A stretch of 64,000 nucleotides of DNA from a bacterium (GTDB taxonomy: Bacteria; Patescibacteriota; Minisyncoccia; Moranbacterales; GWC2-37-73): positions 114,319 through 178,318 of the forward strand of contig JBAXDL010000001.1 of NCBI GenBank assembly GCA_037140955.1, in the 5' to 3' direction. Shown one piece after another: positions 1 to 64,000 of this stretch. How positions within the stretch are numbered: the first letter of the stretch is position 1; each line of letters begins with the position of its first letter. A program made the position numbers and the translations under genes. The notes beneath the pieces were generated by a model, which saw nothing but the letters and a program-made list of their open reading frames with translations, was not told where the DNA came from and did not search any database.

Positions 1-101
1 AAGTCCTCAAAGTTTCCTAAAAAAATCTCGTCTTCTTTTTGCTCTGGATGTTTTTCTGCTGGCTTTTCTTGGGTAGGCATTTTTTGTTCTTCAAATTTCA
101 T
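1..101 (-). CDS. partial hypothetical ORF running off the window start (MKFEEQKMPTQEKPAEKHPEQKEDEIF...)
   Basis: ATG at 99-101 on the minus strand, open to position 1; weak RBS; K/E-rich. Confidence 0.2.
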   Translation of the reverse strand, partial: MKFEEQKMPTQEKPAEKHPEQKEDEIFLGNFED

Positions 102-402
102 GGTTTTATTTTTAAATTATTTAAGTTGGTTACTTGCTTTATAAAAAATCTAAACAAAAACGGACACCCGACCTGCGAAACAACAATTGGTATCAATGAA
201 GATCCGTTTGCGTTTTGGTCGGAGTGCCCGATTCCAGTTCGCAAACAGAACTAATAACGCCAAGCGTTAAAAGTTGAGATTCTTCACAAATAATAAATTG
301 TTGTTTCGCACATTAAATATACCATGAGATTGATTTTTCATCAATAAAATCACCTAAAACACTACAAAAACTAACTCGCTATTATGCAATAAATCACTAG
401 TT

Positions 403-1767
403 TTGCATAGTCTTAGCAAAACAAGTGATCTGTGTCATCAATGGTATATGGAAACATATACCACAGCTAGAATTGGCAATGAAGCAACCCAGCCTATCCA
501 GAAGGTCAGGTATGTACTATATGCAAGGAAATCAACCGAATCAGAGGAACGGCAAGTGCTTTCCATTGATTCCCAGGTGAATGAAATGCTCCAATTGGCA
601 GAGCGAGATAGCCTTGATGTGGTTGAGATTAGGCGTGAATCCCACAGTGCAAAAGAGTCTGGCCAGCGACCAGTTTACAAGGAAATTTTGGAGGATATAC
701 GCCGAGGGAGATTCAATGGAATACTAACATGGGCACCTGATCGCCTTTCCCGCAATGCAGGCGATCTGGGTAGCGTTGTGGATCTCATGGATCAACAACT
801 CCTTATGGAGATTCGTACCTACGGGCAAACATTCAAAAACTCACCAAATGAAAAGTTCCTTTTGATGATTCTTTGTAGCCAAGCGAAACTTGAAAACGAC
901 AACAAGAGTATCAATGTAAAACGGGGGCTACGAACAAGAGTGGAAATGGGATTATGGCCTGGCCCTGCACCCACTGGTTACATGAAAGAAAAACGAATGG
1001 ATCGAAAATGCGAAACATTGATTGATCCAGAGCGAGCGCCAGTTATTAAGAAGATGTTTGAGAAAGTCGCCTATGAACATTACAGTGGTCGCAAGATTTA
1101 CAACTGGCTCAAGTTTGATCTCAATTTCAGAAGTGCCTGCGGGAAAAAACATTTGAGCCTCGGAAATATTTACAAACTTTTGGACAATACTTTCTACTAC
1201 GGAATTTTCGAATATCCAAAAAATTCAGGAAACTGGTACACGGGAAAACACGAACCAATAATTACCAAAGAACTTTTCGATCTCGTCAAAAGTCAGATAA
1301 AAAGCCAAGTGTTGCGAGTTGAAGGAAAAGAATTCGCCTTTACAAAAATGATGACTTGCAAACTTTGCGGATCAGGCATATGCGCCGATGAAAAATTCAA
1401 AAAACAGCAAAACGGAAATGTTCATCGTTATGTGTATTATGGTTGCACCAAAGCCAGAGGAGCTGACTGTAAATGTGGTTATACTGAAGAAAAAGAAATC
1501 TTGAAACAATTTGAAGAATTGATAGATAAAATCAGTCTCAATGAGATTGAGATAAAAGCAAGGATTAAAGAAGATATTGAACGGTTTTCCAAAATGCGAA
1601 AATTCTTTTTAGGAGCCAAGGATAAAATCAGTGTTCCAAACATAGATATTCGAGGATATGCAAAGTATGTTTTAAGAGAAGGCACGAACGAAGAAAAACG
1701 AGAAATACTAGGTTGCCTTAAAAGTAGGATCTATCTTGCACAGAAGAAAATTACTTTAGAAAAATAG
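403..1767 (+). CDS. large serine recombinase (resolvase/invertase N-terminal catalytic domain + recombinase domain + zinc ribbon)
   Basis: N-terminal YVLYARKSTESEERQVLSIDSQ catalytic-serine motif; central recombinase domain; C-terminal Cys cluster (CKLCGSGIC...CTKARGADCKC). Confidence 0.85.
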   Translation: MHSLSKTSDLCHQWYMETYTTARIGNEATQPIQKVRYVLYARKSTESEERQVLSIDSQVNEMLQLAERDSLDVVEIRRESHSAKESGQRPVYKEILEDIRRGRFNGILTWAPDRLSRNAGDLGSVVDLMDQQLLMEIRTYGQTFKNSPNEKFLLMILCSQAKLENDNKSINVKRGLRTRVEMGLWPGPAPTGYMKEKRMDRKCETLIDPERAPVIKKMFEKVAYEHYSGRKIYNWLKFDLNFRSACGKKHLSLGNIYKLLDNTFYYGIFEYPKNSGNWYTGKHEPIITKELFDLVKSQIKSQVLRVEGKEFAFTKMMTCKLCGSGICADEKFKKQQNGNVHRYVYYGCTKARGADCKCGYTEEKEILKQFEELIDKISLNEIEIKARIKEDIERFSKMRKFFLGAKDKISVPNIDIRGYAKYVLREGTNEEKREILGCLKSRIYLAQKKITLEK

Positions 1768-1790
1768 ACAAAGAAGAGAAGTTATATAAA

Positions 1791-1821
1791 GCACAAAACA
1801 CGGAAAATCCGTGTTTTGTGC
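1791..1821 (+). terminator. rho-independent terminator after the recombinase
   Basis: perfect hairpin GCACAAAACACGG-AAAAT-CCGTGTTTTGTGC followed by T-rich run. Confidence 0.6.
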
Positions 1822-1867
1822 TTTATATAAAACATTCTTGCAGGAAGCATGTCGTGCTACCTGCTGT

Positions 1868-1925
1868 TGGCGGAGAGGAGAGGATTCGAACCTCCGATAC
1901 CATTTCTAGTATGCCACCTTTCTCA
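1868..1925 (-). pseudogene. orphan 3' half of a type II tRNA (variable arm, T-arm GGAGGTTCGAATCCTCT, acceptor CCTCTCC-G-CCA with encoded CCA)
   Basis: read on the minus strand; lies 9 nt downstream of the intact tRNA-Ser; sequence resembles but differs from its 3' half. Confidence 0.5.
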
Positions 1926-1934
1926 GTTTCAAAG

Positions 1935-2019
1935 CGGAGAGAACAGGATTCGAACCTGCGTAGAGTTGCCCCTAACACGCTTTCCAAGCGTGCTCCTTCA
2001 ACCACTCGGACATCTCTCC
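1935..2019 (-). tRNA. tRNA-Ser (anticodon GGA), type II with long variable arm
   Basis: acceptor GGAGAGA/TCTCTCC with discriminator G; D-loop GAGTGGTTGAA; anticodon stem CACGC/GCGTG with loop TTGGAAA; T-arm GCAGG-TTCGAAT-CCTGT; CCA not encoded. Confidence 0.75.
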
Positions 2020-2267
2020 GCATTGAAACTGAATCAAATTGAATTGGTGCACTCAAAAATTCAACTTTATTTTAAATGAAAACTGTTTTGAATTTTTGCC
2101 TGGGTTGCTTTTGCAACCCGCCAGATGTTCATATTCTTCACATCCAACCCACACTGCAACCTCTCCGTAACTAGTATCATGTATATTGTATAATGTATTA
2201 TGCATAAATACATAATTGCAAAACTCCATACATTATAAACTCTACATGATACATTATACTCAGAATT

Positions 2268-3698
2268 CTAGACTTCTTTCACTCCTACTAATTGCATTTT
2301 TCCGCCGCCAGGAACCATTCCAAGCACCATAATCACTCGCTCTCCTGATTTTAAAAGTTCCTTGCCTTTCACCTCATCAATCATGCCATCAATTGCTTTT
2401 AGCAATTCTGCTTCTTCGGTGTAAAAAGCATTTGCTCCCCAAACCAAAGCTAATTGATTGTAAGTTTTTTTGTTGTTTGTCACAACATACAATTCTTGCT
2501 GCGGTCTGAAGTGCGACATCAATCTTGCAGTAAAACCTGAAACACTAGCAAGCACAATGGCTTTGGCGCTTGAATGCTTGGCCAAATCATAAGCACTTTT
2601 AATCAAGGCTTTAAAATCTCCATAACCATCGAGTGCAATTGCGTGTTTGACATCATCAAAAACTGAAGCTTCGGTGTTTTCAATAATATCCTTCATGGCG
2701 CGCACACTTTCTATTGGATATTTTCCAGAAGCACTTTCCCCTGAAAGCATCACGGCATCAGCATGATCAACCACTGCATTGGTCACATCTGAAACTTCAG
2801 CGCGAGTTGGACGAGGGTTCACAATCATCGAATCAAGCATTTGAGTTGCCACAATCACAGGCCTCATTGCTTGCAAACTTTTCTTCACAATTTGTTTTTG
2901 CAAAACTGCCACCATTGTTCCCTCAATTTCAATTCCAAGATCTCCACGAGCAACCATCACGGCATCAGTGTGTTCAAGAATGTCATCCAAATTTTTGATC
3001 GCCTCTTTTCTTTCAATTTTTGCAATAATCTGAGGAAGATTGTCCTCTCTGCCAAGAATGCTTTTCATCATGTCTCGCAAACTCTCGATGTTTGCACCAC
3101 TGCTAACAAAAGACATGGCCACAAAATCAACATCTTGCCCCAAAACAAATCTCAAATCTTTTTCGTCTTTGGTTGTAATTGGATCGATGTTCAATTTTGC
3201 ATCAGGCACATTCACACCTTTGTGATTTTTCACAGTTCCGCCGTCAACAACCTGACAAACCAAAATTCCCTCTTGTTTTTCTTTAACCACCACCTTCATC
3301 AAACCATCTTCAATCAAAATCTCATTGCCAATTTCAATATCATCAGTGATTTTTGGAACATCCAACAAAATAGCCTTGGGAGCAATTTCACTTGGCACCA
3401 ACTTGTCTTCATGCGCAACATCACCAAACAAGATTTGCTCACCAACCTTCATTTCAACTGGCTGATCAACCACTGTTCTGATTCTTGGTCCTTGCAAGTC
3501 AGCCAAAATTCCCACATTCACATTCAACTCAGCTGACAATTCGCGAATGGTCTTAATGATGCTTCCATGCCATTCATGAGAACCATGTGAAAAATTGAGT
3601 CGCGCAACATTCATTCCATTTTCAATCAATGCCTTCAAAACTTCCTTACTATCAGAAACAAGGCCCAATGTTGCAACTATTTTTGTTTTTTTAACCAT
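2268..3698 (-). CDS. pyk: pyruvate kinase
   Basis: 476 aa; N-terminal KIVATLGP...NVARLNFSHG motif; full barrel plus C-terminal domain. Confidence 0.9.
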   Translation of the reverse strand: MVKKTKIVATLGLVSDSKEVLKALIENGMNVARLNFSHGSHEWHGSIIKTIRELSAELNVNVGILADLQGPRIRTVVDQPVEMKVGEQILFGDVAHEDKLVPSEIAPKAILLDVPKITDDIEIGNEILIEDGLMKVVVKEKQEGILVCQVVDGGTVKNHKGVNVPDAKLNIDPITTKDEKDLRFVLGQDVDFVAMSFVSSGANIESLRDMMKSILGREDNLPQIIAKIERKEAIKNLDDILEHTDAVMVARGDLGIEIEGTMVAVLQKQIVKKSLQAMRPVIVATQMLDSMIVNPRPTRAEVSDVTNAVVDHADAVMLSGESASGKYPIESVRAMKDIIENTEASVFDDVKHAIALDGYGDFKALIKSAYDLAKHSSAKAIVLASVSGFTARLMSHFRPQQELYVVTNNKKTYNQLALVWGANAFYTEEAELLKAIDGMIDEVKGKELLKSGERVIMVLGMVPGGGKMQLVGVKEV

Positions 3699-3751
3699 AT
3701 TTTTAAATATTTTAGTGATTATTCAATACTAATATTGCCATAATAAAAGAA

Positions 3752-3786
3752 AACAAGCAACTCAACTTTGTTGCTTGTTTTTTTGA
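3752..3786. terminator. hairpin terminator downstream of the 3804-4319 gene
   Basis: AAACAAGCAAC-TCAACTT-GTTGCTTGTTT hairpin with flanking T-run. Confidence 0.4.
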
Positions 3787-3803
3787 TTTGGCATCCATCA
3801 ATA

Positions 3804-4319
3804 CTAGTTTTTATACAGCTCTTTAATTTGAAACAAAATATACCAACCAATAACTGCACCTATTATTGTGCCAACAATACCATGCATTGCAATGACATTT
3901 CCAGCAAAACTAATCAAACTAACATAAAAAAGTAAACGCCAAGCAGCCTTTTCTCGCTTAAATAGTCCAGGGACGGCCATTGCCTCAAGAACAATTGAAA
4001 CAACTGCCACAACCAAGGAAATAACACCAGAAAATCCCCAAACATAACCAAGACCAGCACCCATCATTGCAAAGGGAGCAAACACAGCACTAATGCCAAG
4101 TGCCAAGAAGATCAAAGGCAAGGCCATGATTGCAAAGATAATAATCAAATATGGAGAAACTGTCGCGATGAAATCTTTTCCTCCTTGTGGAATCGCAAAT
4201 GGAGCCTTTTTGACCATATATTCATCCAGAAATCCCTCAAACTTCAAAACAAAACCACTTACAGATTCTTTTGATCCATTGTTTTGACCAGCTGATTGCT
4301 GCTTGATGTCTTCTTCCAT
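3804..4319 (-). CDS. small integral membrane protein, function unknown
   Basis: 171 aa, 4-5 hydrophobic helices. Confidence 0.5.
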   Translation of the reverse strand: MEEDIKQQSAGQNNGSKESVSGFVLKFEGFLDEYMVKKAPFAIPQGGKDFIATVSPYLIIIFAIMALPLIFLALGISAVFAPFAMMGAGLGYVWGFSGVISLVVAVVSIVLEAMAVPGLFKREKAAWRLLFYVSLISFAGNVIAMHGIVGTIIGAVIGWYILFQIKELYKN

Positions 4320-4434
4320 AGGACTATTTTATTTTAAATATTAAAAAAACTTTACACAAATTACTACAATCAACTTTCAAACATATTCTATCACCTTTTC
4401 AATAAATAGCTATTATCTGCTAATTCTAAAAAAA

Positions 4435-4890
4435 TCAAAGTATTGAAATGCCCTCAATTTCGTGCAAAATGTCTTCAGGAATTGGATTGTTTTTTGGACT
4501 CACGCCGGGATATCTCCAGGCGGAAATGATTGTAATTTGTTTTTTAGAATTAATAAGCCTTTGCAACTTAGCAATCTTATCATCCTTTTTTTCTCCCAAG
4601 GTTTTGTCTTTGAATTTTTTTTCTTGCGATTTTGTTTGATATAGCACCCATATTTCCTGATTCCAATTTTCTTGCGAAACTTTGGCAAGTGATGAGTCTT
4701 CAACATTTTTGCCAAAAGAAAAAGATGGCTTCCCCCATTTTGATTTTGCAGCTTCCTTGGAAATATTTCCCACCGGAACCATCACCGCCACTGTATTTTC
4801 CACAATGCTAGTTTCAATTCTTTTTGGATTTCTGATCACACCCAAAACTTTTTGCTCGGAAAGCCCATAAAAATGCATCTTTTCTGTCAC
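4435..4890 (-). CDS. hypothetical protein
   Basis: 151 aa ORF, no recognisable motif. Confidence 0.4.
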   Translation of the reverse strand: MTEKMHFYGLSEQKVLGVIRNPKRIETSIVENTVAVMVPVGNISKEAAKSKWGKPSFSFGKNVEDSSLAKVSQENWNQEIWVLYQTKSQEKKFKDKTLGEKKDDKIAKLQRLINSKKQITIISAWRYPGVSPKNNPIPEDILHEIEGISIL

Positions 4891-4945
4891 ATGCGCCGTC
4901 CATCAATATTTCTCATTGTCTTTTGGTTGCTTCCATTGCATAGAG

Positions 4946-5707
4946 TTATTTAATATCATTCCAAATCTTTTTAAAAACTTCTCGCATATTATGCGCCAGC
5001 ACGGCATCATGAATTTCCACCAGATAAAACGGTTTCTGACGAGTGACTATAACAACAAAATAATCCCCGATAGCCCAAGTTGTTGCCGAAAAATCCAAAT
5101 CCTTACCCCAGAATTTAATATTGCGCTCTTTAGGAAATTCTTCTTTGATTTTTTCTTCAATTTCTGATTGATTGCTTAACAGTTTTACATGCATATCAGG
5201 ATATTTTTTCCAAAACCAATCAATCCATTTTATATTATGCTCAACAAAACTTGGATCTTGAAATCCCCAAAATGTTTTGTCCGATCTTCGCATACTTTCA
5301 TACCAACAACGCTCTGTTTGCTTGAAAAGAAAATCCTCTAATTCATCCTCCTCAATAAAGCGTATTTTTGGCACAGAAAAACTTTGACTTTTTGGCATTT
5401 TTTCCAACTCTTCTGCCAACTTATTCGCAATTTTCTTCTTCTCTTTCAATTCTTCTTGCTCGCGATAAAACATTTCTTCTACATCTTCAGGCGATGAAGG
5501 AGAAACATACATGATCCTTGTTGTAATATCCTCAATAACAAGTCCTTTGTCCTTCAATTTTTCCAACAACACATATACCGTTGAACGATTGATATTAGTA
5601 GCTTTGGCAAGCCTTGCTGGCGTTGTTTTGCCTTGTTCAAAAAGGGCGAGATACACCTCGATTTCTTTTTCAGACAAGCCTAATTTTTGCAGTAATTCTT
5701 GTATCAT
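4946..5707 (-). CDS. TrmB-family HTH transcriptional regulator (paralog 1; divergent C-terminal domain)
   Basis: N-terminal LGLSEKEIEVYLALFEQG...RLAKATNINRSTVYVLLEKLKDKGLV winged-HTH typical of TrmB. Confidence 0.6.
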   Translation of the reverse strand: MIQELLQKLGLSEKEIEVYLALFEQGKTTPARLAKATNINRSTVYVLLEKLKDKGLVIEDITTRIMYVSPSSPEDVEEMFYREQEELKEKKKIANKLAEELEKMPKSQSFSVPKIRFIEEDELEDFLFKQTERCWYESMRRSDKTFWGFQDPSFVEHNIKWIDWFWKKYPDMHVKLLSNQSEIEEKIKEEFPKERNIKFWGKDLDFSATTWAIGDYFVVIVTRQKPFYLVEIHDAVLAHNMREVFKKIWNDIK

Positions 5708-5715
5708 ATTACTCT

Positions 5716-5744
5716 ATTTTAGCAGTTTATTAACTTTTTGTCAA
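5716..5744 (-). promoter_or_regulatory. promoter of TrmB paralog 1 (TTGACA-N17-TAAAAT) with duplicated TTGTCAACA direct repeat
   Basis: minus-strand reading TTGACAaagtgTTGACA-17nt-TAAAAT then 8 nt to the ATG; near-leaderless. Confidence 0.4.
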
Positions 5745-5819
5745 CACTTTGTCAACAGTTTTATTTGGCTTATTTAAAGGATTATTTAACAATATTTCTC
5801 TTAATTTGTTTACATACTA

Positions 5820-5848
5820 TTGACTATGTTGATAACTTACTATATACT
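5820..5848 (+). promoter_or_regulatory. sigma70-like promoter TTGACT-N17-TATACT driving the divergent small-ORF operon
   Basis: matches the spacing and -10 TATACT recurring at loci B and C; followed by a conserved ACG..GATGAAT +1 hairpin. Confidence 0.45.
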
Positions 5849-5918
5849 ACGTAGTCATGATGAATTAGCAATAATGATTCATGACCTCACAGTTCATTTT
5901 CAAATAATTAACAATACT

Positions 5919-5930
5919 AGTCGACGGACT
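5919..5930 (+). promoter_or_regulatory. leader hairpin AGTC-GACG-GACT immediately upstream of SD (copy A1)
   Basis: three copies in the window with compensatory stem changes; followed by TAAAACG..AGGAG and an ATG. Confidence 0.4.
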
Positions 5931-5949
5931 TAAAACGAGGAGGTGCGCC

Positions 5950-6168
5950 ATGGCAACACCATACGGGCAAATTACTACTGTAGTGCCGAGACGGGGCGGT
6001 CTCTCCATAGTTACAGAAAACTATGGAGATTCCGAGGACCACTGGGTTTTTGGAGATCGACGATCCAGACAAATTGCCAAAAGGCACTGGGTGCGTCAAT
6101 CAAACAAAGGCTCAGACTCGGGTGGAAACTATTGGCACACTTTCAAAAAATCTCCCATTGGAGGATGA
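5950..6168 (+). CDS. small hypothetical protein (72 aa, G/R-rich)
   Basis: strong SD GAGGAGG 6 nt before the ATG; lies in an unusually GC-rich segment. Confidence 0.4.
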   Translation: MATPYGQITTVVPRRGGLSIVTENYGDSEDHWVFGDRRSRQIAKRHWVRQSNKGSDSGGNYWHTFKKSPIGG

Positions 6169-6591
6169 GGAGATTAATAAACTTGAACTTTGACGGCGCT
6201 TCTGAATTCTCAGATCGCAATGGCTAGCCACCGTTATTGGGCTGCGGGGTGTGAAAGATCCTCGAAAACATAGACCAAGTTCATATATTGGCAAAGTTTA
6301 TGCCTCCATAATGAACCCAGTGGCAACGCATTTGCATAAGACTAATCAATATGTTGATTAGCAGCAGCGTTCTTTTAGTTGCCGAGTCTGTGTAATTCTT
6401 CAATCATTTAATATCTCGTCAATATTTTTTGATTGCGTAGTTTCTCCTGGCTATGTGAGGCCGAACGTTTTCGGTCAACAGGAAAAAAACAAAGGCAAGG
6501 AAAAATCCTTGTCTCTCTAATTGAAATAATTTCTTGAAAATTATTTCATAGGAGATAAAAGTTTTTCACAAACACTCAAAGGAGATGTGCC

Positions 6592-6834
6592 ATGGAAGCA
6601 ATCGTTACACTGTTTGAGTTAACCACGGAGCTGGAACTCTCATTAGCATTGATCAAGCTGGACAAAAAAGTAGAAGCTATATTGTCTGATGACAAACTTC
6701 GCTTTGAGCAATATCCTCATGATGAAAATCCATTTTACACAAACAATGCCAATTTACGTTGTAATGTTAGAGTAGAAGATGTTGTGACAATATTACAGAA
6801 CAAAATATTGATCATCAGAAAAATTTCAGTTTAA
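6592..6834 (+). CDS. small hypothetical protein (80 aa)
   Basis: SD AAAGGAG; acidic N-terminus. Confidence 0.4.
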   Translation: MEAIVTLFELTTELELSLALIKLDKKVEAILSDDKLRFEQYPHDENPFYTNNANLRCNVRVEDVVTILQNKILIIRKISV

Positions 6835-6843
6835 AAAAACTAA

Positions 6844-6855
6844 AGCCGACGGGCT
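6844..6855 (+). promoter_or_regulatory. leader hairpin AGCC-GACG-GGCT upstream of SD (copy A2)
   Basis: covaries with copies A1 and C. Confidence 0.4.
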
Positions 6856-6877
6856 AAAAACGCAAAGGAGTTGCACG

Positions 6878-7045
6878 ATGAATATTTTTGTAATTTTAGT
6901 TATGTGTTGGGCTGCTTGGTTACTATTGGCGCTTATCGTCTTGGTGACACTATACATTTTCCAGATTATTTACTACCTAGCTCTTTTTGGAGCAGGGCTA
7001 GGAATGATAATCGAAAAAGCGACAAGAAAGGAGACTATAAAATGA
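6878..7045 (+). CDS. 55-aa hydrophobic two-helix membrane peptide (MNIFVILVMCWAAWLLLALIVLVTLYIFQIIYYLALFGAGLGMIIEKATRKETIK)
   Basis: ATG 7 nt after AAAGGAG; strongly hydrophobic; preferred over the overlapping TTG-start frame 6871-7053. Confidence 0.4.
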   Translation: MNIFVILVMCWAAWLLLALIVLVTLYIFQIIYYLALFGAGLGMIIEKATRKETIK

Positions 7046-7078
7046 GGCGTTAGTCTATCATGACTATCGCCTTTTTTC
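7046..7078 (+). terminator. rho-independent terminator
   Basis: AGGCG..CGCCT stem followed by TTTTTT. Confidence 0.4.
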
Positions 7079-7121
7079 TTTTCTGCATTTTTACATTATA
7101 CATTATACAAAATACATTATA

Positions 7122-8015
7122 CTATCGTATTTCAATCCCCCTTAATGCCGCCACTCTCTCCTCAATCGGAGGATGTGTGGAAAAAAGTTTTGAAATGTTG
7201 CTACCCTTAAGCGGATTTGAAATGTATAGATGAGCTGTGGCGCGGTTTGCTGCTTCAAGTGGTTCTGGGTCAGCTGAAATTTTTTCCAAAGCCTTGGCAA
7301 GCCCTTCTGGATATCGTGTGAGGAGCGCAGCGGAAGCATCTGCCAAAAATTCTCTTTTGCGTGAGATGGCCACCTGAATCAACATGGCAGCAATTGGAGC
7401 CAAGATTGAAAGCACGATTGCCAAAATGAAAAAAATCATTTGCAATTGCCCGCCACCTTCATTGTCTGAACTTCTTTTACTGAAAATTCCATAGCGAAAC
7501 CAATCTGCCATCAAAGCAATAAATCCAACCAAAACGACAACAACTGTTGAAAGCAAAATGTCACGATTGCCAATGTGTGAAAGTTCATGCGCAATCACGC
7601 CTTCCAATTCGATTTTTTCAAGCTTGTCCAAGAGTCCGGTTGTCACACAAATCACTCCATGTTCAGGATCTCTTCCTGTTGCAAAAGCATTGGGTGCAGA
7701 GTCTTCAATGATATATATTTTTGGCGCCGGAAGACCAGCAGTTATGCACAGGTTTTCCACAAGGTGGTATAACTCCCTATTTTCCTCATGTGTAACCTCT
7801 TTTGCGCTACTCATAGAAAGCACAATTTTGTCACTCCACCAATATGAACCAAAACTCATGGCAATTGAAAACAAAACTGCACCATATAAAATCGAGCTGT
7901 TACCCATTGCTCCTGCAAAAACATAGCCCACGCCAATCACAAAAACAAGAAAACCTGAGATATATAACCAGGTTAATCTTGTGTTTTTGTCTGCTTGATC
8001 GTATAAAGTCGCCAT
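7122..8015 (-). CDS. htpX: zinc metalloprotease HtpX
   Basis: HELSHIGNRD (HEXXH) motif; 4 TM segments; C-terminal STHPPIEERV. Confidence 0.85.
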   Translation of the reverse strand: MATLYDQADKNTRLTWLYISGFLVFVIGVGYVFAGAMGNSSILYGAVLFSIAMSFGSYWWSDKIVLSMSSAKEVTHEENRELYHLVENLCITAGLPAPKIYIIEDSAPNAFATGRDPEHGVICVTTGLLDKLEKIELEGVIAHELSHIGNRDILLSTVVVVLVGFIALMADWFRYGIFSKRSSDNEGGGQLQMIFFILAIVLSILAPIAAMLIQVAISRKREFLADASAALLTRYPEGLAKALEKISADPEPLEAANRATAHLYISNPLKGSNISKLFSTHPPIEERVAALRGIEIR

Positions 8016-8017
8016 AA

Positions 8018-8569
8018 CTAAAATTGTACTTTTACATTTTCTTTTTCTGCCTCATCCGCTGCGAAAAATTCGCGAGCTACAAATCCAAGCATTCCTGCAA
8101 GCAAATTGGTTGGAAAAACTTGAAGCTTGGTGTTGAAGTCTCGCACGTTGCCATTATAAAACCTGCGAGAGGCTTGAATTTTGTCTTCAGTGTCGGCAAG
8201 TTCACGTTGAAGTTCCAAAAAGTTTTGATTAGCTTTCAAGTCTGGATAATTCTCAGAGACTGCAAACAAGGATTTCAATGTTCCAGAAAGCATGTTCTCG
8301 GCTTCCTGTTTTTCGCCTGTTGTTCCTGCGCTCATTGCTGCAGTTCTGGCTTTGGTCACATTTTCCAGCAATTCTTTTTCATGAGTGGCATATCCCTTCA
8401 CAGTGCTAATCAAATTCGGAATCAAATCATAACGACGTTTCAATTGCACATCAATATCACTCCAGGCCTCATCAACACGATTTTTGAGTGTAATTAGTCC
8501 GTTGTACATTCCTACCAAAACAAGTCCCAAAACAACTACCACTGCGACAATGATTAATCCAATTGACAT
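8018..8569 (-). CDS. lemA: LemA family protein
   Basis: N-terminal TM then the LemA signature NRVDEAWSDIDVQLKRRYDLIPNL. Confidence 0.8.
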   Translation of the reverse strand: MSIGLIIVAVVVVLGLVLVGMYNGLITLKNRVDEAWSDIDVQLKRRYDLIPNLISTVKGYATHEKELLENVTKARTAAMSAGTTGEKQEAENMLSGTLKSLFAVSENYPDLKANQNFLELQRELADTEDKIQASRRFYNGNVRDFNTKLQVFPTNLLAGMLGFVAREFFAADEAEKENVKVQF

Positions 8570-8773
8570 AAGAATTTTATGCCTACTGTTGTTGTAGACA
8601 TTGCTACCACAAAAGAGGCAAAATTAATTTATATTTATTATACAGCATATCTAATTATCAACAAACATCCACATCAAAAATACCTTTAAAACATAATACG
8701 CCCAGTGTCGTGCTAAAATTTCAATCTCTTTAATGTGACCACTAAACGTGCTATACTGAAAATGTAAGTACTT

Positions 8774-9244
8774 TTGTTTTTAAATAATTTTAATAAAAAT
8801 ATGCTAAAAGCAATTGCTCCCTATGCCGTGTTTCTCATTCCAATTATTGTTGGAATAATCATTCAGACAATCAAGTTCGCATTGTACAGCATTAAACATG
8901 GTTTCAATATTCGCTATGCCCTGACGCATGGTCACATGCCAAGCGCGCACACTGCCCTTGCTATTTCATTGGTAACTTCCGTTGGACACTATGAAGGATT
9001 TGGCGATGCCTCCTTTGCAATTGCTATGGTCGTGGCTTTCATCATCATTGATGATGCCACCAGACTTCGCATGCATCTTGGTGATCAAGGAAGATACTTG
9101 AACATGTTAATAGAACAGTTAAACATCAGTGAGGAGCAATACCCAAGACTCAAAGAACGCATGGGCCACAGAGTTAGCGAGGTCATCGTTGGTGGAATTG
9201 CAGGCTTCTTTCTGACAATACTCTTGATTCAAATTTTCATTTAA
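8774..9244 (+). CDS. divergent PAP2-like membrane protein (DUF212/YuiD-like)
   Basis: 156 aa; HGHMPSAHTAL motif; 3-4 TM. Confidence 0.5.
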   Translation: MFLNNFNKNMLKAIAPYAVFLIPIIVGIIIQTIKFALYSIKHGFNIRYALTHGHMPSAHTALAISLVTSVGHYEGFGDASFAIAMVVAFIIIDDATRLRMHLGDQGRYLNMLIEQLNISEEQYPRLKERMGHRVSEVIVGGIAGFFLTILLIQIFI

Positions 9245-9277
9245 GAAAAATAAAAGCCCCGGCAATGGGGCTTTTTA

Positions 9278-10606
9278 TTATATGGTTTTTTGCAATTCTT
9301 CTTGAATAACTTGCTTATCGTTCCATGGAATTTTTTTGTCACCCACAACCATGGACTCAAAATTCCCCATGCCAGTGACGCAAATAACGTCATTCTCTTT
9401 TGCAATTTCAAGTGCCTTTGCAATAGCAATGCGTCTGTCTGAAATTTTCCAAAGACTTTGGTTTTCAATCTTATCTTTTATCCCTACAGCAATTTCCTCA
9501 ATGATTTGCTCAGGATTTTCATGATATGGTTCGTCGTTGGTTAGCACAATAAAATCGGCATATTTTGAAACTACTTCACCCATAATCGGACGTTTTCCTT
9601 TGTCTCGATCGCCGCATGAACCGAAAACTGCAATAATTTTTGCGCCCTCTTTTTTCACATCAAAAAGCAGTTTGTACAATCTTTCAAGTGCATTTGGAGT
9701 TAAAGCAAAATCAACCAAAATATTGAGTCCCTTATTATTCTCCACGCTCTCCATGCGCCCTGCCACACCCTTTATTTTTCCAAGCGCCTCTTTGATCATT
9801 TCCAGCTCAATACCTTCACTCAGGGCCACGCAAGTTGCTGCAAGAGCATTCTCGATGTTAAATAAGCCAGGTAGATTAATTTTAAATTCTTCCCTAGGAT
9901 AAGCTTGAAGCAAAAAATTATAAATTTTAAATGTTGAACTAGAAATTCCAAGCTCAATATCCTTTGCAACAACCTTTTGGATTTTGTCATTTGGATTTTG
10001 TTTGGATTTTGTCGTTTGGATTTTGTCATTTGTCGAGTATCCATATGATTTTTCATTTGCATATTGCAGATAATCTTCAGACTTCTCCATATCCAGATTC
10101 ACAATAACCGTGCCCTTGTTTTTTGAGACCACCTCAAAAAGCATTTTTTTTGCTTGGCGATATTTCTCCATGGTTCCATGATAATCCAAATGTTCACGTG
10201 TCACATTGGTGATCACTGCAGTTTGAAATTCAATCCCCCACACGCGATGCTGATCGAGTGAATGTGAAGATGTTTCCAAAATCAAATACTCACAACCAGC
10301 CGAAGTAGCCTTGGAAATAAATTTCTGCAAGGCAAAAGCTGATTCTGTGGTGAAATGCGAAAGATTTTTTTCCTCCACACCATCAATCACAAAATTAATC
10401 GTTGAAGCCATGGCAACTTTCTTTCCAGATTCCTGAAAAATCTTTGTGATCATTTGCACTGTCGTTGTTTTTCCATCAGTGCCTGTCACACCAATCACCT
10501 TTATTTTTTTTGAAGGAAAACCAAAAACAACATTAGCCAGGATTGCCTGAGTTAAATGATAAATATTCTTGAGGGATTGAGGTATTGCCTGCTTAATTTT
10601 GTGCAT
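9278..10606 (-). CDS. Mur ligase family protein (MurE-like)
   Basis: VIGVTGTDGKTTT P-loop; Mur ligase middle and C-terminal domains; carries an in-frame tandem-repeat insertion. Confidence 0.7.
   Translation of the reverse strand: MHKIKQAIPQSLKNIYHLTQAILANVVFGFPSKKIKVIGVTGTDGKTTTVQMITKIFQESGKKVAMASTINFVIDGVEEKNLSHFTTESAFALQKFISKATSAGCEYLILETSSHSLDQHRVWGIEFQTAVITNVTREHLDYHGTMEKYRQAKKMLFEVVSKNKGTVIVNLDMEKSEDYLQYANEKSYGYSTNDKIQTTKSKQNPNDKIQKVVAKDIELGISSSTFKIYNFLLQAYPREEFKINLPGLFNIENALAATCVALSEGIELEMIKEALGKIKGVAGRMESVENNKGLNILVDFALTPNALERLYKLLFDVKKEGAKIIAVFGSCGDRDKGKRPIMGEVVSKYADFIVLTNDEPYHENPEQIIEEIAVGIKDKIENQSLWKISDRRIAIAKALEIAKENDVICVTGMGNFESMVVGDKKIPWNDKQVIQEELQKTI
9975..10040. repeat. imperfect ~12-13 bp tandem repeat (GGATTTTGTCATTT-like) inside the Mur ligase CDS
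   Basis: ttggattttgtcatttggattttgtttggattttgtcgtttggattttgtcatttg; encodes the low-complexity segment TNDKIQTTKSKQNPNDKIQ. Confidence 0.5.
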
Positions 10607-10709
10607 AATTTTTAATTTTTACAATTTTTAATTTTATAAATAAATTATAATGTTTTAATTTCCTTTTCAAAGGATAAGCTTGAAGCAAAAAACATTGAAA
10701 ATTCAAAAA

Positions 10710-11756
10710 TTATTTACGAAATTTCACTGCAAAAGCTTTTGCCGCCTGAAGCCCGCGATAGGCCCAATATTTTCGAGGATTTATGATGATATCATAACTT
10801 CCAGGAAAAACAACTGGTTTTGTTTTTGGTGAAAAACCAAGCTTGAAATCAGTAACACCTCTTAATGAAGAATTTTTATTCGTAATTGGTAAATTTGTGT
10901 TTAATTCGTAATTCGTAGAAATCCCACCGAAGTCATATTTCTTATACCCCAATACTTTAGCATCCAAAATCGCTTGCCATTGCAGCGAAAATGGTGCCAT
11001 CAAATTGCGATGCAAACTTCCAGAAGCTCCATGCAAATATGTCACCGTGTCACCAAAAAACAAAACTAGATTTGCCGCGATAATCTTGTCATCAACTTTT
11101 GCCACATAAATTCGCAGCATTTCACTTGGAAAAACTTCAATCATTTTTTGATAATATTCATCGGGATGTGCCGTGATCCCATGCCTCTGAGCCATTTCTT
11201 TGGTCAATCGCAAAAATGCATGCAAATATTTTTCTTGTTCTTTTTTTCCATTTTCTGATTGCGAGTGATCAATCAGCACACCCTTTTTGATAGCAATGCC
11301 AACGTTGTACCTTGTCTTGGTTTTCATTTCCGCCAAAAGCTGTTCTGATGGTTTTGAAACATCCAACACAAAAAGCTCTCTTGGTTGCATGTCATGCGGC
11401 GCTTTTACAACATTTTCTGAAACATTTTCTTTTATTAAATTTAGAAGCTCTTTATTTGCAGGCTCAATCCTGATCCAGCCAGCATTTTCCTTTTTTGCCA
11501 AATCAACCAGGTCCTGCATTTCATTTTTAATTTTGTCATTTTGATTTGAAAATTCATTGGAAATTGGAAATTGGAAATTGGAAATTGGACCACGAGGGAC
11601 GTATTCGTATTTCCCCACCATCGGAAGAACATGTTCAATAGTGCTCGCCAAAAAATCATCGTTTTCAATTCGATGTGTTTTTCTTCCAACTTTTTCTTGA
11701 AATTTTGCCCAAATCTCCGACTGCAAAAAATCAATATTTTGAATATTTTTTTCCAT
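10710..11756 (-). CDS. FemAB-family peptidyl transferase (FemX-like)
   Basis: 348 aa; FemAB acetyltransferase-fold motifs (LHGASGS...YDFGGI); contains the in-frame GAAATTG tandem repeat (FPISNFQFPISN). Confidence 0.7.
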   Translation of the reverse strand: MEKNIQNIDFLQSEIWAKFQEKVGRKTHRIENDDFLASTIEHVLPMVGKYEYVPRGPISNFQFPISNEFSNQNDKIKNEMQDLVDLAKKENAGWIRIEPANKELLNLIKENVSENVVKAPHDMQPRELFVLDVSKPSEQLLAEMKTKTRYNVGIAIKKGVLIDHSQSENGKKEQEKYLHAFLRLTKEMAQRHGITAHPDEYYQKMIEVFPSEMLRIYVAKVDDKIIAANLVLFFGDTVTYLHGASGSLHRNLMAPFSLQWQAILDAKVLGYKKYDFGGISTNYELNTNLPITNKNSSLRGVTDFKLGFSPKTKPVVFPGSYDIIINPRKYWAYRGLQAAKAFAVKFRK

Positions 11757-11810
11757 GAATAAAGTATACCAGGAAAAAGAAGAAAATAAAAAGATATTAT
11801 TAAGTAAATT

Positions 11811-12983
11811 TTAGTCAGCAATGCAACGAACAGACATGGCTGTTGCTTGAAGGTTGAGATTTGATGATATGATATCACCAGCAGCGTTGCTGCCAAAAAA
11901 CAAAGAAGTAAGAGTAACACTGCTTACGTTTTTTATAGCTGTTGATGAATAATAATGACCGTCAGTGTCCACATGATTTATTGTTCCATTGTAGGTACGA
12001 AATCCAGCAGGAACTAATTTTAGTTTTGAAGAATAAAGCTTACCCTTACAATCAAAGCCGAAGTAACAATTTTTAAATCCTATACCAGTAAGAAGAAAAT
12101 CCCATTCTGCAAATGTTGGAATATGAAATCCGTCAGGGCATGGATTACTGATACCAGGCGTGTTTGAATTTGTCAACCAAAGCTCAGTATTTACCTGCGT
12201 ATCAGGAAGCCAGCTAGAATAACTATAGCCAACCGGAGGTAGCCAAAACGGTGACTCTATAAAGCTTTCAGTATATGGTGCTACTACATTGTAAGATGAG
12301 TCTATTGTGACCTTATCATATTTTATAACACTACTTAATGCTAAAGGCGAAGGCTGCCCTCCCCAGGCTGTATATTGATGACCATCAGCTTTTCTGCCCC
12401 ATTGAAAATACCAACCATAGCCAGCATCATCAGTGGCTGAAGTTGGCAGGTCTTTTGCTCCCAAATTCCTATCCAACCAACATCTACCATCTTCAGCTAA
12501 AACTTTTCCGTAAGTAATTCCATCTTTAGAAACTGTTCCCGTGCAATCAACTCCAACCTTAACACTGACAGACCTGGCTGTTCCATTGTATGTTGCGACT
12601 GATTTAATAATTTTAACATCATTTCCCTTGCTGGTGTTGCAAATAATCGGAACCATTGCTGCTAGATCAGAATATAGATAAAGGTCATATCTTCCTGCTC
12701 CAGGAATTGATAAATTCTTAATCACACCATTATCGCAGGTGCTAAAAACAGGAATAGTATTTATTACTGAAGTTAAATTACTGCCAGCATTAATAGTTTT
12801 GATTGCAAGTTGAGCTCCACTATCAGCTGTTTGCAAAGATTGTACCGAGGAGGATGTTGCACTGGCTGATTTTTTTTCTATTATTGTTGATGAGGAAATA
12901 GCCACTGCAATAGATAGCATCATGCCAAGGACAATGAGAGAATATGCTAGGATGGAACCTTGTTTTTTGTTGCTTTTGAACAT
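11811..12983 (-). CDS. secreted/membrane-anchored protein with C-terminal Fib_succ_major-type domain (paralog A)
   Basis: N-terminal signal-anchor; C-terminus CPDGFHIPT..EWDFL...SVRCIAD resembles the Fibrobacter major paralogous domain. Confidence 0.55.
   Translation of the reverse strand: MFKSNKKQGSILAYSLIVLGMMLSIAVAISSSTIIEKKSASATSSSVQSLQTADSGAQLAIKTINAGSNLTSVINTIPVFSTCDNGVIKNLSIPGAGRYDLYLYSDLAAMVPIICNTSKGNDVKIIKSVATYNGTARSVSVKVGVDCTGTVSKDGITYGKVLAEDGRCWLDRNLGAKDLPTSATDDAGYGWYFQWGRKADGHQYTAWGGQPSPLALSSVIKYDKVTIDSSYNVVAPYTESFIESPFWLPPVGYSYSSWLPDTQVNTELWLTNSNTPGISNPCPDGFHIPTFAEWDFLLTGIGFKNCYFGFDCKGKLYSSKLKLVPAGFRTYNGTINHVDTDGHYYSSTAIKNVSSVTLTSLFFGSNAAGDIISSNLNLQATAMSVRCIAD
12346..12972. repeat. 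627-bp perfect direct repeat, copy 1 (identical to 13517-14143)
   Basis: identity read base-by-base; covers the N-terminal ~209 codons of paralog A. Confidence 0.9.
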
Positions 12984-13023
12984 ATTAGGAAATGAATACT
13001 TAAATTTTTATTGCTTGGAAAAA

Positions 13024-14172
13024 TTAGTCAGCAATGCAACGAAGCGACAATCCAAAATAGCGCCAAAGTGGACCAGCACCAATTTGATTATTATCAATAA
13101 TCGTCCAAAACATTTGATATTCATGACTAAATGGAGGACTAACCGTCCAAAAATAACCAACCTCACCCTTTCTCTCAATGCTCGCATAAGCATTTCCTCG
13201 ATAACCAGCGGATACAAATTTTAATTTTGAATTAAATGCTGGTACTATGCAGTTAGTGTTACAACCATACAGCCCAGCACTATTCAAAAGCTGCGCAAAT
13301 TCTTGCTGAGTTGGAACACGAAAGCCTGATGGACAAGGGTTATTACTACTTGTAAGATCCCAAAGACTATTGTCCTGTAATGTATCAGGAAGCCAATCAA
13401 ATTTACTAAATAGTGCTGGATTTCCATCTGCACCCAAAAAATATGTATTATACGGCGGCTGAACCTCATGATTAACTATGATTGCAAGATTATTCATCAC
13501 AGAGCTACTCAATGCCGGCGAAGGCTGCCCTCCCCAGGCTGTATATTGATGACCATCAGCTTTTCTGCCCCATTGAAAATACCAACCATAGCCAGCATCA
13601 TCAGTGGCTGAAGTTGGCAGGTCTTTTGCTCCCAAATTCCTATCCAACCAACATCTACCATCTTCAGCTAAAACTTTTCCGTAAGTAATTCCATCTTTAG
13701 AAACTGTTCCCGTGCAATCAACTCCAACCTTAACACTGACAGACCTGGCTGTTCCATTGTATGTTGCGACTGATTTAATAATTTTAACATCATTTCCCTT
13801 GCTGGTGTTGCAAATAATCGGAACCATTGCTGCTAGATCAGAATATAGATAAAGGTCATATCTTCCTGCTCCAGGAATTGATAAATTCTTAATCACACCA
13901 TTATCGCAGGTGCTAAAAACAGGAATAGTATTTATTACTGAAGTTAAATTACTGCCAGCATTAATAGTTTTGATTGCAAGTTGAGCTCCACTATCAGCTG
14001 TTTGCAAAGATTGTACCGAGGAGGATGTTGCACTGGCTGATTTTTTTTCTATTATTGTTGATGAGGAAATAGCCACTGCAATAGATAGCATCATGCCAAG
14101 GACAATGAGAGAATATGCTAGGATGGAACCTTGTTTTTTGTTGTTAAAAAAGGTTTTATTTTTTTTGAACAT
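13024..14172 (-). CDS. secreted/membrane-anchored protein with C-terminal Fib_succ_major-type domain (paralog B)
   Basis: N-terminus identical to paralog A; divergent C-terminus NPCPSGFRVPTQQEFAQL...SLRCIAD. Confidence 0.55.
   Translation of the reverse strand: MFKKNKTFFNNKKQGSILAYSLIVLGMMLSIAVAISSSTIIEKKSASATSSSVQSLQTADSGAQLAIKTINAGSNLTSVINTIPVFSTCDNGVIKNLSIPGAGRYDLYLYSDLAAMVPIICNTSKGNDVKIIKSVATYNGTARSVSVKVGVDCTGTVSKDGITYGKVLAEDGRCWLDRNLGAKDLPTSATDDAGYGWYFQWGRKADGHQYTAWGGQPSPALSSSVMNNLAIIVNHEVQPPYNTYFLGADGNPALFSKFDWLPDTLQDNSLWDLTSSNNPCPSGFRVPTQQEFAQLLNSAGLYGCNTNCIVPAFNSKLKFVSAGYRGNAYASIERKGEVGYFWTVSPPFSHEYQMFWTIIDNNQIGAGPLWRYFGLSLRCIAD
13517..14143. repeat. 627-bp perfect direct repeat, copy 2
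   Basis: identical to 12346-12972. Confidence 0.9.
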
Positions 14173-14227
14173 CTTTTTATTTTAGCAGTTACCCAAACTA
14201 AGTGATTGTTTTTCATTATACCACAAA

Positions 14228-14800
14228 CTACTTCCTACCAAGGCTCTTAAGCGCAAGTTTCACTCTCTCTCCAACGTCTTTAATCTCAACAGGAATTAGT
14301 TTGAGCGCTTCGCGTGACTCTGAAACAGAATATCCCATAGCAACAAGTGCCTCAAAGGCATCTGAGTCACTTTCAAGTTGTGCTTTTTCATAAATTGGCA
14401 TTTCTTTGATTTTATTTTTGAGTTCCAAAATAACCCTCTGAGCGATTTTCTTTCCAACACCTGAAACCCTAGTCAAAATTGATGGATCCTCATTCAAAAC
14501 GGCCATACCAATCGTTTTTGGATCAGCAATTGCCAAGATTCCCATCGCAGCTTTTGGTCCAATTCCTGAAATTGAAATCAAAAGCTCAAACATTTCCAAT
14601 TCAGCAATTTCCACAAATCCATACAATGCCAAAGTGTCTTCTCGCACATATGTATGAGTGTATAATTGCACAGATTGAGCGCCGGCAATCATCCCAAAGG
14701 TGTGCACAGTAACAAACACTTTATACCCAACCCCATTCACATCAATAATAGCATAGTTGTCATGCAACAAATCTATCTTGCCTGTTAATTTTGCAATCAT
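14228..14800 (-). CDS. ruvA: Holliday junction DNA helicase RuvA
   Basis: MIAKLTGKI...GVGYKVFV N-terminus; HhH motifs. Confidence 0.9.
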   Translation of the reverse strand: MIAKLTGKIDLLHDNYAIIDVNGVGYKVFVTVHTFGMIAGAQSVQLYTHTYVREDTLALYGFVEIAELEMFELLISISGIGPKAAMGILAIADPKTIGMAVLNEDPSILTRVSGVGKKIAQRVILELKNKIKEMPIYEKAQLESDSDAFEALVAMGYSVSESREALKLIPVEIKDVGERVKLALKSLGRK

Positions 14801-14824
14801 ATCTTTATTTTTTCATTTTTATAT

Positions 14825-17134
14825 TTAAACAGCAGGAACAACAGGTGGAATAACTGGATCCGGAACAACAACAGGATCAGGCTCTGGAATCTTAAAATAT
14901 TCTGATTTACAATCAATAGTTGGCAACGGATCAAGACTTTTATTTTTCTTTTTATTGTCCTTTAGCCAACCTTGTACGCCCTTTTCCCAATTTTTATACT
15001 GCAAATCAGCAGTAGGATCTTTTGGCGCATCGCCACGTGGATTTTCTTTGTTTATGTAATACAAAATATCATGCACATCACCAAATGTTTTTTTCTCGGT
15101 GGTGTCTGATGGGCAAGAATCATTTTGCAAGCAATAATCTCCCTTGTAACCTCTAGCAGTCATTAAGCAAACCTTCACATCTTTTTGAATATTTTCTTCT
15201 CCGTTTAGTACTGGCTTTCCAGTATCCTCTTTTTCATATTTTGGGAATTGCTCAACCATACTGTTTCCCAATGCTTGATTCATGAAAGATCTCCAAATTG
15301 GAGCTGCAACAACAATACCATCAGATCCAACCTTCATTGATGAATTATTGTTGTTTCCAGCCCAAACACCAACAGCAATTGAAGGAGTGAATCCCATTGC
15401 CCAACCATCACGAAATTCATTGGTTGTTCCAGTTTTGGCAGCAACTGGACGATCTGTAAATTTGAATGGATTGTTGTCTCCAAACACCGGAGCGCGATAT
15501 TCATTAGTGGACATGATGTGATCAAGCATGGCAACATATTTTTCTTCCACAACTCTTTGACCAGGATTGTCTTTATATTGTTCAAGCACGGTTCCATCTT
15601 TGTCTTGAATTTTCATGATCGCCACACTATCACGATGCACACCACCAGCAGCCAAAGCGCCATAAGCATTAACATGATCAAGCAAAGTAACCTCTCCTCC
15701 ACCCAACACTAAAGACAAACCGTAACGATCGGGCTCATTCAATCCCTTGATGCCAAGACCTTTTGCAAGAAAAATTGAATCCTTAACTCCTGCCAAATAT
15801 AGGGTCTTAACTGCTGGAATGTTTAGTGACATTGCCAAAGCATTTTTCATTTGCAGTGGACCATGAAATTTTCCATCATAATTTTGCGGAGAATAGTCTT
15901 TTCCAGTATCAGTAGAAAAATTGGTTGGCACGTCATACAGTAATGTTTCTGGAGTATACCCTTTAGTAAAAGCAGTCAAATAAACATACGGCTTGAAAGA
16001 TGAGCCTGGTTGACGATTAGCAAGAGCAACATTAACCTGACCATCAATAGATTTGTCAAAATAATTTTTACTACCAACCATGGCCAAAATTTGACCAGTT
16101 CTTGGATCCTCAGCAACCAAGGCAGCATTTGCTGCTTTGTTAGGAGCATTTTTTGCAGCACCCTCTGAAACAGCCTTTTCTGCAGCTTGCTGCTTGTCCC
16201 AATCAATTGTTGTATAAACTTTCAATCCTCCTTGTTCAACGGCTTGTTCACCATATTTGTTCACCAAATAATCTTTCACATACATCACAAAATGAGGAGC
16301 AGAAATATTGTCTTGCTTTGGATTAACTTCTGCCAAAATATCAACACCCTTAGCATCATCAGCTTGCTGCTGTGTGATATATCCCTGATCAGCCATTTTT
16401 TGCAAAGCAGAACTTTTTCTTCCAACCAATGCATCAAGATGAGAACCAAAAGGAGAATAGTACGTTGGCGCATTTGGCAAAGAAGCAAGCAATGCTGCTT
16501 CCGGCAAAGTCAAATCTTTAGCATTTTTTCCAAAAAAAGTTTGTGCAGCAGCCTCGATTCCATAAGCACTAGAGCCATATGGAATCTGATTCAAATACAT
16601 CGCCAAAATTTCATCTTTTGAATATTTTTGTTCAAGCTCAATTGCTAAGATCAATTCTTTGATTTTTCTGATAATTGTTTTTTCACTAGTAAGCATGGAC
16701 ACCTTAATGAACTGCTGGGTGATTGTGCTTCCTCCCTGCGCCGCTCCACCCTTAATGATATCTTTAAGGGCACTACGCAAAATAGATTTTGGATCAACGC
16801 CATGGTGAGTATAAAACCCCTGATCCTCCAATGCTATGGTGGCATATTTAACATTGTCAGGAATTTCATTGAAAGGAACAATTGTTCTTTTCTCTTCTCC
16901 ATGCACATCATATAGCAAGTGCTCACCTGTTCTGTCGTATATTTTAGTGGATTGAATAATCAACTTTGCATCAAGCGAACTTGCACTTGGCAAATCTTTT
17001 GCAAAATACAAAAAAATACCAACAACAGAAATCACACCCAGAGCAAAAAGTGCTCCCAGAATTTTTGCAGCAAGTTTTAGCTTGCTCTTGTGTGTGCTAT
17101 TTCTAAAATTTTTTGAAATAAAAACTGGTTCCAT
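14825..17134 (-). CDS. penicillin-binding protein 1A (bifunctional transglycosylase/transpeptidase)
   Basis: GT51 motifs (EDQGFYTHHG); SXXK (SSFKP); KTG; Pro-rich C-terminal tail. Confidence 0.9.
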   Translation of the reverse strand: MEPVFISKNFRNSTHKSKLKLAAKILGALFALGVISVVGIFLYFAKDLPSASSLDAKLIIQSTKIYDRTGEHLLYDVHGEEKRTIVPFNEIPDNVKYATIALEDQGFYTHHGVDPKSILRSALKDIIKGGAAQGGSTITQQFIKVSMLTSEKTIIRKIKELILAIELEQKYSKDEILAMYLNQIPYGSSAYGIEAAAQTFFGKNAKDLTLPEAALLASLPNAPTYYSPFGSHLDALVGRKSSALQKMADQGYITQQQADDAKGVDILAEVNPKQDNISAPHFVMYVKDYLVNKYGEQAVEQGGLKVYTTIDWDKQQAAEKAVSEGAAKNAPNKAANAALVAEDPRTGQILAMVGSKNYFDKSIDGQVNVALANRQPGSSFKPYVYLTAFTKGYTPETLLYDVPTNFSTDTGKDYSPQNYDGKFHGPLQMKNALAMSLNIPAVKTLYLAGVKDSIFLAKGLGIKGLNEPDRYGLSLVLGGGEVTLLDHVNAYGALAAGGVHRDSVAIMKIQDKDGTVLEQYKDNPGQRVVEEKYVAMLDHIMSTNEYRAPVFGDNNPFKFTDRPVAAKTGTTNEFRDGWAMGFTPSIAVGVWAGNNNNSSMKVGSDGIVVAAPIWRSFMNQALGNSMVEQFPKYEKEDTGKPVLNGEENIQKDVKVCLMTARGYKGDYCLQNDSCPSDTTEKKTFGDVHDILYYINKENPRGDAPKDPTADLQYKNWEKGVQGWLKDNKKKNKSLDPLPTIDCKSEYFKIPEPDPVVVPDPVIPPVVPAV

Positions 17135-17265
17135 AGTAAAAAATAATAATAGATAAAACGTATATTCATTATAAGCCGATAATGCTTTTTTTCAAAGCTG
17201 CTTTACTATACACTAATTATTAATTTTATCAAGATATCCAACATATATCTTTCTTGATCAATATA

Positions 17266-17290
17266 AAAAATCTGTAACTCACTTGTTACA
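17266..17290. terminator. bidirectional hairpin terminator
   Basis: AATCTGTAAC-TCACTT-GTTACAGATT flanked by A/T runs. Confidence 0.45.
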
Positions 17291-18310
17291 GATTTTTTCA
17301 TACAATTCTAAATAATTTTTTGCCATAACAAGGCTATCAAAATTATCCTTAGCGTATTTCCTACATTCTTTCCTGTCAAATTTGTCAGTGTTCTTCACTG
17401 CGGTAACTAACTCAGCAAAATCATCAGAAAGAAAGGCTATTTTTTCATTTTGTAGCATTTCCGGCAAGGGCCCGATAGTTGTGCCAATAATAGGAGTTCC
17501 GCAAGCCAGGGCCTCTCCCACCACCATAGGGCAAACTTCCGGCCTCCTGATTGGCAAAAGCAAAGCTGATGCACTTTTTAAGTATTCATAAATTTCCACA
17601 TGCGAAACTTCTCCCATATAGATTATATTTATCCCATCCAAAAATGGTTCTATTTTTTCTGCAAAAAATGCTTTTCTCTCCTTGGTGTTTCCGATTCTGC
17701 CAAAAATTAGTAATTTAACACCTGACTTTATTGCAATTTCAATAGCAGTATCTATCCCTTTTTGATCATTCAATCTTCCAACAAACATCAAATACTCCCC
17801 TTTTTCAAAAGAATAGCTTATTTTTTTTGTTGGCACTCCGTTATAAATAATCGCATCTGTTTTTAAAGTTCCTGATTGAGATTGACTGAGTGCATTAGTA
17901 TATAATTTGGTTTTTTCTATAATCTCAAAGGCAGCATCATCAATTCTGTTGTGAAAAGAAAGTAGACATGGAATTGAAACTTTTTCGCACAATGCGCTAG
18001 CATATCGCTGGGAGTGCAAGTGAATGATGTCAAAATCGCTTTCAAATTCTAAAACTTTTTCCTGACTGGCGATTTTTATATCCCTAAAGTCTCTTGGACT
18101 GAGCTTGGAAATGCTTGGCATGTTCCAAATACTTTTTTCTAATGAAACAATGTGTTTTGCTTTTGTGTGCCAATCACCTGGAGCAAACAAAGTCACATCA
18201 ATACCAAGCTCCAAAAAAGCATCTGTTAGATTCTGCGTAACAATCTCAGGACCACCCGTATCACCAAAAGGCGGGGCAACCATAGCAACACGCAGTTTTT
18301 TATTTGTCAT
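17279..18310 (-). CDS. glycosyltransferase family 4
   Basis: GT4 N-terminal and C-terminal Rossmann motifs. Confidence 0.7.
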   Translation of the reverse strand: MTNKKLRVAMVAPPFGDTGGPEIVTQNLTDAFLELGIDVTLFAPGDWHTKAKHIVSLEKSIWNMPSISKLSPRDFRDIKIASQEKVLEFESDFDIIHLHSQRYASALCEKVSIPCLLSFHNRIDDAAFEIIEKTKLYTNALSQSQSGTLKTDAIIYNGVPTKKISYSFEKGEYLMFVGRLNDQKGIDTAIEIAIKSGVKLLIFGRIGNTKERKAFFAEKIEPFLDGINIIYMGEVSHVEIYEYLKSASALLLPIRRPEVCPMVVGEALACGTPIIGTTIGPLPEMLQNEKIAFLSDDFAELVTAVKNTDKFDRKECRKYAKDNFDSLVMAKNYLELYEKICNK

Positions 18311-19260
18311 TATAATAACTCACTTATAGATTCAAAGTTTTCTTGTTTTGTTTTTTCATCTGCAAGCATTGTGACAAGATCAATGCCTGGAGTGGTGTTC
18401 ATTTCAATGAAATATGGTTTTCCGAAGTTATCAAAAATAAAATCCAGTGAATATTGAGGATTGTGAAAAACATTAATTTTCTTGTTTATTCTTTTCAGTA
18501 TTTCTTCTAAGTTTTTTGGAATAAGATCAAGTGAAATCATTTTTCCACTAGCACCTTGATGCAAGTTAGTGAAAAGTGATTTTGGTGCAGCAATACGAGA
18601 AAGAGCATAGGCCAATTTTCCTCCTTGATATACAAGCCTCAAATCTGCAATTTCAGTTTCTTTTGAAATTCCAGGAATTCCTTTTTCGCTCAAAACAAAT
18701 TCCTGCACCAAAACGGGAAAAGAATAATTTTCAGACAATGCTTTTTTTCTTTCTCCAATAAAAATACCAAAACCACCAGAACCATACAGTGGCTTAATTA
18801 CAATTTTTTCAGCTGAAAATTTTCCTATTGCCGCAATAAGTTCAGCTTTATTGTTTGCGACTTTTGACATTGGCATAAACTCACCAAACATCACGTATTG
18901 AGACAACTTATTGTTAAAAGTTGCTCGAAAAAGTGGAGAATTAAAAAGAATAGTTTTTTGTGCCATTTGAAGCTTGAATTCTAGCATTGGATAGTCATAT
19001 TTGCTCAAAATTTTATCATACACCAAATCAGGTGAAATTTCTTTTTCTATTTTTTCCCAAACATTATTTCGATAAGCCCAAGCTTTAGTGAAAACATTTT
19101 TTTCAAGATCATACCATTTAATACTTGCTCTATACAATTCAATATTAGCTTTCTCAGCTCTTTTCATCCAATCTTGCACAGCCAACCTGGTTCCCTCGTT
19201 TGTAATAGGAATTTCTTTTTTCCAATCATCACCTGCATATGCAATAACAATATTTTTCAT
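18310..19260 (-). CDS. ATP-grasp domain protein
   Basis: VIKPLYGSGGFGIFI...LVQEFV ATP-grasp motifs. Confidence 0.6.
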   Translation of the reverse strand: MKNIVIAYAGDDWKKEIPITNEGTRLAVQDWMKRAEKANIELYRASIKWYDLEKNVFTKAWAYRNNVWEKIEKEISPDLVYDKILSKYDYPMLEFKLQMAQKTILFNSPLFRATFNNKLSQYVMFGEFMPMSKVANNKAELIAAIGKFSAEKIVIKPLYGSGGFGIFIGERKKALSENYSFPVLVQEFVLSEKGIPGISKETEIADLRLVYQGGKLAYALSRIAAPKSLFTNLHQGASGKMISLDLIPKNLEEILKRINKKINVFHNPQYSLDFIFDNFGKPYFIEMNTTPGIDLVTMLADEKTKQENFESISELL

Positions 19261-19293
19261 ACTTTTTAGCTAACATTTATTCAATCAAACTAA

Positions 19294-20730
19294 CTATTTA
19301 TTAACATCAATCAAAAATTTTCTCAGATTTCTTTTGCCAACTATTATGGGATATTTTAGATGTGAGCGATTTATCAAGGTCACTCTAGTTGGAATAATAA
19401 GATTATCCATGACTAATGTTATTTTAATGGTTGGTCGATAAGTTGCGCCACTAGCAGACTTGATCACAATGGTGCTTTCAAGATGAGGAATGTGTTTATA
19501 GATATCCCAGCGCTCTTTTTTACTAAGATGAGCAATGTCTGCATATGAAGTTTGAATTTCGCGAAAAGCTTTCACAGTGTCTTCGAAGCCTAGCTGCTCA
19601 GCCAAGTCCATGTCTATTGAAGTAAAGCCAGCCCCCGTGTCAATTTTCGCTTCAACCTCAACAAATTTTCCATTGAGGCCAATCAGCTTCACTTTTTCAA
19701 TTGCAGCAATAACTTTTCTTCCTGAAATTTCCTCCAACTCTTCTTCAATTTCACCACCAAACAAATCTTGACCCACACGAACTCCACGCTGAGCTGTTTT
19801 TATCTTCAAACCCTTGATGCGTTCCAGCCTTTCGCGCAAGCCACTCAAATTGGCAACCTGAATTGAGAGACCTGGACGCGCATTGATTTCCAAAAAAACA
19901 GGACCACGCTCACGATCAATGGCAACATCAGCACCCAAAAATCCCATGCCAGAAATTTCTTGAGCCTTAACAGCCAAAAGCAACATTTCTTTCCAATATG
20001 GAATTTTGATTCCAGAAAGCAACATACGAGTGCCTGGGACATAGTCTATAATCTTTCCCTTTCCAAGCACAGCTGTTGTTGTCACACCAGTTGCCAAATC
20101 AATTCCAATGCCAATTCCACCTTGTTGCAAGTTGGCCTTTCCGCCAGATTCCTTTGTTGGAAGACGAAGCATGGCCATCACCGGAATACGATTAAAAACA
20201 ATCACGCGAATATCAGGAATTCCCTTATAAGCATAGGGCTTGAACAATTTCAAAAGCGTTAGGCGCTCTTCAAAAAATGCAATGTCTGGCATGTTGGCCA
20301 AAGAAAATGCACCATCCAAAATATTTAAAATATGACTTTTTAAGTCTTGCACTGTGACCTTGCTTCCATCTGACTTTATCCAAACAGGCAATGGAAATTC
20401 GGTTTCCCCATTTTCATTGATCAATCCTTTCCCATTGTTTTTCTTTCTTCCATATACAACTAAAATTCCTCCACCACCATATCCACGATTTGGCTTGAGA
20501 GCAAAACTTGCAGGCAAAGAAAACCAATCGAAATTTTCCAATTCATCTGCTGTTCTTATTTTTGCAAGCAATTTTGGCACTGGAATTCCAGCCTTTTTGA
20601 GCATCCTTTTGCTCAAAATTTTGTCATCAGCCAATTTCTTTGCTTTTTTTCTATTGTATGGACGAATATAATCAAGATTGCGAGCATTCATGCCGAGCAA
20701 TTTGTTTCCATTTTTGATAAATTCAAACAT
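19294..20730 (-). CDS. RimK-like alpha-L-glutamate-ligase-type ATP-grasp fused to a retropepsin-like (DUF785) C-terminal domain
   Basis: N-terminal LKPNRGYGGGGILVV ATP-grasp; C-terminal AKIDTGAGFTSID aspartyl-protease-like motif. Confidence 0.6.
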   Translation of the reverse strand: MFEFIKNGNKLLGMNARNLDYIRPYNRKKAKKLADDKILSKRMLKKAGIPVPKLLAKIRTADELENFDWFSLPASFALKPNRGYGGGGILVVYGRKKNNGKGLINENGETEFPLPVWIKSDGSKVTVQDLKSHILNILDGAFSLANMPDIAFFEERLTLLKLFKPYAYKGIPDIRVIVFNRIPVMAMLRLPTKESGGKANLQQGGIGIGIDLATGVTTTAVLGKGKIIDYVPGTRMLLSGIKIPYWKEMLLLAVKAQEISGMGFLGADVAIDRERGPVFLEINARPGLSIQVANLSGLRERLERIKGLKIKTAQRGVRVGQDLFGGEIEEELEEISGRKVIAAIEKVKLIGLNGKFVEVEAKIDTGAGFTSIDMDLAEQLGFEDTVKAFREIQTSYADIAHLSKKERWDIYKHIPHLESTIVIKSASGATYRPTIKITLVMDNLIIPTRVTLINRSHLKYPIIVGKRNLRKFLIDVNK

Positions 20731-20758
20731 AGTTGGAATAATTAAAAAGACAAAAAAA

Positions 20759-21415
20759 CTATTTTAAGTTTTTCAAAACTTCATTGAAGCGAATATATTC
20801 ATTCAAGCGCAACCCATCCCATTTTCCCAAGAAAATATTAATTGGAATAGTGATCAAAATCAACCAGGGAAATGCGACAATGCCAGCAATCAAGAGCGAC
20901 CAACTAGCAAGATAATATCCAACCAAAGAAATGACCAGGGTTTCTATTGCCAAAATCATAGCCGCGCGATTTCCCTTTTCAATTTGCGTTGCCACAAATT
21001 TTTCCACAATTGTGATCATAATCAAAATTGGAAAAATTGAAACAGCAGCCAAGCCTGTCCTGTGCATTGAACCACCAAGACCAAGCAAAATCAAAATTGA
21101 AAATGCAATAATACTAAGAGTAATTGCCACACGTGGAAGATACAAAATGCGCAAACCCTTCAGTGCAAAGCGCAAAAGCATTCCAACCAAGATAACCACA
21201 ATAAAAATAACAACTCCGTAGCGAAGTTGTGGCACTGCCAAAAATGCAAAGGTTACAATAGCAGGAGTGTAGATTCCAAAAGCCTTGATCCCAATCACCT
21301 GACGAAAAAAAGCAATCAAAGTTACAATAATTGGTAACATTAAAAGAAGCACCACTGTGTCAAAAGGCACGCCTTGAGCAATAAAATATTTAATAAGTGG
21401 GCTTACGTTTTCCAT
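20759..21415 (-). CDS. 7-TM membrane protein (7TM_transglut-like, no transglutaminase domain)
   Basis: 218 aa, ~7 helices; gene neighbourhood with the RimK-like ligase and retropepsin-like protease. Confidence 0.4.
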   Translation of the reverse strand: MENVSPLIKYFIAQGVPFDTVVLLLMLPIIVTLIAFFRQVIGIKAFGIYTPAIVTFAFLAVPQLRYGVVIFIVVILVGMLLRFALKGLRILYLPRVAITLSIIAFSILILLGLGGSMHRTGLAAVSIFPILIMITIVEKFVATQIEKGNRAAMILAIETLVISLVGYYLASWSLLIAGIVAFPWLILITIPINIFLGKWDGLRLNEYIRFNEVLKNLK

Positions 21416-21420
21416 AGCTA

Positions 21421-21570
21421 TGCTCAGAATTTTAAATTATAAATTTGAAATTTTAAATAAATGATAAAATTTTCAAATTTAAGAATTAAAACATTTAAAA
21501 TTCAATTAAAATTTAAAATTTGTAATTTAAAATTATAGTCCCTAATTAAAACCAACAACAATAATCATCC
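21421..21570. repeat. AT-rich low-complexity array (AATTTTAAATTT-type) flanking ruvC
   Basis: a similar array lies at 22066-22185 and 10606-10660. Confidence 0.4.
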
Positions 21571-21574
21571 ACCA

Positions 21575-22063
21575 TCAGCCTTTAATCTCCCTCATCTTTC
21601 TACTATTAATATGGCATAGCGCGATTGCAATGGCATCGGCGGTGTCGTCTGGTTTTGGAATTTCCTTGAGTTTCAAAATATTCTTTACCATGAGCTGTAT
21701 TTGCTTCTTCTCTGCCCTGCCATATCCCGTCAAAGCCTGCTTGACTTGGAGCGGTGTATATTCAAATATGCTAACACAAAATCTCTCAAGTGTCAAGAGT
21801 ATTGACCCCCTTGCTTGGCTAACTTTCATGACAGTTTTCACATTTTTAAAGAAAAATAAATCCTCCACTGCAGCCTCCTGGGGCCTATATTTCTCAATTA
21901 TTTGCTCCAGGTCCCTGACAACCTCAAAAAGTCTTTCTGCGGTGGTATTTTTTGGTGAAGTTGTAATATGACCATATGCAACAGCACTAACTTGTCCCTT
22001 GATTTCATCTAAAATAGCCCAACCAACAATAGCAGTTCCAGGATCGATACCCAAAACCCTCAT
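21575..22063 (-). CDS. ruvC: crossover junction endodeoxyribonuclease RuvC
   Basis: MRVLGIDPGTAIVGWAIL N-terminus. Confidence 0.9.
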   Translation of the reverse strand: MRVLGIDPGTAIVGWAILDEIKGQVSAVAYGHITTSPKNTTAERLFEVVRDLEQIIEKYRPQEAAVEDLFFFKNVKTVMKVSQARGSILLTLERFCVSIFEYTPLQVKQALTGYGRAEKKQIQLMVKNILKLKEIPKPDDTADAIAIALCHINSRKMREIKG

Positions 22064-22065
22064 GG

Positions 22066-22185
22066 TTTCAGGTGAATTTTTAATTTTTAATTTTAAATTT
22101 TTAATAAATTTTTAATTTTTAATTTCAAATGTTTCAGACATTTAATCATTGAGGCTTCATTCGAAATTCAAAATTTTTAATTCAA
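22066..22185. repeat. AT-rich low-complexity array (TTTTTAATTTT-type)
   Basis: degenerate tandem AATTTTTAATTTT units. Confidence 0.4.
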
Positions 22186-22215
22186 AATTACAATTTGTAA
22201 TCAGCAGATTACAAA
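22186..22215. terminator. perfect palindrome ACAATTTGTAAT-CAGCAG-ATTACAAATTGT overlapping the yebC stop
   Basis: 30-bp hairpin. Confidence 0.45.
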
Positions 22216-22925
22216 TTGTCGTATATTTCCTGCACATCATCATTTTCATCCAATTTTTCCAGAAGTTTTTCATATTCCAATTGCGTTTTTTCATCAAGCT
22301 CAGTTTTTTGTGTTGGAAAATATACCAACTCAGCACCCTGAACCTTAAGTCCAGCCTTATCAATATTTTCCTTAACATTTTGCAATTGATCCATTTTAGT
22401 ATAAACAATCACAACATCATCTTCAAAAGCAATGTCTTCTGCTCCGGCTTCAATGGCAATCATTTCGAGATCGTCCTGTTTGCTTTCCCCAATTGAAACA
22501 ACAATACTTCCAATCAATTTGAACATAAACTTCACACCACCTTCTGCTGCTGGCTTTCCACCGCCCTTGGTCAAAATGCTTCGCACTTCACTTCCTGTTC
22601 TGTTTCGATTGTCAGTGGCGGTTTTGATTAACATCGCCACATTTCCTGGACCATATCCTTCATAGATAAGCTCTTCAATTTCAGCGCCATCTTTAAGTTC
22701 GCCAGTTCCTTTCTTGATGGCTCTTTCAATGGTATCCTTAGGCATGTTTTCAAATCTTGCCCGATCAATAGCCATCTGCAATTTGAAGTTCATTTCAGGT
22801 TTTCCGCCGCCCTCCTTGGCCGCAATTGTGATCAATCGTCCATACTTAGTAAAAACATTTGCCCTCTTTGCATCATTAACACCTTTTCTTTGCTTTATTC
22901 CAGCCCAATGTGAATGTCCTGACAT
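22209..22925 (-). CDS. yebC: YebC/PmpR family DNA-binding regulator
   Basis: MSGHSHWAGIKQRKG N-terminus. Confidence 0.9.
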   Translation of the reverse strand: MSGHSHWAGIKQRKGVNDAKRANVFTKYGRLITIAAKEGGGKPEMNFKLQMAIDRARFENMPKDTIERAIKKGTGELKDGAEIEELIYEGYGPGNVAMLIKTATDNRNRTGSEVRSILTKGGGKPAAEGGVKFMFKLIGSIVVSIGESKQDDLEMIAIEAGAEDIAFEDDVVIVYTKMDQLQNVKENIDKAGLKVQGAELVYFPTQKTELDEKTQLEYEKLLEKLDENDDVQEIYDNL

Positions 22926-23071
22926 AATTTATATCGCGTATCTTGTATTTTGTATTTTGCATGAAATATCTTCAAACCCAATACCACCTACTGATAACTT
23001 ATTAAATTCTTTATAAGTTTTATACCTATTTAAAGTCTAGCACCATAAACCGCTTATTTCAAGCTATATTA

Positions 23072-23100
23072 TTGACAATAATATTTTTTTCAATTATCAT
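23072..23100 (+). promoter_or_regulatory. promoter TTGACA-N17-TATCAT
   Basis: canonical spacing; upstream of the zinc-ribbon ORF. Confidence 0.45.
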
Positions 23101-23121
23101 AAATCTTCAATATTAATAATA

Positions 23122-23331
23122 TTGAAACACCACTTAAAAAGGAGGCTTGCCATGTTTGAAAAATTGAAAGACTTGCTAGAGGGATTCAAGCCTGAGAAGC
23201 GTTATGATTGTCTCAAATGTGACACGCTGATCAAATCAAGAACCAGACCAACGGAATGCCCCAATTGTGGCGCAACTGCAAAAAGCATTGCTATCAGAAG
23301 AAAGGTTCATCCAATTCAAAAAATTAGATGA
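23122..23331 (+). CDS. small zinc-ribbon protein
   Basis: SD AAAAGGAGG; CLKCD...CPNCG paired CxxC. Confidence 0.5.
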   Translation: MKHHLKRRLAMFEKLKDLLEGFKPEKRYDCLKCDTLIKSRTRPTECPNCGATAKSIAIRRKVHPIQKIR

Positions 23332-23359
23332 GAGTCAAAAAGTGAAATGTCAAAAGGCG

Positions 23360-23395
23360 ATGGGATCCTCCAACGCCTTTTTTATTTGGAAAAAT
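23360..23395. terminator. bidirectional terminator AAAAGGCG...CGCCTTTTTT
   Basis: hairpin with A and T tails. Confidence 0.45.
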
Positions 23396-25379
23396 AATTC
23401 AAAAGCATGTTCAGCTTTAGATTAAATGCGGCAGGAATATTCCTAAGAAAGGTCACTGTATAATGTTCATGCTCTTCATTTTGTGGGGTGAAAAAATAGA
23501 CTCCATCGATTTCATGCATATTTTCCATTTCAAGAGTGCCTGGCTCAACTTTCAATAATTTAATTTTAACACTCTGATTATAAAGCAAAGCAAATTTATT
23601 TTTTTTCTTGATCTCATTTTGAGAAACAACCACTTCTTCTGCTTTATTTTCTACAATCTCCTCATCATTTTGATTATTAAATTGTGCTTCTTGTTGCAAG
23701 GATTGATCTGGGACAAAAATTTCTATTGTTGAATTTTGCATTTTGGGTTTTGGATTTTGTAATATCCATTTCCAGCCCACCCCTTTTACTTTCACATATC
23801 TTTCTCCTTCGGCAATTGAGCCTTCAGCGGCCTTGTATTTAACCTCATGTGCAACTTTTCCGTCAGGATAACGCAATTGTATTTTTGCTTTGGTGTTGTT
23901 GAGCGAAAATCTTGCCACCTCATTGTTGAGTTGTTTTTCTTTTTTCCCTTTGATAATAACGTCTTGTCTGATTGGATGATTCACAAATTTTTTCCAACCC
24001 GTTGCCACACTCCAACCATTTAGATTTATTTTTTTCTTAGTTTTATTTTCCACAGTTATCGATTCGCTGCCTCCATCAGAACCAGCCGGATTAGCATCAA
24101 TGGCCACAATCTTAATTTTTGGATGCGAACATTCTTTCACTTCAACAATAAAATTTTTCACAACATCCTCATTTCCATCAGTGATTTTTACCATTACTTG
24201 ATACTTACCAGTGTTTGAATACTTATGGGTTGTTTTTGCAAGATAACTTTTGTGTCCATCGCCAAAATCCCAAACAACTTTAATGCTTTCACCATCAATG
24301 TCGCCAGTGGAAATAAAAAAACTAGCATAGACATCCACAAAAACATCGTCATCAATTTCAAGCTCACCAAAAGGAAGATTGTTGAAAATATTTTCCAGAC
24401 CTTTTGTTAGAAATTTTGTCCAACGCCAAACAAGTCCATCAAAGCTGAATGATTTTCCCTCTTTGGCGCTTGGATATGTTGCCATTGAGACAGTTTCTCC
24501 ATTTGGATTTTTAAGCTCTACTGTTTCAGTTCCACTATCATTAAGTTCAAGTGTGCAATTTTTTTCAGGTTCATCTTCCACAACCAAAAATTTTTTGTTC
24601 TCAATACTTTTTCCATCAAGCAAACAAACATTTTTTCCATAGTCAACAATTTTCCAACCATCAAGCACAATTTTTTCACCAGAAGAATTGAAAAGTTCCA
24701 CATATTCTCTTTCATTTGTATTTTTGTTTGGATGTGGGTAGAGCTCATTTAGAAAAATTCCATTGGGATATTTTATTTTTTCTTTTTCAGTGAATTTTTT
24801 GTTTTCTTTTCCTGGAGAAGGATTTTCCAAAAGCACAAAATCCTCAGAATTATTGCCGGTGTCTTTTCCATCAAGTCGACCATAACTCTCACCATCCAGT
24901 GGCTGGGTGAAGGGCTTTTCTTTGAAGCTTTTTGCATCTCCCCAACCAACCAAATCAAGCAAGACTCCACTTTTATCAAGAAGACCAACTGTATTGTTTG
25001 CAGCAATTGAATATGACGAACTTGAATAATCCAAATCAGCTTTTATTTCTTGTTTGTATTGAGGATGAGCAATAACAAAAAAATTATGTGCGCCAATTGT
25101 TCCTAAAAAATGAGTTGCACTTACCAAAGAAGAAAAATCATTTCCACTTTCTGTTTTTTTCATTAATTTGTATCCACCTAAAGAAACATCTTCACTGCCA
25201 TCATTATATAGCTCAACAAATTCATTTTTGGTTGATTTTTGGTCGCCTATCAAAATCTCATTGATAACTATTTTCGCCTCGGCAACTCGAAAAACAAAAA
25301 ACACCGCCAAAAGCAGTGTCAGAAAAATTTGATGACAAAAAAATAAGCTGGTTATTTTTTTTCTTCTTTTCTTTTTCAT
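23382..25379 (-). CDS. large secreted lamin-tail-domain (LTD) repeat protein
   Basis: signal peptide; VINEILIGDQ...FVELYNDGSEDVSL and a second LNELYPHP...YVELFNSSGE LTD motif; PKD-like segment. Confidence 0.6.
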   Translation of the reverse strand: MKKKRRKKITSLFFCHQIFLTLLLAVFFVFRVAEAKIVINEILIGDQKSTKNEFVELYNDGSEDVSLGGYKLMKKTESGNDFSSLVSATHFLGTIGAHNFFVIAHPQYKQEIKADLDYSSSSYSIAANNTVGLLDKSGVLLDLVGWGDAKSFKEKPFTQPLDGESYGRLDGKDTGNNSEDFVLLENPSPGKENKKFTEKEKIKYPNGIFLNELYPHPNKNTNEREYVELFNSSGEKIVLDGWKIVDYGKNVCLLDGKSIENKKFLVVEDEPEKNCTLELNDSGTETVELKNPNGETVSMATYPSAKEGKSFSFDGLVWRWTKFLTKGLENIFNNLPFGELEIDDDVFVDVYASFFISTGDIDGESIKVVWDFGDGHKSYLAKTTHKYSNTGKYQVMVKITDGNEDVVKNFIVEVKECSHPKIKIVAIDANPAGSDGGSESITVENKTKKKINLNGWSVATGWKKFVNHPIRQDVIIKGKKEKQLNNEVARFSLNNTKAKIQLRYPDGKVAHEVKYKAAEGSIAEGERYVKVKGVGWKWILQNPKPKMQNSTIEIFVPDQSLQQEAQFNNQNDEEIVENKAEEVVVSQNEIKKKNKFALLYNQSVKIKLLKVEPGTLEMENMHEIDGVYFFTPQNEEHEHYTVTFLRNIPAAFNLKLNMLLNYFSK

Positions 25380-25405
25380 GTTGTCATGAACCCCATTCGA
25401 TAATG

Positions 25406-25993
25406 TTAGTCATCTGCTCCTTGAATTTTTTCCTTTATCATTTCTCCAATTTCTGCCGTGTCATTGTCTTGCTGCTTTCTTTGCAGCTCCAAAATAATAT
25501 TTTTAACATGATATGGATCAGAAACTGTTCTAAAGATGAACTCACCTTCTTCTGCTGCTGTTTGAATTTTCACATCGCCAAAATTTAGCATAGTGGGAAT
25601 TATACCCTCAACTTGAGTGGTCACATCTTGAATTTTTTCATAACGCAGCTCGCTAACCTTTCGCATGAACAGCCCTTTTTGTTCAATATTAACAATGCGC
25701 TGAGCAGTGATCACCCAAACATCAAAATAATAATCAACCCAAATCAAAAAACCAAACAACCACAAAGCAAGCAAAACAACATTTTCAAAAAACAATGTCG
25801 CTGCCCTATAATTGTCCGCCAGCATGTCAGGAAAAAGCAGCGGAAAATACAAAACAGCGCCAACAAAAACAACCAACATCAAAATCAAAAAGAAATATTG
25901 CTGCAAAAGATAAAACCAATTGCGATGATAGACATACAAAATTTCATCGCTTTCATCCAAATCCTTGAAGTGATAATTTTCAAATTCTTTCAT
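25406..25993 (-). CDS. membrane protein with bacterial PH-like domain (YdbS/DUF304-like)
   Basis: two N-terminal TM helices then a PH-like region. Confidence 0.45.
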   Translation of the reverse strand: MKEFENYHFKDLDESDEILYVYHRNWFYLLQQYFFLILMLVVFVGAVLYFPLLFPDMLADNYRAATLFFENVVLLALWLFGFLIWVDYYFDVWVITAQRIVNIEQKGLFMRKVSELRYEKIQDVTTQVEGIIPTMLNFGDVKIQTAAEEGEFIFRTVSDPYHVKNIILELQRKQQDNDTAEIGEMIKEKIQGADD

Positions 25994-26281
25994 ATTTTTT
26001 ATAAAACACCCGAAAACAAGCTCAACAAATTAATCTGAGAAAAAAGAATAAAATTAGTGAAAAGCAAAACGCCCACAACCGGAATAAAAATCCCTAGTGT
26101 TATCAATTTTGAAGATGAGCAATAAGAAAAAGCCGTTATGTGATAAACAATAAAAGCACTCATCACGAACATGGTGAGGAAAAAAAGATAATACAAAATT
26201 TGAAGAATCAAGATCAGCATGCAAAAAATAAATGATATTTATTTTTATATTATAGCACATCTTTTTCAGACAAAAACAAAA

Positions 26282-27292
26282 CTATGACAATTTTTGCAAG
26301 TTTGCTTCTGGCATGTCAATTCCCATGTGCAAATATCCATGCTCGGTGACCATGCGCCCTCTTGGGGTGCGCACAAGAAAACCAAGTTGAATCAAAAACG
26401 GCTCATACACATCTTCAATGGTTTCAATCTCTTCTGATGTTGCAGCTGCTATTGTTGAAATTCCCACTGGTCCACCATTGAATTTTTTGATAATAGTTTC
26501 CAAAATGTAGCGATCAGTTGGTTCAAGACCAAGATGATCGACGTCCATCATTTCAAGTGCTTTTCTGGCAATCACACTGTCAATCAGTGGATGATCATTG
26601 ATTTGAGCAAAATCACGAACTCTTTTGATGATTCTGTTTCCAACACGTGGAGTTTTGCGACTAGAAATTGCAATTTCGCGAGCACCAGTTTCATCTAATT
26701 CTATTCCCAAAATTTTTCCGGAGCGATGAATGATGTTTTTCATCTCATCTTCATTGTAAAATTCAAGTCGATGAATCGCACCAAAACGATTGCGCAGCGG
26801 ATTGGAAAGCGCGCCAAGTCGAGTTGTGGCACCAATCAAAGTGAATTTTGGCAGATCAAGTTGCAATGTTCGCGCTGATGGACCTTTTCCAATAATCACA
26901 TCCAATTTGTAATCTTCCATAGCAGGATATAAAACTTCTTCAATCAATTTGTTCAATCGATGAATTTCATCAATAAAAAGAACATCACCATCTTGCAAAT
27001 TGGTCAAAATCGAGCCAAGGTCGCCAACTCTTTCAATGGCAGGACCAGATGTCACCTTGATGTTAACACCCATCTCTTTGGCGATAATATGAGCCAGGGT
27101 TGTCTTTCCAAGTCCAGCCGGCCCATACAAAAGCACATGTTCAATTGATTCACCTCTTTTCTTGGCAGCATCAATAAACATCTGCAAATTTTTGCGAATT
27201 TTTTGTTGTCCAACATATTCACTCAAGCGCTGTGGACGAAGCGTGTTGTCCAAAATGACATCATCCTCTTGCTCTTCTGAAGTAGTAATCAT
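26282..27292 (-). CDS. ruvB: Holliday junction DNA helicase RuvB
   Basis: [12 protein letters not shown]...[14 protein letters not shown] Walker A; AAA+ RuvB. Confidence 0.92.
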
Positions 27293-27533
27293 ATTTTAAT
27301 CATCTAGTGCTTAATTTTTCTAAAACATACTTTTTTCTAACAATTGCCACCGTCTATTGTATTTATCTTATGTTATCTCAAACAAAAAAGATAGTGATAT
27401 TATTCAAAAATTACATATTTTGAAACAAAAAAAGATTAAGCACGTATTAAAAAATATGAGCAGCCAGCATGCTGGGTTTTTAGCGCAAGAATAAGGATTT
27501 TATGACTTTTACTAAACATAAATCTCAAATATC

Positions 27534-27562
27534 TTGACAAAATTCTAAAGACGTGCTAATCT
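27534..27562 (+). promoter_or_regulatory. promoter TTGACA-N17-TAATCT
   Basis: canonical spacing; precedes a GC-rich ORF-free segment. Confidence 0.45.
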
Positions 27563-27569
27563 CAACAAT

Positions 27570-27780
27570 CAAGTGAAAAAGCTCTTAGACAATATTTGTT
27601 TTCATTAACCTGTAGACAGTTGGGGACTTCTATCTTTTGTCCTCAATATCGGTTGCTTTTTTGTCCAGACATGGGTATGGCGGTTTCGGCGGCTCTACAC
27701 CTCGACACTGCAACTTCCCGGCGGGATCAATCTTGCCGGACATGTCTACAGATTAATGAACACAAGTTGCACTTGTTACC
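27570..27780 (+). ncRNA. candidate structured ncRNA of unknown family (possibly 6S-like)
   Basis: GC-rich island with no credible ORF; closing helix CTGTAGACAG/CTGTCTACAG; internal hairpins (UUGGGGAC/GUCCUCAA, CCGGC/GCCGG); own promoter and terminator. Confidence 0.35.
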
Positions 27781-27782
27781 GA

Positions 27783-27822
27783 AAAAAACCTTCAAGCTTA
27801 GCGCGAGAAGGTTTTTTATTTT
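27783..27822. terminator. bidirectional terminator AAAAAACCTTC...GAAGGTTTTTT
   Basis: 11-bp stem with A and T tails; closes both the ncRNA and the convergent TrmB gene. Confidence 0.55.
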
Positions 27823-27824
27823 GT

Positions 27825-28589
27825 CTAATTCTTTGGCAAGGTGTTCCAAAGAAGATCGAATGTCAGCTTTTGCAAGTCAGCAAGTTCTTTTGACTCAATT
27901 AAGGTCGCCATTTTTTCCTTCCAAGAAACAATAAGTATTTTGTTGTTATAGATGTTTACCTCAGGAGAAAAGCTCATTTTCTCATCAGGCAAAAAACGTG
28001 TATCGCGCATTTCTTCTTGATTAAATGGCACTCTTTCCATTGATAACTTATTTCTTGGAATAATAGCTTTAATAAAAATCTTACTTCCCGCGCGACGTTT
28101 GTAATATTCTGGAAAAAAGTTTGGCAAAGCTGCATGCATTGTTTCAGCATTAGCATATGCCAAAATAATTTCCTTAGATGTCAGCGTGTCTTCATAGGCC
28201 TCGCGCATCCCCTTTTCACCCTCAAAAAACTGCACTTTTGGTTTGCTTGCACTAAAAATATTCTGCATGGATATTAGTTGTGGCAATAGCTGTGAAACTT
28301 TGTTTTTTTGTTTTTCAATTTCTTTTTGTTTTTCTTCTTTTTCCCTCTCAAGGTATTGCAAAAGATTTTTAGGATCAAGTGCATTAAAAAAGGTGCCTGC
28401 TCCCTTTTTATACTTACTTACAAGGCCTTTTTGCATCAAAAGTTCACAAATGTCATATACAGTCGTTCTGTTTAGTCTTGTCTTTTTGGCCAAATCGCCA
28501 GGCTTTTTCGAGCCAACTTCCAAAAGCGCCAAATAAACTTGGGATTCTTTTTCAGAAAAATTCAGCTCTTTTAACAAGTTTTTTATCAT
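27825..28589 (-). CDS. TrmB-family HTH transcriptional regulator (paralog 2)
   Basis: ELNFSEKESQVYLALLEVG...RLNRTTVYDICELLMQKGLV; own promoter TTGACA-17-TATAAT upstream. Confidence 0.6.
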   Translation of the reverse strand: MIKNLLKELNFSEKESQVYLALLEVGSKKPGDLAKKTRLNRTTVYDICELLMQKGLVSKYKKGAGTFFNALDPKNLLQYLEREKEEKQKEIEKQKNKVSQLLPQLISMQNIFSASKPKVQFFEGEKGMREAYEDTLTSKEIILAYANAETMHAALPNFFPEYYKRRAGSKIFIKAIIPRNKLSMERVPFNQEEMRDTRFLPDEKMSFSPEVNIYNNKILIVSWKEKMATLIESKELADLQKLTFDLLWNTLPKN

Positions 28590-28773
28590 ATTTTTTATAT
28601 TGTTGTGGAAAATATTTCAACATTTTTATTATATCAAACAAGCCACTATTTGTCAATATCTATATTTTAAAAACAATATGCTTCCACATAAATTGACAAA
28701 ATAATATATACTACGTTGTTAAGATGAATCAGCAAAAACATCCTAACAACATTTAACCACTAACTTCAAATAT

Positions 28774-28983
28774 ATGAATAATCTACAAAAGCTTGTTGCA
28801 AAATATGAAGATTACAAACTTAGCATCCTAATCAAAGAGATTGAAGATACTGAGAAAGAGAATTTAAGTAAAAGTAAAGAAAAAACAAAATATATAAGCC
28901 CTCGTTCACTTTTTCTTGGAACCCAAACGAATACTGAGAAGATATTTATCATTCTTGAACAAAAAGAGTATTCCCCTGTATAA
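28774..28983 (+). CDS. small K/E-rich hypothetical protein (69 aa)
   Basis: ORF downstream of the divergent promoter and +1 hairpin; weak SD. Confidence 0.3.
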   Translation: MNNLQKLVAKYEDYKLSILIKEIEDTEKENLSKSKEKTKYISPRSLFLGTQTNTEKIFIILEQKEYSPV

Positions 28984-29143
28984 TCGGCAAGAAAAAAATC
29001 ACCTTCTTGCCTCTCCTGTTGAGTTAGTCAAATTTTGATTGATTCATAAGAGAAAAGTTCTTTAAAATTTTTACAACCCATAACGACACGGAGCTCTCAC
29101 TTAGTGAGGCACGATTACGGAATATGGGGAGAGGGAGAACAAA

Positions 29144-29320
29144 ATGAGTGAAGAGTGTAATTGTGATTGGTGTTTGGGATATTCATCCAGTGACGATTTG
29201 TCATTAGCAGCAAAAGAAGTGCGCATAGTTGAAGAGCGTCGCAGGCGGGAAAGCAATATAAGCGACGATGACAGGGTGCGAGTAGGTCGCATCCTTCGAG
29301 ACTTAGGTATTGTGAGGTAG
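29144..29320 (+). CDS. 58-aa Cys-containing small protein (MSEECNCDWCLGY...)
   Basis: SD GGGGAGAGGGAG 7 nt before the ATG; ends at the shared terminator; overlaps the implausible minus ORF 29101-29364. Confidence 0.35.
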   Translation: MSEECNCDWCLGYSSSDDLSLAAKEVRIVEERRRRESNISDDDRVRVGRILRDLGIVR

Positions 29321-29323
29321 CTT

Positions 29324-29357
29324 AAAGGCGGAACGTAAAACGTTCCGCCTCTTTTTT
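29324..29357 (+). terminator. terminator AAAGGCGGAACG-TAAAA-CGTTCCGCCTCTTTTTT (copy 1 of an identical 34-bp element)
   Basis: same sequence at 31446-31480. Confidence 0.6.
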
Positions 29358-29397
29358 GTTTCAATTTCGTATTTTACTAAAAACTAATAATTATAAA

Positions 29398-30174
29398 CTA
29401 TTTAACGCTATTCCAAACAATCTCAAACATTGATTTGTATGTCTGCGCAACATCACTGCTTTCAATTACCACAGCCATAGGCTCATCTTTAAAAGAAAAG
29501 ATGGCCAATTTGTTTCCAAAAATAATATTATCGGTTGGGAAAAGACACTCTTTTGGTGCAAATTTGATCTGATGAATGCCTTGCTCTCTTCTGTTTGTAT
29601 ATTCAATAGATTCCTTGTCTGATTGTAAAAGTTCGCGCACCCTTGTTTGATTTTTGGCAATATCGGCAAAATGTTTTTCTGCTTTTGCCAAAAGCTCTTT
29701 TGGAATTGCACCCAATGAGGCAAAGATGTCGATTTCTTTTTCTTTAAATATTTCATCATACAATTTCACTACGCTTTCACCACCTTGATAATATGTCACC
29801 TTTGGCTTTTCTTTCTTAGTATTGAACATTGCCATAAGCTCTGGCATATTGGCTTTTATAAGTTGCTGTTTCTCTCTCTGCTCTTCCAAAAGTTGTTCAG
29901 GGGAATTGGCAGTATAGAGAACTTTTGCCTTGCGTGGCAAAAGCATTACCAATCCTTTCATGCGAAGTTCTTCCAAGAGCAGATAGGTTGTTGGTCTTTT
30001 TGTCCCAGCTTTGACCGAAATTGCAGGAACTGAGCCTTTTCCCATCTGCAAAACAGCCAAGTATACTTTGGCTTGTTTTTCATTGAGTCCTAAATTCATC
30101 AGCACTTCTTCGAGTTGCATATTCTTTTCTTTGTCATTCCGGGCTTGACCCGGAATCCAGGCCCGCATTTTCAA
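29398..30174 (-). CDS. TrmB-family HTH transcriptional regulator (paralog 3); true start probably at 30120 (MQLEEVL...)
   Basis: LGLNEKQAKVYLAVLQMG...TKRPTTYLLLEELRMKGLV; the first 18 codons of the ORF are read through the MITE-like repeat. Confidence 0.6.
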   Translation of the reverse strand: MKMRAWIPGQARNDKEKNMQLEEVLMNLGLNEKQAKVYLAVLQMGKGSVPAISVKAGTKRPTTYLLLEELRMKGLVMLLPRKAKVLYTANSPEQLLEEQREKQQLIKANMPELMAMFNTKKEKPKVTYYQGGESVVKLYDEIFKEKEIDIFASLGAIPKELLAKAEKHFADIAKNQTRVRELLQSDKESIEYTNRREQGIHQIKFAPKECLFPTDNIIFGNKLAIFSFKDEPMAVVIESSDVAQTYKSMFEIVWNSVK

Positions 30175-30221
30175 TTTTTATCTCAACTTAGAACCTGGAT
30201 TCCCGCCTTCGCGGGAATGAC
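30133..30221. mobile_element. MITE-like palindromic element, copy 1 (GTCATTCCGGGCTTGACCCGGAATCCAGG ... CCTGGATTCCCGCCTTCGCGGGAATGAC)
   Basis: two hairpin arms as terminal inverted repeats around a 32-nt spacer; second copy at 36826-36905. Confidence 0.55.
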
Positions 30222-30342
30222 ATGATTATTACCTATATTTTCATTATATCTCATATCAAATAAAATGTCAATATTACTGACTACATATTCATATTATACT
30301 TTATTATAGCTATATTTTAGCTATTTAATTAGGCACTATAAT

Positions 30343-30371
30343 TGACACTTTTGCTATTTAGCTGTATACTA
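30343..30371 (+). promoter_or_regulatory. promoter TTGACA-N17-TATACT with conserved ACACTGTTAAGATGAATTAACA +1 hairpin
   Basis: same architecture as 5820-5848. Confidence 0.45.
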
Positions 30372-30453
30372 CACTGTTAAGATGAATTAACAAATCTCAA
30401 TAAAAGTTCTTTCAAAATTTAATCACCTAAACCCAAATGAAAGGAGAGCTACC

Positions 30454-30699
30454 ATGAAAGAATTCTCAACTAGTTGCCTAGATTACATTGCTTTCTTAGC
30501 GATTATACCTACAACTGCAATGTCTTTCGTTATTACTGGCGCATTAATTATGGGAGGAAAAAATCACGATACACTCTCATTTATTCAGGCTGTTATTGGA
30601 GCAGCTATAGGATGGATTATTTGGTTTATAATTCAGAGGCTTTTTAAAAAATACTACATTCACTGGGATGAAATACTAAAACTTAATAATGGAAGGTGA
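30454..30699 (+). CDS. 81-aa two-helix membrane protein
   Basis: SD AAAGGAGAG; hydrophobic helices with small-residue (GxxxA/G) motifs. Confidence 0.45.
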   Translation: MKEFSTSCLDYIAFLAIIPTTAMSFVITGALIMGGKNHDTLSFIQAVIGAAIGWIIWFIIQRLFKKYYIHWDEILKLNNGR

Positions 30700-30804
30700 T
30701 TAAATTTCAGGCGAGAAAGTTTAACAAAACTTCTCTCGCCTCTCTCATTGAGTTCATACTAAGGGTGAATTCACAGGAGAATAGTTCATTAAAAACTACA
30801 CAAT

Positions 30805-30816
30805 GGCCGACGGGCC
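30805..30816 (+). promoter_or_regulatory. leader hairpin GGCC-GACG-GGCC upstream of SD (copy C)
   Basis: covaries with copies A1 and A2; followed by TTAAACGAAAAGGAG and an ATG. Confidence 0.4.
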
Positions 30817-30837
30817 TTAAACGAAAAGGAGATTATC

Positions 30838-31413
30838 ATGCGAAATTATCAAATTAACAATTGTGCTGAATGCAAAAAAACTTTGGAAAAAAATGAGAAC
30901 GTAAATATCCGTCATGTATACGGAATGCCAGAAGCTATATGTGATTCATGCTGGAATAAAAGAAAAGTTTTACGGTCTTACATTATTTCCGATCTTCCTC
31001 AGGAAATTTATCACGAAGAAGATGTATACCTAGGTTACTTCCCTGCAGTCATACTAAGTGAAGTTTGTGAAATAGAAGAATTTCAGGGATTAAACAGTGA
31101 TGGTAGAATAAAGAGGGATAATAGTGGCTGTTATTTGGACTGTTATTATCCATCGTGCTCAGAAGACATTCAGAGTGATTTATTTGAAGAAATTTGGAAA
31201 AATAAAAACACTAAAAGTTGGAAGAAAGAGGTTTGGCATTTTGCGGGAGATTCTTCCTGGAGCATTAATGTTTACAGTCAATATTATTCATCGCAAAATA
31301 TTAAAATTGCACGGATTTACCAAGAAGCTAATATGGAAGTAATTTTTCCAGAAAGCTTACGACCTTTCATTTGCAGAGAAGCAATTGAAAAAGATATGTT
31401 CTTTCGAGACTAG
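30838..31413 (+). CDS. Cys-rich hypothetical protein with N-terminal zinc-ribbon-like motif (191 aa)
   Basis: NNCAECKK...CDSCWNK; later CYLDCYYPSC. Confidence 0.5.
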   Translation: MRNYQINNCAECKKTLEKNENVNIRHVYGMPEAICDSCWNKRKVLRSYIISDLPQEIYHEEDVYLGYFPAVILSEVCEIEEFQGLNSDGRIKRDNSGCYLDCYYPSCSEDIQSDLFEEIWKNKNTKSWKKEVWHFAGDSSWSINVYSQYYSSQNIKIARIYQEANMEVIFPESLRPFICREAIEKDMFFRD

Positions 31414-31445
31414 CTTATAAAAAAAATAAAAGGAGGTGATAAAGC

Positions 31446-31480
31446 AAAGGCGGAACGTAAAACGTTCCGCCTCTTTTTTT
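31446..31480 (+). terminator. terminator, copy 2 of the identical 34-bp element
   Basis: AAAGGCGGAACGTAAAACGTTCCGCCTCTTTTTTT. Confidence 0.6.
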
Positions 31481-31529
31481 ATTCTGCTTTTATACAAGAT
31501 ACTTTATACAATATACATTCTACATTTTT

Positions 31530-34500
31530 CTACACCACCCTCTCCACCTCCTCCAAACTCGTCTCCCCTTCCAAAACTTTCAATAATCCATCTTGCTCCA
31601 TGGTGATCATGCCATTTTCAACTGCCTTGTCACGAATTTGTGAAGATGATGATCCTTGCGTGATCAATTCTTCAATGTCGCGATCAACCACCAAAACTTC
31701 GCTGATTGTTGTGCGTCCTTTATATCCAATATTATTGCATTTTTCGCAACCATTAGGTTCAAAAACTTTTTCTATTGCCGGAACGATGATACCTGATTTT
31801 TCTGAAATACTTTCCAAGATTTTTTTCATGCTAGCAACCTCATCTTGATTTAATGCTCTTTCCTTTTTGCAATTACAAAGTTTTCGCACCAATCGCTGAG
31901 CCATCAAAGCATTGACCGCTGTGGCCAAATCATCAGAGCGAACACCCATGTTGATCAAGCGCTGAATTGAGCCAGCAGCATCATTTGTGTGCAGTGTAGA
32001 GAGAATTGAATGACCAGTCAGCGCTGCCTGAATTGCAATGTTGGCAGTTTCCTCATCACGAATTTCACCAATCATCATGATATCAGGATTTTGACGAAGC
32101 AATGCTCGCAAAGCTGTTGAAAAAGAATATCCCTCTTTGTCATTAACAGATGTTTGCAAAATTCCATCCAGCTGATATTCAATCGGGTCTTCAACTGTGA
32201 TGATCTTTACTTCTGGATTGTTCAAAACTTTAAGTGCACTATACAACGTGGTTGTTTTTCCAGACCCAGTTGGTCCAGTGGTCAAGAAAACTCCATTTGG
32301 TTTTTTCGTTTCAGTCAAAATCTTTTCCAAATTTTGTTTCCTGATTCCCAATTTTTCAAGATCAAGCGCAACTGATGATTTGTTGAGAAGTCGCATCACC
32401 ACCGTTTCCCCATATCCTCCCAAAATTATTGAAACACGAACATCAACTTTTGTGTCAGTGATGTGTTTGTATGGCTTTTCCAGGGCAATTGAAAAACGAG
32501 AATCCATCACGCCACCACGCACTTCAGTGGAAAAGCCACTCAAAAACTTGATGCTTCCAAGCAGGCTAGGATATTCATTCAAAGGTATTTCCGCAATTGT
32601 TTGCAAGATTCCATCCATGCGATAACGAACTTTCACACTCTTTTCTTCTGGTTCAATGTGAATGTCACCAACATTCAACAGCAAACTGCTGGCAAAGATA
32701 TATTTAGCACTACTTTTTTGATTTGATTTTTCAATCAATTCCTTGAGATTTTCTCTGGGTGAAATTTTCTCTTCCACAAGCACCATGTCTTCTTCTGAAA
32801 TATCAATTGAGCGAGACATTGATTGTGCCATCAATTTTTCATAAATCTCTTCCAAAAATTCTGTCTGTCCTGTTGCGCGCCAAACTTCATCCATTGATGT
32901 AAGCCCTTCAATGGCTTTCAAAATTCCGTCTTGTGCCATGGTGATCATTCCATCTTCCAAGGCTGTTTGTGCAATTTCTCGTTCTCCACCCATTTCCAAA
33001 ATCAATTTTTCAATGTTCTCTGAAATTGTCAGCACCTCAAAAATTCCAATGCGCCCCTTGAATCCAAGTCCATGACATTTGTCACAACCAACTGGACGAT
33101 AAAGTTTTTCAATATTTTTTGGTATTTCAATTTTTGCTTTGGGAGAAATGATGGCAAGAATTTTCTTGATACTATCAGTAGTTTCCTTGGCTGGAACATA
33201 TTCCTCCATGCAATTTGAGCACAATTTTCGCACCAAGCGTTGTGCAATAAAAGCATTCACAGAAGGAGCAATAATGTTTGGCTTCACTCCAAGTTCAATA
33301 AAGCGAGGAATTGAAGCTGGCGCATTGTTGGTGTGCAAAGTTGAAAGCACAAGATGACCCGTAAGGGCAGCGTTCACTGAAATATCAGCTGTTTCCTCAT
33401 CACGAATTTCACCAACCAAAATAACATCAGGATCTTGACGCACAATCGCGCGAAGACCTTCCGCAAAAGTATAGTTTCGATCTTTGGCAATTTGTGTTTG
33501 TGAAATATTTTTCACTTCATATTCAATCGGATCTTCAATTGTGATTATTTTTACACCGGCTGTGTTTAACTTGTTAACAAGTGCATAAAGTGTGGTCGTT
33601 TTCCCGCTGCCAGTTGGTCCTGTTGTCAAAATCATACCATGCGGTTTTGCAACTTCTCTTTGCACGCTTTCATAGGCCAAGCCTCGCAATCCCAAATCTT
33701 CCACGGAAAGCATAATATCAGCCTGACTCAAAAGCCTCATAACAACTGACTCTCCATGATTTCCTGGAATAATATTTGTTCTCACATTTATCTTACCTTC
33801 ATCCATCTCAACCGAAAAATGACCATCTTGCGCAATGTCGCGAATGTTGATTTTCATCTTTCCCATCATCTTGATGCGGGACAAAATGAAACGATAGGTT
33901 TCGTTTGGAAATTTTCCAACATCCTGCAAAACACCATCGATGCGAAAACGCATTCTGACATCTTCCTCTTGTGGTTCAAAATGAACATCACTGGCCTTCA
34001 TTTTCACAGCGCCAGCCATGATAATTGAAATGATTTGAGTTGTTGGAATTTCCTGAATTCTTTTTTTCAGATCCAGCATGTTTCCAAAGTCTTTTTCAAA
34101 TTTTTCCAAATCTTCACCACTCAAAGTGATTTGCATTGCTTCCAGATTTTCCAACATTGGAATTTCAGCATATCTTTTCCAGATTTTTTCCAGAGAAGAT
34201 TTTGAAATTACATACAAATAAACAACCCAGCCTTTTTCAGACTTGAGCGCTTCAACATATTCGATTGTTTTTTTATTTGTCGGATCAACAACTCCAATTC
34301 TGGCTTCCTTACCTGCTTTTTGAAAAACACAAAGACCAAATTCTCTTGATTCTTTTTCGTCAATAACTCTCAAATCATCCGCGGCAACTGGAAAAATATT
34401 CAAATCAACATAGGAAAGATTGTTAGCATTGGCAACTTGAGCAGCTTGCTCCTCTTCTGATTGCCCTCGCATGCGCTGCATAATCTTTTCAGATTGTTCG

Positions 34501-34556
34501 TCTTTTTCGGTAGAATGTATTAATTTTTTATTTGAAATTTTTACCATATACCTCAA
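31530..34556 (-). CDS. tandem-duplicated GspE/PilB-type secretion/pilus ATPase (two complete ATPase modules in one 1008-aa polypeptide)
   Basis: two sets of N2 domain + Walker A GPTGSGKTTTLY + Asp box + Walker B (DPDVILVGEIRD / NPDIMMIGEIRD) + His box (GHLVLSTLHTN / GHSILSTLHTN) + tetracysteine (CSNC..CDKC / CNCK..CEKC). Confidence 0.8.
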   Translation of the reverse strand: MRYMVKISNKKLIHSTEKDEQSEKIMQRMRGQSEEEQAAQVANANNLSYVDLNIFPVAADDLRVIDEKESREFGLCVFQKAGKEARIGVVDPTNKKTIEYVEALKSEKGWVVYLYVISKSSLEKIWKRYAEIPMLENLEAMQITLSGEDLEKFEKDFGNMLDLKKRIQEIPTTQIISIIMAGAVKMKASDVHFEPQEEDVRMRFRIDGVLQDVGKFPNETYRFILSRIKMMGKMKINIRDIAQDGHFSVEMDEGKINVRTNIIPGNHGESVVMRLLSQADIMLSVEDLGLRGLAYESVQREVAKPHGMILTTGPTGSGKTTTLYALVNKLNTAGVKIITIEDPIEYEVKNISQTQIAKDRNYTFAEGLRAIVRQDPDVILVGEIRDEETADISVNAALTGHLVLSTLHTNNAPASIPRFIELGVKPNIIAPSVNAFIAQRLVRKLCSNCMEEYVPAKETTDSIKKILAIISPKAKIEIPKNIEKLYRPVGCDKCHGLGFKGRIGIFEVLTISENIEKLILEMGGEREIAQTALEDGMITMAQDGILKAIEGLTSMDEVWRATGQTEFLEEIYEKLMAQSMSRSIDISEEDMVLVEEKISPRENLKELIEKSNQKSSAKYIFASSLLLNVGDIHIEPEEKSVKVRYRMDGILQTIAEIPLNEYPSLLGSIKFLSGFSTEVRGGVMDSRFSIALEKPYKHITDTKVDVRVSIILGGYGETVVMRLLNKSSVALDLEKLGIRKQNLEKILTETKKPNGVFLTTGPTGSGKTTTLYSALKVLNNPEVKIITVEDPIEYQLDGILQTSVNDKEGYSFSTALRALLRQNPDIMMIGEIRDEETANIAIQAALTGHSILSTLHTNDAAGSIQRLINMGVRSDDLATAVNALMAQRLVRKLCNCKKERALNQDEVASMKKILESISEKSGIIVPAIEKVFEPNGCEKCNNIGYKGRTTISEVLVVDRDIEELITQGSSSSQIRDKAVENGMITMEQDGLLKVLEGETSLEEVERVV

Positions 34557-34695
34557 GTACTAATTTTTTATTTTTATTTTAGCAAGCATTGTTTCTATAA
34601 AAACATTATACCGCAAATCAACCTTCTCGGCAAAACAAAAAACAACCAAGCAATAAGATTGGTTGTCGAAAAACAATATTCACATGAATTAAGAT

Positions 34696-35874
34696 TTATA
34701 TGACTAGCAATGCTGCTTTTATTTTTTCCACAATGCGTTGTCCCGATTCTTTTGTGTCAGTTGATTGCTCTGAAAATTCGCACATGTCACCCACAATTCG
34801 AACTTCCAAAATTTCACTAATTTTTTTCAACTGTTCATTATTGATGCATTTGACCACGCCATGCACTTGCCCAACTTCTTTGTTGTATAGCACCATAAAA
34901 ATCTTACCAGCAGAGTAATTTTCTTTAATTTTGTCCAAAATAAAAGGCACATCGCTTGGCTTGCTGCGACTTTGCACAAAATCCTCCAAAAAAACAGGTG
35001 CCCAGGCCAAAGCAATTTCATCTTCCCAAAAAAGTCTCGCCATCACACGACCCCAAAGTTTCAAAAGATGTAATGGTTGCGTTTTATACAAATATCGAAT
35101 TATTTTTTGTTGATCAGCGCCTTTTGACATCAGCATTGATGCTATTTGCAATGATTTTGGAGTAGTGTTCTTCTTTTGAAAACTATTTGTTGCATCAATA
35201 ATCCCAGTCAGCAAACTTTCTGCCATGTTTTCATCCAAGTCTTTTTGATTTATTTTGAAAATCAAATCAGCAACAACTTCTGATGTGCAAGATGCTGTGA
35301 TGTCAACAATATTTATCTGTCCAAAATTATCATTTGATCCATGATTATCAATGTTCACCACTGGCACTTCATAAAAAATATCAGGATTTTCCTCATACAC
35401 TTTTCCAAGTGACTCTTTGTCTGGAGATCCAAGCACAATCACCAAGTCATATTTGAACTTCGCAGGAATAAAAGAAAAATCACGAGGATCAATTGATCCT
35501 TTTTCTGGCGTAATGAAAATCCGCAATTCCTCATCAACTCTCTCAGTTCGCACATTAGTGATTTTGTTGAATTTTGTGTTAAAAGCCAACACAAAGTCAC
35601 GCGCACCAGCCAATGAATCAATGATTTCTTCAGGTTTAGTTAAAAACAAAAATCTTTCCAGATATTCCTCGCCGGTGGGAACAACAACTGTCACTTCAAT
35701 ATTATTTTTTTTCAAGAAAAAATAAGTTGCCCAAGCAGCCCCAACAGCATCACCAGAAAAATCTTGCGCCATAAAAACAAGCGCGTGCTTGGAATTTTTC
35801 AAGACATTATTAAATTGTTGAGCATAATCCAAACTCATGAAAAAAATCTCATCTAAAAAGTAATTTTTTGCCAA
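34696..35874 (-). CDS. DHH/DHHA1-family phosphoesterase-like protein (NrnA-like, motif III degenerate DNH)
   Basis: QDFSGDAVGA motif I-like; NIDNHGSN in place of DHH; C-terminal DHHA1-like region. Confidence 0.45.
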   Translation of the reverse strand: MAKNYFLDEIFFMSLDYAQQFNNVLKNSKHALVFMAQDFSGDAVGAAWATYFFLKKNNIEVTVVVPTGEEYLERFLFLTKPEEIIDSLAGARDFVLAFNTKFNKITNVRTERVDEELRIFITPEKGSIDPRDFSFIPAKFKYDLVIVLGSPDKESLGKVYEENPDIFYEVPVVNIDNHGSNDNFGQINIVDITASCTSEVVADLIFKINQKDLDENMAESLLTGIIDATNSFQKKNTTPKSLQIASMLMSKGADQQKIIRYLYKTQPLHLLKLWGRVMARLFWEDEIALAWAPVFLEDFVQSRSKPSDVPFILDKIKENYSAGKIFMVLYNKEVGQVHGVVKCINNEQLKKISEILEVRIVGDMCEFSEQSTDTKESGQRIVEKIKAALLVI

Positions 35875-36026
35875 TCAACTAAGTAATATAAAGTAACAGT
35901 CATTTTGACCTATGTCAACCAAACGCTTGACAATAAGCCACTTTGGGTGTATAATTGCAAGTCAAATTAGTTGTTTTAAATGACAAAAAACCACACCGTG
36001 ACGCCAAGCGTCCAAAGGAGAAGGTT

Positions 36027-36278
36027 ATGAAAAAGTTCGTTTTGTTGGTTTTTGGATCATTGTTGCTGTCTGGCTGCATGGTTAGGATAATTCCGAATGG
36101 ATACGTGGACACGGGAGCTGTGTACTACCAGCAACCACAGGTGTATTATCAGCCACCTCCCGTAGTCTATTACTCACCTCCACCAATAGACTATGGTAGG
36201 CCCACGGGAGTATGGTTTCCGTGGGGAAACTTCAGAGATGATTGTCGAAAAGATGACCGTCACCGAAGGAGGAGATAA
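36027..36278 (+). CDS. small lipoprotein with Y/P/Q-rich repeat region
   Basis: SD AAAGGAGAAGG; lipobox LLLSGC; YYQQPQVYYQPPPVVYYSPPP. Confidence 0.5.
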   Translation: MKKFVLLVFGSLLLSGCMVRIIPNGYVDTGAVYYQQPQVYYQPPPVVYYSPPPIDYGRPTGVWFPWGNFRDDCRKDDRHRRRR

Positions 36279-36339
36279 AAAAATATTGAGGCAGTTTGAT
36301 AAAAATCAAGCTGCCTCCTTTCTTTACTAATTCATCTTT

Positions 36340-36873
36340 TTGAGCTATGTTTTATCCTATATGGAAAACAATCACATTTCACCATCAGCAGCAACAACGA
36401 AAAAACTTGGACAACTTCTTGGCCAAGAACTTTGTGGTGGCGAAATAATTTGCTTGTCTGGGGATCTTGGTGCCGGCAAAACAACCTTCACGCAAGGACT
36501 TTTGAGTGGATTGAAAATAAAAGGACCCTACACGAGCCCAACCTTTGCAATTCTCAAGCAGTATAATGTATTAAGTAAAAAGTATAATGCAAAATCCATT
36601 ATACATGATGTATATCATATTGATGCATATCGCATTACATCAAAAGATTTACTAGAACTTGGCTTTAAGGATTTTGCAAATAAAGAAGATTCCATAGTCA
36701 TCATTGAATGGCCTGAGAATGTCAAAAAAATAATCCCCACCACCGCACTATGGATTAACTTCGAGTGGCTGAGCGAAAAAGAAAGAAAAATTACACTATC
36801 AACAAAAAAAGAGCAGCATGGCAATGTCATTCCGGGCTTGACCCGGAATCCAGAGAGTTTCACTAAAAAATAA
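36340..36873 (+). CDS. tsaE: tRNA threonylcarbamoyladenosine biosynthesis ATPase TsaE
   Basis: LSGDLGAGKTTFTQGLL P-loop; the C-terminal 12 codons are read out of the MITE-like element. Confidence 0.8.
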   Translation: MSYVLSYMENNHISPSAATTKKLGQLLGQELCGGEIICLSGDLGAGKTTFTQGLLSGLKIKGPYTSPTFAILKQYNVLSKKYNAKSIIHDVYHIDAYRITSKDLLELGFKDFANKEDSIVIIEWPENVKKIIPTTALWINFEWLSEKERKITLSTKKEQHGNVIPGLTRNPESFTKK

Positions 36874-36905
36874 AAAACCTGGATTCCCGCCTTCGCGGGA
36901 ATGAC
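36826..36905. mobile_element. MITE-like palindromic element, copy 2
   Basis: same terminal hairpins as 30133-30221, 24-nt spacer. Confidence 0.55.
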
Positions 36906-36998
36906 AAAATTTTAAAACAAAAAAAGAGTACCCAACTCTTTTTTTGTTATGCATTTTCTTGATGAACTTTATGAACTTGAAAAACTTGATGAACTTTT

Positions 36999-38048
36999 TT
37001 AATTGACCTCAATATCAATATGTCTGACTTCTGGAATTTCATCTTTAATTTTCTTTTCAACATCGTCTATTCTTGTACCGATCATACGCGGAACCCTGTC
37101 TGCATAGTCCACACAAAAGCGCAAAAATTCATCATAATCACCATCAATCTCCTCAAATTCCCTTTTGAGAGCATCTTTGCGATACATCTTTCTCATCAGT
37201 GCACTGCCATTTATCTCCACCTCGCACTTTATGTGATATTTTCCAATATCAATAACAACTGATTTAAAATCAATAACTTTTTCAATAGCAGGATCACCCT
37301 CCAAGATTTCAATCACTTTTTCTTCGATCTCCTCAGGAATTGATTTGCGCATCAAAAAACCACGATTGATGTTGATAAGGACAATTGCCATCGCCCCCAA
37401 AAGAACACCAATAACAATAGAACCCATAGCATCCCAAATAGGATTTCCAGTGTACCTAGATAGCAGAATGCTAAAAAAAGCCACGCTCACACCAAGCACT
37501 GCCACTGCATCTTCCAAAAGAACTGCGATCGTGGTGGGATCGCCATAAGAAAAAATGTCTTTCCATTTTCTTTTTTTGTTGTTTGCTCTAAGTTCGCGCA
37601 GTGCAATAAAAAAGGTTCCCAATTCAATCACAAAAGATGTAGCCAAAATGAAAAGCGCAATTGATCCAACATGCACATCTTCTTTGTGCAAAAGCCCAAC
37701 AACTCCATGATAAATCGTTATGCCCGCACCCAAAAAGAAAATACTACAAGCAGAAATAAGTGCCCAAAAAAATCTTTCATTGGAATATCCATAATGAAAA
37801 TCACCATCCGACGGTCTTTGTGATTTCTTGATTCCCACCATCAAGAGAATTTGATTGAAAACATCAGCCACGCTGTGCACAGCCTCAGAAAAAAGAGCTC
37901 CGCTGCCAGTAGAGAAAAAACCAAACCATTTTATGATCATAATAAAAACATTTCCAGCCAAAGCTGCAAAAACAGGCAAGAACCCATGAGAATTTTTTGT
38001 ATTCATGTTTGCATTATAGCAGCATTTGTCTGCATTGACAAAAAACAA
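36999..38048 (-). CDS. cation diffusion facilitator family transporter
   Basis: 6 TM; HSVADVFN motif; C-terminal cytoplasmic domain. Confidence 0.8.
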   Translation of the reverse strand: MFFVNADKCCYNANMNTKNSHGFLPVFAALAGNVFIMIIKWFGFFSTGSGALFSEAVHSVADVFNQILLMVGIKKSQRPSDGDFHYGYSNERFFWALISACSIFFLGAGITIYHGVVGLLHKEDVHVGSIALFILATSFVIELGTFFIALRELRANNKKRKWKDIFSYGDPTTIAVLLEDAVAVLGVSVAFFSILLSRYTGNPIWDAMGSIVIGVLLGAMAIVLININRGFLMRKSIPEEIEEKVIEILEGDPAIEKVIDFKSVVIDIGKYHIKCEVEINGSALMRKMYRKDALKREFEEIDGDYDEFLRFCVDYADRVPRMIGTRIDDVEKKIKDEIPEVRHIDIEVN

Positions 38049-38063
38049 AATATATTATATTCT
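38035..38063 (+). promoter_or_regulatory. promoter TTGACA-N17-TATTCT
   Basis: upstream of the 38105 ORF. Confidence 0.4.
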
Positions 38064-38104
38064 ATTTATTCAATATAAAAATACCATCCCAAAGGAGGAT
38101 TGTC

Positions 38105-38368
38105 ATGGAAGAAATGGCATGCTTGGCAAAAAGAATCTCATCACAAGAAGAGCTTAATGATGCTTATTGTATGTGCGTAGAGCTATTTAATATTTTTTTT
38201 AAAAAAAATACACAAAATAGCGATACAGAGAACACGAATTTATTTGAAGAAGCTTGCGACGCACTCAGAGCAGAATTAAAAAGAAATTATATTGAAAATG
38301 ATTTCAGCAACGTAGAACTGTGTAAACTTACACATGAAGTACTTAGAATACGATTGCAAAAATTATGA
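38105..38368 (+). CDS. small acidic hypothetical protein (87 aa)
   Basis: SD AAAGGAGG; terminator follows. Confidence 0.4.
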   Translation: MEEMACLAKRISSQEELNDAYCMCVELFNIFFKKNTQNSDTENTNLFEEACDALRAELKRNYIENDFSNVELCKLTHEVLRIRLQKL

Positions 38369-38382
38369 CCAAGACGCTTATA

Positions 38383-38414
38383 GGCTTTCGCGAATCTGCG
38401 AAAGCCTCTTTTTT
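38383..38414 (+). terminator. terminator GGCTTTCG-CGAATCTG-CGAAAGCC + T-run
   Basis: 8-bp stem. Confidence 0.55.
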
Positions 38415-38538
38415 ATATATTAAAAAAGCGGATCACAATAATATGTGTCCGCCTTGTTTTGAATCTTCGTTGACCTCCACGATGATTAGTAAAGGAGCGC
38501 TCTATTGAGGTTAAGCGCATGAAACCCTGGTCCAGATT

Positions 38539-38869
38539 TTAGAGTGGTTCAAAAACAACCTTTATCTCTTTAATCTGAAACCATCCGGCATGTGAAAATG
38601 TTACCTTCGTATTGTCAGCCGGATCGACAATGCGGTCATTCTTGCAAAAAATAACAGGTTTGCCCTTTGCGAGGTGCAAGAATTCCTGCTGCAAAGGAAG
38701 TGGCGCCACAATTGCGATAACATCGGCCACTTCGATGTCATCGAGGATTTCGGTAGCTCTGGTGATAGTCTTATTGATCTGACCAACCTCAACCTCTCCA
38801 AAAATCCGCTTCAAGTCAGACAACTGCTCAACAGACAACGGATGACGCGAAAACCAAAGAACTTTTTTC
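38539..38869 (-). CDS. hypothetical alpha/beta (flavodoxin-like?) small protein; likely start MKKVLWFSRHPLS
   Basis: SD AAGGAGG before the internal ATG at 38869; the listed ORF extends to 38955. Confidence 0.4.
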
Positions 38870-39071
38870 ATAACAAACCTCCTTGCTGCCTTTTTCACTG
38901 AGTGAAATAAGGACTTACAACAATAGCAACTTACGCTGCCTCGAGAACAGCGCAAATCACTCGAGATGTTTTTTGAAAAACTTTCACTCTGAATTTACAT
39001 TTTTGAAAAAAATATAAACTCGGAAAAAAGTGGGAATCGTCTTTATTAAGAGATTCCCAATTTATATCGCA

Positions 39072-39278
39072 CTATGTCCGTGGTGATTTTTCACCCAAGA
39101 TTAATACGATAAATCCTACTGATGCTGTAGCACACAAATACAATGCGACAACAGCAAACAAGAAACTATACTGCTTGAGAGCATAGACTTTCATCATTGC
39201 TACACCGAAAATACCAGTGCAGGAAATGAAAGCCACAACAAGCAATGCAAAGATCATTGCGTTTCTGTGTATGGTCAT
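39072..39278 (-). CDS. 68-aa two-helix membrane protein
   Basis: SD GGGAGGTGG before MTIHRN; hydrophobic. Confidence 0.4.
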   Translation of the reverse strand: MTIHRNAMIFALLVVAFISCTGIFGVAMMKVYALKQYSFLFAVVALYLCATASVGFIVLILGEKSPRT

Positions 39279-39392
39279 TTTGACCACCTCCCTTATTTTT
39301 AATTTTGTTTTTAAAAAAGGATTGACCGCCACCCCAAGGAAATTTCTTTTTGAGATTTCTCTCAGGCAAAAATTAAAAAGCCTAGTATGGAG

Positions 39393-39839
39393 CTATCTCG
39401 TTATTGACTTGAGAGCCGCGCTCCAATCCTTGCTACCATCATTGGTTAGACGTGCATGCAAATAAAAAACATTTGCGCCGTTTGCAATGAGTGGCTCACA
39501 TAGAAAGTCCATGATCGCACTTGCTGGATGGTCATGATGACCAGTGTCGGTCACAACTCCAACAAGTTTGACACCAGACATTGCCAGGAAAATTGAAAGT
39601 GGATATCCGACCATTATTTCTTGGCCGAAAAATTCCATTCCCCTTTCTCCGAGCGTCATCGATTCTGCCGGCATCAGCAGATCAATCAAGGCAACATCGA
39701 ACGAGTTGTCTTTCAGGATATGCCCACGAAAAACATCCGTATACCCACCAGTGATCACAACCTCGTGCCCAAGTGTTTCCAATTGCTTGCGAGCTGCCTC
39801 ACGATGCTTCTTTGAGTCATCCACGATCAGAATTTTCAT
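39393..39839 (-). CDS. receiver (REC)-like single-domain protein, atypical C-terminal half
   Basis: MKILIVDDS...FDVALIDLLMP matches the CheY-like acidic pocket and phospho-Asp position; remainder diverged. Confidence 0.45.
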   Translation of the reverse strand: MKILIVDDSKKHREAARKQLETLGHEVVITGGYTDVFRGHILKDNSFDVALIDLLMPAESMTLGERGMEFFGQEIMVGYPLSIFLAMSGVKLVGVVTDTGHHDHPASAIMDFLCEPLIANGANVFYLHARLTNDGSKDWSAALKSITR

Positions 39840-40176
39840 CTCTCATTCCTCCTTTTTCAATAAGATAAATATTAATTTCTTTGTCTTCTGGAGAAAAAGC
39901 AATCGCGTGACATTCATCAACGCGCCCAGGAAAACTCCTCGAAAGTGCTTTAGCAGCTAATTTTGCCTGACGTTCGCCAGGAAAAATAAGCATCGCCACA
40001 ATAACACCTTCTTCGTCCTTGAGCGCACTAAGTGCAAACTCAGGAGAATTTGTCATCACAATCTCAGCATCATCAGTGCTTTCAGTGAGCACATGCCCAT
40101 AAGCAACAATAATTAGCTTGATCGTTTTTTCCAGCACGTCTTTTTCTCCATATTTCATTTGAAGAAATATTTTCAT
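39817..40176 (-). CDS. hypothetical protein (119 aa), first gene of a two-gene operon with the REC-like protein
   Basis: SD GGAGGTG; overlaps the downstream gene by 23 nt. Confidence 0.45.
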   Translation of the reverse strand: MKIFLQMKYGEKDVLEKTIKLIIVAYGHVLTESTDDAEIVMTNSPEFALSALKDEEGVIVAMLIFPGERQAKLAAKALSRSFPGRVDECHAIAFSPEDKEINIYLIEKGGMRDENSDRG

Positions 40177-40207
40177 CTTACACCTCCGTTTTTTTTGATT
40201 TTTATTT

Positions 40208-40252
40208 CCCTCTCAAAACCAACTTTAAAAAAAATTAATTTTGAGAGAGAGG
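40208..40252. promoter_or_regulatory. 45-bp inverted-repeat leader element, copy 1 (CCCTCTCAAAACCAACTTT...TTTTGAGAGAGAGG)
   Basis: copies at 41436-41480 and 42616-42660; each is followed on the minus strand by an A-run, CGGAGGTG SD and an ATG. Confidence 0.55.
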
Positions 40253-40985
40253 CAAGAAATTTTTCTTACCCTTATATCAACAGTTCATTTGAACTGAAAA
40301 ATTCGCGGGCAGATGAGAGTGTGCAACTCTCTTTTGAACTTAGCATTCTCGATGGACATAGTGTCGATCAATAAGTGCGTGCGTTCTAAGTAGTCTGTCA
40401 TCTACTTATTATGAATTGGAGTCTTAAACCCCTTCCATCTTAAGATGAGGGCGCATCATAAGTAGCCCTGCATGATTGAAAAGCGCGCTAGTCAACCAGC
40501 CCGATGTGCACATTCACCAGGACTCGATACTAAAAATAAAATTACTCCGCCAATAAACAGCGACAAAGATTCCCTATTGAAATCACGCAATTTAACTTTT
40601 AGCTTTTAAAATTACAAGGATGTCTTTCACCCTTATCCCTTCCTGTTTAATTTCGCCACCAAGACGAAATTAGCAAACCAGGATTCCATCTCTCGGGATC
40701 AAGAACAAATTAAACACTATCTTAATTTTTTATTCACTTCACTCAAGCCTCACCACCCATTAATAGTTATGTTCGCAACAAGAGCGAAAATTCCGGGTCG
40801 CACGGAAATCATAAAAATCTTTAGATGTTAAGTTTCCATGAGCGTTCGCACAATTCCTTGTGCAAGGGGAGTGAATGTTCTCCCTTATCCCTTCCTATCC
40901 ATCCAAATATTTTTTAAAAAAGCACAATTGCTTTTAGAAAATTTATTTGGTTATAGGAAAAATCACCCGGGATCAGGACTCTGAC

Positions 40986-41413
40986 TTAGCCTAGCAATGC
41001 TTCGGCATTTTGCGGTAAGCGTCTTATTGGAACAACCCAAAAGCGCTCCCACCTTGTATCACTACCCTCAATATGTTTTTCAGCATTTTCTTTACTGATA
41101 AATGCATCATGAGCATACCAAGAACTTCCACCATAACTATCCCTTCCATTGTAATAGTAGCCATTCAAAAAAATAATGACATACATAATCTCGGGAATCA
41201 TTTGTCCATCAAAATCAAGCACAGCAACCGACTGACTAAATTGCCAACTAGGCCAATTTTTTTTGTCATCAGCGCTATCAGGATCTAGAAAACCACACAC
41301 GCTAATGCGTGGACAGTATTCCTTTTCCTTGTTCCAGTCGATTTGGTAATCGATCCGTCCATTGCGACTAAGTGACATAAAAACTGTTACCCTCTTCTTT
41401 GATTCTGCCATGG
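40986..41413 (-). CDS. hypothetical protein (142 aa from MAESKK)
   Basis: SD CCGGAGGTG before the ATG at 41413; the listed ORF extends upstream through the leader element. Confidence 0.45.
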
Positions 41414-41435
41414 TGACACCTCCGGTTTTTTGTTT

Positions 41436-41480
41436 CCCTCTCAAAACCAACTTTTTGAAAAAATTAATTTTGAGAGAGAG
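41436..41480. promoter_or_regulatory. 45-bp inverted-repeat leader element, copy 2
   Basis: near-identical to copy 1. Confidence 0.55.
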
Positions 41481-41673
41481 ACGCAGAAAGAGAAGTGTTG
41501 TCTCCCCTACGACATTTGTCACGTTTTGACGCGCTGGACTTACACAAGATTGTGTCGTTCGCGCAACTTGAGACTGACATCACATTGGTTATTCGTTTTC
41601 ACCAAGTGGCTCAAGATTATTCCAGGATTATTTTTCGTCGCCTTTGACCTGGGCGCGACTAGCCACGAATGTG

Positions 41674-41992
41674 CTATCGGCTCGCAGAAACTTTCAGTTT
41701 CAGTTTGAACTTATTCAGTTCAGACTTAACTTCCGGTTTTGCGAAATCCGACAGAAACACACGAAGAGACTGAATCTCAGCGTTCCGCTTTTCAGCTTCA
41801 CGCTTTGAACCATCGATTCCGAAAAATCGAAGTGTCTTTCCTTGTGTCCGCATTTCTCTTTCCAGAGATTTGCGGCATCCGCTGCATACAAGTGGTGCTG
41901 ACCAAAGCTTGGTCACCTTGTCTCTTTTCAGAGCCAATGTGAACTTTGGCAGTCCCTTGCAGCCTGGCAGGATGTTGCAGGAATCGGTCATG
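41674..41992 (-). CDS. hypothetical Cys-containing protein (106 aa from MTDSCN)
   Basis: SD AAAGGAGGTG before the ATG at 41992; CNILPGC...CSGC. Confidence 0.4.
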
Positions 41993-41995
41993 CTA

Positions 41996-42349
41996 TCACC
42001 TCCTTTCTTGGACCTGGTTAGGGTGAACTTCAACAGTCGATATGGGTTCGGAATCTTCTTCCTCATCCCACACGAACACGGACGTTATGAAATAATACTG
42101 TGGTTTTTCTTCGAAATTCAGTCCCACGCGTACTATCCATATCAGATCTTCAAATTCCTCGCATCCTTCACCAGCATAAAGCTCTGGTGTACTCAGAATG
42201 AAAAATGGTCCACTTATGCGACCAGCATCATCAAATACATAGACTTCCGATCCAAGTGGATACTTGTGCGTGAAGTCAACATATTGATTCTGCATTTCCA
42301 GGCTCAAAAGTTGAAACTGGTGATCTTCCATTGGAATCACATGATTCAT
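41996..42349 (-). CDS. hypothetical acidic protein (117 aa from MNHVIP)
   Basis: SD AAGGAGG before the ATG at 42349. Confidence 0.45.
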   Translation of the reverse strand: MNHVIPMEDHQFQLLSLEMQNQYVDFTHKYPLGSEVYVFDDAGRISGPFFILSTPELYAGEGCEEFEDLIWIVRVGLNFEEKPQYYFITSVFVWDEEEDSEPISTVEVHPNQVQERR

Positions 42350-42514
42350 GGCATCCTCCTTGGATGGTTTGAAATTTTTCTCATAGAAAATCATTACCCA
42401 ATGTAACAATCTTCATAAGAGAGGCGAAAGATTCTTCGCCAAGATTGATCAGTTCTGTTGACAGGTTGATCAAACCCCGCTTGCCACCTTTCGGCGCAGC
42501 AGATGAAGGAGTAG

Positions 42515-42589
42515 TTACTTTCCCTGCTTAGCTGCATTTGCAGCTTCGCGCGAAAAGTATACTACGCCATTAACGACGTAATAACTCAT
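42515..42589 (-). CDS. 24-aa peptide MSYYVVNGVVYFSREAANAAKQGK directly downstream of leader element copy 3
   Basis: SD CGGAGGTGA plus ATG in the same arrangement as the other two leader copies; very short, so uncertain. Confidence 0.25.
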   Translation of the reverse strand: MSYYVVNGVVYFSREAANAAKQGK

Positions 42590-42615
42590 GCGGTCACCTC
42601 CGTTTTTTATGAAAT

Positions 42616-42660
42616 CCCTCATATATACCAACTTTAAATCAAAACGAGCATATATGAGGG
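42616..42660. promoter_or_regulatory. 45-bp inverted-repeat leader element, copy 3 (CCCTCATATATACCAACTTTAAATC...ATATATGAGGG)
   Basis: arms differ from copies 1-2 but remain mutually complementary; ACCAACTTTAAA core conserved. Confidence 0.5.
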
Positions 42661-43212
42661 AAAAATTGTTAAAGTCCAGTCGTGAGTGAACAGCGAATCA
42701 AAAACCATAGAAGTGCACAAGGCACAACTTGGGAAAAAATAGTCAAAAAAAACCTTTGCTTATATACAGATCTTTTTTACTCAGATATGTGGCCAATATA
42801 TATATGTGCCAATATGGTAATGAAATCTGAAAGCGCTCCAAGATGCCGACTGTGCTTTGTTTCTCCATATTCTGTGATATTCTCCTTCAAAGCTGCGCAC
42901 ATCTCAGTACTCTTAACTACCTATCTTTTTGAGGAACTCGCTGTCCGCTTTTCTTAGCATGACTCCGTAGTATAGCGCATGATAAACGTTTTGTCAAGTG
43001 TCTTTGACAAAATAAAGTAAATTACTTTATTTCAGCTCTAATTAAAGCCTTTTAATCTTAACATTTTGATATATTTTACTAACATATTTCAGCAGAAAAG
43101 ACTCATAATTTTGTGAAAAAATAGTGTTTAAGCTATAAAACAGTTTTAATTTGAATATAAGCCAATAAAAAGGCACTCCTTATATAGCAATGAAAAAATA
43201 AGTTTATATCTA

Positions 43213-43241
43213 TTGACAAATTTCCCACAATCTGCTAGACT
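43213..43241 (+). promoter_or_regulatory. promoter TTGACA-N17-TAGACT
   Basis: canonical spacing; no long ORF downstream. Confidence 0.4.
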
Positions 43242-43249
43242 GTTTTGTA

Positions 43250-43527
43250 ACGTTAGTTATTTGAAAAAAGTATTTTGGGTTTTGAAGTTAACCCCTAACC
43301 GCCAGTACGGACCCACGAAAGGGGGTGAGATCATGGACGATTAACTTTCCTCATTAAAAGCAATTTATTTGTGAGAGGAAAAAATCGTTCAATGAGAAGT
43401 ACAAGAAAAAATAAAAAGGAGGAAAGGATCATGAATGACTAGACTAGTGAAGATTATTATTGTATTTGCAAGGCTCGAACTCAACGACACATAATGTGAG
43501 TCGTGCCAAAAAATTTCTACTCAGACA
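43250..43527 (+). ncRNA. candidate small RNA / leader transcript containing minimal ORFs with strong SD
   Basis: between the promoter and terminator; AAAAGGAGGAAAGGATCATGAATGACTAG (MND-stop) and AGGGGGTGAGATCATGGACGATTAA (MDD-stop). Confidence 0.3.
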
Positions 43528-43567
43528 AAAGCCCCGAACGAAATCGTTCGGGGCTCATTTTTTTATA
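43528..43567. terminator. bidirectional terminator GCCCCGAACG-AAAT-CGTTCGGGGC with A/T tails
   Basis: 10-bp GC-rich stem. Confidence 0.6.
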
Positions 43568-43577
43568 AAAGCATATT

Positions 43578-44324
43578 TTATTGATATTTTTCAGCGCCCT
43601 CCCATGCAAGCTTCATTATTGCCTGAAGTGAGTTTGCAATTTCAACATCCTCAATGACAATTCCAGCTAACCTGTCCTTCAGAGAAGCAATTCTCAATTT
43701 ATTATCATAAATAGCTATATCTATACTGATTGGAAATTTATCAAATGGAACCTTTCTTCTTTCTCCATCTGGCGTATTTTCAAGTTTTCCATTTTTATAA
43801 GTATATATTACCTGCGTTGTTATCTTATTATTAATCCTTCTTGCGCGTGCTCTTTCGCGATCCCTTGGAGTAAAAACCGAATTTACTTCATCAACTGAAT
43901 AAGCCATGTAAACTTTTCCTTTTGCACTTTTTGTAAACTCCTCAACTGTTGCTAAAATTCCCTCTTTTCCCTCATAATATTTCACAACAGGCTTATCAGC
44001 GTTTTTATTGTTCAAGCTTTGCAATTGTGGCAACAATTTTTTCAAATTTTCCTTCTTTTTTTCAATACTTTCTTTTTCTTGTTCCAAAATTTCCAGCAAA
44101 CGCTCCGGATCAGCAGCAATGAAATATTGCTTTTTGCCTTTATAAAAACTTGAAACCAAACCTCTTTGCATCAAAGCATCAATAATAAAATATGCTGTGG
44201 CCCGATTCACCGCTGCTTTTTGCGCAACCTGTTGAACAGTTGATTGTCCCAATTCAAGTGTGGCCAAATATATTTTGGCCTCTTTTTCATTGATTCCAAT
44301 ATTAATAAGCTCTTGTTCTAGCAT
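43578..44324 (-). CDS. TrmB-family HTH transcriptional regulator (paralog 4)
   Basis: IGINEKEAKIYLATLELG...AVNRATAYFIIDALMQRGLV. Confidence 0.6.
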   Translation of the reverse strand: MLEQELINIGINEKEAKIYLATLELGQSTVQQVAQKAAVNRATAYFIIDALMQRGLVSSFYKGKKQYFIAADPERLLEILEQEKESIEKKKENLKKLLPQLQSLNNKNADKPVVKYYEGKEGILATVEEFTKSAKGKVYMAYSVDEVNSVFTPRDRERARARRINNKITTQVIYTYKNGKLENTPDGERRKVPFDKFPISIDIAIYDNKLRIASLKDRLAGIVIEDVEIANSLQAIMKLAWEGAEKYQ

Positions 44325-44380
44325 ATTTTTTCTATTTAAGTTTAAAAAGTGTCAACCTCTTTAAACATTTTAGCACGTTT

Positions 44381-44959
44381 TTAAGAAAAAATCAAATATT
44401 TTTCTTCTTCAATCTTATAAATCGGTAATTTTTCTTTATAGTTATCCAGTTGCTCAAAAACCTCGCCATATTCATCTAAATAATGACAGATAAGCTTTAT
44501 TGGCAAAATTCCAACACCTTCCCTGATTTCATTGAATGTGTTTGCATAATAATATCTGGAAAGAATGTTGGCACCCGCGCTGATTCCAACAACAACCTTG
44601 CCATCAATGAGCTCAGAAAAATTTTCCAAATTTTGAAGTGTTTCTTTGAGGCAGCCTCTTCTGCCACCATTAACAAAAACAACATCAGCATTTTTTATTT
44701 GCTCAACCAATTCCTCCTTTTCCAGAACTGCCATTTTTATCTCCAGATCTTTTTTTGTTGCAAGGTTCAAAAAAATTGCTTGATCTTCATCGAATGAATC
44801 TTCCCATCTGTCCTCGAGCCTCGCGAAATAGACGCACAAAATCTTGACTGTTTCTGAACTTACGCTGTTTATAATTTCATGAAAAAACTTTTCATTGTCA
44901 TCACTTTTTTTGCTTGAATTTCCCCCTTGCAAAATAAATTTTGTTTTCATGTTTTTCAA
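44381..44959 (-). CDS. type-1 glutamine amidotransferase-like / peptidase S51 (PepE-like) protein
   Basis: 192 aa; FILQGGNS...VVGISAGANIL pattern. Confidence 0.45.
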   Translation of the reverse strand: MKNMKTKFILQGGNSSKKSDDNEKFFHEIINSVSSETVKILCVYFARLEDRWEDSFDEDQAIFLNLATKKDLEIKMAVLEKEELVEQIKNADVVFVNGGRRGCLKETLQNLENFSELIDGKVVVGISAGANILSRYYYANTFNEIREGVGILPIKLICHYLDEYGEVFEQLDNYKEKLPIYKIEEEKYLIFS

Positions 44960-45039
44960 GATAATATAACAAATTATTATTTCTCAATAAAAAATTCTCA
45001 ACCTCCTTTTCATCTCTTAAGAAATAAACTTATCCTTTT

Positions 45040-45651
45040 TTAAATGCTTCTTATTGTACCAACAACTTCATCAAAGCTGGAAACAATTTTAAATGGACTA
45101 CCCTTTTCTAGCCTATCTCTTTCATGGAAACCAAAATCAACAGCAATGGTTTTGACACCAACCTTATTGCCCTCCAAGATATCACCCAGTGTATCTGTGA
45201 CAAAAACGCAATCATTCACATTCAAATTATATTTCTCAAACAAAAGCTTAAATTTTTCAACCTTCGATCGATGAGTTTCTGCACCCAACACCTCCTTAAA
45301 AATATGAGTGAAATTATTATTTTGAAAATATGTGTTCAGTGTTTCTTCCCAATTAGAAGAAACGACAAACAAAATATGGTCCTTAGATAGTTGTTCTAAA
45401 TTATTTTTAATGTTTTCATCTATTTTCAAATATTTAAATGCTTCTTTTTGTAACTCATAAAATTTATCAATTTGGGTTTTTGCTTTTTCCTCATCAACCA
45501 CAACTCTTTCAAAAATATTTCCACTAAAAAAATCCCTATGTTGCTCTCGAGTCAAATCTCCACCTGAAGACTCACGGTCGATTTGATATGCCATTTCATA
45601 TGTGTCATGAATCACTCCATCAAAATCAAAAATAATTGCTTTCATGATCAT
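45040..45651 (-). CDS. HAD-superfamily hydrolase (subfamily IA)
   Basis: AIIFDFDGVIHDT motif I; later HAD motifs. Confidence 0.8.
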   Translation of the reverse strand: MIMKAIIFDFDGVIHDTYEMAYQIDRESSGGDLTREQHRDFFSGNIFERVVVDEEKAKTQIDKFYELQKEAFKYLKIDENIKNNLEQLSKDHILFVVSSNWEETLNTYFQNNNFTHIFKEVLGAETHRSKVEKFKLLFEKYNLNVNDCVFVTDTLGDILEGNKVGVKTIAVDFGFHERDRLEKGSPFKIVSSFDEVVGTIRSI

Positions 45652-46202
45652 TATTTTGAATAACTTAATCTTTCCATTTCTAATATATTCTTTCTTTGCT
45701 GAAATTCTTGTATTTTTTGTTTATTTTCATCACTCAAACTTTTCTCCTCAAGTAATGATTCGATATAATCTGAAATAAATTCAAGCTCACTATCGATATT
45801 TTCAAGCCGTTCTACTGATTCCTTCTTGCGATTCACATCCATCGCATGAATAAAATACTGTTGCCATCGTTGCGTTTCTCGTTGCTCAATGTCATTACAA
45901 ATAATTTCACCATCAATAATAAGCATCTCATTTTCAAGAGATTCAACCTCATACAATAAGGCACTTTGTTTGTCACCTTGCTCAAGAGCAATCTTTTTCC
46001 ACTCTTCATATTGTTCTTTCGTTTCTTGCAGAGAGATAATCCCTTTTTGTATCTGATCAATTTCTCGTTGCTCTTTTTTCTCTTTTAGTTCTAGACCCTT
46101 GCTGATTCCCACGACATTTGGTTTTTCAAATTGATTTTTCATATTTTTAACTATTAATATTTTACATGCATCAATCTTAACAAAATAAAACAATGCCTGC
46201 AA
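45651..46202 (-). CDS. coiled-coil hypothetical protein
   Basis: 183 aa, E/K/Q-rich heptads. Confidence 0.4.
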   Translation of the reverse strand: MQALFYFVKIDACKILIVKNMKNQFEKPNVVGISKGLELKEKKEQREIDQIQKGIISLQETKEQYEEWKKIALEQGDKQSALLYEVESLENEMLIIDGEIICNDIEQRETQRWQQYFIHAMDVNRKKESVERLENIDSELEFISDYIESLLEEKSLSDENKQKIQEFQQRKNILEMERLSYSK

Positions 46203-46275
46203 TTTTTTATTATTTGCTTTTAAAAAGTAGTCTTACATAGTTAAATGGCCACCGCAAGTTTGCGATGGCCATTTT

Positions 46276-46536
46276 TTAGATAATCTCAAATATGCATTCA
46301 TATTTGAGGTGCTCAGGAACGTCATGTCGCTTAAGGATTACCCCAAACATACGACTAATCATAAACAAAAAATGAAATACTTCTGACAAATCACGCACCG
46401 GAAGAATCATCTTATTATCCCCGTGCGGCCAATGCTGAATGCAACTATCTGTTTGCCATAAAATCAGATAATCTCCACCAAGCTTCTCGACCAGCAAAAT
46501 TTGTCCCCTTTTCATTTGAAACTTTTCTTTTTTCAT
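46276..46536 (-). CDS. hypothetical protein (86 aa)
   Basis: SD AAGGAGGAAG before the ATG. Confidence 0.4.
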   Translation of the reverse strand: MKKEKFQMKRGQILLVEKLGGDYLILWQTDSCIQHWPHGDNKMILPVRDLSEVFHFLFMISRMFGVILKRHDVPEHLKYECIFEII

Positions 46537-46651
46537 AACTTCCTCCTTTTTTAAAATACGAGAGCATTTTTCTCCTATGAAACCACCACAATGATGAACT
46601 CGATAAGAGAGGCAATAGAAATAGATTCATTTCCCTTGCTCAAGAAATTTC

Positions 46652-46930
46652 TCAACCTAGCTTTAAAATATCAGCATCATCAGGTACATAAGCAGGCTCT
46701 CCGGTCGTTGTGATTGCGGTATATGGTTTATTTCTGCCACACACCACAATTAAGCATGCCGCCTTTTCATTGTCTGACTTAGATGACTCGTTCATTTGAG
46801 TTAAGGAATTGTAGCAGGTTACTGGCTTTTGCAATTTTATATAACACGAAATTCCATATCTCATTTCTCCATCTGCAATTGCACATTCATAAATAAACTT
46901 ATCCCCTGGTTTCAAATTTTTAAATAACAT
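46652..46930 (-). CDS. hypothetical Cys-containing protein (92 aa), divergent from TrmB paralog 5
   Basis: SD AAAGGAGAG; promoter TTGACA-17-TATTAT and a GTTAAC..GTTAAC +1 hairpin on the minus strand. Confidence 0.4.
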   Translation of the reverse strand: MLFKNLKPGDKFIYECAIADGEMRYGISCYIKLQKPVTCYNSLTQMNESSKSDNEKAACLIVVCGRNKPYTAITTTGEPAYVPDDADILKLG

Positions 46931-47138
46931 AGCAGCTCTCCTTTTTGTTTTTATTGCATTTGTTAACTCATGTTAACGGTCAATAATAACACCTATTTTA
47001 AATATTGTCAATAATAAACGTCAAGTATCACAGCAATATAAAAAGTATAATAATAATATATTGCCTAAATTAAGCATAATATTGACAAAAAAGCTGATTA
47101 TGCTATACTGATAATGTTGACGATAAACATCGACATAT

Positions 47139-47885
47139 ATGGAAATAAAGCAAATATTGGAACAACTTGGACTTTCCGGCAAAAAAGCTGATGTATATTT
47201 GGCTGCTTTGGAATTAGGAAGTTCAACCGCAATTGAAATTTCAAAAAAGGCCGGAATCAAAAGAACCACCTGCTATGACATCATTCAAGATTTGATTAAC
47301 TATGGATTGATTTCGCAAACCCACAAGGGCAAAAAACATTTGTTCGTAGGAGAAGATCCGGAAAAAATTCAAAGGAATCTCAAAAACAAAGAAAGATTGT
47401 TTTCTGAAATCCTTCCCCAACTGCAATCTATTCACAATGCAAACGACTCAAAACCAAAAATCAGATTCTATGAAGGCAAAGAAGGGATCAAGGAGGTTTA
47501 TGCTGACACACTGAAATATGGCGGAGAAATCTTGGGCTTTGCATCATATGATGTGATTGGAATTCTTGGAAAAACTTGGGCTGATGAATATTTGCAAAAG
47601 CGCATCAGAGCTGGAATATATGCCAAGGGAATAATTCCTGGCAGTGAACTGATGATGAAAGAATTTATTTCCAAAGATCAAGAGCAACGACGCTCAACCA
47701 AAGTCATTGATACTAAAAAATATCCATTCACGATTGAAATAAATGTTTATGGTCACAATCGTGTGGCTCTCATGTCAGCCAAGGAAGAAATGGGCCTCAT
47801 TATTGAAGGAACAGAAATTCATAGCACCATGAAACTTATTTTTCAATTGATTTGGGATTTATTACCAGAGATTAAGGTGAAATAA
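47139..47885 (+). CDS. TrmB-family HTH transcriptional regulator (paralog 5)
   Basis: LGLSGKKADVYLAALELG...GIKRTTCYDIIQDLINYGLI; promoter TTGACA-N17-TATACT upstream. Confidence 0.6.
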   Translation: MEIKQILEQLGLSGKKADVYLAALELGSSTAIEISKKAGIKRTTCYDIIQDLINYGLISQTHKGKKHLFVGEDPEKIQRNLKNKERLFSEILPQLQSIHNANDSKPKIRFYEGKEGIKEVYADTLKYGGEILGFASYDVIGILGKTWADEYLQKRIRAGIYAKGIIPGSELMMKEFISKDQEQRRSTKVIDTKKYPFTIEINVYGHNRVALMSAKEEMGLIIEGTEIHSTMKLIFQLIWDLLPEIKVK

Positions 47886-47943
47886 AAAACAGGAATTAAG
47901 CACTGCAGTTGTATTATTTATCCAAAGCTATATACTAAATTAC

Positions 47944-50691
47944 ATGAAAAATACTAAGAAAAAACTGATCCTCATCGATGGAAATGCCATCATTCATCGG
48001 GCATATCATGCGCTTCCACCGTTTACCACCAAAAAGGGAGAATTGGTCAATGCGGTCTATGGTTTTGCTTCAACGCTGCTCAGCGTGATTGCTGAATTTT
48101 CACCGGACTATGTCGTGGCATCTTTCGACTTGGCTGGCAAAACTTTTCGTCATGAAAAATTCGAGGAATATAAGGCAACGCGAGTCAAAGGTGACGATGA
48201 GCTCTATGCTCAAATCCCCCGCGTGAAAGAAGTGGTCACAGCTTTCAACATTCCAATTTTTGAGGTGGCTGGGTTTGAAGCTGACGATGTGATTGGAACA
48301 ATTGCCACTCAAGTCAAAAAACTTGGTGAGGAAATTGAAACCATCATTGTCACTGGTGATATGGACACCCTGCAGCTTGTGAATGACTCAACAAGCGTCT
48401 ACACCATGCGCAGAGGTCTTTCTGATTCAATCATGTATGACAGCGAAAAAGTTTTTGCGCGCTATGGACTTTCGCCTGATCAGATTATTGACTACAAGGC
48501 ACTGCGAGGAGATCCATCTGACAACATTCCAGGAGTCAAAGGAATTGGAGAAAAAACAGCTGTGACCTTGCTTCAAAAATATCTCACACTTGATGGTGTC
48601 TATGAAAATATTGAGGAAATTAAAGGTGCCGTGAAGGACAAATTGGTTCGTGACAAAGCTCAAGCCTATCTCAGCAAGGATTTGGCGACCATTGCACTTG
48701 ATGCTCCAGTTGAACTTGAGTTGGAAAAAGCAGTGCTCAAAGATTTTGATCGCGACACAATTGTGAAACTTTTTTCTGAACTCAATTTTTTCAGTCTCAT
48801 CAAGAGACTGCCTGGCTCAAATGAGCAAATTGATTCTTCAGAAAAAAAAGAAGTTGCTGGAGTGAAAGATTTCAAATATACCATTGCGGATGAAAAAAAT
48901 TCAACTGAATTGATTGCTGAATTTGAAAATGCAACTGAAATCTCAATTGCAACAGAAGAAAGCGAAGAAAAATTGAGTGGAGTTGCAATTTCCTGGAAGA
49001 TTGGTCGCGCTGCTTTTTTTCCAGTTTCAGCAAATTCTTTTGGTGAGATAAAAAGAATCTTGGAAAATGCTGAAATCAAAAAAATTGGTCACGATTTGAA
49101 AACAATTTTCAAGCAACTTCATACTGCAGGAATAAAACTTAATCTTGGAGATTTTTCCGCCAAAGGCGCCGTGTCCGCCTCTGGCGTGAGACCAGCCTCT
49201 GGCTGGGACACCATGATTGCTGCCTATGTTTTGAGTCCTGGAGAAAAAATTGATTTTGAAAAAATGATTTTTTCAGAGCTTGGAGAAGAAATTGTTTTTG
49301 AAAAAAAATCCAAAGGACAACTCTCCTTGGTTGCAGATCCAGAAGATGAAAAACTTGCTTTGAATTTGGTTTGCCAAAAAGCTGACTATACCCTGAAATT
49401 GAAACTTGCCTTGGAAAAAAGAATTTCAGAAATTAGCGCCGAGCAAAAACAAGCAAATCTCACTGATGGGACACTGCAAACTCTTTTTGCCCAAATGGAA
49501 ATGCCCATGGTAGAAATTTTGGCCAAAATGGAACTGACTGGCATTGAACTCAACACCGTTATTTTCAAGGGAATCTCTGAAAAAATCACAACAACATTAA
49601 AAAACTTGGAAATATCAATTCACCAAATGGCCGGCAAAGATTTCAACATCAATTCACCTTCGCAGCTTTCAGAGATTTTGTTTGTAACCATAGGCTTGTC
49701 AACAGCTGACATCAAAAAAACCAAGAAAGGACTTTCAACTGCGGCAGCAGAACTTGCAAAACTTCGCGACTCTCACAAAATCATCGCAAAAATCGAAGAA
49801 TATCGCGAGCTTTTCAAATTAAAAACAACTTATTTGGATGCAATTCCAAAACTTGTCGATTCCAATTCTCGCATTCACACAACATTCAATCAAGCTGTGG
49901 CATCAACTGGCAGACTTTCTTCAACAGAACCGAATTTGCAAAACATTCCTATCAAAACTGAATTGGGACAATTTCTCAGAACTGCATTTGTTGCCAAAGA
50001 AGGATACAAGTTGGTCAGTGCTGACTATTCCCAAATTGATTTACGCTGTGTGGCACATGTTTCCGGTGACAAGAAACTCATTGAAGCCTTTCATCGCGGC
50101 GATGACATTCACAAAATCACAGCGGCTCAAATAAATGGAGTCACAATCTCACAGGTCACTGAAAAAATGCGTTCAAGCGCCAAGGCTCTTAATTTTGGAA
50201 TTATTTATGGCATGAGCTCTTTTGGATTTTCACAGTCAGCTGGAATTTCCAGACAGGATGCTCAAAAATTCATTGATGCTTACATGGAAAAATTTTCAGG
50301 TGTGGCCAATTACATGAAAGAAACTCGCGAATTTGCGCGCACTAATGGATATGTAGAAACATTGCTTGGCAGGAGAAGAAATCTTCATGAAATCAACTCA
50401 CCGAACTTTCAGGTGGCTGCTGGTGCAGAGCGCATGGCGATCAACATGCCTATTCAAGGCCTTGCAGCCGACATCATGAAGCTTGCCATGATTGCGACAC
50501 AGAAAACTTTTTCTGATGACGACGATGTGCGCATGATTTTGCAAGTACATGATGAAATTATTCTTGAAGTAAAAAATGAAAAAGCTGACATGGCTGCAAA
50601 AAAATTGAAAGAGGCTATGGAACAAGTTCACCCTCTTGCTGTGCCACTTATTGTAGATGTTAAAATTGGAGATAATTGGGGAGAAATCTAG
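47944..50691 (+). CDS. polA: DNA polymerase I
   Basis: 915 aa; 5'-3' exonuclease, 3'-5' exo-like and family A polymerase motifs (RRxxKxxNFGxxYG, QVHDE). Confidence 0.95.
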   Translation: MKNTKKKLILIDGNAIIHRAYHALPPFTTKKGELVNAVYGFASTLLSVIAEFSPDYVVASFDLAGKTFRHEKFEEYKATRVKGDDELYAQIPRVKEVVTAFNIPIFEVAGFEADDVIGTIATQVKKLGEEIETIIVTGDMDTLQLVNDSTSVYTMRRGLSDSIMYDSEKVFARYGLSPDQIIDYKALRGDPSDNIPGVKGIGEKTAVTLLQKYLTLDGVYENIEEIKGAVKDKLVRDKAQAYLSKDLATIALDAPVELELEKAVLKDFDRDTIVKLFSELNFFSLIKRLPGSNEQIDSSEKKEVAGVKDFKYTIADEKNSTELIAEFENATEISIATEESEEKLSGVAISWKIGRAAFFPVSANSFGEIKRILENAEIKKIGHDLKTIFKQLHTAGIKLNLGDFSAKGAVSASGVRPASGWDTMIAAYVLSPGEKIDFEKMIFSELGEEIVFEKKSKGQLSLVADPEDEKLALNLVCQKADYTLKLKLALEKRISEISAEQKQANLTDGTLQTLFAQMEMPMVEILAKMELTGIELNTVIFKGISEKITTTLKNLEISIHQMAGKDFNINSPSQLSEILFVTIGLSTADIKKTKKGLSTAAAELAKLRDSHKIIAKIEEYRELFKLKTTYLDAIPKLVDSNSRIHTTFNQAVASTGRLSSTEPNLQNIPIKTELGQFLRTAFVAKEGYKLVSADYSQIDLRCVAHVSGDKKLIEAFHRGDDIHKITAAQINGVTISQVTEKMRSSAKALNFGIIYGMSSFGFSQSAGISRQDAQKFIDAYMEKFSGVANYMKETREFARTNGYVETLLGRRRNLHEINSPNFQVAAGAERMAINMPIQGLAADIMKLAMIATQKTFSDDDDVRMILQVHDEIILEVKNEKADMAAKKLKEAMEQVHPLAVPLIVDVKIGDNWGEI

Positions 50692-50779
50692 AGAGTGAAA
50701 AACTCAAAGTGTAAAACGCAAAACACTCCCACTTTTTACACTAAATTATTATTTTTAGCTTTTAGCTTAAAACTTTCCT

Positions 50780-51598
50780 ATGCCTGAATTGCCTGAAGTT
50801 CAAACTGTCGTAAACGATTTACAAATAATTCTGGGTGACACCATCATCTCTTTTTGGAGTGACTTTGAAAAGGCCATAAAATCAAAAGATTTTGAAAAAA
50901 ATATTCTGGGCAAAAAAATAATAGACATAAAAAGAATCAGCAAAAATATTGTTCTTGAACTTGAAAATAACAGTCACCTCATGATTCACCTGAAGATGAC
51001 GGGGAAAATTCTCACTAACAAAAATTTCAAACCAGCAAGAACGTCAGAAAAGCACCTGCACCATGTTTTTTATTTGAAAAAAAATGGCGTGCTTGAATTT
51101 CATGACATACGCAAATTTGCAACACTAGAACTACTCACCAACGAAAAACTGCTAGAAATAGTGGCCAGCAAAGGAATGGACCCATTTTCTGCTGATTTTG
51201 ATTTGGCAAATTTTGAAAAAATTGTAGCCAGCAGAAAAAACAAAAATGTCAAAAGCCTGCTCATGGATCAAAAGGCTATTTCCGGCATTGGCAATATTTA
51301 TGCTAGTGAAATTCCCTTTTCTGCAAAAATTAACCCGCTGCGAAAAAATAGCACTCTAACCAAAAAAGAAATTGCGGCTCTGTACAATTCAACCATCAAG
51401 ATTCTGACCAAAGCGATCTTGCTTCGTGGCACATCGATTAGTGATTATCGCGATGCAAATGGCAAAAGAGGCAGCTTTCAAAATGAATTAATGGTTTATG
51501 GAAAAGTTGGCGACAAATGCAAAAAATGTGATACAATAATTCAAAAGGCTATTGTTGAACAAAGAAGCACTTTTTATTGTCCAACTTGTCAACACTAA
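50780..51598 (+). CDS. mutM: formamidopyrimidine-DNA glycosylase (Fpg/MutM)
   Basis: MPELPEV N-terminus; C-terminal zinc finger CxxC...CxxC. Confidence 0.9.
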   Translation: MPELPEVQTVVNDLQIILGDTIISFWSDFEKAIKSKDFEKNILGKKIIDIKRISKNIVLELENNSHLMIHLKMTGKILTNKNFKPARTSEKHLHHVFYLKKNGVLEFHDIRKFATLELLTNEKLLEIVASKGMDPFSADFDLANFEKIVASRKNKNVKSLLMDQKAISGIGNIYASEIPFSAKINPLRKNSTLTKKEIAALYNSTIKILTKAILLRGTSISDYRDANGKRGSFQNELMVYGKVGDKCKKCDTIIQKAIVEQRSTFYCPTCQH

Positions 51599-51682
51599 AA
51601 TTGTTAAATGAAAAAATTGCTAAATCCCTAGATTTTTCTATGTTTTAACAATTTAACAGCTTAACAATGTAAAAAAAATCAA

Positions 51683-52786
51683 ATGAACAGAAAACAAATA
51701 GGTCTGATTGTTCTTGCATCTGCCATAATCGTTGGCATTGGTTTCTACCTAACAAGAGGCAAGAAAAATGTAACAGTAAAACAAATTCAGGTTAATGGAA
51801 CACCAGAAAGCACAGTGCCCGCTAATGCTGAAAATGTTAGTCCAATCTCCGGAATTGCTTGCGACAATTGGAACAAGCGCACTTTCTCCGTGATGCAACC
51901 AGCAGATGTTGCTGCAAGACCATTGGCAGGACTTTCTCAGTCAGACATGACTTTTGAAATGGTTGCAGTATATGGCAGCATCACACGTTTGATGGGCGTG
52001 TATGGCTGCACATTACCAGAGGAAGTTGGTTCTCTTCGCAGTGCTCGTCATGATTTTGTGCACCTTGCAAAAAGTCTTGATTCAATTTATGTTCACTGGG
52101 GACGAGCCGACATTGAACAATTCAAAGAAGTTCTTAACAGTGGAATTATTGATGACATGAATTGCAATGATGATGCTGGAAAATCTTCTGGCAAATATTG
52201 TTTCAGAAAAACAGCCGAGGGAAACATGCGTGGAGTTGACACTGGTTATGCAAAATTTGCCAGCCTTATTGATGGAGCAAAAGCTTTTGGCTATAAACTA
52301 GATAGTAACAAGTTTTTAGGATACCCTCATCAAGCGGACGCAGCTATTGATCAGCGCCCAACAGGAGGACATCTTCGCGTGGCCTATGCCAAGCCATTTG
52401 ATGTTGAATATGACTATGACAAAGCTAGCAACTCATATTTTCGAACATGGGGTGGAACAGCAGACACTGACAGAAACAACAAGCAACGCATCGCACCAAA
52501 AAACATTGTTGTCATGATTGCAGATGCTGCTCCAATCAAAGTTGGAGAACAATATGCAAACGTTCAAATTGGTGATCCATGGTTTGATGAAAAAGATTCT
52601 GGTAGCGCTTTTTATTACCTAAATGGACAACAATACAAAGGTACCTGGAAAAAAGACAGAACAAAAATTGATAGCAAGCTTTTGTTTTTAGATGAAACTG
52701 GGCAAGAAATAAAATTCGTTCCTGGACAAATATGGGTTGAAATTATTGATCCAGGTCAAGCTCTTCGCTGGACACCAAGTGCATAA
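51683..52786 (+). CDS. membrane-anchored DUF3048-like protein
   Basis: N-terminal TM; ARPLAGLSQSDMTFEMVAVYGSITRLMGVY resembles the DUF3048 core. Confidence 0.5.
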   Translation: MNRKQIGLIVLASAIIVGIGFYLTRGKKNVTVKQIQVNGTPESTVPANAENVSPISGIACDNWNKRTFSVMQPADVAARPLAGLSQSDMTFEMVAVYGSITRLMGVYGCTLPEEVGSLRSARHDFVHLAKSLDSIYVHWGRADIEQFKEVLNSGIIDDMNCNDDAGKSSGKYCFRKTAEGNMRGVDTGYAKFASLIDGAKAFGYKLDSNKFLGYPHQADAAIDQRPTGGHLRVAYAKPFDVEYDYDKASNSYFRTWGGTADTDRNNKQRIAPKNIVVMIADAAPIKVGEQYANVQIGDPWFDEKDSGSAFYYLNGQQYKGTWKKDRTKIDSKLLFLDETGQEIKFVPGQIWVEIIDPGQALRWTPSA

Positions 52787-52800
52787 TCTAGATTGAAAAT

Positions 52801-53766
52801 ATGTATATTTTTCTTTATGGTGCTGACAATTTTCGCTCATTAGAAAAACTCAGCACCATCAAAAATGAATATTTGCAAAAGAATAGCTCAGGCACAGACC
52901 TGAGCATTCTTGATTATGGAGATGGTGCCTCCTCAGAATCATTTGCAACTGCAATCTCTGCGCAAGGACTGTTCTCAACCAAACAGCTAATCATAGCAAA
53001 GGGTTGCATGCTAAATGGCTCATTGGAAACGCAAAAACAAATACTCACGCTGCTCAAGTCAAACACTGACCTAGAAAAAAACCCAGATACTATTGTCATT
53101 TTTTATGAAAATAATACTCCCAAAAAAAATGGAGCACTTTATAAGTTTCTATTCAAAACTGCAAAAAAACAAGAATTCACACCATTAGAAGGATCTACAC
53201 TATCAACATGGGTAATGGAAACCACAACAAAACTTTCCAGTGATATCTCGTTTTCAAGAAGCGCACTAAACATGCTCACAGCTGCCACCGGTAATGATCT
53301 CTCACTGCTGAGTAATGAAATCATCAAATTAGTCAATTACAAGAATATAGGAGAAATAACAGATGAAGACATTGTGCTTTTGGTTAAATCAAAAATCGAT
53401 TCAACTATGTTTGAAACCATTGAAGCTTTGACGAGCGGCAACAAAGCCAGAGCCATAACGCTCTTTCATCAGCAACTAGCAAAAGGAGAAGACATTTTTT
53501 ATATCCTCTCCATGTATACATATCAAATTCGCACCCTACTCAAAATTGGAGACTTTTATTGGCAAGGTATAACAAATGCGCCCCAAATAGCGCAATCATC
53601 TGGTCTGCACCCCTATGTTGTGCAAAAATCACTTGGTCAAATCAGAAATCTTTCACAAGAGAAAACAAAAAAAATGCTACGCGATCTGGCTGAAATAGAC
53701 CTGCAATCCAAAACAACAAAATTTGATCCAGTTCTAGCTATCGACACCTTCATTGTTTCAATCTAA
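52801..53766 (+). CDS. holA: DNA polymerase III delta subunit
   Basis: MYIFLYGADNF...; the size and location are consistent with holA. Confidence 0.6.
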   Translation: MYIFLYGADNFRSLEKLSTIKNEYLQKNSSGTDLSILDYGDGASSESFATAISAQGLFSTKQLIIAKGCMLNGSLETQKQILTLLKSNTDLEKNPDTIVIFYENNTPKKNGALYKFLFKTAKKQEFTPLEGSTLSTWVMETTTKLSSDISFSRSALNMLTAATGNDLSLLSNEIIKLVNYKNIGEITDEDIVLLVKSKIDSTMFETIEALTSGNKARAITLFHQQLAKGEDIFYILSMYTYQIRTLLKIGDFYWQGITNAPQIAQSSGLHPYVVQKSLGQIRNLSQEKTKKMLRDLAEIDLQSKTTKFDPVLAIDTFIVSI

Positions 53767-53776
53767 AAAGCCCACA

Positions 53777-53809
53777 AAAAAAACCAACAAAGTACTTTGT
53801 TGGTTTTTA
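53777..53809. terminator. bidirectional terminator AAAACCAACAAAG-TAC-TTTGTTGGTTTTT
   Basis: 13-bp stem. Confidence 0.6.
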
Positions 53810-53822
53810 ATAAGCTTTGAAA

Positions 53823-54095
53823 CTATTTTTTCAATGCAAGCTTTTTAACTGCAGCATTCAATCTTGATTTCTTTCTGGCAGCAGTATTTTTCTTAATAAC
53901 TTTCTTTTGAGCAGCTTTGTCTAGGGCCTTGATAGCTCTTTTAAGCAATTCTTGTGCTTCAGCTACTTTTCCGGCTGCAACATTTTCCTTTGTCTCCTTG
54001 ATAGCATTTCGGAAAGTTCCTTTCACTATTTTATTGCGAACTGTCTTGCGATCAGTAACTCGCATGTATTTTTTTGCAGATTTTTTGATTGGCAC
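53823..54095 (-). CDS. rpsT: 30S ribosomal protein S20
   Basis: IKKSAKKYMRVTDRKTVRNK...; likely GTG start, so it is shorter than the listed 102-aa ORF. Confidence 0.8.
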   Translation of the reverse strand: MPIKKSAKKYMRVTDRKTVRNKIVKGTFRNAIKETKENVAAGKVAEAQELLKRAIKALDKAAQKKVIKKNTAARKKSRLNAAVKKLALKK

Positions 54096-54220
54096 GTCAG
54101 TATTTGTGATTTCACTTTCTCCTGAGAGCATTAGGAAAAGGCAAATTCAATAAAATTAATTGTTTATACTTATTTACTTCTATATATTATTAACACGCTT
54201 TAAGTCTTTTGACAAGAGTC

Positions 54221-54505
54221 TTATTGACTCATTGCCAAATCAACAATTTCCTCGCCACCCAATTCTCTGTTGACCCTTGCAACTATTTGTCCTCTTCTAA
54301 GCCAAATTTCGCTTGCCCAGGTTGAACTTGAAGCCTTAATAAAAATCTTTTTTTCTTTGAAAAACACTGGTGTTATGTTCTCAATACCCTGTTTTCCATA
54401 CTCTTCCTTTATTATGAGTTGAAAAACATAAAAAACACTTTGCTGATCAATAATGGTGCGCTTAACCAAGCTTTTCTTGTTTATAAAAGATCCTAATGTT
54501 TGCAT
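54221..54505 (-). CDS. DUF721/DciA-like protein
   Basis: 94 aa; SSSTWASEIWLRRGQIVARVNRELG motif; sits immediately downstream of dnaN, as DciA typically does. Confidence 0.5.
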   Translation of the reverse strand: MQTLGSFINKKSLVKRTIIDQQSVFYVFQLIIKEEYGKQGIENITPVFFKEKKIFIKASSSTWASEIWLRRGQIVARVNRELGGEEIVDLAMSQ

Positions 54506-54519
54506 GATATGAAAACAGG

Positions 54520-55668
54520 TTAGTTTTTAATTGGCATGATGATGTAGGTATAATTCAAAAGTTCCTCCCTTTTCTCTCCTTGCACCATGCGCAAAACAGC
54601 TGGTGAAGAACCTGAGTTCATCAACAAGACCAAATGTTGTGTTGAAATTGCAGTAAGACCATCAGCCATATAGCGAGGATTGAAAAGCGCCTCTTGAGAT
54701 GGACCTTCAATATCTGCGCTTAAAATAGTTTTGTTTTCACCAACCTCTTCAGCCTTGGATTGAACAAAAACTTCCTTGGTTTCACCACTAACAATAAATT
54801 TAACCTCGCCAGATTTGCTATGTGTAAAAATTCCAGCAATTTTAACCGCACGCAAAACATCATCCTTGGAAAGAAAGACCTTAGTAGTAAATTCCTGAGG
54901 AATTATTTGTTGATATGGTGGATATTTACCATTAATCAAGCGTGAAACAATTCTAACATTATCAATTTGGAAAAAGATTTGACTTTCCTCGATGCCAATT
55001 TTAATTTCTTGTGTTTCTGGATTTATGACACGAAAAACTTCTGAAATTGTGTTTAGTGGTACAATCACAGATTGTGTTTTTTCAACAAACAAGTCATAGG
55101 CCTGCGAATTGTCTCTTATAAGAGTCACAACAGCCTCTGCCAAACGAAAACTGTCAGTTGCTGCCAAGCGCACTTCTAATTTGTTTAGCACAAAGTTAAG
55201 ACCTGTAAGTTCTGGTCTGGTGCTATCAAGAGAAACACAAATTGCCAAGCGCGGAATTGCCTCTTTCATTTCCTGAGCTGGCAAAGAAAACAAGAACTCG
55301 CCTTCCATTTCGGGAATAATTGGAAAATCAGTTGCTTGCAATCCATTTATTTGAGCCTTTGATGATCCGCTTTCAATATAAAGTGTTTGCCCAATGACAC
55401 TAAGCGAAACAGTTCCAACATTAGGCAAATTGTTCACAAAATTACTAAGCAAACGAGCAGGAACAGTTATTCTTCCTTCTTCTTCTATCTTGGCTCCTAT
55501 TTTCAAAAAAACTCCAATTTCAAGATTTGTTGCTGAGATTTTCAGCATTCCATTGTCTGTTTCAAGTAAAATATTTTCCAAAATTGGCAAAGTTATTTGT
55601 TTTCCAACAACTCTTTCGGTGCTATAAATAGCCTTTTTAAAGTTTTCCTGTGTACATGTTAATTTCAT
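54520..55668 (-). CDS. dnaN: DNA polymerase III beta sliding clamp
   Basis: 382 aa; three-domain clamp; N-terminus MKLTCTQENFKKAI. Confidence 0.9.
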   Translation of the reverse strand: MKLTCTQENFKKAIYSTERVVGKQITLPILENILLETDNGMLKISATNLEIGVFLKIGAKIEEEGRITVPARLLSNFVNNLPNVGTVSLSVIGQTLYIESGSSKAQINGLQATDFPIIPEMEGEFLFSLPAQEMKEAIPRLAICVSLDSTRPELTGLNFVLNKLEVRLAATDSFRLAEAVVTLIRDNSQAYDLFVEKTQSVIVPLNTISEVFRVINPETQEIKIGIEESQIFFQIDNVRIVSRLINGKYPPYQQIIPQEFTTKVFLSKDDVLRAVKIAGIFTHSKSGEVKFIVSGETKEVFVQSKAEEVGENKTILSADIEGPSQEALFNPRYMADGLTAISTQHLVLLMNSGSSPAVLRMVQGEKREELLNYTYIIMPIKN

Positions 55669-55734
55669 AAATATAATTGGCTAAAGGTTTTCTTAGTTAA
55701 GGTTTGACAACATCCTTGTCCCGATTAAACATTC

Positions 55735-57156
55735 TTACACTGCATAGATGCGTTCTCGCAAAATTGCAACATCTTCTCTGACTTTTTCATCTGTCTCTAT
55801 TTCCCTATTAATTTTCTCATATGCATGCAGTGCTGTTGTGTGGTCCCTGCCACCAAATTGAGTGCCAATGCTTGGATAAGAAACGTTGAGCTCGCTGCGC
55901 ATCAAATACATTGCAATATGACGCGCATAGGCTATTTCCTTTTTTCGTCCTTTTTCAATTAATTCTTTAGTAGAAATATTAAAATATTGCGAAATAGCTT
56001 CAATCACATTTTGTGGCTGCACTCCCTTCTTTTTTCCACTTGAAATTATCTCAGAAAGCGCTCCTTGAACAAATTTCAGCGTTGGCAATTTTTTGTTAAA
56101 CTCGCAGGCAGCTATGATGCGATTCAAAGCGCCTTCCAATTCGCGAATATTATTTTTTACATTCTCAGCAATAAATCTGATCGCCTCCTCGTCCATGTAG
56201 AAATTATTTTCCACTGACTTTGTTTTCAAAATTGCAATTCTTGTTTCTATGTCAGGCTTTCCAATATCTGCAATCATGCCGCCTTCAAAGCGCGATCTCA
56301 AGCGATCCTCCAGGGTTGCAATTGCTTTTGGAGGGCGATCTGAGCTTATTACTATCTGCTTATTGATTTGATATAGGGCATTAAAAATATGAAAAAATTC
56401 ATTTTGTGTTTTTTCTTTTCCTGCCAAAAACTGAACATCATCAATAATCAACAAGTCTATAGCCTGATATGCTGATTTAAAGTCATTTACCGTCTGATTT
56501 CGGATAGAATCAATAAGCTCATTAGCAAAACGCTCAGAGGTGATGTATTTAATCCTTCTGGTTGGGTCATTTGCTAGCACCTCATTGCCAATTGACTGCA
56601 GCAAATGGGTTTTTCCAAGGCCAACACCACCATAAATAAAAAGTGGATTATATATTTTTCCTAGATTCTGAGAAACGGCATAGCAAGCAGCTCTAGCCAG
56701 CTCATTGTTTTCGCCAATAATAAAATTTTCAAAAGTATATCGTGCATTGATATTATTTTCAAAAGCAGCACTTGCATGCTGTGGGCTAACATTGTGCTGA
56801 ACTTGCTGCACTGAGTTATTTGCCCCCTGATATGCTTGCGGTGAGGATTGATTTTCCTGATTAAAATTAGGCTGATTAACCTTTTTAATCTCATTTAAAG
56901 GCGCTTGTTCATTACTATAAATAACACAACTAATTTCCTTGATATCATCCTGCGAATTCCTGAGTGCCTTAAAAATATACGTATTATATTTGTTTTCTAG
57001 CCACTCCTTAGCAAATCCATTTGGCACACCAATAACAACCTTGCCACCCTCGTTGGAAAGAATTTTTGTATTTTTAAACCAGGTGCTAAAATTTGCCTTT
57101 GAAATAGAAAGCTCTATTTCTCCCAGCGCAGCCTGCCAAAGTTCCGCATTATTCAT
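55735..57156 (-). CDS. dnaA: chromosomal replication initiator DnaA
   Basis: AAA+ Walker A GGVGLGKTHLL; C-terminal DNA-binding domain. Confidence 0.95.
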   Translation of the reverse strand: MNNAELWQAALGEIELSISKANFSTWFKNTKILSNEGGKVVIGVPNGFAKEWLENKYNTYIFKALRNSQDDIKEISCVIYSNEQAPLNEIKKVNQPNFNQENQSSPQAYQGANNSVQQVQHNVSPQHASAAFENNINARYTFENFIIGENNELARAACYAVSQNLGKIYNPLFIYGGVGLGKTHLLQSIGNEVLANDPTRRIKYITSERFANELIDSIRNQTVNDFKSAYQAIDLLIIDDVQFLAGKEKTQNEFFHIFNALYQINKQIVISSDRPPKAIATLEDRLRSRFEGGMIADIGKPDIETRIAILKTKSVENNFYMDEEAIRFIAENVKNNIRELEGALNRIIAACEFNKKLPTLKFVQGALSEIISSGKKKGVQPQNVIEAISQYFNISTKELIEKGRKKEIAYARHIAMYLMRSELNVSYPSIGTQFGGRDHTTALHAYEKINREIETDEKVREDVAILRERIYAV

Positions 57157-57571
57157 ATGACTTAGCCTGTTAATAGTGCAAAAAAATTATATCATGTCTT
57201 CCCTTCTTCTACTAATTGTTACTAATAACAACTGTTGATAACATGTGGATAAGTGCATAAGTATCTTTTTTAGCTTTTATAAGCCATAATTTGTATTTTT
57301 TTGAAGGAAAAGAAGCTTGCTTACCGCACTTAAACTTAGAATATCCTCTCTTATCCCCTCTTGTCAATCATTTTTAATGAATTTTTAAAAAATTGACCGC
57401 TATTGCGCCTTTTTTCAGTTAGATGCGGGTTGACTTTTCTGCACGTGCTGCTACACTTATCTATAGTATTACCTAATGTCCTACCTATTTTAAATAAATA
57501 AGTTTTTTTATTTAAACGGCGATCGAAGGAAAATGCCTATTTCATATTAATAATTTAATCAAAAACATATT
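57157..57571. promoter_or_regulatory. oriC region with DnaA boxes
   Basis: consensus TGTGGATAA at 57244-57252; variants TTATCCCCT at 57351-57359, TTATCTATA at 57458-57466 and TTGATAACA at 57231-57239; AT-rich; lies between dnaA and rpmH. Confidence 0.6.
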
Positions 57572-57706
57572 ATGAAACGTACATATCAACCAAAAAAAGG
57601 ACGTCGAAAAAGCCGTCATGGATTCCTTGAGCGCATGAGCACAAAAAATGGTATCGCTGTTATCAAAAGACGCAGACAAAATGGTCGCAAAAAACTTTCA
57701 GTTTAA
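57572..57706 (+). CDS. rpmH: 50S ribosomal protein L34
   Basis: [18 protein letters not shown]... Confidence 0.85.
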
Positions 57707-57730
57707 AAACATCACGAGAAAAATGCCAGC

Positions 57731-58072
57731 ATGCTTTCAAAAAAATACAGACTAACAAGACGCGAGGACTTTTCAAAAGTATTTTCCAAGGGTGCATATG
57801 CCAGGCAAGATGAACTTTCCATTAAGTATGCGAAAAATTCATTACCATTAACCAGAATTGGATTTCCGATTGGGAAAAATTATTCAAAGAAGGCGGTGGT
57901 CAGAAACAGAACACGAAGAGTACTGCAAGCTGCTTTTGATGAAATTACCAGCAAAATAACACCAGGTTTTGATATCGTCGTCATAATAAGCCCAGGCTAT
58001 CAAAAAATAGAACTTAAAAAAATCTCCGGTCAGTTACAGAAAATTTTGTATAAAGCTAATTTATTCATGTAA
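57731..58072 (+). CDS. rnpA: RNase P protein component
   Basis: 113 aa; RnpA basic motif; position after rpmH. Confidence 0.85.
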   Translation: MLSKKYRLTRREDFSKVFSKGAYARQDELSIKYAKNSLPLTRIGFPIGKNYSKKAVVRNRTRRVLQAAFDEITSKITPGFDIVVIISPGYQKIELKKISGQLQKILYKANLFM

Positions 58073-58110
58073 CATTTCCTTGATAATTAAGGAAATAATA
58101 AAAAAACAAA

Positions 58111-58845
58111 ATGCTAGCTCTCTTTCACACAATCATATATCAACCATTATATAACATACTTATTCTTCTTTATAACATTGTTCCCGGGAAGGATTTCGGT
58201 ATTTCAATTATCCTAATCACCATCCTCCTTCGAACAATTTTAATCCCGCTTTACAAAAAGCAAATCGAATCGCAGAAAAAACTTCAAGCATTGCAACCCA
58301 AAATAAAAGAGTTGCAAGAAAAAACAAAAGGAGACAAGGAAAAACAAACCAAGCAATTAATGGAACTTTACAAGGAACACAAGACGAATCCATTTTCTGG
58401 TTGCTTGCCACTGATTGTGCAATTAATATTTTTAATTGCTATTTATCGCGTTCTGATAAACATTTCCGACTCTGGTTTAATTGCTGATCAGGCACAGCTA
58501 TATTCCTTTGTTTCCGATCCTGGAAAAATAAATCAATTTTTTCTTTTTATTGTTGATTTAACAAAGCCAAGCATTGTCATAGCTGCTCTTGCCGCTATTG
58601 CTCAATATTTTCAAACAAAAATGCTTATGGCTAGTCAGCCAGCACCAACAAAAGAAACTGAATCAGACAAGCCTGATATGGCACAAATAATGAGCAAACA
58701 AATGCTATACCTTGGACCATTTTTAACGTTTTTCATTGGTGTAAAATTTCCAGCAGGATTATCCCTTTACTGGCTGGCTGGAACATTATTCATGTTAGTG
58801 CAACAAATTTCAATTGAAAAAAAATCAGGGGTCGCAAAGCAATAA
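58111..58845 (+). CDS. yidC: membrane protein insertase YidC (short form)
   Basis: conserved PLY..Q...K...LQP.IKELQEK and GCLP motifs. Confidence 0.85.
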   Translation: MLALFHTIIYQPLYNILILLYNIVPGKDFGISIILITILLRTILIPLYKKQIESQKKLQALQPKIKELQEKTKGDKEKQTKQLMELYKEHKTNPFSGCLPLIVQLIFLIAIYRVLINISDSGLIADQAQLYSFVSDPGKINQFFLFIVDLTKPSIVIAALAAIAQYFQTKMLMASQPAPTKETESDKPDMAQIMSKQMLYLGPFLTFFIGVKFPAGLSLYWLAGTLFMLVQQISIEKKSGVAKQ

Positions 58846-58908
58846 AAAAATAATCATTTTCAATAAGAACTTTCTGGGCAAATTGCCTTTAAATTTCTAT
58901 CATAGAAT

Positions 58909-59385
58909 ATGGATAAGAAAACAACAGACATCATAAAGCAAACGATAGAAGAACTGATAACCAAAATGGGCTTCGATGGTCAAGTTACCATTTCTGCTTC
59001 AGTAGATGGTGACGATAGCATTAATTGTGATATTACAACAAGCACTGATTCTAATTTTTTGATTGGACAACGCGGAATCAATCTGCAAGCACTGCAACAT
59101 CTTTCAAGATTAATTGTCAGAAAACATGTACCAGAAAAAATTCGCTTCACTTTGGACATAAACAACTACAGACAACAAAAAAATCAATCAATAGTTGAGC
59201 AAGCGCATAGTGCTGCAGATGAAGCAATCACTCAAAATTGCAGTATTTTCATGCAACCAATGTCAACATATGAGCGGAGAATAGTGCACTTAGAGCTTTC
59301 TGGCAATGAAAAAGTAACAACTGACAGTGTTGGAGAGGGAGAATCAAGAAAAATAGTTATTAAGCCCATAGGACTTGTTGAATAG
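58909..59385 (+). CDS. Jag/KhpB-type KH + R3H RNA-binding protein
   Basis: position after yidC; C-terminal R3H region YERRIVH. Confidence 0.7.
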   Translation: MDKKTTDIIKQTIEELITKMGFDGQVTISASVDGDDSINCDITTSTDSNFLIGQRGINLQALQHLSRLIVRKHVPEKIRFTLDINNYRQQKNQSIVEQAHSAADEAITQNCSIFMQPMSTYERRIVHLELSGNEKVTTDSVGEGESRKIVIKPIGLVE

Positions 59386-59416
59386 TTTTGGCTTAGCTTT
59401 TTAATAAGACAACTAA

Positions 59417-60832
59417 ATGGCCATCGCAAGAAAAATTGCTTATAATGTGGTTTTTAATGCAATCACAAAAATACTCTCAACAATTCTAGCATTAGTTGGG
59501 ATAGGTTTTATTACGCGATATTTAGGGAAAGAAGGTTTTGGTGATTATTCAACTGTATTGGCTTTCTTTGCTTTTTTCGGATCAGTTGCTGATCTTGGAT
59601 TATATGCGATCACGGCGCGTGACATCTCAAGACAAGGAGCTGATGAGGGGAAAATTCTTGGAAATGCTTTTTCACTAAGACTACTTTCCTCTCTTTTTGT
59701 TTTTATTCTAACGCCTGCATTGGTTTTTTTCTTACCATATTCTCAAAATGTTAAAACTGGCATTCTCATTGCTGCAGCTTCATTTGTTTTCTCCTCAACC
59801 TACATGGTCCTAAATGGCGTTTTTCAAAAAAATCTTGCCATGGACAAGGTTGCAACAGCAGAAGTTCTTGGAAAAATAATTCAGATTGGTATAATTGTTT
59901 TTGCAGTCAAAAACGATCTTGGATTCATAACCATCATCCTTTCAATCTTAGCTGCAATGATTTTCAATTTCAGTGTTGTCTTTGTTTTAGTGCAAAAATA
60001 CATACCAGTGAAATTGCAATTTGATTTTGTCTATTGGAAAAAATTCCTCAAAGAGTCTTCCCCACTTGGTTTCTCTGCTATTGTTATTTTTATTTATTTC
60101 AAAATCGACACAATCATTCTTTCAATACTCAAGACAAACACTGAGGTTGGAATTTATAATGCAGCCTACAAGGTAATTGAAAATGTTTCTTTTTTTCCAG
60201 CCATGATCACTGGCCTCATGTTTCCCATGTTTTCAAGGCATATTTTTTCAGACAAAAAACACTTCTCCCATCTTGCTAATGAAACATTGAAAGTTTTTAT
60301 GTTAATAATAATTCCAATTATAATTGGAACATTATTTCTTGCAGAAGGAATTATACATCTTATTGGTGGAGCAGCTTTTATCGAGGCTGCCAACACTTTG
60401 CGCATACTAATCTTCGCACTTGCTTTTATTTTCTTTGGAGGATTTTTCAACAACATCTTGATTGCAGCTAATCAACAAAAGAAGATGCTCTGGATGCTTA
60501 TAGTGTGTGCAATCTTTAATGTCACCGCTAATATAATTTTTATTCCAGCCTTTTCATATACTGCAGCGGCAATAATCTCAACCGCAACTGAATTTATGGT
60601 TGCAACAATAGGACTACTTTTAACACTTAAATACACCGGGTATAGACCACGATTAAAGCATGTCTTTCGTATTCTTGCGGCAGGATTGATCATGACAGCC
60701 TTTCTCTTTATTTTTGCCAAGACTAGCTTTATCATACTTGCAATTGGAAGTTCTTTGATTTATATAATATCACTTTGGCTAACAAGGGCTATTACAATCA
60801 AAGATTTACGCAGCATCATCACAAACAAATAG
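59417..60832 (+). CDS. MOP-superfamily oligosaccharide flippase (Wzx/MurJ-like)
   Basis: 471 aa, 12-14 TM, polysaccharide-biosynthesis protein N-terminal motif. Confidence 0.65.
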   Translation: MAIARKIAYNVVFNAITKILSTILALVGIGFITRYLGKEGFGDYSTVLAFFAFFGSVADLGLYAITARDISRQGADEGKILGNAFSLRLLSSLFVFILTPALVFFLPYSQNVKTGILIAAASFVFSSTYMVLNGVFQKNLAMDKVATAEVLGKIIQIGIIVFAVKNDLGFITIILSILAAMIFNFSVVFVLVQKYIPVKLQFDFVYWKKFLKESSPLGFSAIVIFIYFKIDTIILSILKTNTEVGIYNAAYKVIENVSFFPAMITGLMFPMFSRHIFSDKKHFSHLANETLKVFMLIIIPIIIGTLFLAEGIIHLIGGAAFIEAANTLRILIFALAFIFFGGFFNNILIAANQQKKMLWMLIVCAIFNVTANIIFIPAFSYTAAAIISTATEFMVATIGLLLTLKYTGYRPRLKHVFRILAAGLIMTAFLFIFAKTSFIILAIGSSLIYIISLWLTRAITIKDLRSIITNK

Positions 60833-60860
60833 CATTTATAAAAAATAAATATTTTTCAAT

Positions 60861-61727
60861 ATGGCAAATAATAATTTTCCAAAGGTTTTTATCATAGTAT
60901 TAAACTTTAATGGATCATCTGTCTTAAGCAACTGTCTAAAGTCAATAATGCAATCGGATTATCCAAACTTTGAAGTGGTGCTTGTTGATAACAACTCCAC
61001 AGATAGTTCGTTTGAACAAGCAAAAAATGATTTTTCTCGCTTTCATTTTATAAAAAATTCTGAAAATATTGGTTTTTCAAGGGGAAATAATATTGGTATT
61101 CGTTTTGCACTTGAAAAATTTGCCGATCTTGTTTTTATATTAAACAATGACACCATCATCGACAAAAATACCATCTCAACTTTAGCCAAAACAAGTAAGC
61201 AATACAAGAAGTCTGGAATAATAACCCCACTAATATTAGAGGGAGACAATAAAAAAGTTTGGTTTGCTGGTGGAAAAATCAATTGGTGCACCATGAAAAC
61301 ATCCCATGTGACAAAAGTATCTTCAAAAAAACCATACAAATCAGAGTATCTAAGTGGTTGTGCGATGCTAATCAAAAAAGATGTATTCAAAAAGATAGGT
61401 TTATTTGATGAAAGGTTTTTCCTGTATTATGAGGACACTGATTTTTCCATGCGCGCAAAAAAGGCAGGATTTGATCTCTTAATAGACCCAAGTGCGACAA
61501 TACAGCACCTTGAACAAAGCGAATTAAATGCCGAAAAAATATATTATTTAGTAATTTCAGGACTTCTTTTTTTCAAAACACATGCTTCTTTTTTACAAAA
61601 AATATGGCTCTACTTTTACATACTGCTGAGAAAAATTAAAAATACCATTGATGTTCTTGCATTCCACAAGCCTATTGCAACTGAAGTTAGAAGAGCATAT
61701 GGGGATTACAAAAAATTGTTAAACTAA
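60861..61727 (+). CDS. glycosyltransferase family 2
   Basis: VLNFNGS...VLVDNNSTD motifs. Confidence 0.75.
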   Translation: MANNNFPKVFIIVLNFNGSSVLSNCLKSIMQSDYPNFEVVLVDNNSTDSSFEQAKNDFSRFHFIKNSENIGFSRGNNIGIRFALEKFADLVFILNNDTIIDKNTISTLAKTSKQYKKSGIITPLILEGDNKKVWFAGGKINWCTMKTSHVTKVSSKKPYKSEYLSGCAMLIKKDVFKKIGLFDERFFLYYEDTDFSMRAKKAGFDLLIDPSATIQHLEQSELNAEKIYYLVISGLLFFKTHASFLQKIWLYFYILLRKIKNTIDVLAFHKPIATEVRRAYGDYKKLLN

Positions 61728-61731
61728 AAAA

Positions 61732-63795
61732 ATGGATATTTCTGTTATTATTTTGAACTATAAAAGCCAGCGATATCTTCCTGCTTGTTTGAAGTCATTA
61801 GAAAAATTTCTACAAGAAATTTCTCATGAAATAATAATCATAAACAATGATCAAAGCCAAATAACAAGCATTGCAACCAACAATAAAATAAAAATAGTAC
61901 AAAACGATATTAATTTTGGTTTTGCAAAAGCCTGCAATATAGGGGCAAAAATTGCAAATGGCAACACACTTCTATTTCTAAATCCTGACACCAAAATATT
62001 ACAAGGGAAAGCAAAATCAATCATCGATACTTTAAACAATACACAAATTGGAGCAGCGTCTCCCACTATTTTATCTACTGATGGTAAGATTCAGAAATGG
62101 AGTAATGGCTTTGTCATAAACCTATGGACAATTGCGCGCAATAATCTTGGACTTTCAAAAGACAAGAAACTATGGAGCAATTCCTCAAAAAGTAATCCTG
62201 ATTGGATTAGTGGGGTTGCAATGTTTATTAAAAAAAATACCTTTGACAAGCTTTGCGGCTTTGATGAAAATTTTTTTATGTATTTTGAAGATGTTGATTT
62301 ATGCAAAAGAATCAAAGATATGAACTTGTTCATTGTTATGATCCCAAACGTTAAGGTGCTACATCTTGGGGGTAAAAGTTCAACGAACAAGAGCCTACAA
62401 AAAAAGATTTATTATGAATCTCAGGATTATTATTTCAAAAAACACTTTTCCCGTCTTTCCCTGCTTGCACTTAAAACATTAAGAATTATGGCAAGAAAAT
62501 TTACAAAAAAACCAACACGGGAGAATATTGCATATTATTGTCTTATTTTTATTTGCGCATTTCTGCCTTTTCAGTTTGCACTCAACCCAGTGGAAGGATC
62601 TGATTTAGCAATAATAAGAATACTTATTCCACTTGTTTTTATTGGATGGTCATTTGTTCAAGTTAAAAACAAAAAACCACTTTGGAAAAATGACCGCACA
62701 ACACACTTGTTGATGGCTTTTTTATTCATTTCTGTTGTGTCTTTGATTTTTTCACAAAACATTTCTTGGTCAATCAGGAAATTATTATTTTTCTTTTCAA
62801 TAATTCCAATTTATTTTATTGGAGCTTCCATGTTAAACACAGAAAAAAGAAAAAAAACAGCAATAAAGATGCTTCTACTTGGATCATTTTTTCTTTCACT
62901 TATTTCCATGATTCAATTTTTAGCCCAATTTGTTTTTGGCATAGATATTGTGTATGCCTTTATAGGTAAAAATATTGCACCATTTTTTCTGGGAAATTCT
63001 TTTTCCAAAGCCGTATTGGCCTACCCTAGCTGGCTTGTTAATGTTGGAGGGACAACTTACTTTCGAGTTATTGGAACATTTCCAGACCCTCACATGTTGT
63101 CATATTATTTTGGAATGCTACTTCCCTTTGCAATTGCAATGTGGCAACTTTCCAAAAGACATTCCTGGTTTTATTTACTAATAACTACTCTCCTACTGAT
63201 AGCCGACATCTATACCTTTGCGCGCAGTGGGTATGTCGCACTTATTGCTGGCATATTAATAACGCTACCACTTGTTTCAAAAGCTGGAATAAAAAAAATA
63301 ATCATGTCCGTACTATTTCTTTTTTGCATACTAATGCTAACACCAAGTAGTCCAGCCACTGGAAGACTTACCTCATCTTTTGATATTAAAGAAGGTTCAA
63401 ATCAAGGAAGAATTTCTAATTGGAAGCAGGCACTTATAATTGTTAAAGAAAATCCACTGGGTGTTGGCATTGGAATGTATCCTCTTGCGATTGATCCAGA
63501 TGCTGATTATCGCAAGCCTATTTATGCGCATAATTTGTATCTAGACATTGCAGCGGAATTAGGAATTCCGGCATTGCTTGTTTTTGTATCAATATTACTA
63601 CTGGTTTTTATTTCTTTTTGGAAAATGGCAAAAATAAATGCCTTTTTTATTGCAGGCGTTTCAAGTATAACAATTTTTGCCACCCAATCATTAGTCGAAA
63701 CACCTATCTACTCCGTTCATATACTCACACTACTGATGCTGCTTATTGTTATTAGTTTGCCAATAAAAAACAATGAAGAAAATATTATCCACTAA
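61732..63795 (+). CDS. GT2 glycosyltransferase fused to an O-antigen-ligase-like polytopic membrane domain
   Basis: N-terminal ISVIILNYKS GT2; C-terminal ~400 aa multi-TM with a Wzy_C-like loop. Confidence 0.6.
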   Translation: MDISVIILNYKSQRYLPACLKSLEKFLQEISHEIIIINNDQSQITSIATNNKIKIVQNDINFGFAKACNIGAKIANGNTLLFLNPDTKILQGKAKSIIDTLNNTQIGAASPTILSTDGKIQKWSNGFVINLWTIARNNLGLSKDKKLWSNSSKSNPDWISGVAMFIKKNTFDKLCGFDENFFMYFEDVDLCKRIKDMNLFIVMIPNVKVLHLGGKSSTNKSLQKKIYYESQDYYFKKHFSRLSLLALKTLRIMARKFTKKPTRENIAYYCLIFICAFLPFQFALNPVEGSDLAIIRILIPLVFIGWSFVQVKNKKPLWKNDRTTHLLMAFLFISVVSLIFSQNISWSIRKLLFFFSIIPIYFIGASMLNTEKRKKTAIKMLLLGSFFLSLISMIQFLAQFVFGIDIVYAFIGKNIAPFFLGNSFSKAVLAYPSWLVNVGGTTYFRVIGTFPDPHMLSYYFGMLLPFAIAMWQLSKRHSWFYLLITTLLLIADIYTFARSGYVALIAGILITLPLVSKAGIKKIIMSVLFLFCILMLTPSSPATGRLTSSFDIKEGSNQGRISNWKQALIIVKENPLGVGIGMYPLAIDPDADYRKPIYAHNLYLDIAAELGIPALLVFVSILLLVFISFWKMAKINAFFIAGVSSITIFATQSLVETPIYSVHILTLLMLLIVISLPIKNNEENIIH

Positions 63796-64000
63796 TAATC
63801 TATCATTATTAACTATTTTCTGTGCTCCACTTTATCTTATAAAGTTAAGCCTTTTTGGTGTGCCATTTAATATTCTAGAATTACTAATCATAATAACAAC
63901 CTTAACTATTTCTTGGAAAGAAAAAGGTACCATATTAACAAAGTTACAAAAATTACCAAAAATGTTATTTCTAGGCATGTTACTTATTCTTTTTGGTTTA
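63774..64000 (+). CDS. partial membrane protein (runs off the window end)
   Basis: ATG overlapping the upstream stop; hydrophobic. Confidence 0.3.

Follow-up and report, generated by a model that had tools for sequence, protein, structure and literature searches.

A serine integrase and its probable 16.85-kb element at an older tRNA-Ser(GGA) copy in a Patescibacteria genome

Introduction

Does a large serine recombinase gene that lies beside tRNA-Ser(GGA) and the 3' half of a second tRNA mark an integrative element, and if so, where does the element end and what did it enter? The question is raised by one end of a 64,000-nucleotide stretch of a Moranbacterales genome (GenBank assembly GCA_037140955.1, contig JBAXDL010000001.1, positions 114,319 to 178,318), here called the window. 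An earlier note, made from its letters alone, had proposed that the recombinase belongs to an integrative element, possibly extending past the window start, and that the tRNA 3' half was duplicated upon integration. Natural serine integrases target mostly protein-coding or intergenic sites, and they are prized as genome-engineering tools.

Results and discussion

The recombinase gene and its surroundings

The features between the window start and the tRNA locus are as follows.

1..110, minus strand: start of a 262-aa ORF, cargo inside the element (ORF list of locus L001, which is identical to the window)
160..240, unstranded: long, imperfect, GC-rich hairpin in the interval that separates the 262-aa gene from the divergent recombinase gene (folding z-scores)
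365..447, plus strand: conserved promoter / 5' UTR region, 5' of the recombinase (DNA similarity, alignment of upstream regions)
448..1767, plus strand: large serine recombinase (predicted serine integrase), 439 aa (Pfam, PHROG and structure matches)
1782..1830, unstranded: perfect 23-bp hairpin, bidirectional terminator between recombinase and tRNA locus (repeat/fold analysis)
1840..1866, minus strand: P' arm of attL, element side of the junction, CAGCAGGTAGCACGACATGCTTCCTGC (motif follows tRNA 3' ends in related loci)
1867..1873, minus strand: common core CCGCCAA of attL and attR (attL/attR comparison of this element)

The protein starts with a resolvase-type catalytic domain that holds the nucleophilic serine (PF00239, Resolvase, 69.4 bits, residues 38-183 of the 454-aa frame), followed by PF07508 (Recombinase) at 50.4 bits against a cut-off of 21.1. 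PF13408 (Zn_ribbon_recom) scores 24.6 bits, slightly below the Pfam cut-off of 25.3; the Cys pairs CKLCGS and YYGC..C.C are visible in the sequence. The translation carries the catalytic Y-x-R-x-S-T, and the motif YARKSTESEERQ and DRLSR can be read directly. Among phage families the phrog_95 integrase matches with an E-value of 2.6e-59, and the nearest solved structure is the SPbeta integrase YokA (E 1e-11). On its domain content, the product of 448-1767 is assigned as a large serine integrase. The gene and its own terminator, the 23-bp hairpin, bear out what the earlier note had said of both.

DNA similarity of the recombinase region to 80 loci starts at 365-400, and the motif TA[GA]C[AT]CG..ATGC within the conserved upstream region resembles the P' site in an alignment of upstream regions. 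A -75 motif was considered as the P arm and ruled out, as it occurs in all groups, even where the P end lies elsewhere. Further upstream, the segment 160-250 is GC-rich as described previously (49% GC, compared to 37% in the window), and the pairing of AAACGGA with TCCGTTT is real. Still, the segment forms one long imperfect hairpin rather than two, and the second pairing quoted amounts to 7/8, with CGCAAACA and not CGCAAACG. Its minimum free energies are -35.5 and -31.9 kcal/mol on the two strands (z -3.05 and -3.24); it matched no Rfam family and has no copy in other loci. The 262-aa ORF has no Pfam or PHROG match.

A tRNA-Ser(GGA) locus with an older copy

Beyond the terminator lies a tRNA locus of unusual layout.

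1871..1922, minus strand: 3' part (from anticodon position 35 up to the discriminator) of an older copy of tRNA-Ser(GGA), forming the host's B arm of attL (homology)
1923..1935, minus strand: trailer of the intact tRNA, pairs with leader 2020-2032 (repeat analysis)
1935..2019, minus strand: intact tRNA-Ser(GGA), allele B, without encoded CCA (ARAGORN; Rfam tRNA 56.9 bits)
2020..2032, minus strand: leader of the intact tRNA, complementary to the trailer (repeat analysis, tRNA comparison)
2045..2054, minus strand: GAGTGCACCA, D-loop end, D-stem 3' strand and anticodon-stem start of the older copy (10/10 match to allele A)
2055..2146, minus strand: insert of three hairpins within the older copy's D loop (RNAfold)
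2147..2166, minus strand: 5' piece of the older copy, acceptor strand GGAGAGG and D-arm start (15/18 match to allele A)

The intact minus-strand tRNA-Ser(GGA) is where the earlier note had placed it, as both ARAGORN and Rfam agree, and it is identical to the copy in L165 at 85/85 positions. The neighbouring 3' part reads ...GGAGGTTCGAATCCTCTCCTCTCCG-CCA from 1922 to 1868, and its likeness to the intact gene, also noticed earlier, takes the form of a 27-nt repeat with 89% identity to the intact 3' end. The spacing between the two is 12 nt by homology (1934-1923) rather than the nine nucleotides first given. Over 52 positions, the 3' part agrees at 48 with the canonical Moranbacteria tRNA-Ser(GGA) (positions 36-87 of the allele found in L166 and L168), a likeness far beyond chance. 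It matches a different allele from that of the intact gene, and its anticodon-stem strand GGTGG is unable to pair with CACGC of the intact tRNA.

The 3' half had been described as an orphan, which is not strictly so. The 5' piece at 2147-2166 is complementary to CCTCTCC at 1872-1878, and the two pair in the minimum free energy fold. Because this partner lies on the far side of the intact gene, the older copy is read as enclosing the intact tRNA-Ser(GGA). The three-hairpin insert shows compensatory changes and is also present in L165, L166, L170 and L187, and, inside the other of the two tRNA alleles, in L189. Leader and trailer of the intact tRNA share 13 paired positions, compared to at most 8 in other scored tRNAs outside the nested locus, with one exception that reaches 11; that comparison refuted the idea of such pairing as a general tRNA feature of these genomes. 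The pairing covaries in L166. Searches with the outer tRNA pieces and the insert returned no Rfam family, and no match to Intron_gpI, the signal of a group I intron, was obtained at E<=10 within 1840-2280 of the window.

These features could be taken to mean that the locus is a maintained "tRNA inside a tRNA" and not debris, with an outer tRNA-like shell (2147-2166 with 1872-1878), a conserved three-hairpin D-loop insert and a leader/trailer helix of 13 bp displaying the working tRNA at the place of the outer anticodon loop. We regard this as doubtful. Covariation in the outer acceptor was discounted as proof of function, given that intact canonical alleles differ likewise between lineages and that L187 has a decayed outer 3' piece. 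Such a shell might serve processing, or be a sacrificial attachment site that diverts tRNA-seeking integrases from an essential gene; if true, an insertion into the shell that spares the working tRNA would exemplify the latter.

Related genomes without the recombinase

A comparison with an empty site, which the earlier note had advised, is provided by relatives in which pyruvate kinase (PK) and tRNA-Ser(GGA) are followed by 0-4 genes and then DnaG-RpoD, without recombinase. The gene is absent next to PK-tRNA-Ser(GGA) in L163/164, L165, L167, L168, L187/188 and L189-191, and all these loci continue to DnaG except L165, where the contig ends sooner. L165 has the same nested tRNA layout as the window. 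L166 has a related nested layout with no recombinase visible up to the contig end, about 340 nt past the fragment. At the junction, L165 reads ...CCCCTCCG|CTTTGCAAC... and the window reads ...CCTCTCCG|CCAACAGCAGG.... A metagenome scan with pyruvate kinase gave matches of at most 56% identity, informative for synteny only. The presence of the fragment in L165 and L166 identifies it as older host sequence, and not as a duplication resulting from integration; it presumably served as the target.

Element boundaries and attachment sites

No second att site or tRNA-like repeat was detected by repeat search, regular expressions or P-end HMM within the window and 9.5 kb upstream of it. Once more of the public contig had been fetched (L185), the left end was located about 15 kb beyond the window start, in line with the suspicion that the element might extend past it and with the advice to look upstream for a matching repeat. 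The conserved P end, 95 nt long and mimicking a tRNA T arm, forms the far end of the element; it occupies 17997-18090 of L185 (68 bits, E 1.6e-20), with the ancestral flank and DnaG/RpoD next to it. This places attR about 14,976 nt upstream of window position 1, at approximately 18090 of L185. The element thereby measures 16.85 kb, with the recombinase at its right end. An earlier candidate guide to the left boundary, L082, which holds the closest recombinase (93%), implied a minimal unit of 1.5 kb and was dropped once the P end was found.

On the tRNA-sense strand, the integrase-side boundary reads [host tRNA-like 3' end]-CCGCCAA-[P' arm CAGCAGGTAGCACGACATGC...] and the far boundary [P end ...GGAGGTTCTAACACGAGACGGC]-CCGCCAA-[host flank], and the identity segment between attL and attR is 7 nt. 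The P arm reproduces the T-arm 5' strand and T loop of a tRNA in register (GGAGGTTC.AA), with a T-loop-like block of GGTTCTAA in the P arm and GGTTCGAA in the B arm. The sequence past attR starts with the decayed remnant of a tRNA 3' end, and the flank, TspO, DnaG and RpoD come after it. Repeats flank the unit, one of them being a tRNA 3' end, and the integrase gene occupies one end of the unit. The crossover is assigned to the inside of the common core CCGCCAA, whose CCGC recurs in all elements compared. The reconstructed attP junction is ...GGTTCTAACACGAGACGGCCCGCCAACAGCAGGTAGCACGAC... and the reconstructed attB junction ...GGTTCGAATCCTCTCCTCTCCGCCAAATTTTAAAAGTAAGG...; attB is a reconstruction and not seen intact, because the downstream flank varies among relatives. 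In the reconstructed attP, dyad symmetry amounts to a weak 11/24, and mapping of the crossover dinucleotide by symmetry was dropped for this reason.

Adjoining attR, the element encodes small and large terminase subunits and a ParB/N6-N4 DNA methylase, followed by about 11 kb of opposite-strand cargo with genes for a hexokinase, a kinase-like protein and an EamA transporter, among others. A small ORF of 132 aa lies next to the P end. Among the ORFs scanned, PHROG matches are limited to TerS, TerL and ParB/methylase, and eight other element ORFs gave no head, tail or other phage-function match; the scanned ORFs hold no capsid, portal or tail genes beside the terminase as a functional prophage would. 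The element is a phage-derived island. Its interior of about 11 kb looks cellular, and part of it may be a later rearrangement.

The integrase family in other loci

The recombinase has more than 8000 homologues, the best 120 of which are 83-93% identical; they occur in MAGs of several Patescibacteria lineages, in several copies per genome and in unrelated contexts. Between loci, common DNA is limited to the recombinase gene and 60-345 nt upstream. Among 78 related genome loci whose recombinase ORF is intact, the junction motif ..TAGCACGA[GC]A.. lies downstream in 42, and 35 of these are at a called tRNA (28 Ser). It follows the tRNA 3' end on one side and one strand only, with 46 matches in 1.31 Mb of recombinase loci compared to 2 in 0.92 Mb of control loci, neither of the latter beside a tRNA. 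The P end was located in 46/78 loci; in each of them it lies upstream of the recombinase, in the tRNA-sense orientation, and its flanks diverge exactly after CCGC(A).

Both ends were also found in 28 other loci, and both-ended elements span 2.6-18.5 kb. In 26 other elements the attL/attR cores comprise 4-8 nt, always with CCGC. Intact attP-like joints are present in L025 and L005, and near-identical elements sit at different tRNAs (L037/L039; L012/L019; L004/L173 versus L174 versus L005). A scan of viral contigs gave six matches of at most 73% and no att information. Judged from these junctions, the enzyme family appears to mobilise elements of 2.6-18.5 kb throughout Patescibacteria, with the tRNA genes for Ser, Trp and Gln as targets. 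It would represent a widespread serine integrase family that inserts at tRNA 3' ends, which is unusual for this enzyme class. Searches of the literature available here for LOOT RNA and for Patescibacteria serine recombinases gave nothing relevant.

Proposed explanation and its alternatives

In all likelihood, the window integrase belongs to a 16.85-kb integrative element that reaches from attL (1867-1873) to attR and is inserted at a pre-existing 3' copy of tRNA-Ser(GGA), with the family using the same architecture at tRNA genes elsewhere in Patescibacteria. A circular form with attP (P end, core and P') would have recombined with an attB consisting of a tRNA-Ser-type 3' end. Neither an excised circle nor an empty site from this same strain was seen. 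The integrase would make a staggered cut inside CCGC, i.e. the acceptor-strand end plus discriminator; with the cut at this position, the target's 3' end would be rebuilt and nothing functional broken. The target was presumably the non-functional copy 12 nt downstream of the working tRNA, which belongs to a tRNA-Ser locus, nested or duplicated, that is older than the insertion. The "classic" tRNA footprint invoked earlier applies by analogy only, since the enzyme is a serine and not a tyrosine integrase and the identity segment measures 7 nt.

That a tRNA 3' half with CCA sits between the intact tRNA and the recombinase could also indicate that the element entered the intact tRNA-Ser(GGA) and left the half as a displaced or duplicated att repeat. 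This is very improbable: the recombinase lies outside the tRNA/fragment pair, which is the wrong geometry, and the true repeat of the element is 16.85 kb away. The fragment derives from a different allele with unpairable stem strands (GGTGG and CACGC), it is shared with L165 and L166, where no recombinase is seen, and it begins in the anticodon loop whereas the family crosses over at the 3'-end CCGC. Still less credence is given to a tandem arrangement, in which fragment and P' would be an intact attP and the fragment the element's own P arm. P-P' joints do occur in L025 and L005, but the P-end HMM has no match in the window, and the signature TTCTAACACGAG of P ends is missing from the fragment, which is 48/52 identical to a host allele and lies within host sequence in both L165 and L166.

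If the gene were a chromosomal resident without any element around it, be it a resolvase, an invertase or a domesticated solo gene, this would account for the empty search in the window plus 9.5 kb and for neighbouring genes without phage matches. This reading is extremely improbable in view of the P end and ancestral flank 16.85 kb away, what looks like a full integrase-type C-terminal region, the multiple homologues in unrelated contexts and the absence of the gene from the locus in all PK-syntenic relatives. The earlier note had named, as the case against its own reading, a fragment that belongs to a normal tandem tRNA array in relatives together with a conserved chromosomal recombinase; the fragment does lie in a pre-existing partial tRNA array, and the recombinase is not conserved chromosomal. 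A different matter is whether a real element is now immobile, i.e. a grounded, partly decayed prophage or satellite with a rearranged interior and a surviving integrase gene. We consider this possible, if rather unlikely. The scanned ORFs include no structural phage genes, and no recombination directionality factor was identified. In other loci TerL lies directly next to the integrase, but here the two are separated by the 11-kb opposite-strand block of cellular type. Conversely, the integrase ORF is intact with its Y-x-R-x-S-T and DRLSR motifs, its closest homologue reaches 93% identity, and both att sites score as high as those of other elements.

Comparison with known systems

Interrupted tRNA and rRNA genes are a known trait of the host phylum. 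In tRNA genes of Patescibacteria, group I introns lie at anticodon position 35/36 (PMC13011429). Interruptions of the older tRNA-Ser copy likewise fall near anticodon position 34/35 and in the D loop; unlike group I introns, they consist of some 92 nt of hairpins and of a complete second tRNA, with no intron signal. The locus suggests that tRNA remnants can be harmless landing pads for such elements.

In size (2.6-18.5 kb), integrase-bounded structure and a terminase without full virion module, the elements resemble phage-inducible chromosomal islands and grounded prophages; the likeness to both is judged from gene content, and the host here is Patescibacteria. The family would document the movement of mobile DNA, terminase-bearing phage-like islands and metabolic cargo among it, between the tiny Patescibacteria genomes.

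Comparison to phiC31, Bxb1, TP901-1, A118/LI and SPbeta YokA shows the same order of resolvase and recombinase domains, here with a putative zinc-ribbon region after them, a short common core and an integrase gene beside one att site; an attP x attB logic with unlike arms also appears to be shared. Known serine integrases are distant in sequence from this recombinase (best PDB match E 1e-11), and unlike the phiC31/Bxb1 type this family targets tRNA 3' ends with an attP arm that imitates the tRNA T arm. Tentatively, it would offer attP/attB pairs with conserved, ubiquitous targets. Targeting of tRNA genes by serine integrases is rarely reported: in a 2020 survey, t(m)RNA genes held 14/297 of the elements with serine integrases, and such use was termed previously unreported there (PMC7192596).

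P4-like islands of tyrosine integrases share with the present element a tRNA 3' end rebuilt at one junction, a tRNA-like repeat at the other, the integrase at the tRNA-proximal end, and sites that act as hot spots collecting tRNA fragments. Sublocation classes of tRNA-targeting islands were reportedly distinguished by Williams in 2002. Unlike in P4-like islands, the enzyme is a serine integrase, the identity covers 4-8 nt and not tens of nt, and the P arm is a degenerate mimic instead of an exact copy. The family would put to the test whether the targeting of tRNA genes is a special province of tyrosine integrases.

Recombinase gene and its surroundings

The first 11.8 kb of the window are identical to ENA contig k141_35444 (sample ERZ27300110). 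All components listed in the earlier note, i.e. the recombinase, intact tRNA-Ser(GGA), tRNA 3' part with CCA, terminator-like hairpin and GC-rich segment, are present in this sequence. The plus-strand ORF at 448-1767 encodes 439 aa with Resolvase and Recombinase domains and a marginal Zn_ribbon_recom match. The protein matches the PHROG integrase family phrog_95 (E 2.6e-59); among solved structures, the SPbeta serine integrase YokA comes closest. Its domain content places the enzyme among the large serine recombinases. Between the gene and the tRNA region lies a perfect 23-bp hairpin (1782-1830). The GC-rich segment (49% GC), described earlier as two hairpins of which one quoted pairing required correction, folds as a single long hairpin:

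160-240, between the recombinase promoter and a divergent 262-aa gene; z ~-3 on either strand

It had no Rfam match and no copy in the other loci, and possibly forms a structure in the 5' UTR of the 262-aa gene.

An integrase family tied to tRNA 3' ends

The recombinase protein has >8000 homologues, the best 120 of which (83-93% identical) stem from MAGs named Moran-, Nomura-, Taylor- and Campbell-bacteria and other Patescibacteria. Scanning species-representative genomes provided 80 recombinase loci, with two copies in several genomes (L-numbers denote fetched public genome loci). DNA similarity among these loci is confined to the gene and 60-345 nt upstream, and many loci show a second short match 0.8-9 kb downstream, equivalent to window 1838-1900, where the tRNA fragment ends and the adjoining sequence follows. 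This second match is a junction: 5-7 nt past the 3' end of a tRNA, which is oriented against the recombinase, comes ..[CG]AG.TAGCACGA[GC]A[TC]G... It was found in 42 of the 78 loci with an intact recombinase ORF, downstream in every case, and 35 of the 42 junctions lie at an ARAGORN tRNA (28 Ser with five anticodons, 5 Trp, 2 Gln). The junction pattern gave 46 matches in 1.31 Mb of recombinase loci versus 2 in 0.92 Mb of loci chosen by pyruvate kinase (PK), neither of the latter at a tRNA. As judged from sequence comparison, the recombinase is mobile and linked to tRNA 3' ends.

Serine tRNAs with A34 are unusual in bacteria. The commonest targets are genes called tRNA-Ser with anticodon ACT (loop TTACTAA; 11 of the 35 junction tRNAs), which often adjoin a divergent tRNA-Ser(GCT). 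Examples are:

L042, 2676-2765
L009, 12450-12539
L045, 20019-20108

Element ends and architecture

In one group of loci upstream conservation starts sharply ~345 nt before the recombinase ATG. On the tRNA-sense strand this boundary reads CTGAAAGGTTCTAACACGAGGATCTCCGCA, a degenerate version of a tRNA T arm and acceptor end, and the flanks beyond are unrelated in every locus. A profile search located the conserved ~95-nt tRNA-like end (P end), which marks attR, the junction far from the integrase, in 46 of the 78 loci at 0.2-9.6 kb from the ATG, without exception upstream of the recombinase and on the tRNA-sense strand. Both ends are present in 28 loci, resulting in element sizes of 2.6-18.5 kb. 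Close comparison of the junction pairs in 26 elements revealed a common core of 4-8 nt that includes CCGC in all, i.e. the last acceptor-strand bases, the discriminator and the next C, and GGTTC.AA occurs in P arm and tRNA arm in the same register relative to the core. Intact P-core-P' joints (P', the element side of attL, the junction beside the integrase) were found in L025 and L005, and near-identical elements reside at different tRNAs (L037/L039; L012/L019; L004/L173 vs L174-177 vs L005). In their sequence organisation, these loci are built like attP × attB integrative elements in which a serine integrase is the driver and the attP arm would imitate the targeted tRNA.

In different samples, L004/L173, L174/L175/L177 and L005 combine one recombinase and left context with three tRNA-like partners, and many contigs break exactly at an att junction or inner tRNA 3' end (L170-L172 among the loci concerned). 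The varied partners and contig breaks suggest population-level variation or repeat-induced assembly breaks.

A conserved P'-site-like stretch with TA[GA]C[AT]CG..ATGC lies ~75 nt upstream of the recombinase ATG (365-447 in the window). The P ends of 36 loci hold a further inner copy of this type of motif (GCGCACGAGATGCGTCG) as well as GTCACTTTTGTCAC repeats, and all of these are candidate accessory or autoregulatory binding sites.

Inside elements, LOOT RNA (Rfam RF03000; 72-88 bits, gathering score 46.4) precedes the recombinase ATG by 160-280 nt and lies on the opposite strand, where it is followed by a gene for a small membrane or zinc-ribbon protein. It was seen by eye in about a dozen further loci and is absent from the window. 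Minus-strand positions are:

L009, 9714-9832
L023, 9725-9842
L045, 9719-9840
L058, 9730-9846
L069, 9744-9861

The 16.85-kb element of the window

The profile search returned no P end in the window or the 9.5 kb upstream, where the genes lack phage matches. This absence suggested a solo recombinase gene, a reading overturned once a P end was found farther out on the same contig. The contig extension (L185), fetched via a gene 8 kb upstream of the window, contains it at 17997-18090 (68 bits, E 1.6e-20), ~14,976 nt before window position 1, as ...GGAGGTTCTAACACGAGACGGCCCGCCAA|ATTTTAAAAGTAAGG.... Next to it lie a decayed tRNA 3' remnant (...CTCCTCTCCG) and, beyond that, CCTTCGTCCGCC..., a flank homologous to the sequence 3' of the simple tRNA-Ser(GGA) in L168; TspO, DnaG and RpoD come next. 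With CCGCCAA common to attL (window 1867-1873) and attR, the two positions give an element length of 16.85 kb.

Content of the element, from attR
132-aa ORF
ParB-N/N6-N4 methylase (phrog_498, E 1e-76)
Small terminase and large terminase (phrog_38, E 1e-76)
~11 kb on the other strand, including EcKL-like kinase, EamA, hexokinase and HD protein
Integrase

Relatives with PK 75-86% identical show PK, tRNA-Ser(GGA), 0-4 genes and DnaG-RpoD, and no recombinase. A serine-integrase element with these boundaries is very probable. That it is grounded, i.e. no longer mobile, is rather unlikely.

ARAGORN and Rfam call one minus-strand tRNA here, tRNA-Ser(GGA) at 1935-2019, its CCA not encoded. The tRNA 3' part (1922→1871, CCA 1870-1868, minus strand) starts 12 nt past this tRNA, a spacing previously put at nine. 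It shares 48 of 52 bases with the canonical tRNA-Ser(GGA) of Moranbacteria (positions 36-87; allele A, intact in L166 and L168); the intact tRNA of the window is another allele, B. L165, from the same sample (PK 81% identical), reads ...CCCCTCCG|CTTTGCAAC... versus ...CCTCTCCG|CCAACAGCAGG... in the window. As L165 has the same tRNA layout without any recombinase, the fragment is older than the insertion and was its target. The earlier interpretation holds in part: an integrative element is present, with attR in L185, and the fragment was not made by the insertion. Integration into the fragment breaks nothing.

A nested tRNA-Ser(GGA) locus

The 5' partner of the fragment, GGAGAGGTTGCAGTGTGGGT at 2166→2147, shares 15 of 18 bases with the allele A 5' end and complements the fragment acceptor strand. 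Between the two pieces of this older, interrupted outer copy lie:

2146→2055, minus: D-loop insert, three hairpins, ~92 nt
2054→2045, minus: ten further allele A bases
2020-2032: 13-nt leader, pairs with trailer
1935-2019, minus: intact tRNA-Ser(GGA), between leader and trailer
1923-1935: 13-nt trailer, pairs with leader

The same or permuted nested layouts, with a single intact tRNA-Ser(GGA) per genome at the locus, occur in L165, L166, L170-172, L187/188 and L189-192; others have a plain single gene. Pair counts over four sequences showed 92% of cells paired and 16 pairs changed on both sides. The outer copy as a working RNA was set aside: its acceptor differences parallel those among intact A alleles and its 3' piece is decayed in L187, which favours a remnant.

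The three-hairpin insert (~92-150 nt) is conserved in the D loop of a tRNA-Ser(GGA) copy in the window, L165, L166, L170, L187 and L189, hosted by allele A in the window and allele B in L189, with compensatory stem changes and AAGAAT[AT] conserved in one loop. With the 13-bp leader/trailer helix, the intact tRNA has its acceptor stem lengthened to ~20 bp. The window and L166 are both mismatched at the third position of the helix, and one C-G pair is exchanged for U-A in a compensatory change; among 118 scored tRNAs, none outside the nested locus has >11 leader/trailer pairs. No Rfam family, group I introns included, fits insert or helix. In L165 (~7850-7895) an additional insert of 45 nt, able to form a hairpin, sits in the T loop of the outer 3' piece. 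Public annotation places a 58-aa gene at 2053-2229 (minus strand), across the hairpin insert and the outer tRNA piece; this gene call is probably spurious.

Comparison with known systems

The element of the window shares the classic type of an integrase-bounded island at a tRNA, a class in which tyrosine integrases predominate. Among 2168 genomes surveyed in 2020, t(m)RNA sites were used by 44.5% of tyrosine-integrase elements and by 14 of 297 serine-integrase elements; according to that survey, no such use by a serine integrase had been described earlier (PMC7192596). Our literature search found no paper on this Patescibacteria serine-integrase family. The mechanism is a known one; the target choice, including the tRNA-mimicking attP arm, is unusual and systematic. 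The main interest is this target choice and the spread of the family across Patescibacteria, followed by the odd nested tRNA locus.

Follow-up and report, generated by a model that had tools for sequence, protein, structure and literature searches.

The 64-kb window analysed here belongs to the genome of a Candidatus Moraniibacteriota bacterium (Patescibacteria/CPR) and has five genes for TrmB-family regulators, R1 to R5 (Table 1). An earlier note had identified five HTH paralogs, and all five ORFs do match the Pfam family TrmB (PF01978, with E-values from 2e-11 to 4e-16) and align over their full length; an HMM built from them retrieves exactly these five in the window. Judging by their mutual identity of 20-36%, they are old paralogs. 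The AF2 model of R1 (pLDDT 92) predicts a winged helix-turn-helix (wHTH), a long helix and a PLD-like C-terminal domain, and its best matches in the PDB are the TrmBL2 structures 5bpd/5bqt (E = 1e-12, full length). No variation is seen at recognition-helix residues R41, T43 and Y45 among 48 sequences; the DNA-recognition tyrosine of the TrmB family has been described (PMC4158304). Orthologs of R1 occur in Patescibacteria at identities from 86% down to 44%, including a 49% identical protein in a Taylorbacteria MAG (L065; loci in other genomes are referred to by L numbers), and R3 has orthologs at 89% (L035), 80% (L021) and 70% (L020) identity. The R3 ORF had been given as 29398-30174, but its likely start is the ATG at 30120, because the 18 codons upstream run into a MITE-like palindrome.

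Four of the regulators, R1, R2, R3 and R5, face a divergently transcribed unit, as previously proposed. R4 has no divergent unit and comes after three co-directional genes. Promoters of the regulators themselves were located for R2 (28656-28628, a 12/12 match to the consensus), R5 (47082-47109) and R1, whose promoter overlaps a tandem repeat, TTTGTCAACAC/TTTGTCAACAG. This R1 footprint, which consists of TTTGTCAACAG twice, is a candidate R1-specific operator and is still recognisable in the distant ortholog L065. In another paralog group, the footprint beside the regulator promoter is TTGTCAT-N5-ATGACAA.

Table 1. Regulators, control elements and candidate cargo ORFs in the 64-kb window.
Feature	Position	Strand	Details
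R1, TrmB-family, TrmBL2-like architecture	4946-5707	-	PF01978 E 3.7e-16
R1 own promoter, TTGACA-N17-TAAAAT	5744-5716	-	promoter scan
Tandem repeat TTTGTCAACAC/TTTGTCAACAG	5737-5758	-	conserved in L003, L005, L007
Unit 1 M1, TTGACT-N17-TATACT (5820-5848)	5820-5885	+	
Unit 1 5' stem-loop, GTCATGATGAAT...ATGATTCATGAC	5854-5885	+	arms covary between loci
Unit 1 M2, AGTC-GACG-GACT plus TAAAACG	5919-5937	+	abuts SD of 72-aa ORF
Unit 1 72-aa basic Gly/Arg/Trp-rich protein	5950-6168	+	homologs with 79%, 67% identity
Unit 1 conserved non-coding tail of 72-aa gene	6190-6493	+	no ORF; codon score negative in all frames
Unit 1 M3	6494-6569	+	nhmmer E 1.3e-7; CM 34.9 bits, E 5.5e-6
Unit 1 80-aa ORF	6592-6834	+	AGGAG-N7-ATG; codon score 0.17, best in frame 0
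Unit 1 second M2, AGCC-GACG-GGCT plus AAAAACG	6843-6862	+	before 55-aa ORF
Unit 1 55-aa hydrophobic peptide ORF	6878-7045	+	AGGAG-N7-ATG; codon score ambiguous
Unit 1 terminator, GGCGTTAGTCTATCATGACTATCGCC plus T run	7046-7080	+	
R2, TrmB-family	27825-28589	-	PF01978 E 3.2e-14
Unit 2 M1, TATACT at 28707-28712	28683-28750	+	
Unit 2 5' stem-loop, GTTGTTAAGATG...CATCCTAACAAC	28715-28750	+	
Unit 2 69-aa ORF	28774-28983	+	no SD; family ending ...K-x-Y-[CS]-P-V
Unit 2 M3	28986-29067	+	nhmmer E 1.6e-12; CM E 0.0016
Unit 2 conserved leader before 58-aa ORF	29068-29143	+	74.5% to L007
Unit 2 58-aa Cys-containing ORF	29144-29320	+	SD plus ATG; codon score best in frame 0
Unit 2 terminator	29326-29356	+	95% identical to unit 3 terminator
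R3, TrmB-family (likely start ATG 30120)	29398-30120	-	PF01978 E 2.2e-11
Unit 3 M1, TTGACA-N17-TATACT (30342-30370)	30342-30392	+	
Unit 3 short 5' hairpin, TGTTAA-GATGAA-TTAACA	30375-30392	+	
Unit 3 81-aa two-TM protein ORF	30454-30699	+	AGGAG-N7-ATG
Unit 3 M3	30694-30795	+	nhmmer E 1.6e-15; CM 49.8 bits
Unit 3 M2	30804-30823	+	after M3
Unit 3 191-aa Cys-rich ORF, orphan	30838-31413	+	AGGAG SD
Unit 3 terminator	31448-31478	+	same hairpin closes orthologous L035 array
Tentative fifth unit, 580 nt downstream of R4	41674-42997	-	
R4, TrmB-family	43578-44324	-	PF01978 E 1.8e-12
Unit 5 86-aa ORF	46276-46536	-	AGGAGG SD; codon score best in frame 0
Unit 5 M3	46562-46640	-	nhmmer E 5e-14; CM 51.9 bits, E 7e-10
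Unit 5 92-aa ORF	46652-46930	-	AGGAG-N7-ATG; codon score best in frame 0
Unit 5 M1 variant, TTGACA-N17-TATTAT (47011-46983)	46962-47011	-	
Unit 5 hairpin, GTTAAC-ATGA-GTTAAC	46977-46962	-	
R5, TrmB-family	47139-47885	+	PF01978 E 2e-13

The four units have in common three non-coding modules, M1, M2 and M3, that are absent elsewhere in the 64 kb. M1 is a core promoter plus a 5' stem-loop. The leader string TATACTACNNTGTTAAGATGAAT has matches at 5843, 28707 and 30365, compared to 0.00 expected in the window, so the leader similarity is far above the AT-rich background. The string sits in a 46-nt repeat with three copies (5829-5874, 28693-28738 and 30351-30396), and the leader of unit 5, CCGTTAACATGAGTTAACAAATGC (46979-46956, minus strand), matches that of unit 3 at 21 of 25 positions. 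The promoter TTGACw-N17-TATACT, previously assigned to all four units, is present in units 1 and 3 but not in unit 5, which has TATTAT, or in unit 2, where just 8 nt separate TTGACA from TATACT and the best -35 candidate at the proper spacing is a weak TCCACA-N18.

By scanning 185,579 species genomes we found 23 matches to M1, about 20 of them in MAGs of Moraniibacteriota/Parcubacteria, with up to five per genome. A divergent TrmB gene lies 59-1039 nt upstream of M1 in 18 of the 23, so this architecture recurs in related genomes. The regulators beside M1 belong to at least 10 paralog groups that are less than 45% identical. A 3' arm (at least 7/8 complementary, within 75 nt) is found at 62% of loci but at only 5% of controls, and there are compensatory variants of the arms–GTCATGA/TCATGAC, GTTAAGAT/ATCTTAAC and GTCAAGAT/ATCTTGAC–with loops as short as 4 nt and as long as about 50 nt. 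About 38% of loci have a hairpin that is imperfect or short, and the conservation of the 5' arm is partly circular because the set was chosen by a pattern that fixes this arm. M1 has no match in Rfam, and it is absent from both distant R1 orthologs that we examined (L064 and L065).

M2 is a small hairpin directly before the ribosome-binding site. Its pattern, CGRCGGRCNWAAAACG, has three matches in the window (0.18 expected), all within units, and is also present in L007. M3 is an intercistronic element of two hairpins. It was found by nhmmer and CM searches in all four units and nowhere else in the window, so the earlier grouping of these units was correct, and the top-scoring CM match is in unit 5. 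Stem 1 is a strong hairpin right behind a stop codon, and in stem 2 an SD-like GGAG pairs with CUCU to close the stem; in unit 1, for example, stem 1 is at 6494-6513 and stem 2, with the CUCU:GGAG closure, at 6515-6554. In unit 3, M3 opens with AGGTGATTAAAT, which overlaps the stop codon. Covariation in M3 is strong: among 27 distinct copies, 97.6% of cells pair, compared to 37-57% when the partner is slid, with 37 double-change cells and five covarying pairs, and 0 of 500 shuffles reached the observed score. The outer pairs never vary; in many copies the search pattern itself imposed them. The pairing is strand-specific, as seen from its many G-U pairs and from CM scores that are much lower on the reverse strand, which points to RNA. 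All 44 copies of M3 have a strong hairpin ending within 4 nt of CUCUC, and 36 of the 44 are followed by an SD and start 33-87 nt later (the next real SD and start codon come at a median of about 45 nt). M3 has no Rfam match. Of the 28 loci from an independent metagenome scan seeded with M3, 17 have a divergent TrmB gene upstream, and most of the others are cut off. Units 1 to 3 end in canonical terminators; the hairpin that closes unit 5 has just a weak T run. A 38-nt stretch at the unit 1 terminator recurs without a mismatch where the L007 array ends, beside an HtpX gene.

The units contain nine small ORFs. Their coding signal, on which the earlier note had made its reading depend, is present: seven of the nine have an SD-led start (AGGAG-N7-ATG or similar), all nine have codon-usage scores above the antisense range, and eight score best in frame 0. 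The 72-aa ORF of unit 1 differs from its homologs by an in-frame indel and by synonymous AGG/CGT changes, with 32-41 of 57-64 differences at third codon positions (35 of 57 in one comparison) and a dN/dS of 0.07-0.26, and on these measures it is a real gene; reading it as a non-coding RNA is wrong. The tail behind it has no Rfam match, and its first part (6190-6290) aligns to L031 at about 94% identity with one indel of 1 nt. The 671-nt stretch 5850-6520, including the ORF, has a GC content of 45-50% compared to 35% and folds with z = -7.1. The 69-aa ORF of unit 2, which was omitted from the earlier list of proteins of this unit, has 33% identity to a 71-aa protein of L007 (E = 3e-14). A search of 5.8 billion proteins yielded seven members of its family, of which five are encoded on the L007 contig; on these matches this is the best-conserved cargo family found, so the non-coding reading is refuted for this ORF too. 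The counterpart in L007 of the conserved leader in unit 2 precedes a different gene. The 80-aa ORF is an annotated gene in two public assemblies, the C-terminus of the 81-aa protein has weak similarity to an 85-aa TM ORF of the L035 array, and the 191-aa ORF matched only itself among 1.84 billion representative proteins. We found no family match for the 80-aa and 58-aa ORFs, no significant match for any window cargo in Pfam, PHROGs or PADLOC, and no relationship between the proteins of different units.

Most cargo genes are orphans, with 40 singletons among the 48 candidate ORFs, and orthologous loci differ in their cargo even when the regulators are 89% identical: the R3 ortholog in L035 faces five genes, compared to two here. 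Opposite R1 there are small ORFs here, other small ORFs in L007, and a SAM methyltransferase in L003, L005 and L064. The 72-aa gene and its tail form the first cistron here and in L034, but are internal, after an M3-type element, in L031; the homology begins at the SD and stops inside the next M3. The claim that the divergent units encode only small proteins is true in the window but not in relatives, whose cargo reaches 287 aa and includes REC-like, SPFH, DUF4116 and methyltransferase proteins.

There may also be a tentative fifth unit, downstream of R4. It has an M1-like promoter, TTGACA-N17-TATACT (42997-42969) plus ACGGAGTCATGCTAAG, extending to 42950, a weak M3-like element (42440-42380, CM E = 1.3), and two SD-led ORFs (41996-42349 and 41674-41991) with no Pfam match.

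The control architecture is thus the common and conserved part of these loci. The earlier note was right that the regulators are not isolated and that the four regulator-plus-divergent-unit loci are one architectural family, but its description of them as a duplicated cassette of regulator and small effector is not the most fitting one, since the regulators are old paralogs and the cargo is unrelated between units. The most likely reading of the sequence is that each array has one TrmBL2-like regulator as its controller, together with elements that stabilise or process its RNA, and that the window carries four, possibly five, copies of this lineage-specific architecture; we estimate the probability of this explanation as a whole at about 0.6. 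The gene arrangement suggests that each TrmB protein, a predicted one-component regulator, controls the adjoining polycistronic array of small accessory genes. It would recognise an intergenic repeat or palindrome specific to that paralog, and so control both its own promoter and the divergent, near-consensus sigma-70 promoter of the array, probably as a repressor that is released by a signal sensed through the C-terminal domain. The predicted transcript begins with the M1 stem-loop, and M1 and M3 may act at the RNA level, where the hairpins at the 5' end and between cistrons would shield the polycistronic mRNA or divide it into segments, and would determine how strongly each small cistron is expressed. 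The cargo would be an exchangeable set, mostly of orphan small membrane, secreted and Cys-rich proteins, with fast turnover between relatives.

A different role for M1 would be as a shared DNA operator, TATACT-ACG-N2-GTYAAGATRAAT, overlapping the transcription start and bound by all the TrmB paralogs or by one global factor, with the downstream complementary arm being secondary. The motif spans -10 to about +20, a classic repressor position, its 5' arm is much better conserved than its 3' arm, ACTACGTAGT is itself a DNA palindrome in several loci, and identical M1 sequences lie beside very different paralogs in which the recognition-helix residues are invariant. We nevertheless consider this unlikely. 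The 3' arm changes with the 5' arm at variable distances, for which a dimeric site of fixed spacing has no need, and an operator common to 10 or more paralogs in one cell would cause complete cross-talk. M1 is missing at both distant R1 orthologs examined, of which L065, with its R1-type protein, retains the R1-specific tandem repeat. Distinctly unlikely, in our view, is that the loci are platforms similar to integron arrays, in which small ORF cassettes are captured, lost and shuffled behind a sensor-controlled promoter, and M3 or its stem 1 is a recombination site or homology patch. The turnover of mostly singleton cargo behind an unchanged promoter, M3 and terminator fits this idea, as do the occurrence of the same cargo families at different positions in different arrays, the edges of the 72-aa segment at an SD and inside an M3, and the identity of up to about 88% between M3 copies from unrelated cistrons and from different genomes. 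But no integrase or recombinase adjoins any array, where the neighbouring gene is always a TrmB regulator; the window has one recombinase, of the serine type, at 403-1767. M3 has none of the RYYYAAC...GTTRRRY boxes of attC, its G-U-rich pairing and its fixed position relative to stop codons and SDs fit an RNA role, and ordinary homologous recombination plus gene loss could give the same pattern.

That the units are toxin-antitoxin-like or anti-phage modules, with small membrane or Cys-rich effectors and TrmB as a repressor or antitoxin-like partner, seems improbable. Such systems commonly include small hydrophobic peptides, like those of 55, 81 and 52 aa, and Cys-rich proteins of a Zn-ribbon-like kind; the cargo is hypervariable between strains, and in L003 the R1 ortholog has an AbiEii gene downstream. 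Against this, PADLOC gave only a generic wHTH similarity for R1, the methyltransferase and the REC-like, SPFH and DUF4116 proteins belong to the cargo of relatives, and the flanking genes are housekeeping (HtpX, LemA, RuvB, a PilB-like ATPase and pyruvate kinase). We give almost no credence to the units being an artefact, with leaders that reflect AT-rich background or spurious ORFs lying among non-coding RNA genes: although the region 5850-6520 is GC-rich and strongly folded, its 6190-6493 tail is truly non-coding and several ORFs are orphans, the leader and M2 counts exceed expectation, most of the ORFs have well-placed SDs and score best in frame 0, and the 72-aa and 69-aa proteins are conserved as proteins.

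Among known systems, integron cassette arrays also have a single promoter next to a divergently transcribed gene, with short and mostly orphan ORFs split by imperfect-palindrome repeats and a content that varies between close relatives. The arrays here differ in lacking an IntI tyrosine recombinase, attI and the R and L boxes of attC, and in having an SD for each of the four second-or-later ORFs in the window as well as after most M3 copies; their strand-specific pairing suggests RNA, and cassette mobility is hypothetical. A second parallel is with hairpins that stabilise or segment mRNAs, such as the RNase III sites of phage T7, the REP/BIME elements of E. coli malEFG, the ompA 5' stem-loop and the STAB-SD of B. 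thuringiensis cryIIIA. As in those systems, there is a hairpin at the predicted extreme 5' end of the transcript, strong hairpins follow stop codons in a fixed orientation relative to transcription, and an SD-like sequence occurs remote from start codons. Unlike them, M1 and M3 form a family of their own in sequence and structure, which in the other loci examined nearly always adjoins a TrmB gene, and the SD-like GGAG of M3 is paired with CUCU instead of being exposed; processing is putative. Like divergent pairs of the LysR, TetR and MarR types, each locus has a regulator and a target operon with back-to-back promoters in one short intergenic region, and autoregulation is suggested by the overlap of candidate operators with the promoter of the regulator itself. 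In contrast to the classical pairs, there are at least 10 paralogous pairs with a common core promoter, 5' leader and intercistronic RNA element, and the target genes are not conserved.

The regulators themselves are closest to TrmBL2/TrmB (PF01978; PDB 5bpd, 5bqt, 3qph). They share the N-terminal winged HTH with its conserved recognition-helix tyrosine, the long helix and PLD-like C-terminal domain in a full-length fold match, the absence of a sugar-binding subdomain, and a similar length (248-258 aa, compared to 264 aa in TrmBL2). TrmBL2, an abundant component of chromatin, represses globally and binds DNA both within and between coding regions (PMC4158304); for the CPR proteins, DNA binding is a prediction. 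Unlike the archaeal protein, to which they are about 20% identical, they are bacterial and occur as many paralogs in one genome; of the five in the window, four are each located at a specific divergent promoter.

All five of the ORFs (R1 to R5) that the earlier note took for paralogous helix-turn-helix regulators proved to encode a TrmB winged-HTH domain, scoring 43.8-59.2 bits against PF01978, for which the gathering cut-off is 25.6. They share 20-36% identity in end-to-end alignments, and an HMM built from the five paralogs found no sixth TrmB copy in the window. A recognition-helix tyrosine (Y49/Y50) is present in TrmB, TrmBL1 and TrmBL2 of Pyrococcus and Thermococcus and matters for DNA recognition (PMC4158304). 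Recognition-helix residues Y45, R41 and T43 are invariant in our five paralogs and in 48 aligned sequences. None of the five matches the C-terminal effector-binding/sugar-binding domain PF11495 at E <= 0.01, and they are 248-258 aa long, as compared with about 340 aa for TrmB proper. An AlphaFold2 model of R1, made from a 48-sequence alignment (pLDDT 92), has full-length Foldseek matches to the archaeal TrmBL2 structures 5bpd/5bqt/5box (E ~1e-12) and a weaker one to TrmB 3qph (E = 9e-8), and its C-terminal half also resembles PLD-fold proteins (PLD6/Zucchini). We rejected an identity as sugar-sensing TrmB proper because of the missing PF11495 domain, the short length and the fold nearer to TrmBL2. 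As modeled, R1 has the make-up of a TrmBL2-like protein–a wHTH, a long helix and a truncated PLD-like C-terminal domain in a protein of ~260 aa–and this structure-based assignment covers R1 only.

In a promoter scan, R1, R2, R3 and R5 each have a near-consensus promoter of their own, opposite to the promoter of the divergent gene array (units 1, 2, 3 and 5). Conserved repeats that are specific to each regulator group adjoin these regulator promoters. For example, the R1 group has a tandem TTTGTCAACAG with an 11-nt period, recognizable also in a distant ortholog (L065), and another TrmB group has a palindrome, TTGTCAT-N5-ATGACAA, beside the regulator promoter. These repeats are our best candidates for operators.

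Coordinates of features in the window and, where a locus handle is given, in related loci from public data
Feature	Coordinates	Strand	Remark
R1	4946-5707		TrmB paralog
R2	27825-28589		TrmB paralog
R3	29398-30174		TrmB paralog
R4	43578-44324		TrmB paralog, no divergent unit
R5	47139-47885		TrmB paralog
46-nt leader repeats	5829-5874; 28693-28738; 30351-30396		Units 1, 2, 3
72-aa ORF	5950-6168		First gene of unit 1
Folded region	5850-6520		Includes 72-aa ORF
Tail of 72-aa gene	6190-6493		Part ~94% identical to L031: 6190-6290
69-aa ORF	28774-28983		Unit 2
191-aa Cys-rich ORF	30838-31413		Unit 3
M3 elements	6509-6569; 29007-29067; 30736-30795; 46615-46562	last copy minus	One per unit
Candidate fifth array	41674-42997	minus	580 nt downstream of R4
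alpha_tmRNA-like match	42444-42588	minus	Sub-threshold
Promoter-terminator pair	43213-43560	plus	Convergent with R4
MITE-like repeats	30125-30227; 36876-36911		GTCATTCCCGCGAAGGCGGGAATCCAGG type
MITE-like repeats, L007	~4940-4995; 2690-2760		GTCATTCCCGCGAAGGCGGGAATCCAGG type
Serine recombinase	403-1767		Large
tRNA-Ser(GGA)	1934-2019		
Exact 300-nt duplication	12346-12645; 13517-13816		In adjacent paralogous genes 11811-12983 and 13024-14172
Internal repeat of ATPase	31566-32304; 32904-33648		Period 1338-1344 nt
Tail regions, L031	1340-1665; 651-1000		
SAM methyltransferase	L003 3411-4112; L005 4065-4766; L064 3073-3777		233-234 aa, opposite R1 orthologs

The earlier note had every array start with TTGACw-N17-TATACT. 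Our promoter scan upheld this for units 1 (TTGACT) and 3 (TTGACA) only; unit 5 has TTGACA-N17-TATTAT, and in unit 2 the spacing does not hold, its TTGACA being just 8 nt from the -10 box with only a weak -35 at the proper distance. The conserved leader string fared better: its 23-nt consensus has 3 matches in the window against 0.00 expected and lies within a family of 46-nt repeats, and the fourth leader, on the minus strand beside R5, is a clear variant of the unit-3 leader. We refer to core promoter plus 5' stem-loop as M1. The conserved 5' arm of its hairpin begins ~6 nt past the -10 box, which should place it at the RNA's 5' end. In 62% of 29 loci it is followed within 75 nt by a complementary 3' arm (>=7 of 8 positions), compared with 5% of control windows, and the arms co-vary (GTCATGA/TCATGAC, GTTAAGAT/ATCTTAAC, GTCAAGAT/ATCTTGAC and GTTATGAT/ATCATAGC), though the search pattern itself fixed the 5' arm and so limits what its conservation says. 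A leader peptide starting at the AUG in ...AAGAUGAAU... was considered and rejected, because that AUG is not conserved (R = A or G).

A second element, M3, sits between cistrons at one junction in each window unit. A profile made from ten copies matches the window only there, and a covariance model run with filters off gave the same four significant matches. A strong hairpin ends <=4 nt from CUCUC in 44 of 44 copies, and the 48 nt upstream have a mean MFE of -15.9 kcal/mol (controls, -5.6). In the second hairpin, the base is formed by CUCU paired with an SD-like GGAG (RNAalifold, 13 copies). Across 27 distinct copies, 97.6% of cells in stem 2 can pair, as against 37-57% with a slid partner; there are five covarying pairs and 37 double-change cells, and none of 500 shuffles attained the observed covariation score. 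The covariance model scores 24-52 bits on the plus strand and 9-12 bits on the reverse, and several pairs are mostly G-U, so the structure is strand-specific, as expected of RNA rather than of a DNA palindrome. An SD and start codon lie 33-87 nt beyond M3 in 36 of 44 copies, and some copies are bracketed by an outer inverted repeat (AGGTGATTAAAT...ATTTAATCACCT) that overlaps the upstream stop codon. M3 thus has the covariation, strand specificity and fixed position relative to genes of a structured cis-regulatory RNA, and M1 has its excess of hairpins over controls, in sets that were seeded with exact patterns and are biased to conserved flanks. We rejected two other identities for M3, a MITE and an attC site: its orientation is fixed with transcription, it is found inside arrays only, and its consensus (a hairpin, then CTCTCATTGAG-stem-TTCATAGGAG) has no RYYYAAC...GTTRRRY boxes, as judged by inspection of alignments rather than with an attC model.

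A third element, M2, is a mini-hairpin of 4 bp that has a G(A/G)CG loop and stands before (T)AAAACG, after which comes an SD. The window has three copies (0.18 expected), all directly before unit ORFs, and M2 recurs in one relative. The terminators of units 2 and 3 are 95% identical, and that of unit 1 is identical to the terminator of the corresponding array in a relative. Searching the whole window against Rfam 15 at gathering score returned a tRNA as the sole match, and permissive searches of 5700-7130 and 42350-43620 returned sub-threshold matches only; by both kinds of search M1, M2, M3 and the conserved tail behind the 72-aa gene could be placed in no Rfam family.

That the arrays encode small proteins, as the earlier note proposed, is supported by several coding signals. 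Seven of the nine small ORFs in units 1, 2, 3 and 5 carry an SD at a distance of 4-9 nt from the ATG, which in six of these seven is AGGAG 6-7 nt upstream, most often AGGAG-N7-ATG. Codon-usage scores are best in frame 0 for eight of the nine, and for all nine are above the antisense range and below typical housekeeping genes. The 72-aa protein has two homologs (79% and 67% identity). The three pairwise comparisons gave 57-64 differences, of which 32-41 are at third positions, and dN/dS of 0.07-0.26, and the homologs show an in-frame indel and Arg AGG/CGT switches; by this substitution pattern the ORF clearly reads as coding. The ~300-nt tail past this gene is conserved and non-coding, and its first part is ~94% identical to L031, a related locus, with a 1-nt indel. 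L031 also has a second R/G-rich ORF, of 75 aa, with a similar-looking tail behind it, which suggests a recurring module of a small basic protein plus a structured RNA.

The other cargo is largely without relatives. The 69-aa protein of unit 2 belongs to a seven-member family, with five members on one relative's contig, and was the only family recovered when the window's small proteins were searched by tblastn against all fetched loci. For the 191-aa Cys-rich protein, HMMER found no relative among 1.84 billion representative proteins other than its own 162-aa version. That public record begins at Met30, and an exact-sequence look-up of the 191-aa form gave no match, so the start codon of this gene is uncertain. 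Gene callers have partly missed this cargo: the 72-aa gene is missed in assembly L001, and the 191-aa gene is recorded only as 162 aa.

To find further loci, we scanned one genome from each of 185,579 species with the M1 pattern. There were 23 matches, of which ~20 come from MAGs labelled Moraniibacteriota or 'Parcubacteria group', with up to five per genome. Two, in Acidobacteriota and Bacteroidales records, have no nearby TrmB and look like chance, while one labelled Bdellovibrionales (L020) has M1 beside an R3 ortholog of 70% identity. A divergent TrmB gene lies 59-1039 nt upstream of M1 in 18 of the 23, the remainder being mostly truncated or non-CPR, and the M1-linked regulators form at least 10 groups that are <45% identical to each other. 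An independent scan of JGI metagenomes, in which the M3 flanks were set and the interior was left free, gave 28 loci, of which 17 have an upstream divergent TrmB in the expected orientation and most others have <1 kb of sequence upstream. Both modules are therefore linked to TrmB genes. M1 is absent from the distant R1 orthologs L064 and L065 (49-50% identity; one in a Taylorbacteria MAG), so the architecture is a Moranbacteria-level innovation laid over an older regulator family rather than a property of the R1 family. In a TrmB subgroup of seven related loci (L008, L015, L024, L027, L013, L026 and L010), a three-helix leader comes after M1, and ~1.1 kb of conserved DNA with few ORFs then precedes the first SD-led ORF. 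This DNA, which is 88% identical between L008 and L015 over 1,112 nt and absent from the window, may be a large non-coding RNA.

The synteny between regulator and small ORFs, which the earlier note proposed to look for in related genomes, recurs for TrmB with M1 or M3 but not for the cargo, which differs between orthologous loci. R1 orthologs retain the HtpX...R1...pyruvate-kinase synteny and the intergenic region, whereas the genes they face differ. In the window, R1 faces ORFs of 72, 80 and 55 aa; the ortholog in L003 (86% identity) faces a 180-aa protein and a SAM methyltransferase, those in L005 (79%) and L064 (50%) face the methyltransferase alone, and that in L007 (71%) faces three other small ORFs and then an extra TrmB-plus-array unit. 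This class-I methyltransferase is conserved opposite R1 orthologs from 86% down to 50% identity, and it was probably the ancestral R1 target, replaced by small ORFs in the window's lineage. Similarly, the R3 ortholog in L035 (89%) has the same RuvB...ATPase synteny and terminator with five genes, compared with two in the window; one of the five belongs to the 69-aa family, which in the window is under R2. The 72-aa gene with its tail is promoter-proximal in the window and in the related locus L034, and internal in L031, where it follows an M3-type element; homology starts at the SD and stops inside the following M3. In the sampled loci, 48 candidate cargo ORFs lie at most 1.5 kb from M1, and 40 of these have no relative in the set, a count based on heuristic ORF calls of which some may be spurious. 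Relatives' cargo also includes REC-like, SPFH and DUF4116 proteins.

The window has ~36% GC, and R1 with its neighbors is 99.9-100% identical to contigs of ENA assembly ERZ27300110 and Logan run SRR7053542; among named homologs, the nearest to R1 come from Candidatus Moraniibacteriota / Patescibacteria MAGs. The genes that flank the loci have ordinary housekeeping roles (HtpX-type M48 peptidase, LemA, Mur ligase, FemAB, pyruvate kinase, RuvB and a PilB/T2SSE-type ATPase) and we therefore regard the loci as core chromosome, with no obvious mobile island. The large serine recombinase near the window start, which has Resolvase/Recombinase domains in an identical public contig, adjoins tRNA-Ser(GGA), and the two may mark the edge of an integrated element that extends beyond the start. 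Elsewhere, two adjacent paralogous genes contain an exact 300-nt duplication, and an internal repeat in the 1008-aa PilB/T2SSE-like ATPase points to tandem duplicated halves.

Near R4 we found a possible fifth array, in tandem with the regulator. It has TTGACA-N17-TATACT and ACGGAGTCATGCTAAG, and its -35 box is covered by a palindrome (TTGTCAA-N6-TTGACAA). An M3-like element in it is weak and not significant (E = 1.3), and its two SD-led ORFs (117 and 105 aa) have no Pfam match. We rejected a tmRNA in this region: the match to alpha_tmRNA (RF01849) reaches 23.4 bits where the gathering score is 50 (E = 1e-4, relative to the small region that was searched), ARAGORN found no tmRNA in the window, and the match is probably due to chance. 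It overlaps a 24-codon SD-led ORF ending ...EAANAAKQGK. Convergent with R4, a promoter (TTGACA-N17-TAGACT) and a strong terminator ~320 nt apart enclose just two 3-codon mini-ORFs with strong SDs (fold z = -3.5; no Rfam family); this could be an sRNA or leader-peptide transcript. MITE-like palindromic repeats occur in the window and in L007. One lies in the R3 5' leader and adds a spurious N-terminal stretch (WIPGQARNDK) to the ORF. In L007, insertions of similar elements separate two TrmB promoters from their start codons.

From the arrangement, conservation and covariation observed here we infer binding, a direction of regulation, a signal and RNA processing as follows. Each TrmBL2-like protein would be the local regulator of its divergent array, acting through paralog-specific sites in the intergenic region that the two share, with M1 and M3 as common RNA-level modules; we give this reading a probability of roughly 0.6. 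M1 would form a protective hairpin at the 5' end, and the intercistronic M3 hairpins would stabilize or segment the mRNA and organize translation for each small cistron. That M1 is a shared DNA operator is compatible with an RNA role, but its loop varies from 4 to ~50 nt, which fits an RNA hairpin better than a protein site of fixed spacing, and we think it unlikely. The shuffling of cargo makes it attractive to see the arrays as a true cassette-exchange system joined at M3. Such a system, specific to Moranbacteria and recombinase-independent (or using an unrecognized recombinase), would exchange modules bounded by an SD and an M3 hairpin among the dozen or so sensor-controlled slots of each genome, with M3 acting as both RNA element and recombination joint, and would provide an ultra-small symbiont with surface or host-interaction proteins from a shuffling library. 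However, M3 behaves like RNA and there is no recombinase–the only one in the window is the serine recombinase, and no IntI lies beside the arrays–which makes exchange of this kind quite improbable.

Defence or toxin-antitoxin modules seem very unlikely. The window's cargo proteins have no significant match in Pfam, PHROGs or PADLOC (for the nine in PADLOC-DB 2.0, one marginal, E = 0.0038), and R1 aligns with the Csa3/CasR models of PADLOC-DB 2.0 through its wHTH part only. The least credible reading is that the units are an artefact or ncRNA genes. A large structured ncRNA with a spurious 72-aa ORF was prompted by the 45-50% GC, fold z of -7.1 and lack of family matches of the region around that ORF, but it was rejected for the ORF on the third-position changes, dN/dS and in-frame indel of the homologs, and for the ORFs tested this reading is refuted. 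The feature is real and lineage-specific, and we did not find a prior description of it; in the papers that our literature search covered, TrmB did not occur together with any of Patescibacteria, CPR, Parcubacteria or Moranbacteria, and as that coverage was incomplete, this is absence of evidence only.

CPR/Patescibacteria account for much of bacterial diversity, and few of their lineages have been cultured. To our knowledge, almost nothing is known about gene regulation in them. This locus family offers a concrete, testable regulon architecture, in which a defined promoter is combined with putative paralog-specific operators and with two conserved RNA elements that Rfam does not contain. The covariation support for M3 is of the kind usually required to propose a new RNA family, and the presence of at least one new RNA motif is well supported. 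Several sensor-plus-array loci, and probably about a dozen, are retained in a reduced genome, and most of their cargo consists of orphan small proteins (membrane, secreted or Cys-rich) that turn over between close relatives. This makes them candidates for a variable interface with hosts or the environment. M1 and M3 also make it easy to locate such arrays, and the small proteins encoded there, by sequence, and could aid the design of expression cassettes for future CPR genetics.

Compared with known systems, the resemblance to integrons fails on both features tested: in an integron the gene divergent from the array is the tyrosine recombinase IntI, but here it is a TrmB gene (18/23 M1 and 17/28 M3 loci), and M3 is without the R''/L''...L'/R' boxes of attC. 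Both 5'-end hairpins and intercistronic hairpins have precedents, as in T7 RNase III sites, REP elements, the ompA leader and STAB-SD. M1 and M3 match no Rfam family. The regulators differ from sugar-sensing TrmB proper. Abundant, largely sequence-independent chromatin binding is a trait of TrmBL2; the locus-by-locus pairing of the window paralogs with arrays would point to specific regulators. In their layout, the loci share the classical arrangement of a regulator and a divergent operon.

Follow-up and report, generated by a model that had tools for sequence, protein, structure and literature searches.

The window, a stretch of 64,000 nucleotides, is ordinary bacterial chromosome with a G+C content of 36–39%, and it encodes pyruvate kinase, MurE, a class A PBP, DNA polymerase I and a type IV pilus ATPase. 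A short hairpin occurs in it three times, each time just 5′ of a Shine-Dalgarno sequence (SD). The stem-loop-stem segments read in the window are AGTCGACGGACT at 5919–5930 (+) for copy 1, AGCCGACGGGCT at 6844–6855 (+) for copy 2 and GGCCGACGGGCC at 30805–30816 (+) for copy 3. Together with the A-rich flank behind it, the hairpin makes up an element of 19 nt, for which two helices (S1 and S2) and two loops (L1 and L3) are predicted. The features at the three copies are the following.

5820–5848, + strand: sigma-70-like promoter TTGACT-17-TATACT of the copy-1 transcript (consensus match only)
5919–5937, + strand: predicted pseudoknot of copy 1 (covariance model, 30.6 bits; architecture from covariation in related copies)
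5919–5922 with 5927–5930, + strand: S1 of copy 1 (AGUC/GACU)
5923–5924, + strand: L1 of copy 1 (GA)
5925–5926 with 5936–5937, + strand: S2 of copy 1 (CG with CG)
5931–5935, + strand: L3 of copy 1 (UAAAA)
5938–5943, + strand: SD AGGAGG of copy 1, directly abutting the pseudoknot (read from the sequence)
5950–6168, + strand: 72-aa ORF behind copy 1, without Pfam or PHROG family
6844–6862, + strand: predicted pseudoknot of copy 2, AGCC-GA-CG-GGCU-AAAAA-CG (covariance model, 31.2 bits)
6865–6870, + strand: SD AAGGAG of copy 2
6878–7045, + strand: 55-aa hydrophobic ORF behind copy 2, without Pfam family
30805–30823, + strand: predicted pseudoknot of copy 3, GGCC-GA-CG-GGCC-UUAAA-CG (covariance model, 33.6 bits)
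30826–30831, + strand: SD AAGGAG of copy 3
30838–31413, + strand: 191-aa ORF with N-terminal CxxC...CxxC behind copy 3, without Pfam or PHROG family

In an alignment of the three leaders, similarity is limited to a block consisting of stem, loop, stem, WW-AAACG and SD. The consensus of the element is NGNC-GA-CG-GNCN-WWAAA-CG, with the SD following 0–5 nt further on; the constant tail is WW-AAACG, in which a fixed distance of 2 nt separates the stem from AAACG. The AGGAG lies 0, 3 and 3 nt behind the tail in copies 1, 2 and 3, and 7, 7 and 6 nt before the start codons at 5950, 6878 and 30838. The original prediction had assigned to all copies the flank TAAAACG-N3-AGGAG-N6/7-ATG, of which the last spacing is accurate, whereas TAAAACG is found in copy 1 only (AAAAACG in copy 2, TTAAACG in copy 3) and the three-nucleotide gap in copies 2 and 3 only. 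The hairpins themselves are present at the positions given for them, and both compensatory stem changes claimed among the three copies are real. The stem alone is predicted to fold at −3.1, −5.8 and −8.0 kcal/mol in copies 1–3, and the predicted fold shows no pairing between element and SD, which leaves the SD unsequestered.

The recurrence is beyond chance. The pattern RGYCGACGGRCY has three matches in the window and none in any of 100 dinucleotide-preserving shuffles, and CGACGG occurs four times on both strands of the window, three of these inside the three copies. Neither a relaxed structural scan of the window nor a covariance-model search with filters off brought out an additional copy; the three copies score 30–34 bits against a model whose seed included these very copies, and the next best match scores 11 bits.

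Copy 1 is located about 70 nt downstream of the sigma-70-like promoter, and the start of the 72-aa ORF behind it is confirmed because the N-terminal MATP(Y/F)G is conserved in its homologues. Copy 2 starts 10 nt past the stop codon of the ORF at 6592–6834 and therefore serves an intercistronic ribosome-binding site, and copy 3 lies about 105 nt past the stop codon of its upstream ORF. No homologue of a scaffolding protein or a tail chaperone is encoded in the window, and a megablast of window positions 5000–9000 against phage records gave no match. The 72-aa protein has just two other homologues among 5.8 billion sequences, and the leaders of both carry ordinary ribosome-binding sites without the element, although one of the two contigs is syntenic and shares the pyruvate kinase, the TrmB gene and the promoter with the window. 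Of the three window copies, two are situated in regions divergent from genes for TrmB-family regulators; in six metagenomic relatives of the TrmB locus the element is absent. A link between element and TrmB regulator was thus rejected, as relatives keep the regulator and have no element. Since orthologous leaders do without it, the element behaves as a portable ribosome-binding-site module and not as an ancestral part of these genes. Judged from these comparisons, the window copies are apparently recent additions, by which three small genes acquired a phage-type translation signal that is lacking in their orthologues.

The surroundings of copies 1 and 3 hold some further repeats. A near-identical −10 box and early leader (TATACTACG..G(T/A)..GATGAAT..A(G/A)CAA) is common to three transcription units, at 5843–5875, 28707–28736 and 30365–30394, the first of which also has an inverted repeat GTCATGA...TCATGAC at about 5855–5887. 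TrmB-family genes are found at 4946–5707 (−) and 29398–30174 (−), and together these units and genes resemble paralogous cassettes of regulator plus small gene that share an operator. A strong intrinsic terminator (AAAGGCGGAACGTAAAACGTTCCGCCTCTTTTTT) occurs twice, at 29324–29362 and 31446–31484 (39 nt, 95% identical, 2122 nt apart), bracketing a TrmB gene, an 81-aa ORF and the 191-aa ORF of copy 3, which suggests a duplicated or inserted cassette around copy 3. In addition, a hairpin without a U-tail, followed by TCTC..TTGAGTT, is found at 28984–29030 and 30709–30760 (GGCAAGAA..TTCTTGCC versus GGCGAGAA..TTCTCGCC); the two versions differ by compensatory changes and come after the first small ORF in each of two paralogous cassettes, where they may act as an attenuator or a processing site.

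The element is widespread in viral contigs. A first scan of IMG/VR, with CGACGG, AAACG, GGAG and the middle G-C pair fixed, gave at least 120 loci; among the matches listed, pair 3–10 is kept in 119 of 121 and nearly all precede a start codon. A second scan of viral contigs, with the outer three stem pairs left free, gave at least 113 distinct copies. Among the 113 listed, pair 2–11 is GC in 110 and AU in 3, and pair 3–10 is CG in 66, UA in 33, GC in 10 and AU in 4, so that all four Watson-Crick types are used; neither pair shows a single mismatch. The outermost pair 1–12 is Watson-Crick or wobble in 79% of the same listed copies, the mismatches being A/G in 21 and others in 3. Each free position was assessed only in the subset where the search pattern left that position free. 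The selection on RNA structure that had been proposed from three sequences consequently holds far beyond the window, with pairs 2–11 and 3–10 in Watson-Crick form in 113 of 113 listed copies.

An alignment of the copies shows that the single-stranded G5, A6 and A15–A17 are invariant. Position 20, the first base after AAACG, is a G in 166 of the 181 listed phage and genome copies, including upstream tandem units that have no SD, and may extend stem 2 or pair with A6. In the window copies it is A, C and A, so these copies may not be fully typical.

The original prediction regarded GACG as a tetraloop. This part of it did not survive, since the last two bases of the loop covary with the CG of the AAACG tail. 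To see this, the commonest stem, AGCC/GGCU, was fixed while loop positions 7–8 and tail positions 18–19 were freed, and 48 copies with a proper SD and start context were taken from the matches listed. They fall into the following loop/tail combinations.

CG/CG: 22 copies, both pairs formed
CA/UG: 7 copies, both pairs formed
CG/UG: 3 copies, both pairs formed, one a wobble
GG/CC: 2 copies, both pairs formed
UG/CA: 1 copy, both pairs formed
AG/UU: 1 copy, both pairs formed, one a wobble
Other combinations: 12 copies, not both pairs formed

S2 is thus paired in 36 of the 48 listed copies, as compared with a permutation mean of 24.7, and none of 20,000 permutations in which the tails were shuffled among the sequences reaches 36. 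Position 8 against position 18 gives GC 26, AU 12, GU 5 and AC 3 among the matches listed (Fisher p = 4.6e-5), although S2 has 2 bp that are nearly invariant and its covariation comes from about 20 informative copies that are phylogenetically non-independent. A formal count on a 102-sequence alignment with the bracket string ...((((..[[)))).....]]... gave 94.6% paired cells and double changes in five of six pairs; none of 500 shuffles is as good, and every slid register collapses. The supposed tetraloop is therefore one half of a second helix. From this covariation, hairpin and AAACG flank are predicted to be one compact unit, a minimal H-type pseudoknot with S1 of 4 bp (positions 1–4 with 9–12), L1 of GA, S2 of 2 bp (C7–G19 and G8–C18) and L3 of WWAAA. 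S2 continues directly into S1 with zero nucleotides between, and the geometry is that of the smallest known H-type pseudoknots. The two helices by which such a fold is recognised, S1 and S2, are each supported by compensatory changes.

The other structural model, that of the original prediction, is a plain stem-loop: the GACG loop is conserved, the A-rich spacer has no relation to it, and no pseudoknot forms. Stem 1 is indeed predicted to be stable alone, S2 has just two pairs, and the 12 of 48 informative listed copies in which one or both S2 pairs are missing would be easily understood. It does not explain why the spacing from stem to AAACG is fixed, nor the covariation of position 8 with 18 and the existence of the GG/CC and UG/CA variants. 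It also has to contend with larger pseudoknots of the same layout (S1 of 3–4 bp, an A-rich WUAAAC loop 3 and S2 of 4–6 bp), which are found within 70 nt upstream in 55 of 146 distinct listed phage loci as against 11 in shuffled controls. The covariation of their longer S2 is unambiguous (CGUCA/UGACG, CGGCA/UGCCG, CGAUA/UAUCG, CGGU/ACCG and UGCACA/UGUGCA). We therefore consider the plain stem-loop improbable. A hammerhead core, brought to mind by CUGAUGA in some of the larger upstream units, was ruled out because those positions vary.

The placement of the element is constant as well. An SD lies within 12 nt in 162 of 181 distinct hairpin-plus-AAACG copies among the matches listed, with GGAG at 0 nt in 87 and at 1–5 nt in 75, and the remaining 19 all belong to tandem arrays, as upstream units. 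The connection with translation starts that had been drawn from the three leaders is accordingly borne out. The window copies are solitary minimal units, and some viral loci have two or three tandem copies of the minimal unit. Triple pseudoknot arrays stand before a single scaffolding gene in the viral loci L004 (~420–512), L050, L290 and L309, where the upstream units are followed by GGAA(U) and no full SD. In a group of gut phage contigs (L273 309–391, L283 2340–2422, L297; L080, L098) the element comes directly after a tRNA gene and before a mini-ORF of three codons, AUG CCG GAA UAA, and 60 nt downstream a second copy stands before a gene that begins with AUG CCG GGA, a duplication that resembles a leader peptide and hints at more elaborate control. 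A search of the viral loci for unbiased secondary copies with an SD gave eight matches, mostly chance.

In phages the gene served usually encodes a scaffolding protein, and sometimes a tail chaperone or a product of no known kind. When 72 distinct downstream proteins of the listed viral loci were compared with Pfam, 25 belonged to PF06810 (Phage_scaffold, formerly GP20) and 20 to PF14265 (scaffolding Gp46), so that scaffolding proteins account for 45 of the 72, and three were tail assembly chaperones. The element lies immediately 5′ of the scaffolding gene in Bacillus phage Mgbh1 (gp16), Bacillus phage phi18-2 (GP05) and Mycobacterium phage Muddy (gp8), and Mgbh1 has a second copy before the tail chaperone gene gp26; SPP1 gene 11 is without the element. 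An N-terminal motif, KxFTQxxxDxxxxxRxxR, is common to PF06810, PF14265 and many family-less downstream proteins, often after a prohead-protease cleavage motif of the LNLQLFAE type. A scan of a genome collection, dominated by high-G+C chance matches so that the resulting host list is rough, gave convincing copies in contigs assigned to Lactobacillaceae, Christensenellales, Oscillospiraceae, Saccharibacteria or Patescibacteria, Spirochaetia and others, assignments of metagenome bins that may be wrong for phage-derived contigs. In genome contigs the element is also found before genes without a phage family. The high-G+C chance matches of this collection show neither pairing nor a start codon and serve as a negative control. 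Salmonella Jerseyvirus matches found by BLAST with the 19-nt sequence were judged to be chance, since they are inside a tail-chaperone ORF, about 70 nt past its slippery site, and have no AAACG tail.

No Rfam 15 family matches the element, GP20-a and GP20-b included. At the gathering score no relevant family was found on the window or on 15 viral loci with scaffolding genes, and at permissive E-values none on the window leaders and L035 (E ≤ 10) or on Mgbh1, Muddy and phi18-2 (E ≤ 1). The sole Rfam alignment that touches the element is a sub-threshold one of RF01079 with the ...AAACGG tail in L035 (15.2 bits, E = 3.3, gathering score 50). The literature was searched for the motif, for pseudoknots in scaffold leaders and for RNA motifs of DUF4355, and no description was found there, nor one of an SD-abutting mini-pseudoknot of this sequence, its second helix or copies on non-phage genes.

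Several known RNAs resemble the element in part. GP20-a (RF02991) and GP20-b (RF03003) are candidate cis-regulatory RNAs directly 5′ of GP20-family scaffolding genes, which is the commonest context of the element; their models, at the gathering score or at permissive E-values, match neither the window nor any of 18 loci. The text of a 2023 catalogue mentions six further unnamed candidate structured RNAs within 25 nt upstream of GP20 genes (PMC10690425). One of these may overlap the element; none is described there as an SD-abutting mini-pseudoknot or as lying on non-phage genes (PMC10690425). In T4 gene 32 and E. coli rpsO/S15, as here, an H-type pseudoknot is located in the mRNA leader at the ribosome-binding site. 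These knots couple translation to the free pool of the encoded protein; they are of greater size, each belongs to a single gene and the start region lies within or beside them, whereas the element serves many unrelated genes. The SAS of cluster K mycobacteriophages has a sequence of its own, the 13-bp GGGATAGGAGCCC, different from that of the element. It is likewise a short motif that includes or abuts the SD and recurs before the starts of several genes, and its function is presumed to concern translation initiation (PMC3203893). Unlike the element, it has no covarying stem or pseudoknot, and it is restricted to one phage cluster.

The leader stem-loop of aprE, the STAB-SD of cryIIIA and ermC share with the element a leader structure with nearby ribosome binding, which in those cases protects the downstream mRNA. 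They are, however, simple hairpins or SD-like sequences at the 5′ end of a transcript, with neither a sequence family nor a pseudoknot. In geometry the element is almost the same as the −1 frameshift pseudoknots of luteovirus type (BWYV; RF01079, 'RF_site3'), both having a stem 1 of 4–5 bp, a loop 1 of 2 nt, a stem 2 of 2–3 G-C pairs and an A-rich loop ending in ...AAACGG. The luteoviral knots lie 5–9 nt past an in-frame slippery heptamer, whereas the element is found in leaders and spacers directly 5′ of the SD: copy 1 is in a 5′ UTR, and copies 2 and 3 are past the stop codons of the ORFs before them. As it does not lie at such a place in a reading frame, the element has no recoding role. 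Guanidine-II (mini-ykkC) has two hairpins with ACGR tetraloops closed by G-C pairs; in the window the GACG is closed by C-G, the copies are single and no Rfam model matches.

What, then, does the element do? It probably sets the strength with which the downstream gene is translated. With some reserve, we favour the reading that it is a cis-acting enhancer or insulator of the ribosome-binding site that has no dedicated partner; its enhancing direction and its contact with the ribosome are what we infer. The pseudoknot would keep the SD and the start codon single-stranded and shielded from upstream sequence, L3 (WWAAA) presumably lying in the minor groove of stem 1, and a rigid helical stack would thereby be set directly beside the SD:anti-SD helix on the 30S platform. 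Binding of the 30S subunit would be raised and stabilised and hence, as a secondary effect, survival of the mRNA. The targets would be cistrons in need of strong expression independent of the upstream neighbour, for instance scaffolding genes that follow a portal gene, or genes inside a small operon like the one at 6844. Docking of a structured leader on the 30S platform is known from E. coli rpsO, and in Bacillus mRNAs are stabilised when a 5′ structure is combined with a bound ribosome (the aprE leader and the cryIIIA STAB-SD). As the contexts have no phage protein in common and phage head genes are missing from the window, the most economical partner would be the translation apparatus; two scaffold families, tail chaperones, unrelated genes and varied hosts are all served, and therefore a universal partner such as the ribosome fits. 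Against an enhancer it must be said that the invariant unpaired G5, A6 and A15–A17 would equally suit recognition by a protein, that a generic enhancer does not specifically predict so strong an enrichment before scaffolding genes, and that many strongly expressed genes, such as SPP1 gene 11, have no such element. Extended pairing of the AAACG tail with the 3′ end of 16S rRNA was checked by hand and does not fit.

A more far-reaching form of the enhancer reading is conceivable, although we hold it to be rather doubtful. The 19-nt element would be a triplex pseudoknot that docks on the 30S platform or stacks coaxially on the SD:anti-SD helix and so boosts initiation, a portable, protein-independent module for ribosome recruitment in bacteria and phages of several phyla. 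As such it would correspond, in minimal and prokaryotic form, to the translation enhancers of viruses, and would have been copied onto genes unrelated to one another, the three of the window among them.

The main rival to the enhancer, a serious one if on balance unlikely, is an operator at which a trans-acting RNA-binding protein would occlude or expose the SD, with either the scaffolding protein as autorepressor or a conserved host factor in that part. There is a precedent in P22, where scaffold synthesis is autoregulated and the scaffolding protein gp8 is a translational autorepressor. The preponderance of scaffolding genes (45 of the 72 listed downstream proteins, and many more with the shared basic N-terminal motif) would be expected of such an operator, as would the invariance of the single-stranded G5, A6 and AAA. 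The place by the SD is operator-like, tandem arrays of two or three units suit cooperative binding, and in Mgbh1 the scaffold and the tail chaperone, both of them assembly chaperones, each have a copy before them. Should the operator hypothesis hold, the basic, helix-like KxFTQxxxDxxxxxRxxR is a candidate RNA-binding segment. Yet three copies reside in a window that encodes no homologue of either chaperone, and unrelated genes lie downstream of the element in contigs assigned to Saccharibacteria, Spirochaetia, Oscillospiraceae and others. Moreover, one RNA-binding specificity would have to be common to two different scaffold families and to hosts of two phyla or more.

The element could also act on mRNA decay, as a barrier to a 5′-to-3′ exonuclease of the RNase J1 type or as a mark for endonucleolytic cleavage, so that the downstream cistron (scaffold and capsid) outlives the upstream one and initiation is not affected directly. 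This is unlikely. It would suit the intercistronic junctions at which expression steps up, from portal or protease to scaffold and at copy 2 with its stop codon 10 nt away, and the element is often just 3′ of a terminator-like hairpin; RNase J, moreover, is present in Bacillota and Actinomycetota, to which most of the hosts belong. But a knot of 4 + 2 bp is small for blocking an exonuclease, the sequence data give no sign of a 5′ end at the element, and a barrier does not require the tight coupling to the SD at 0–5 nt.

A small-molecule riboswitch of the preQ1-I type, in which a ligand-dependent minimal pseudoknot controls the adjacent SD, is highly improbable. The plan is similar: preQ1-I (RF00522) is also a very small H-type pseudoknot with a short stem 1, an A-rich 3′ loop along stem 1 and a stem 2 that ends at or next to the SD, and loop nucleotides of the larger upstream units could form a pocket. 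In the element, however, S2 and S1 adjoin without a loop, which leaves no room for a junction pocket; the conserved ligand-pairing C is missing, the SD is outside the fold and no Rfam riboswitch model matches even at E ≤ 10. Furthermore, the genes downstream are those of structural phage proteins involved in morphogenesis, or family-less, rather than of queuosine metabolism or of other metabolism and transport. The element would work like the leader knots of preQ1-I, gene 32 and rpsO and looks like the luteoviral frameshift knots, and it differs from each of them in the features that define it.

A DNA-level feature, be it a promoter, a site for a transcription factor such as the neighbouring TrmB-family regulators (to which two of the three window copies lie divergent) or a fragment of a dispersed repeat, is hardly credible, since the central CGACGG is not palindromic, all copies are oriented alike relative to the downstream gene, stem complementarity is kept through all four pair types as no protein-DNA site requires, relatives with the same TrmB genes have no element, and the high-GC chance matches in genomes neither pair nor precede a start codon. 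Promoter readings of ECF, SigB and sigma-54 type, made by eye, were dropped because the spacings are inconsistent and the stem covaries. An intrinsic terminator was likewise rejected: the stem is followed by WWAAACG and not by T's, and the sites are absent from the terminator scan.

If the enhancer reading is right, the element is among the smallest conserved RNA folds known, with a strict rule of position abutting the SD and a host range that takes in phages of Bacillota and Actinomycetota as well as contigs assigned to CPR bacteria. It would explain the step-up of expression at the portal-to-scaffold boundary in many tailed phages or, if the operator reading is the true one, the autoregulation of scaffolding proteins. 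A 19-nt insulator or enhancer of ribosome-binding sites would be of use in synthetic biology, for Gram-positive hosts and mycobacteria; Muddy, one of the carriers of the element, has been used therapeutically. In genome annotation, the element would sharply mark true start codons as well as scaffolding genes without detectable homology.

Elsewhere in the window, a gene for a large serine recombinase (CcrB/XisF-like; 403–1767, +) adjoins a tRNA-Ser(GGA) gene (1934–2019, −), and an integrated element may have its edge here, where the window starts. The ORF at 31530–34556 (−) encodes a type II/IV secretion ATPase of 1008 aa whose T2SSE profile is matched in two separate stretches, with weak extra NTPase and Toprim matches between them, and may carry an insertion or intein or be a fusion. 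At 19294–20730 (−), a RimK-related protein resembling alpha-L-glutamate ligases is fused to a C-terminal retropepsin-like aspartic peptidase domain of the RloA type.
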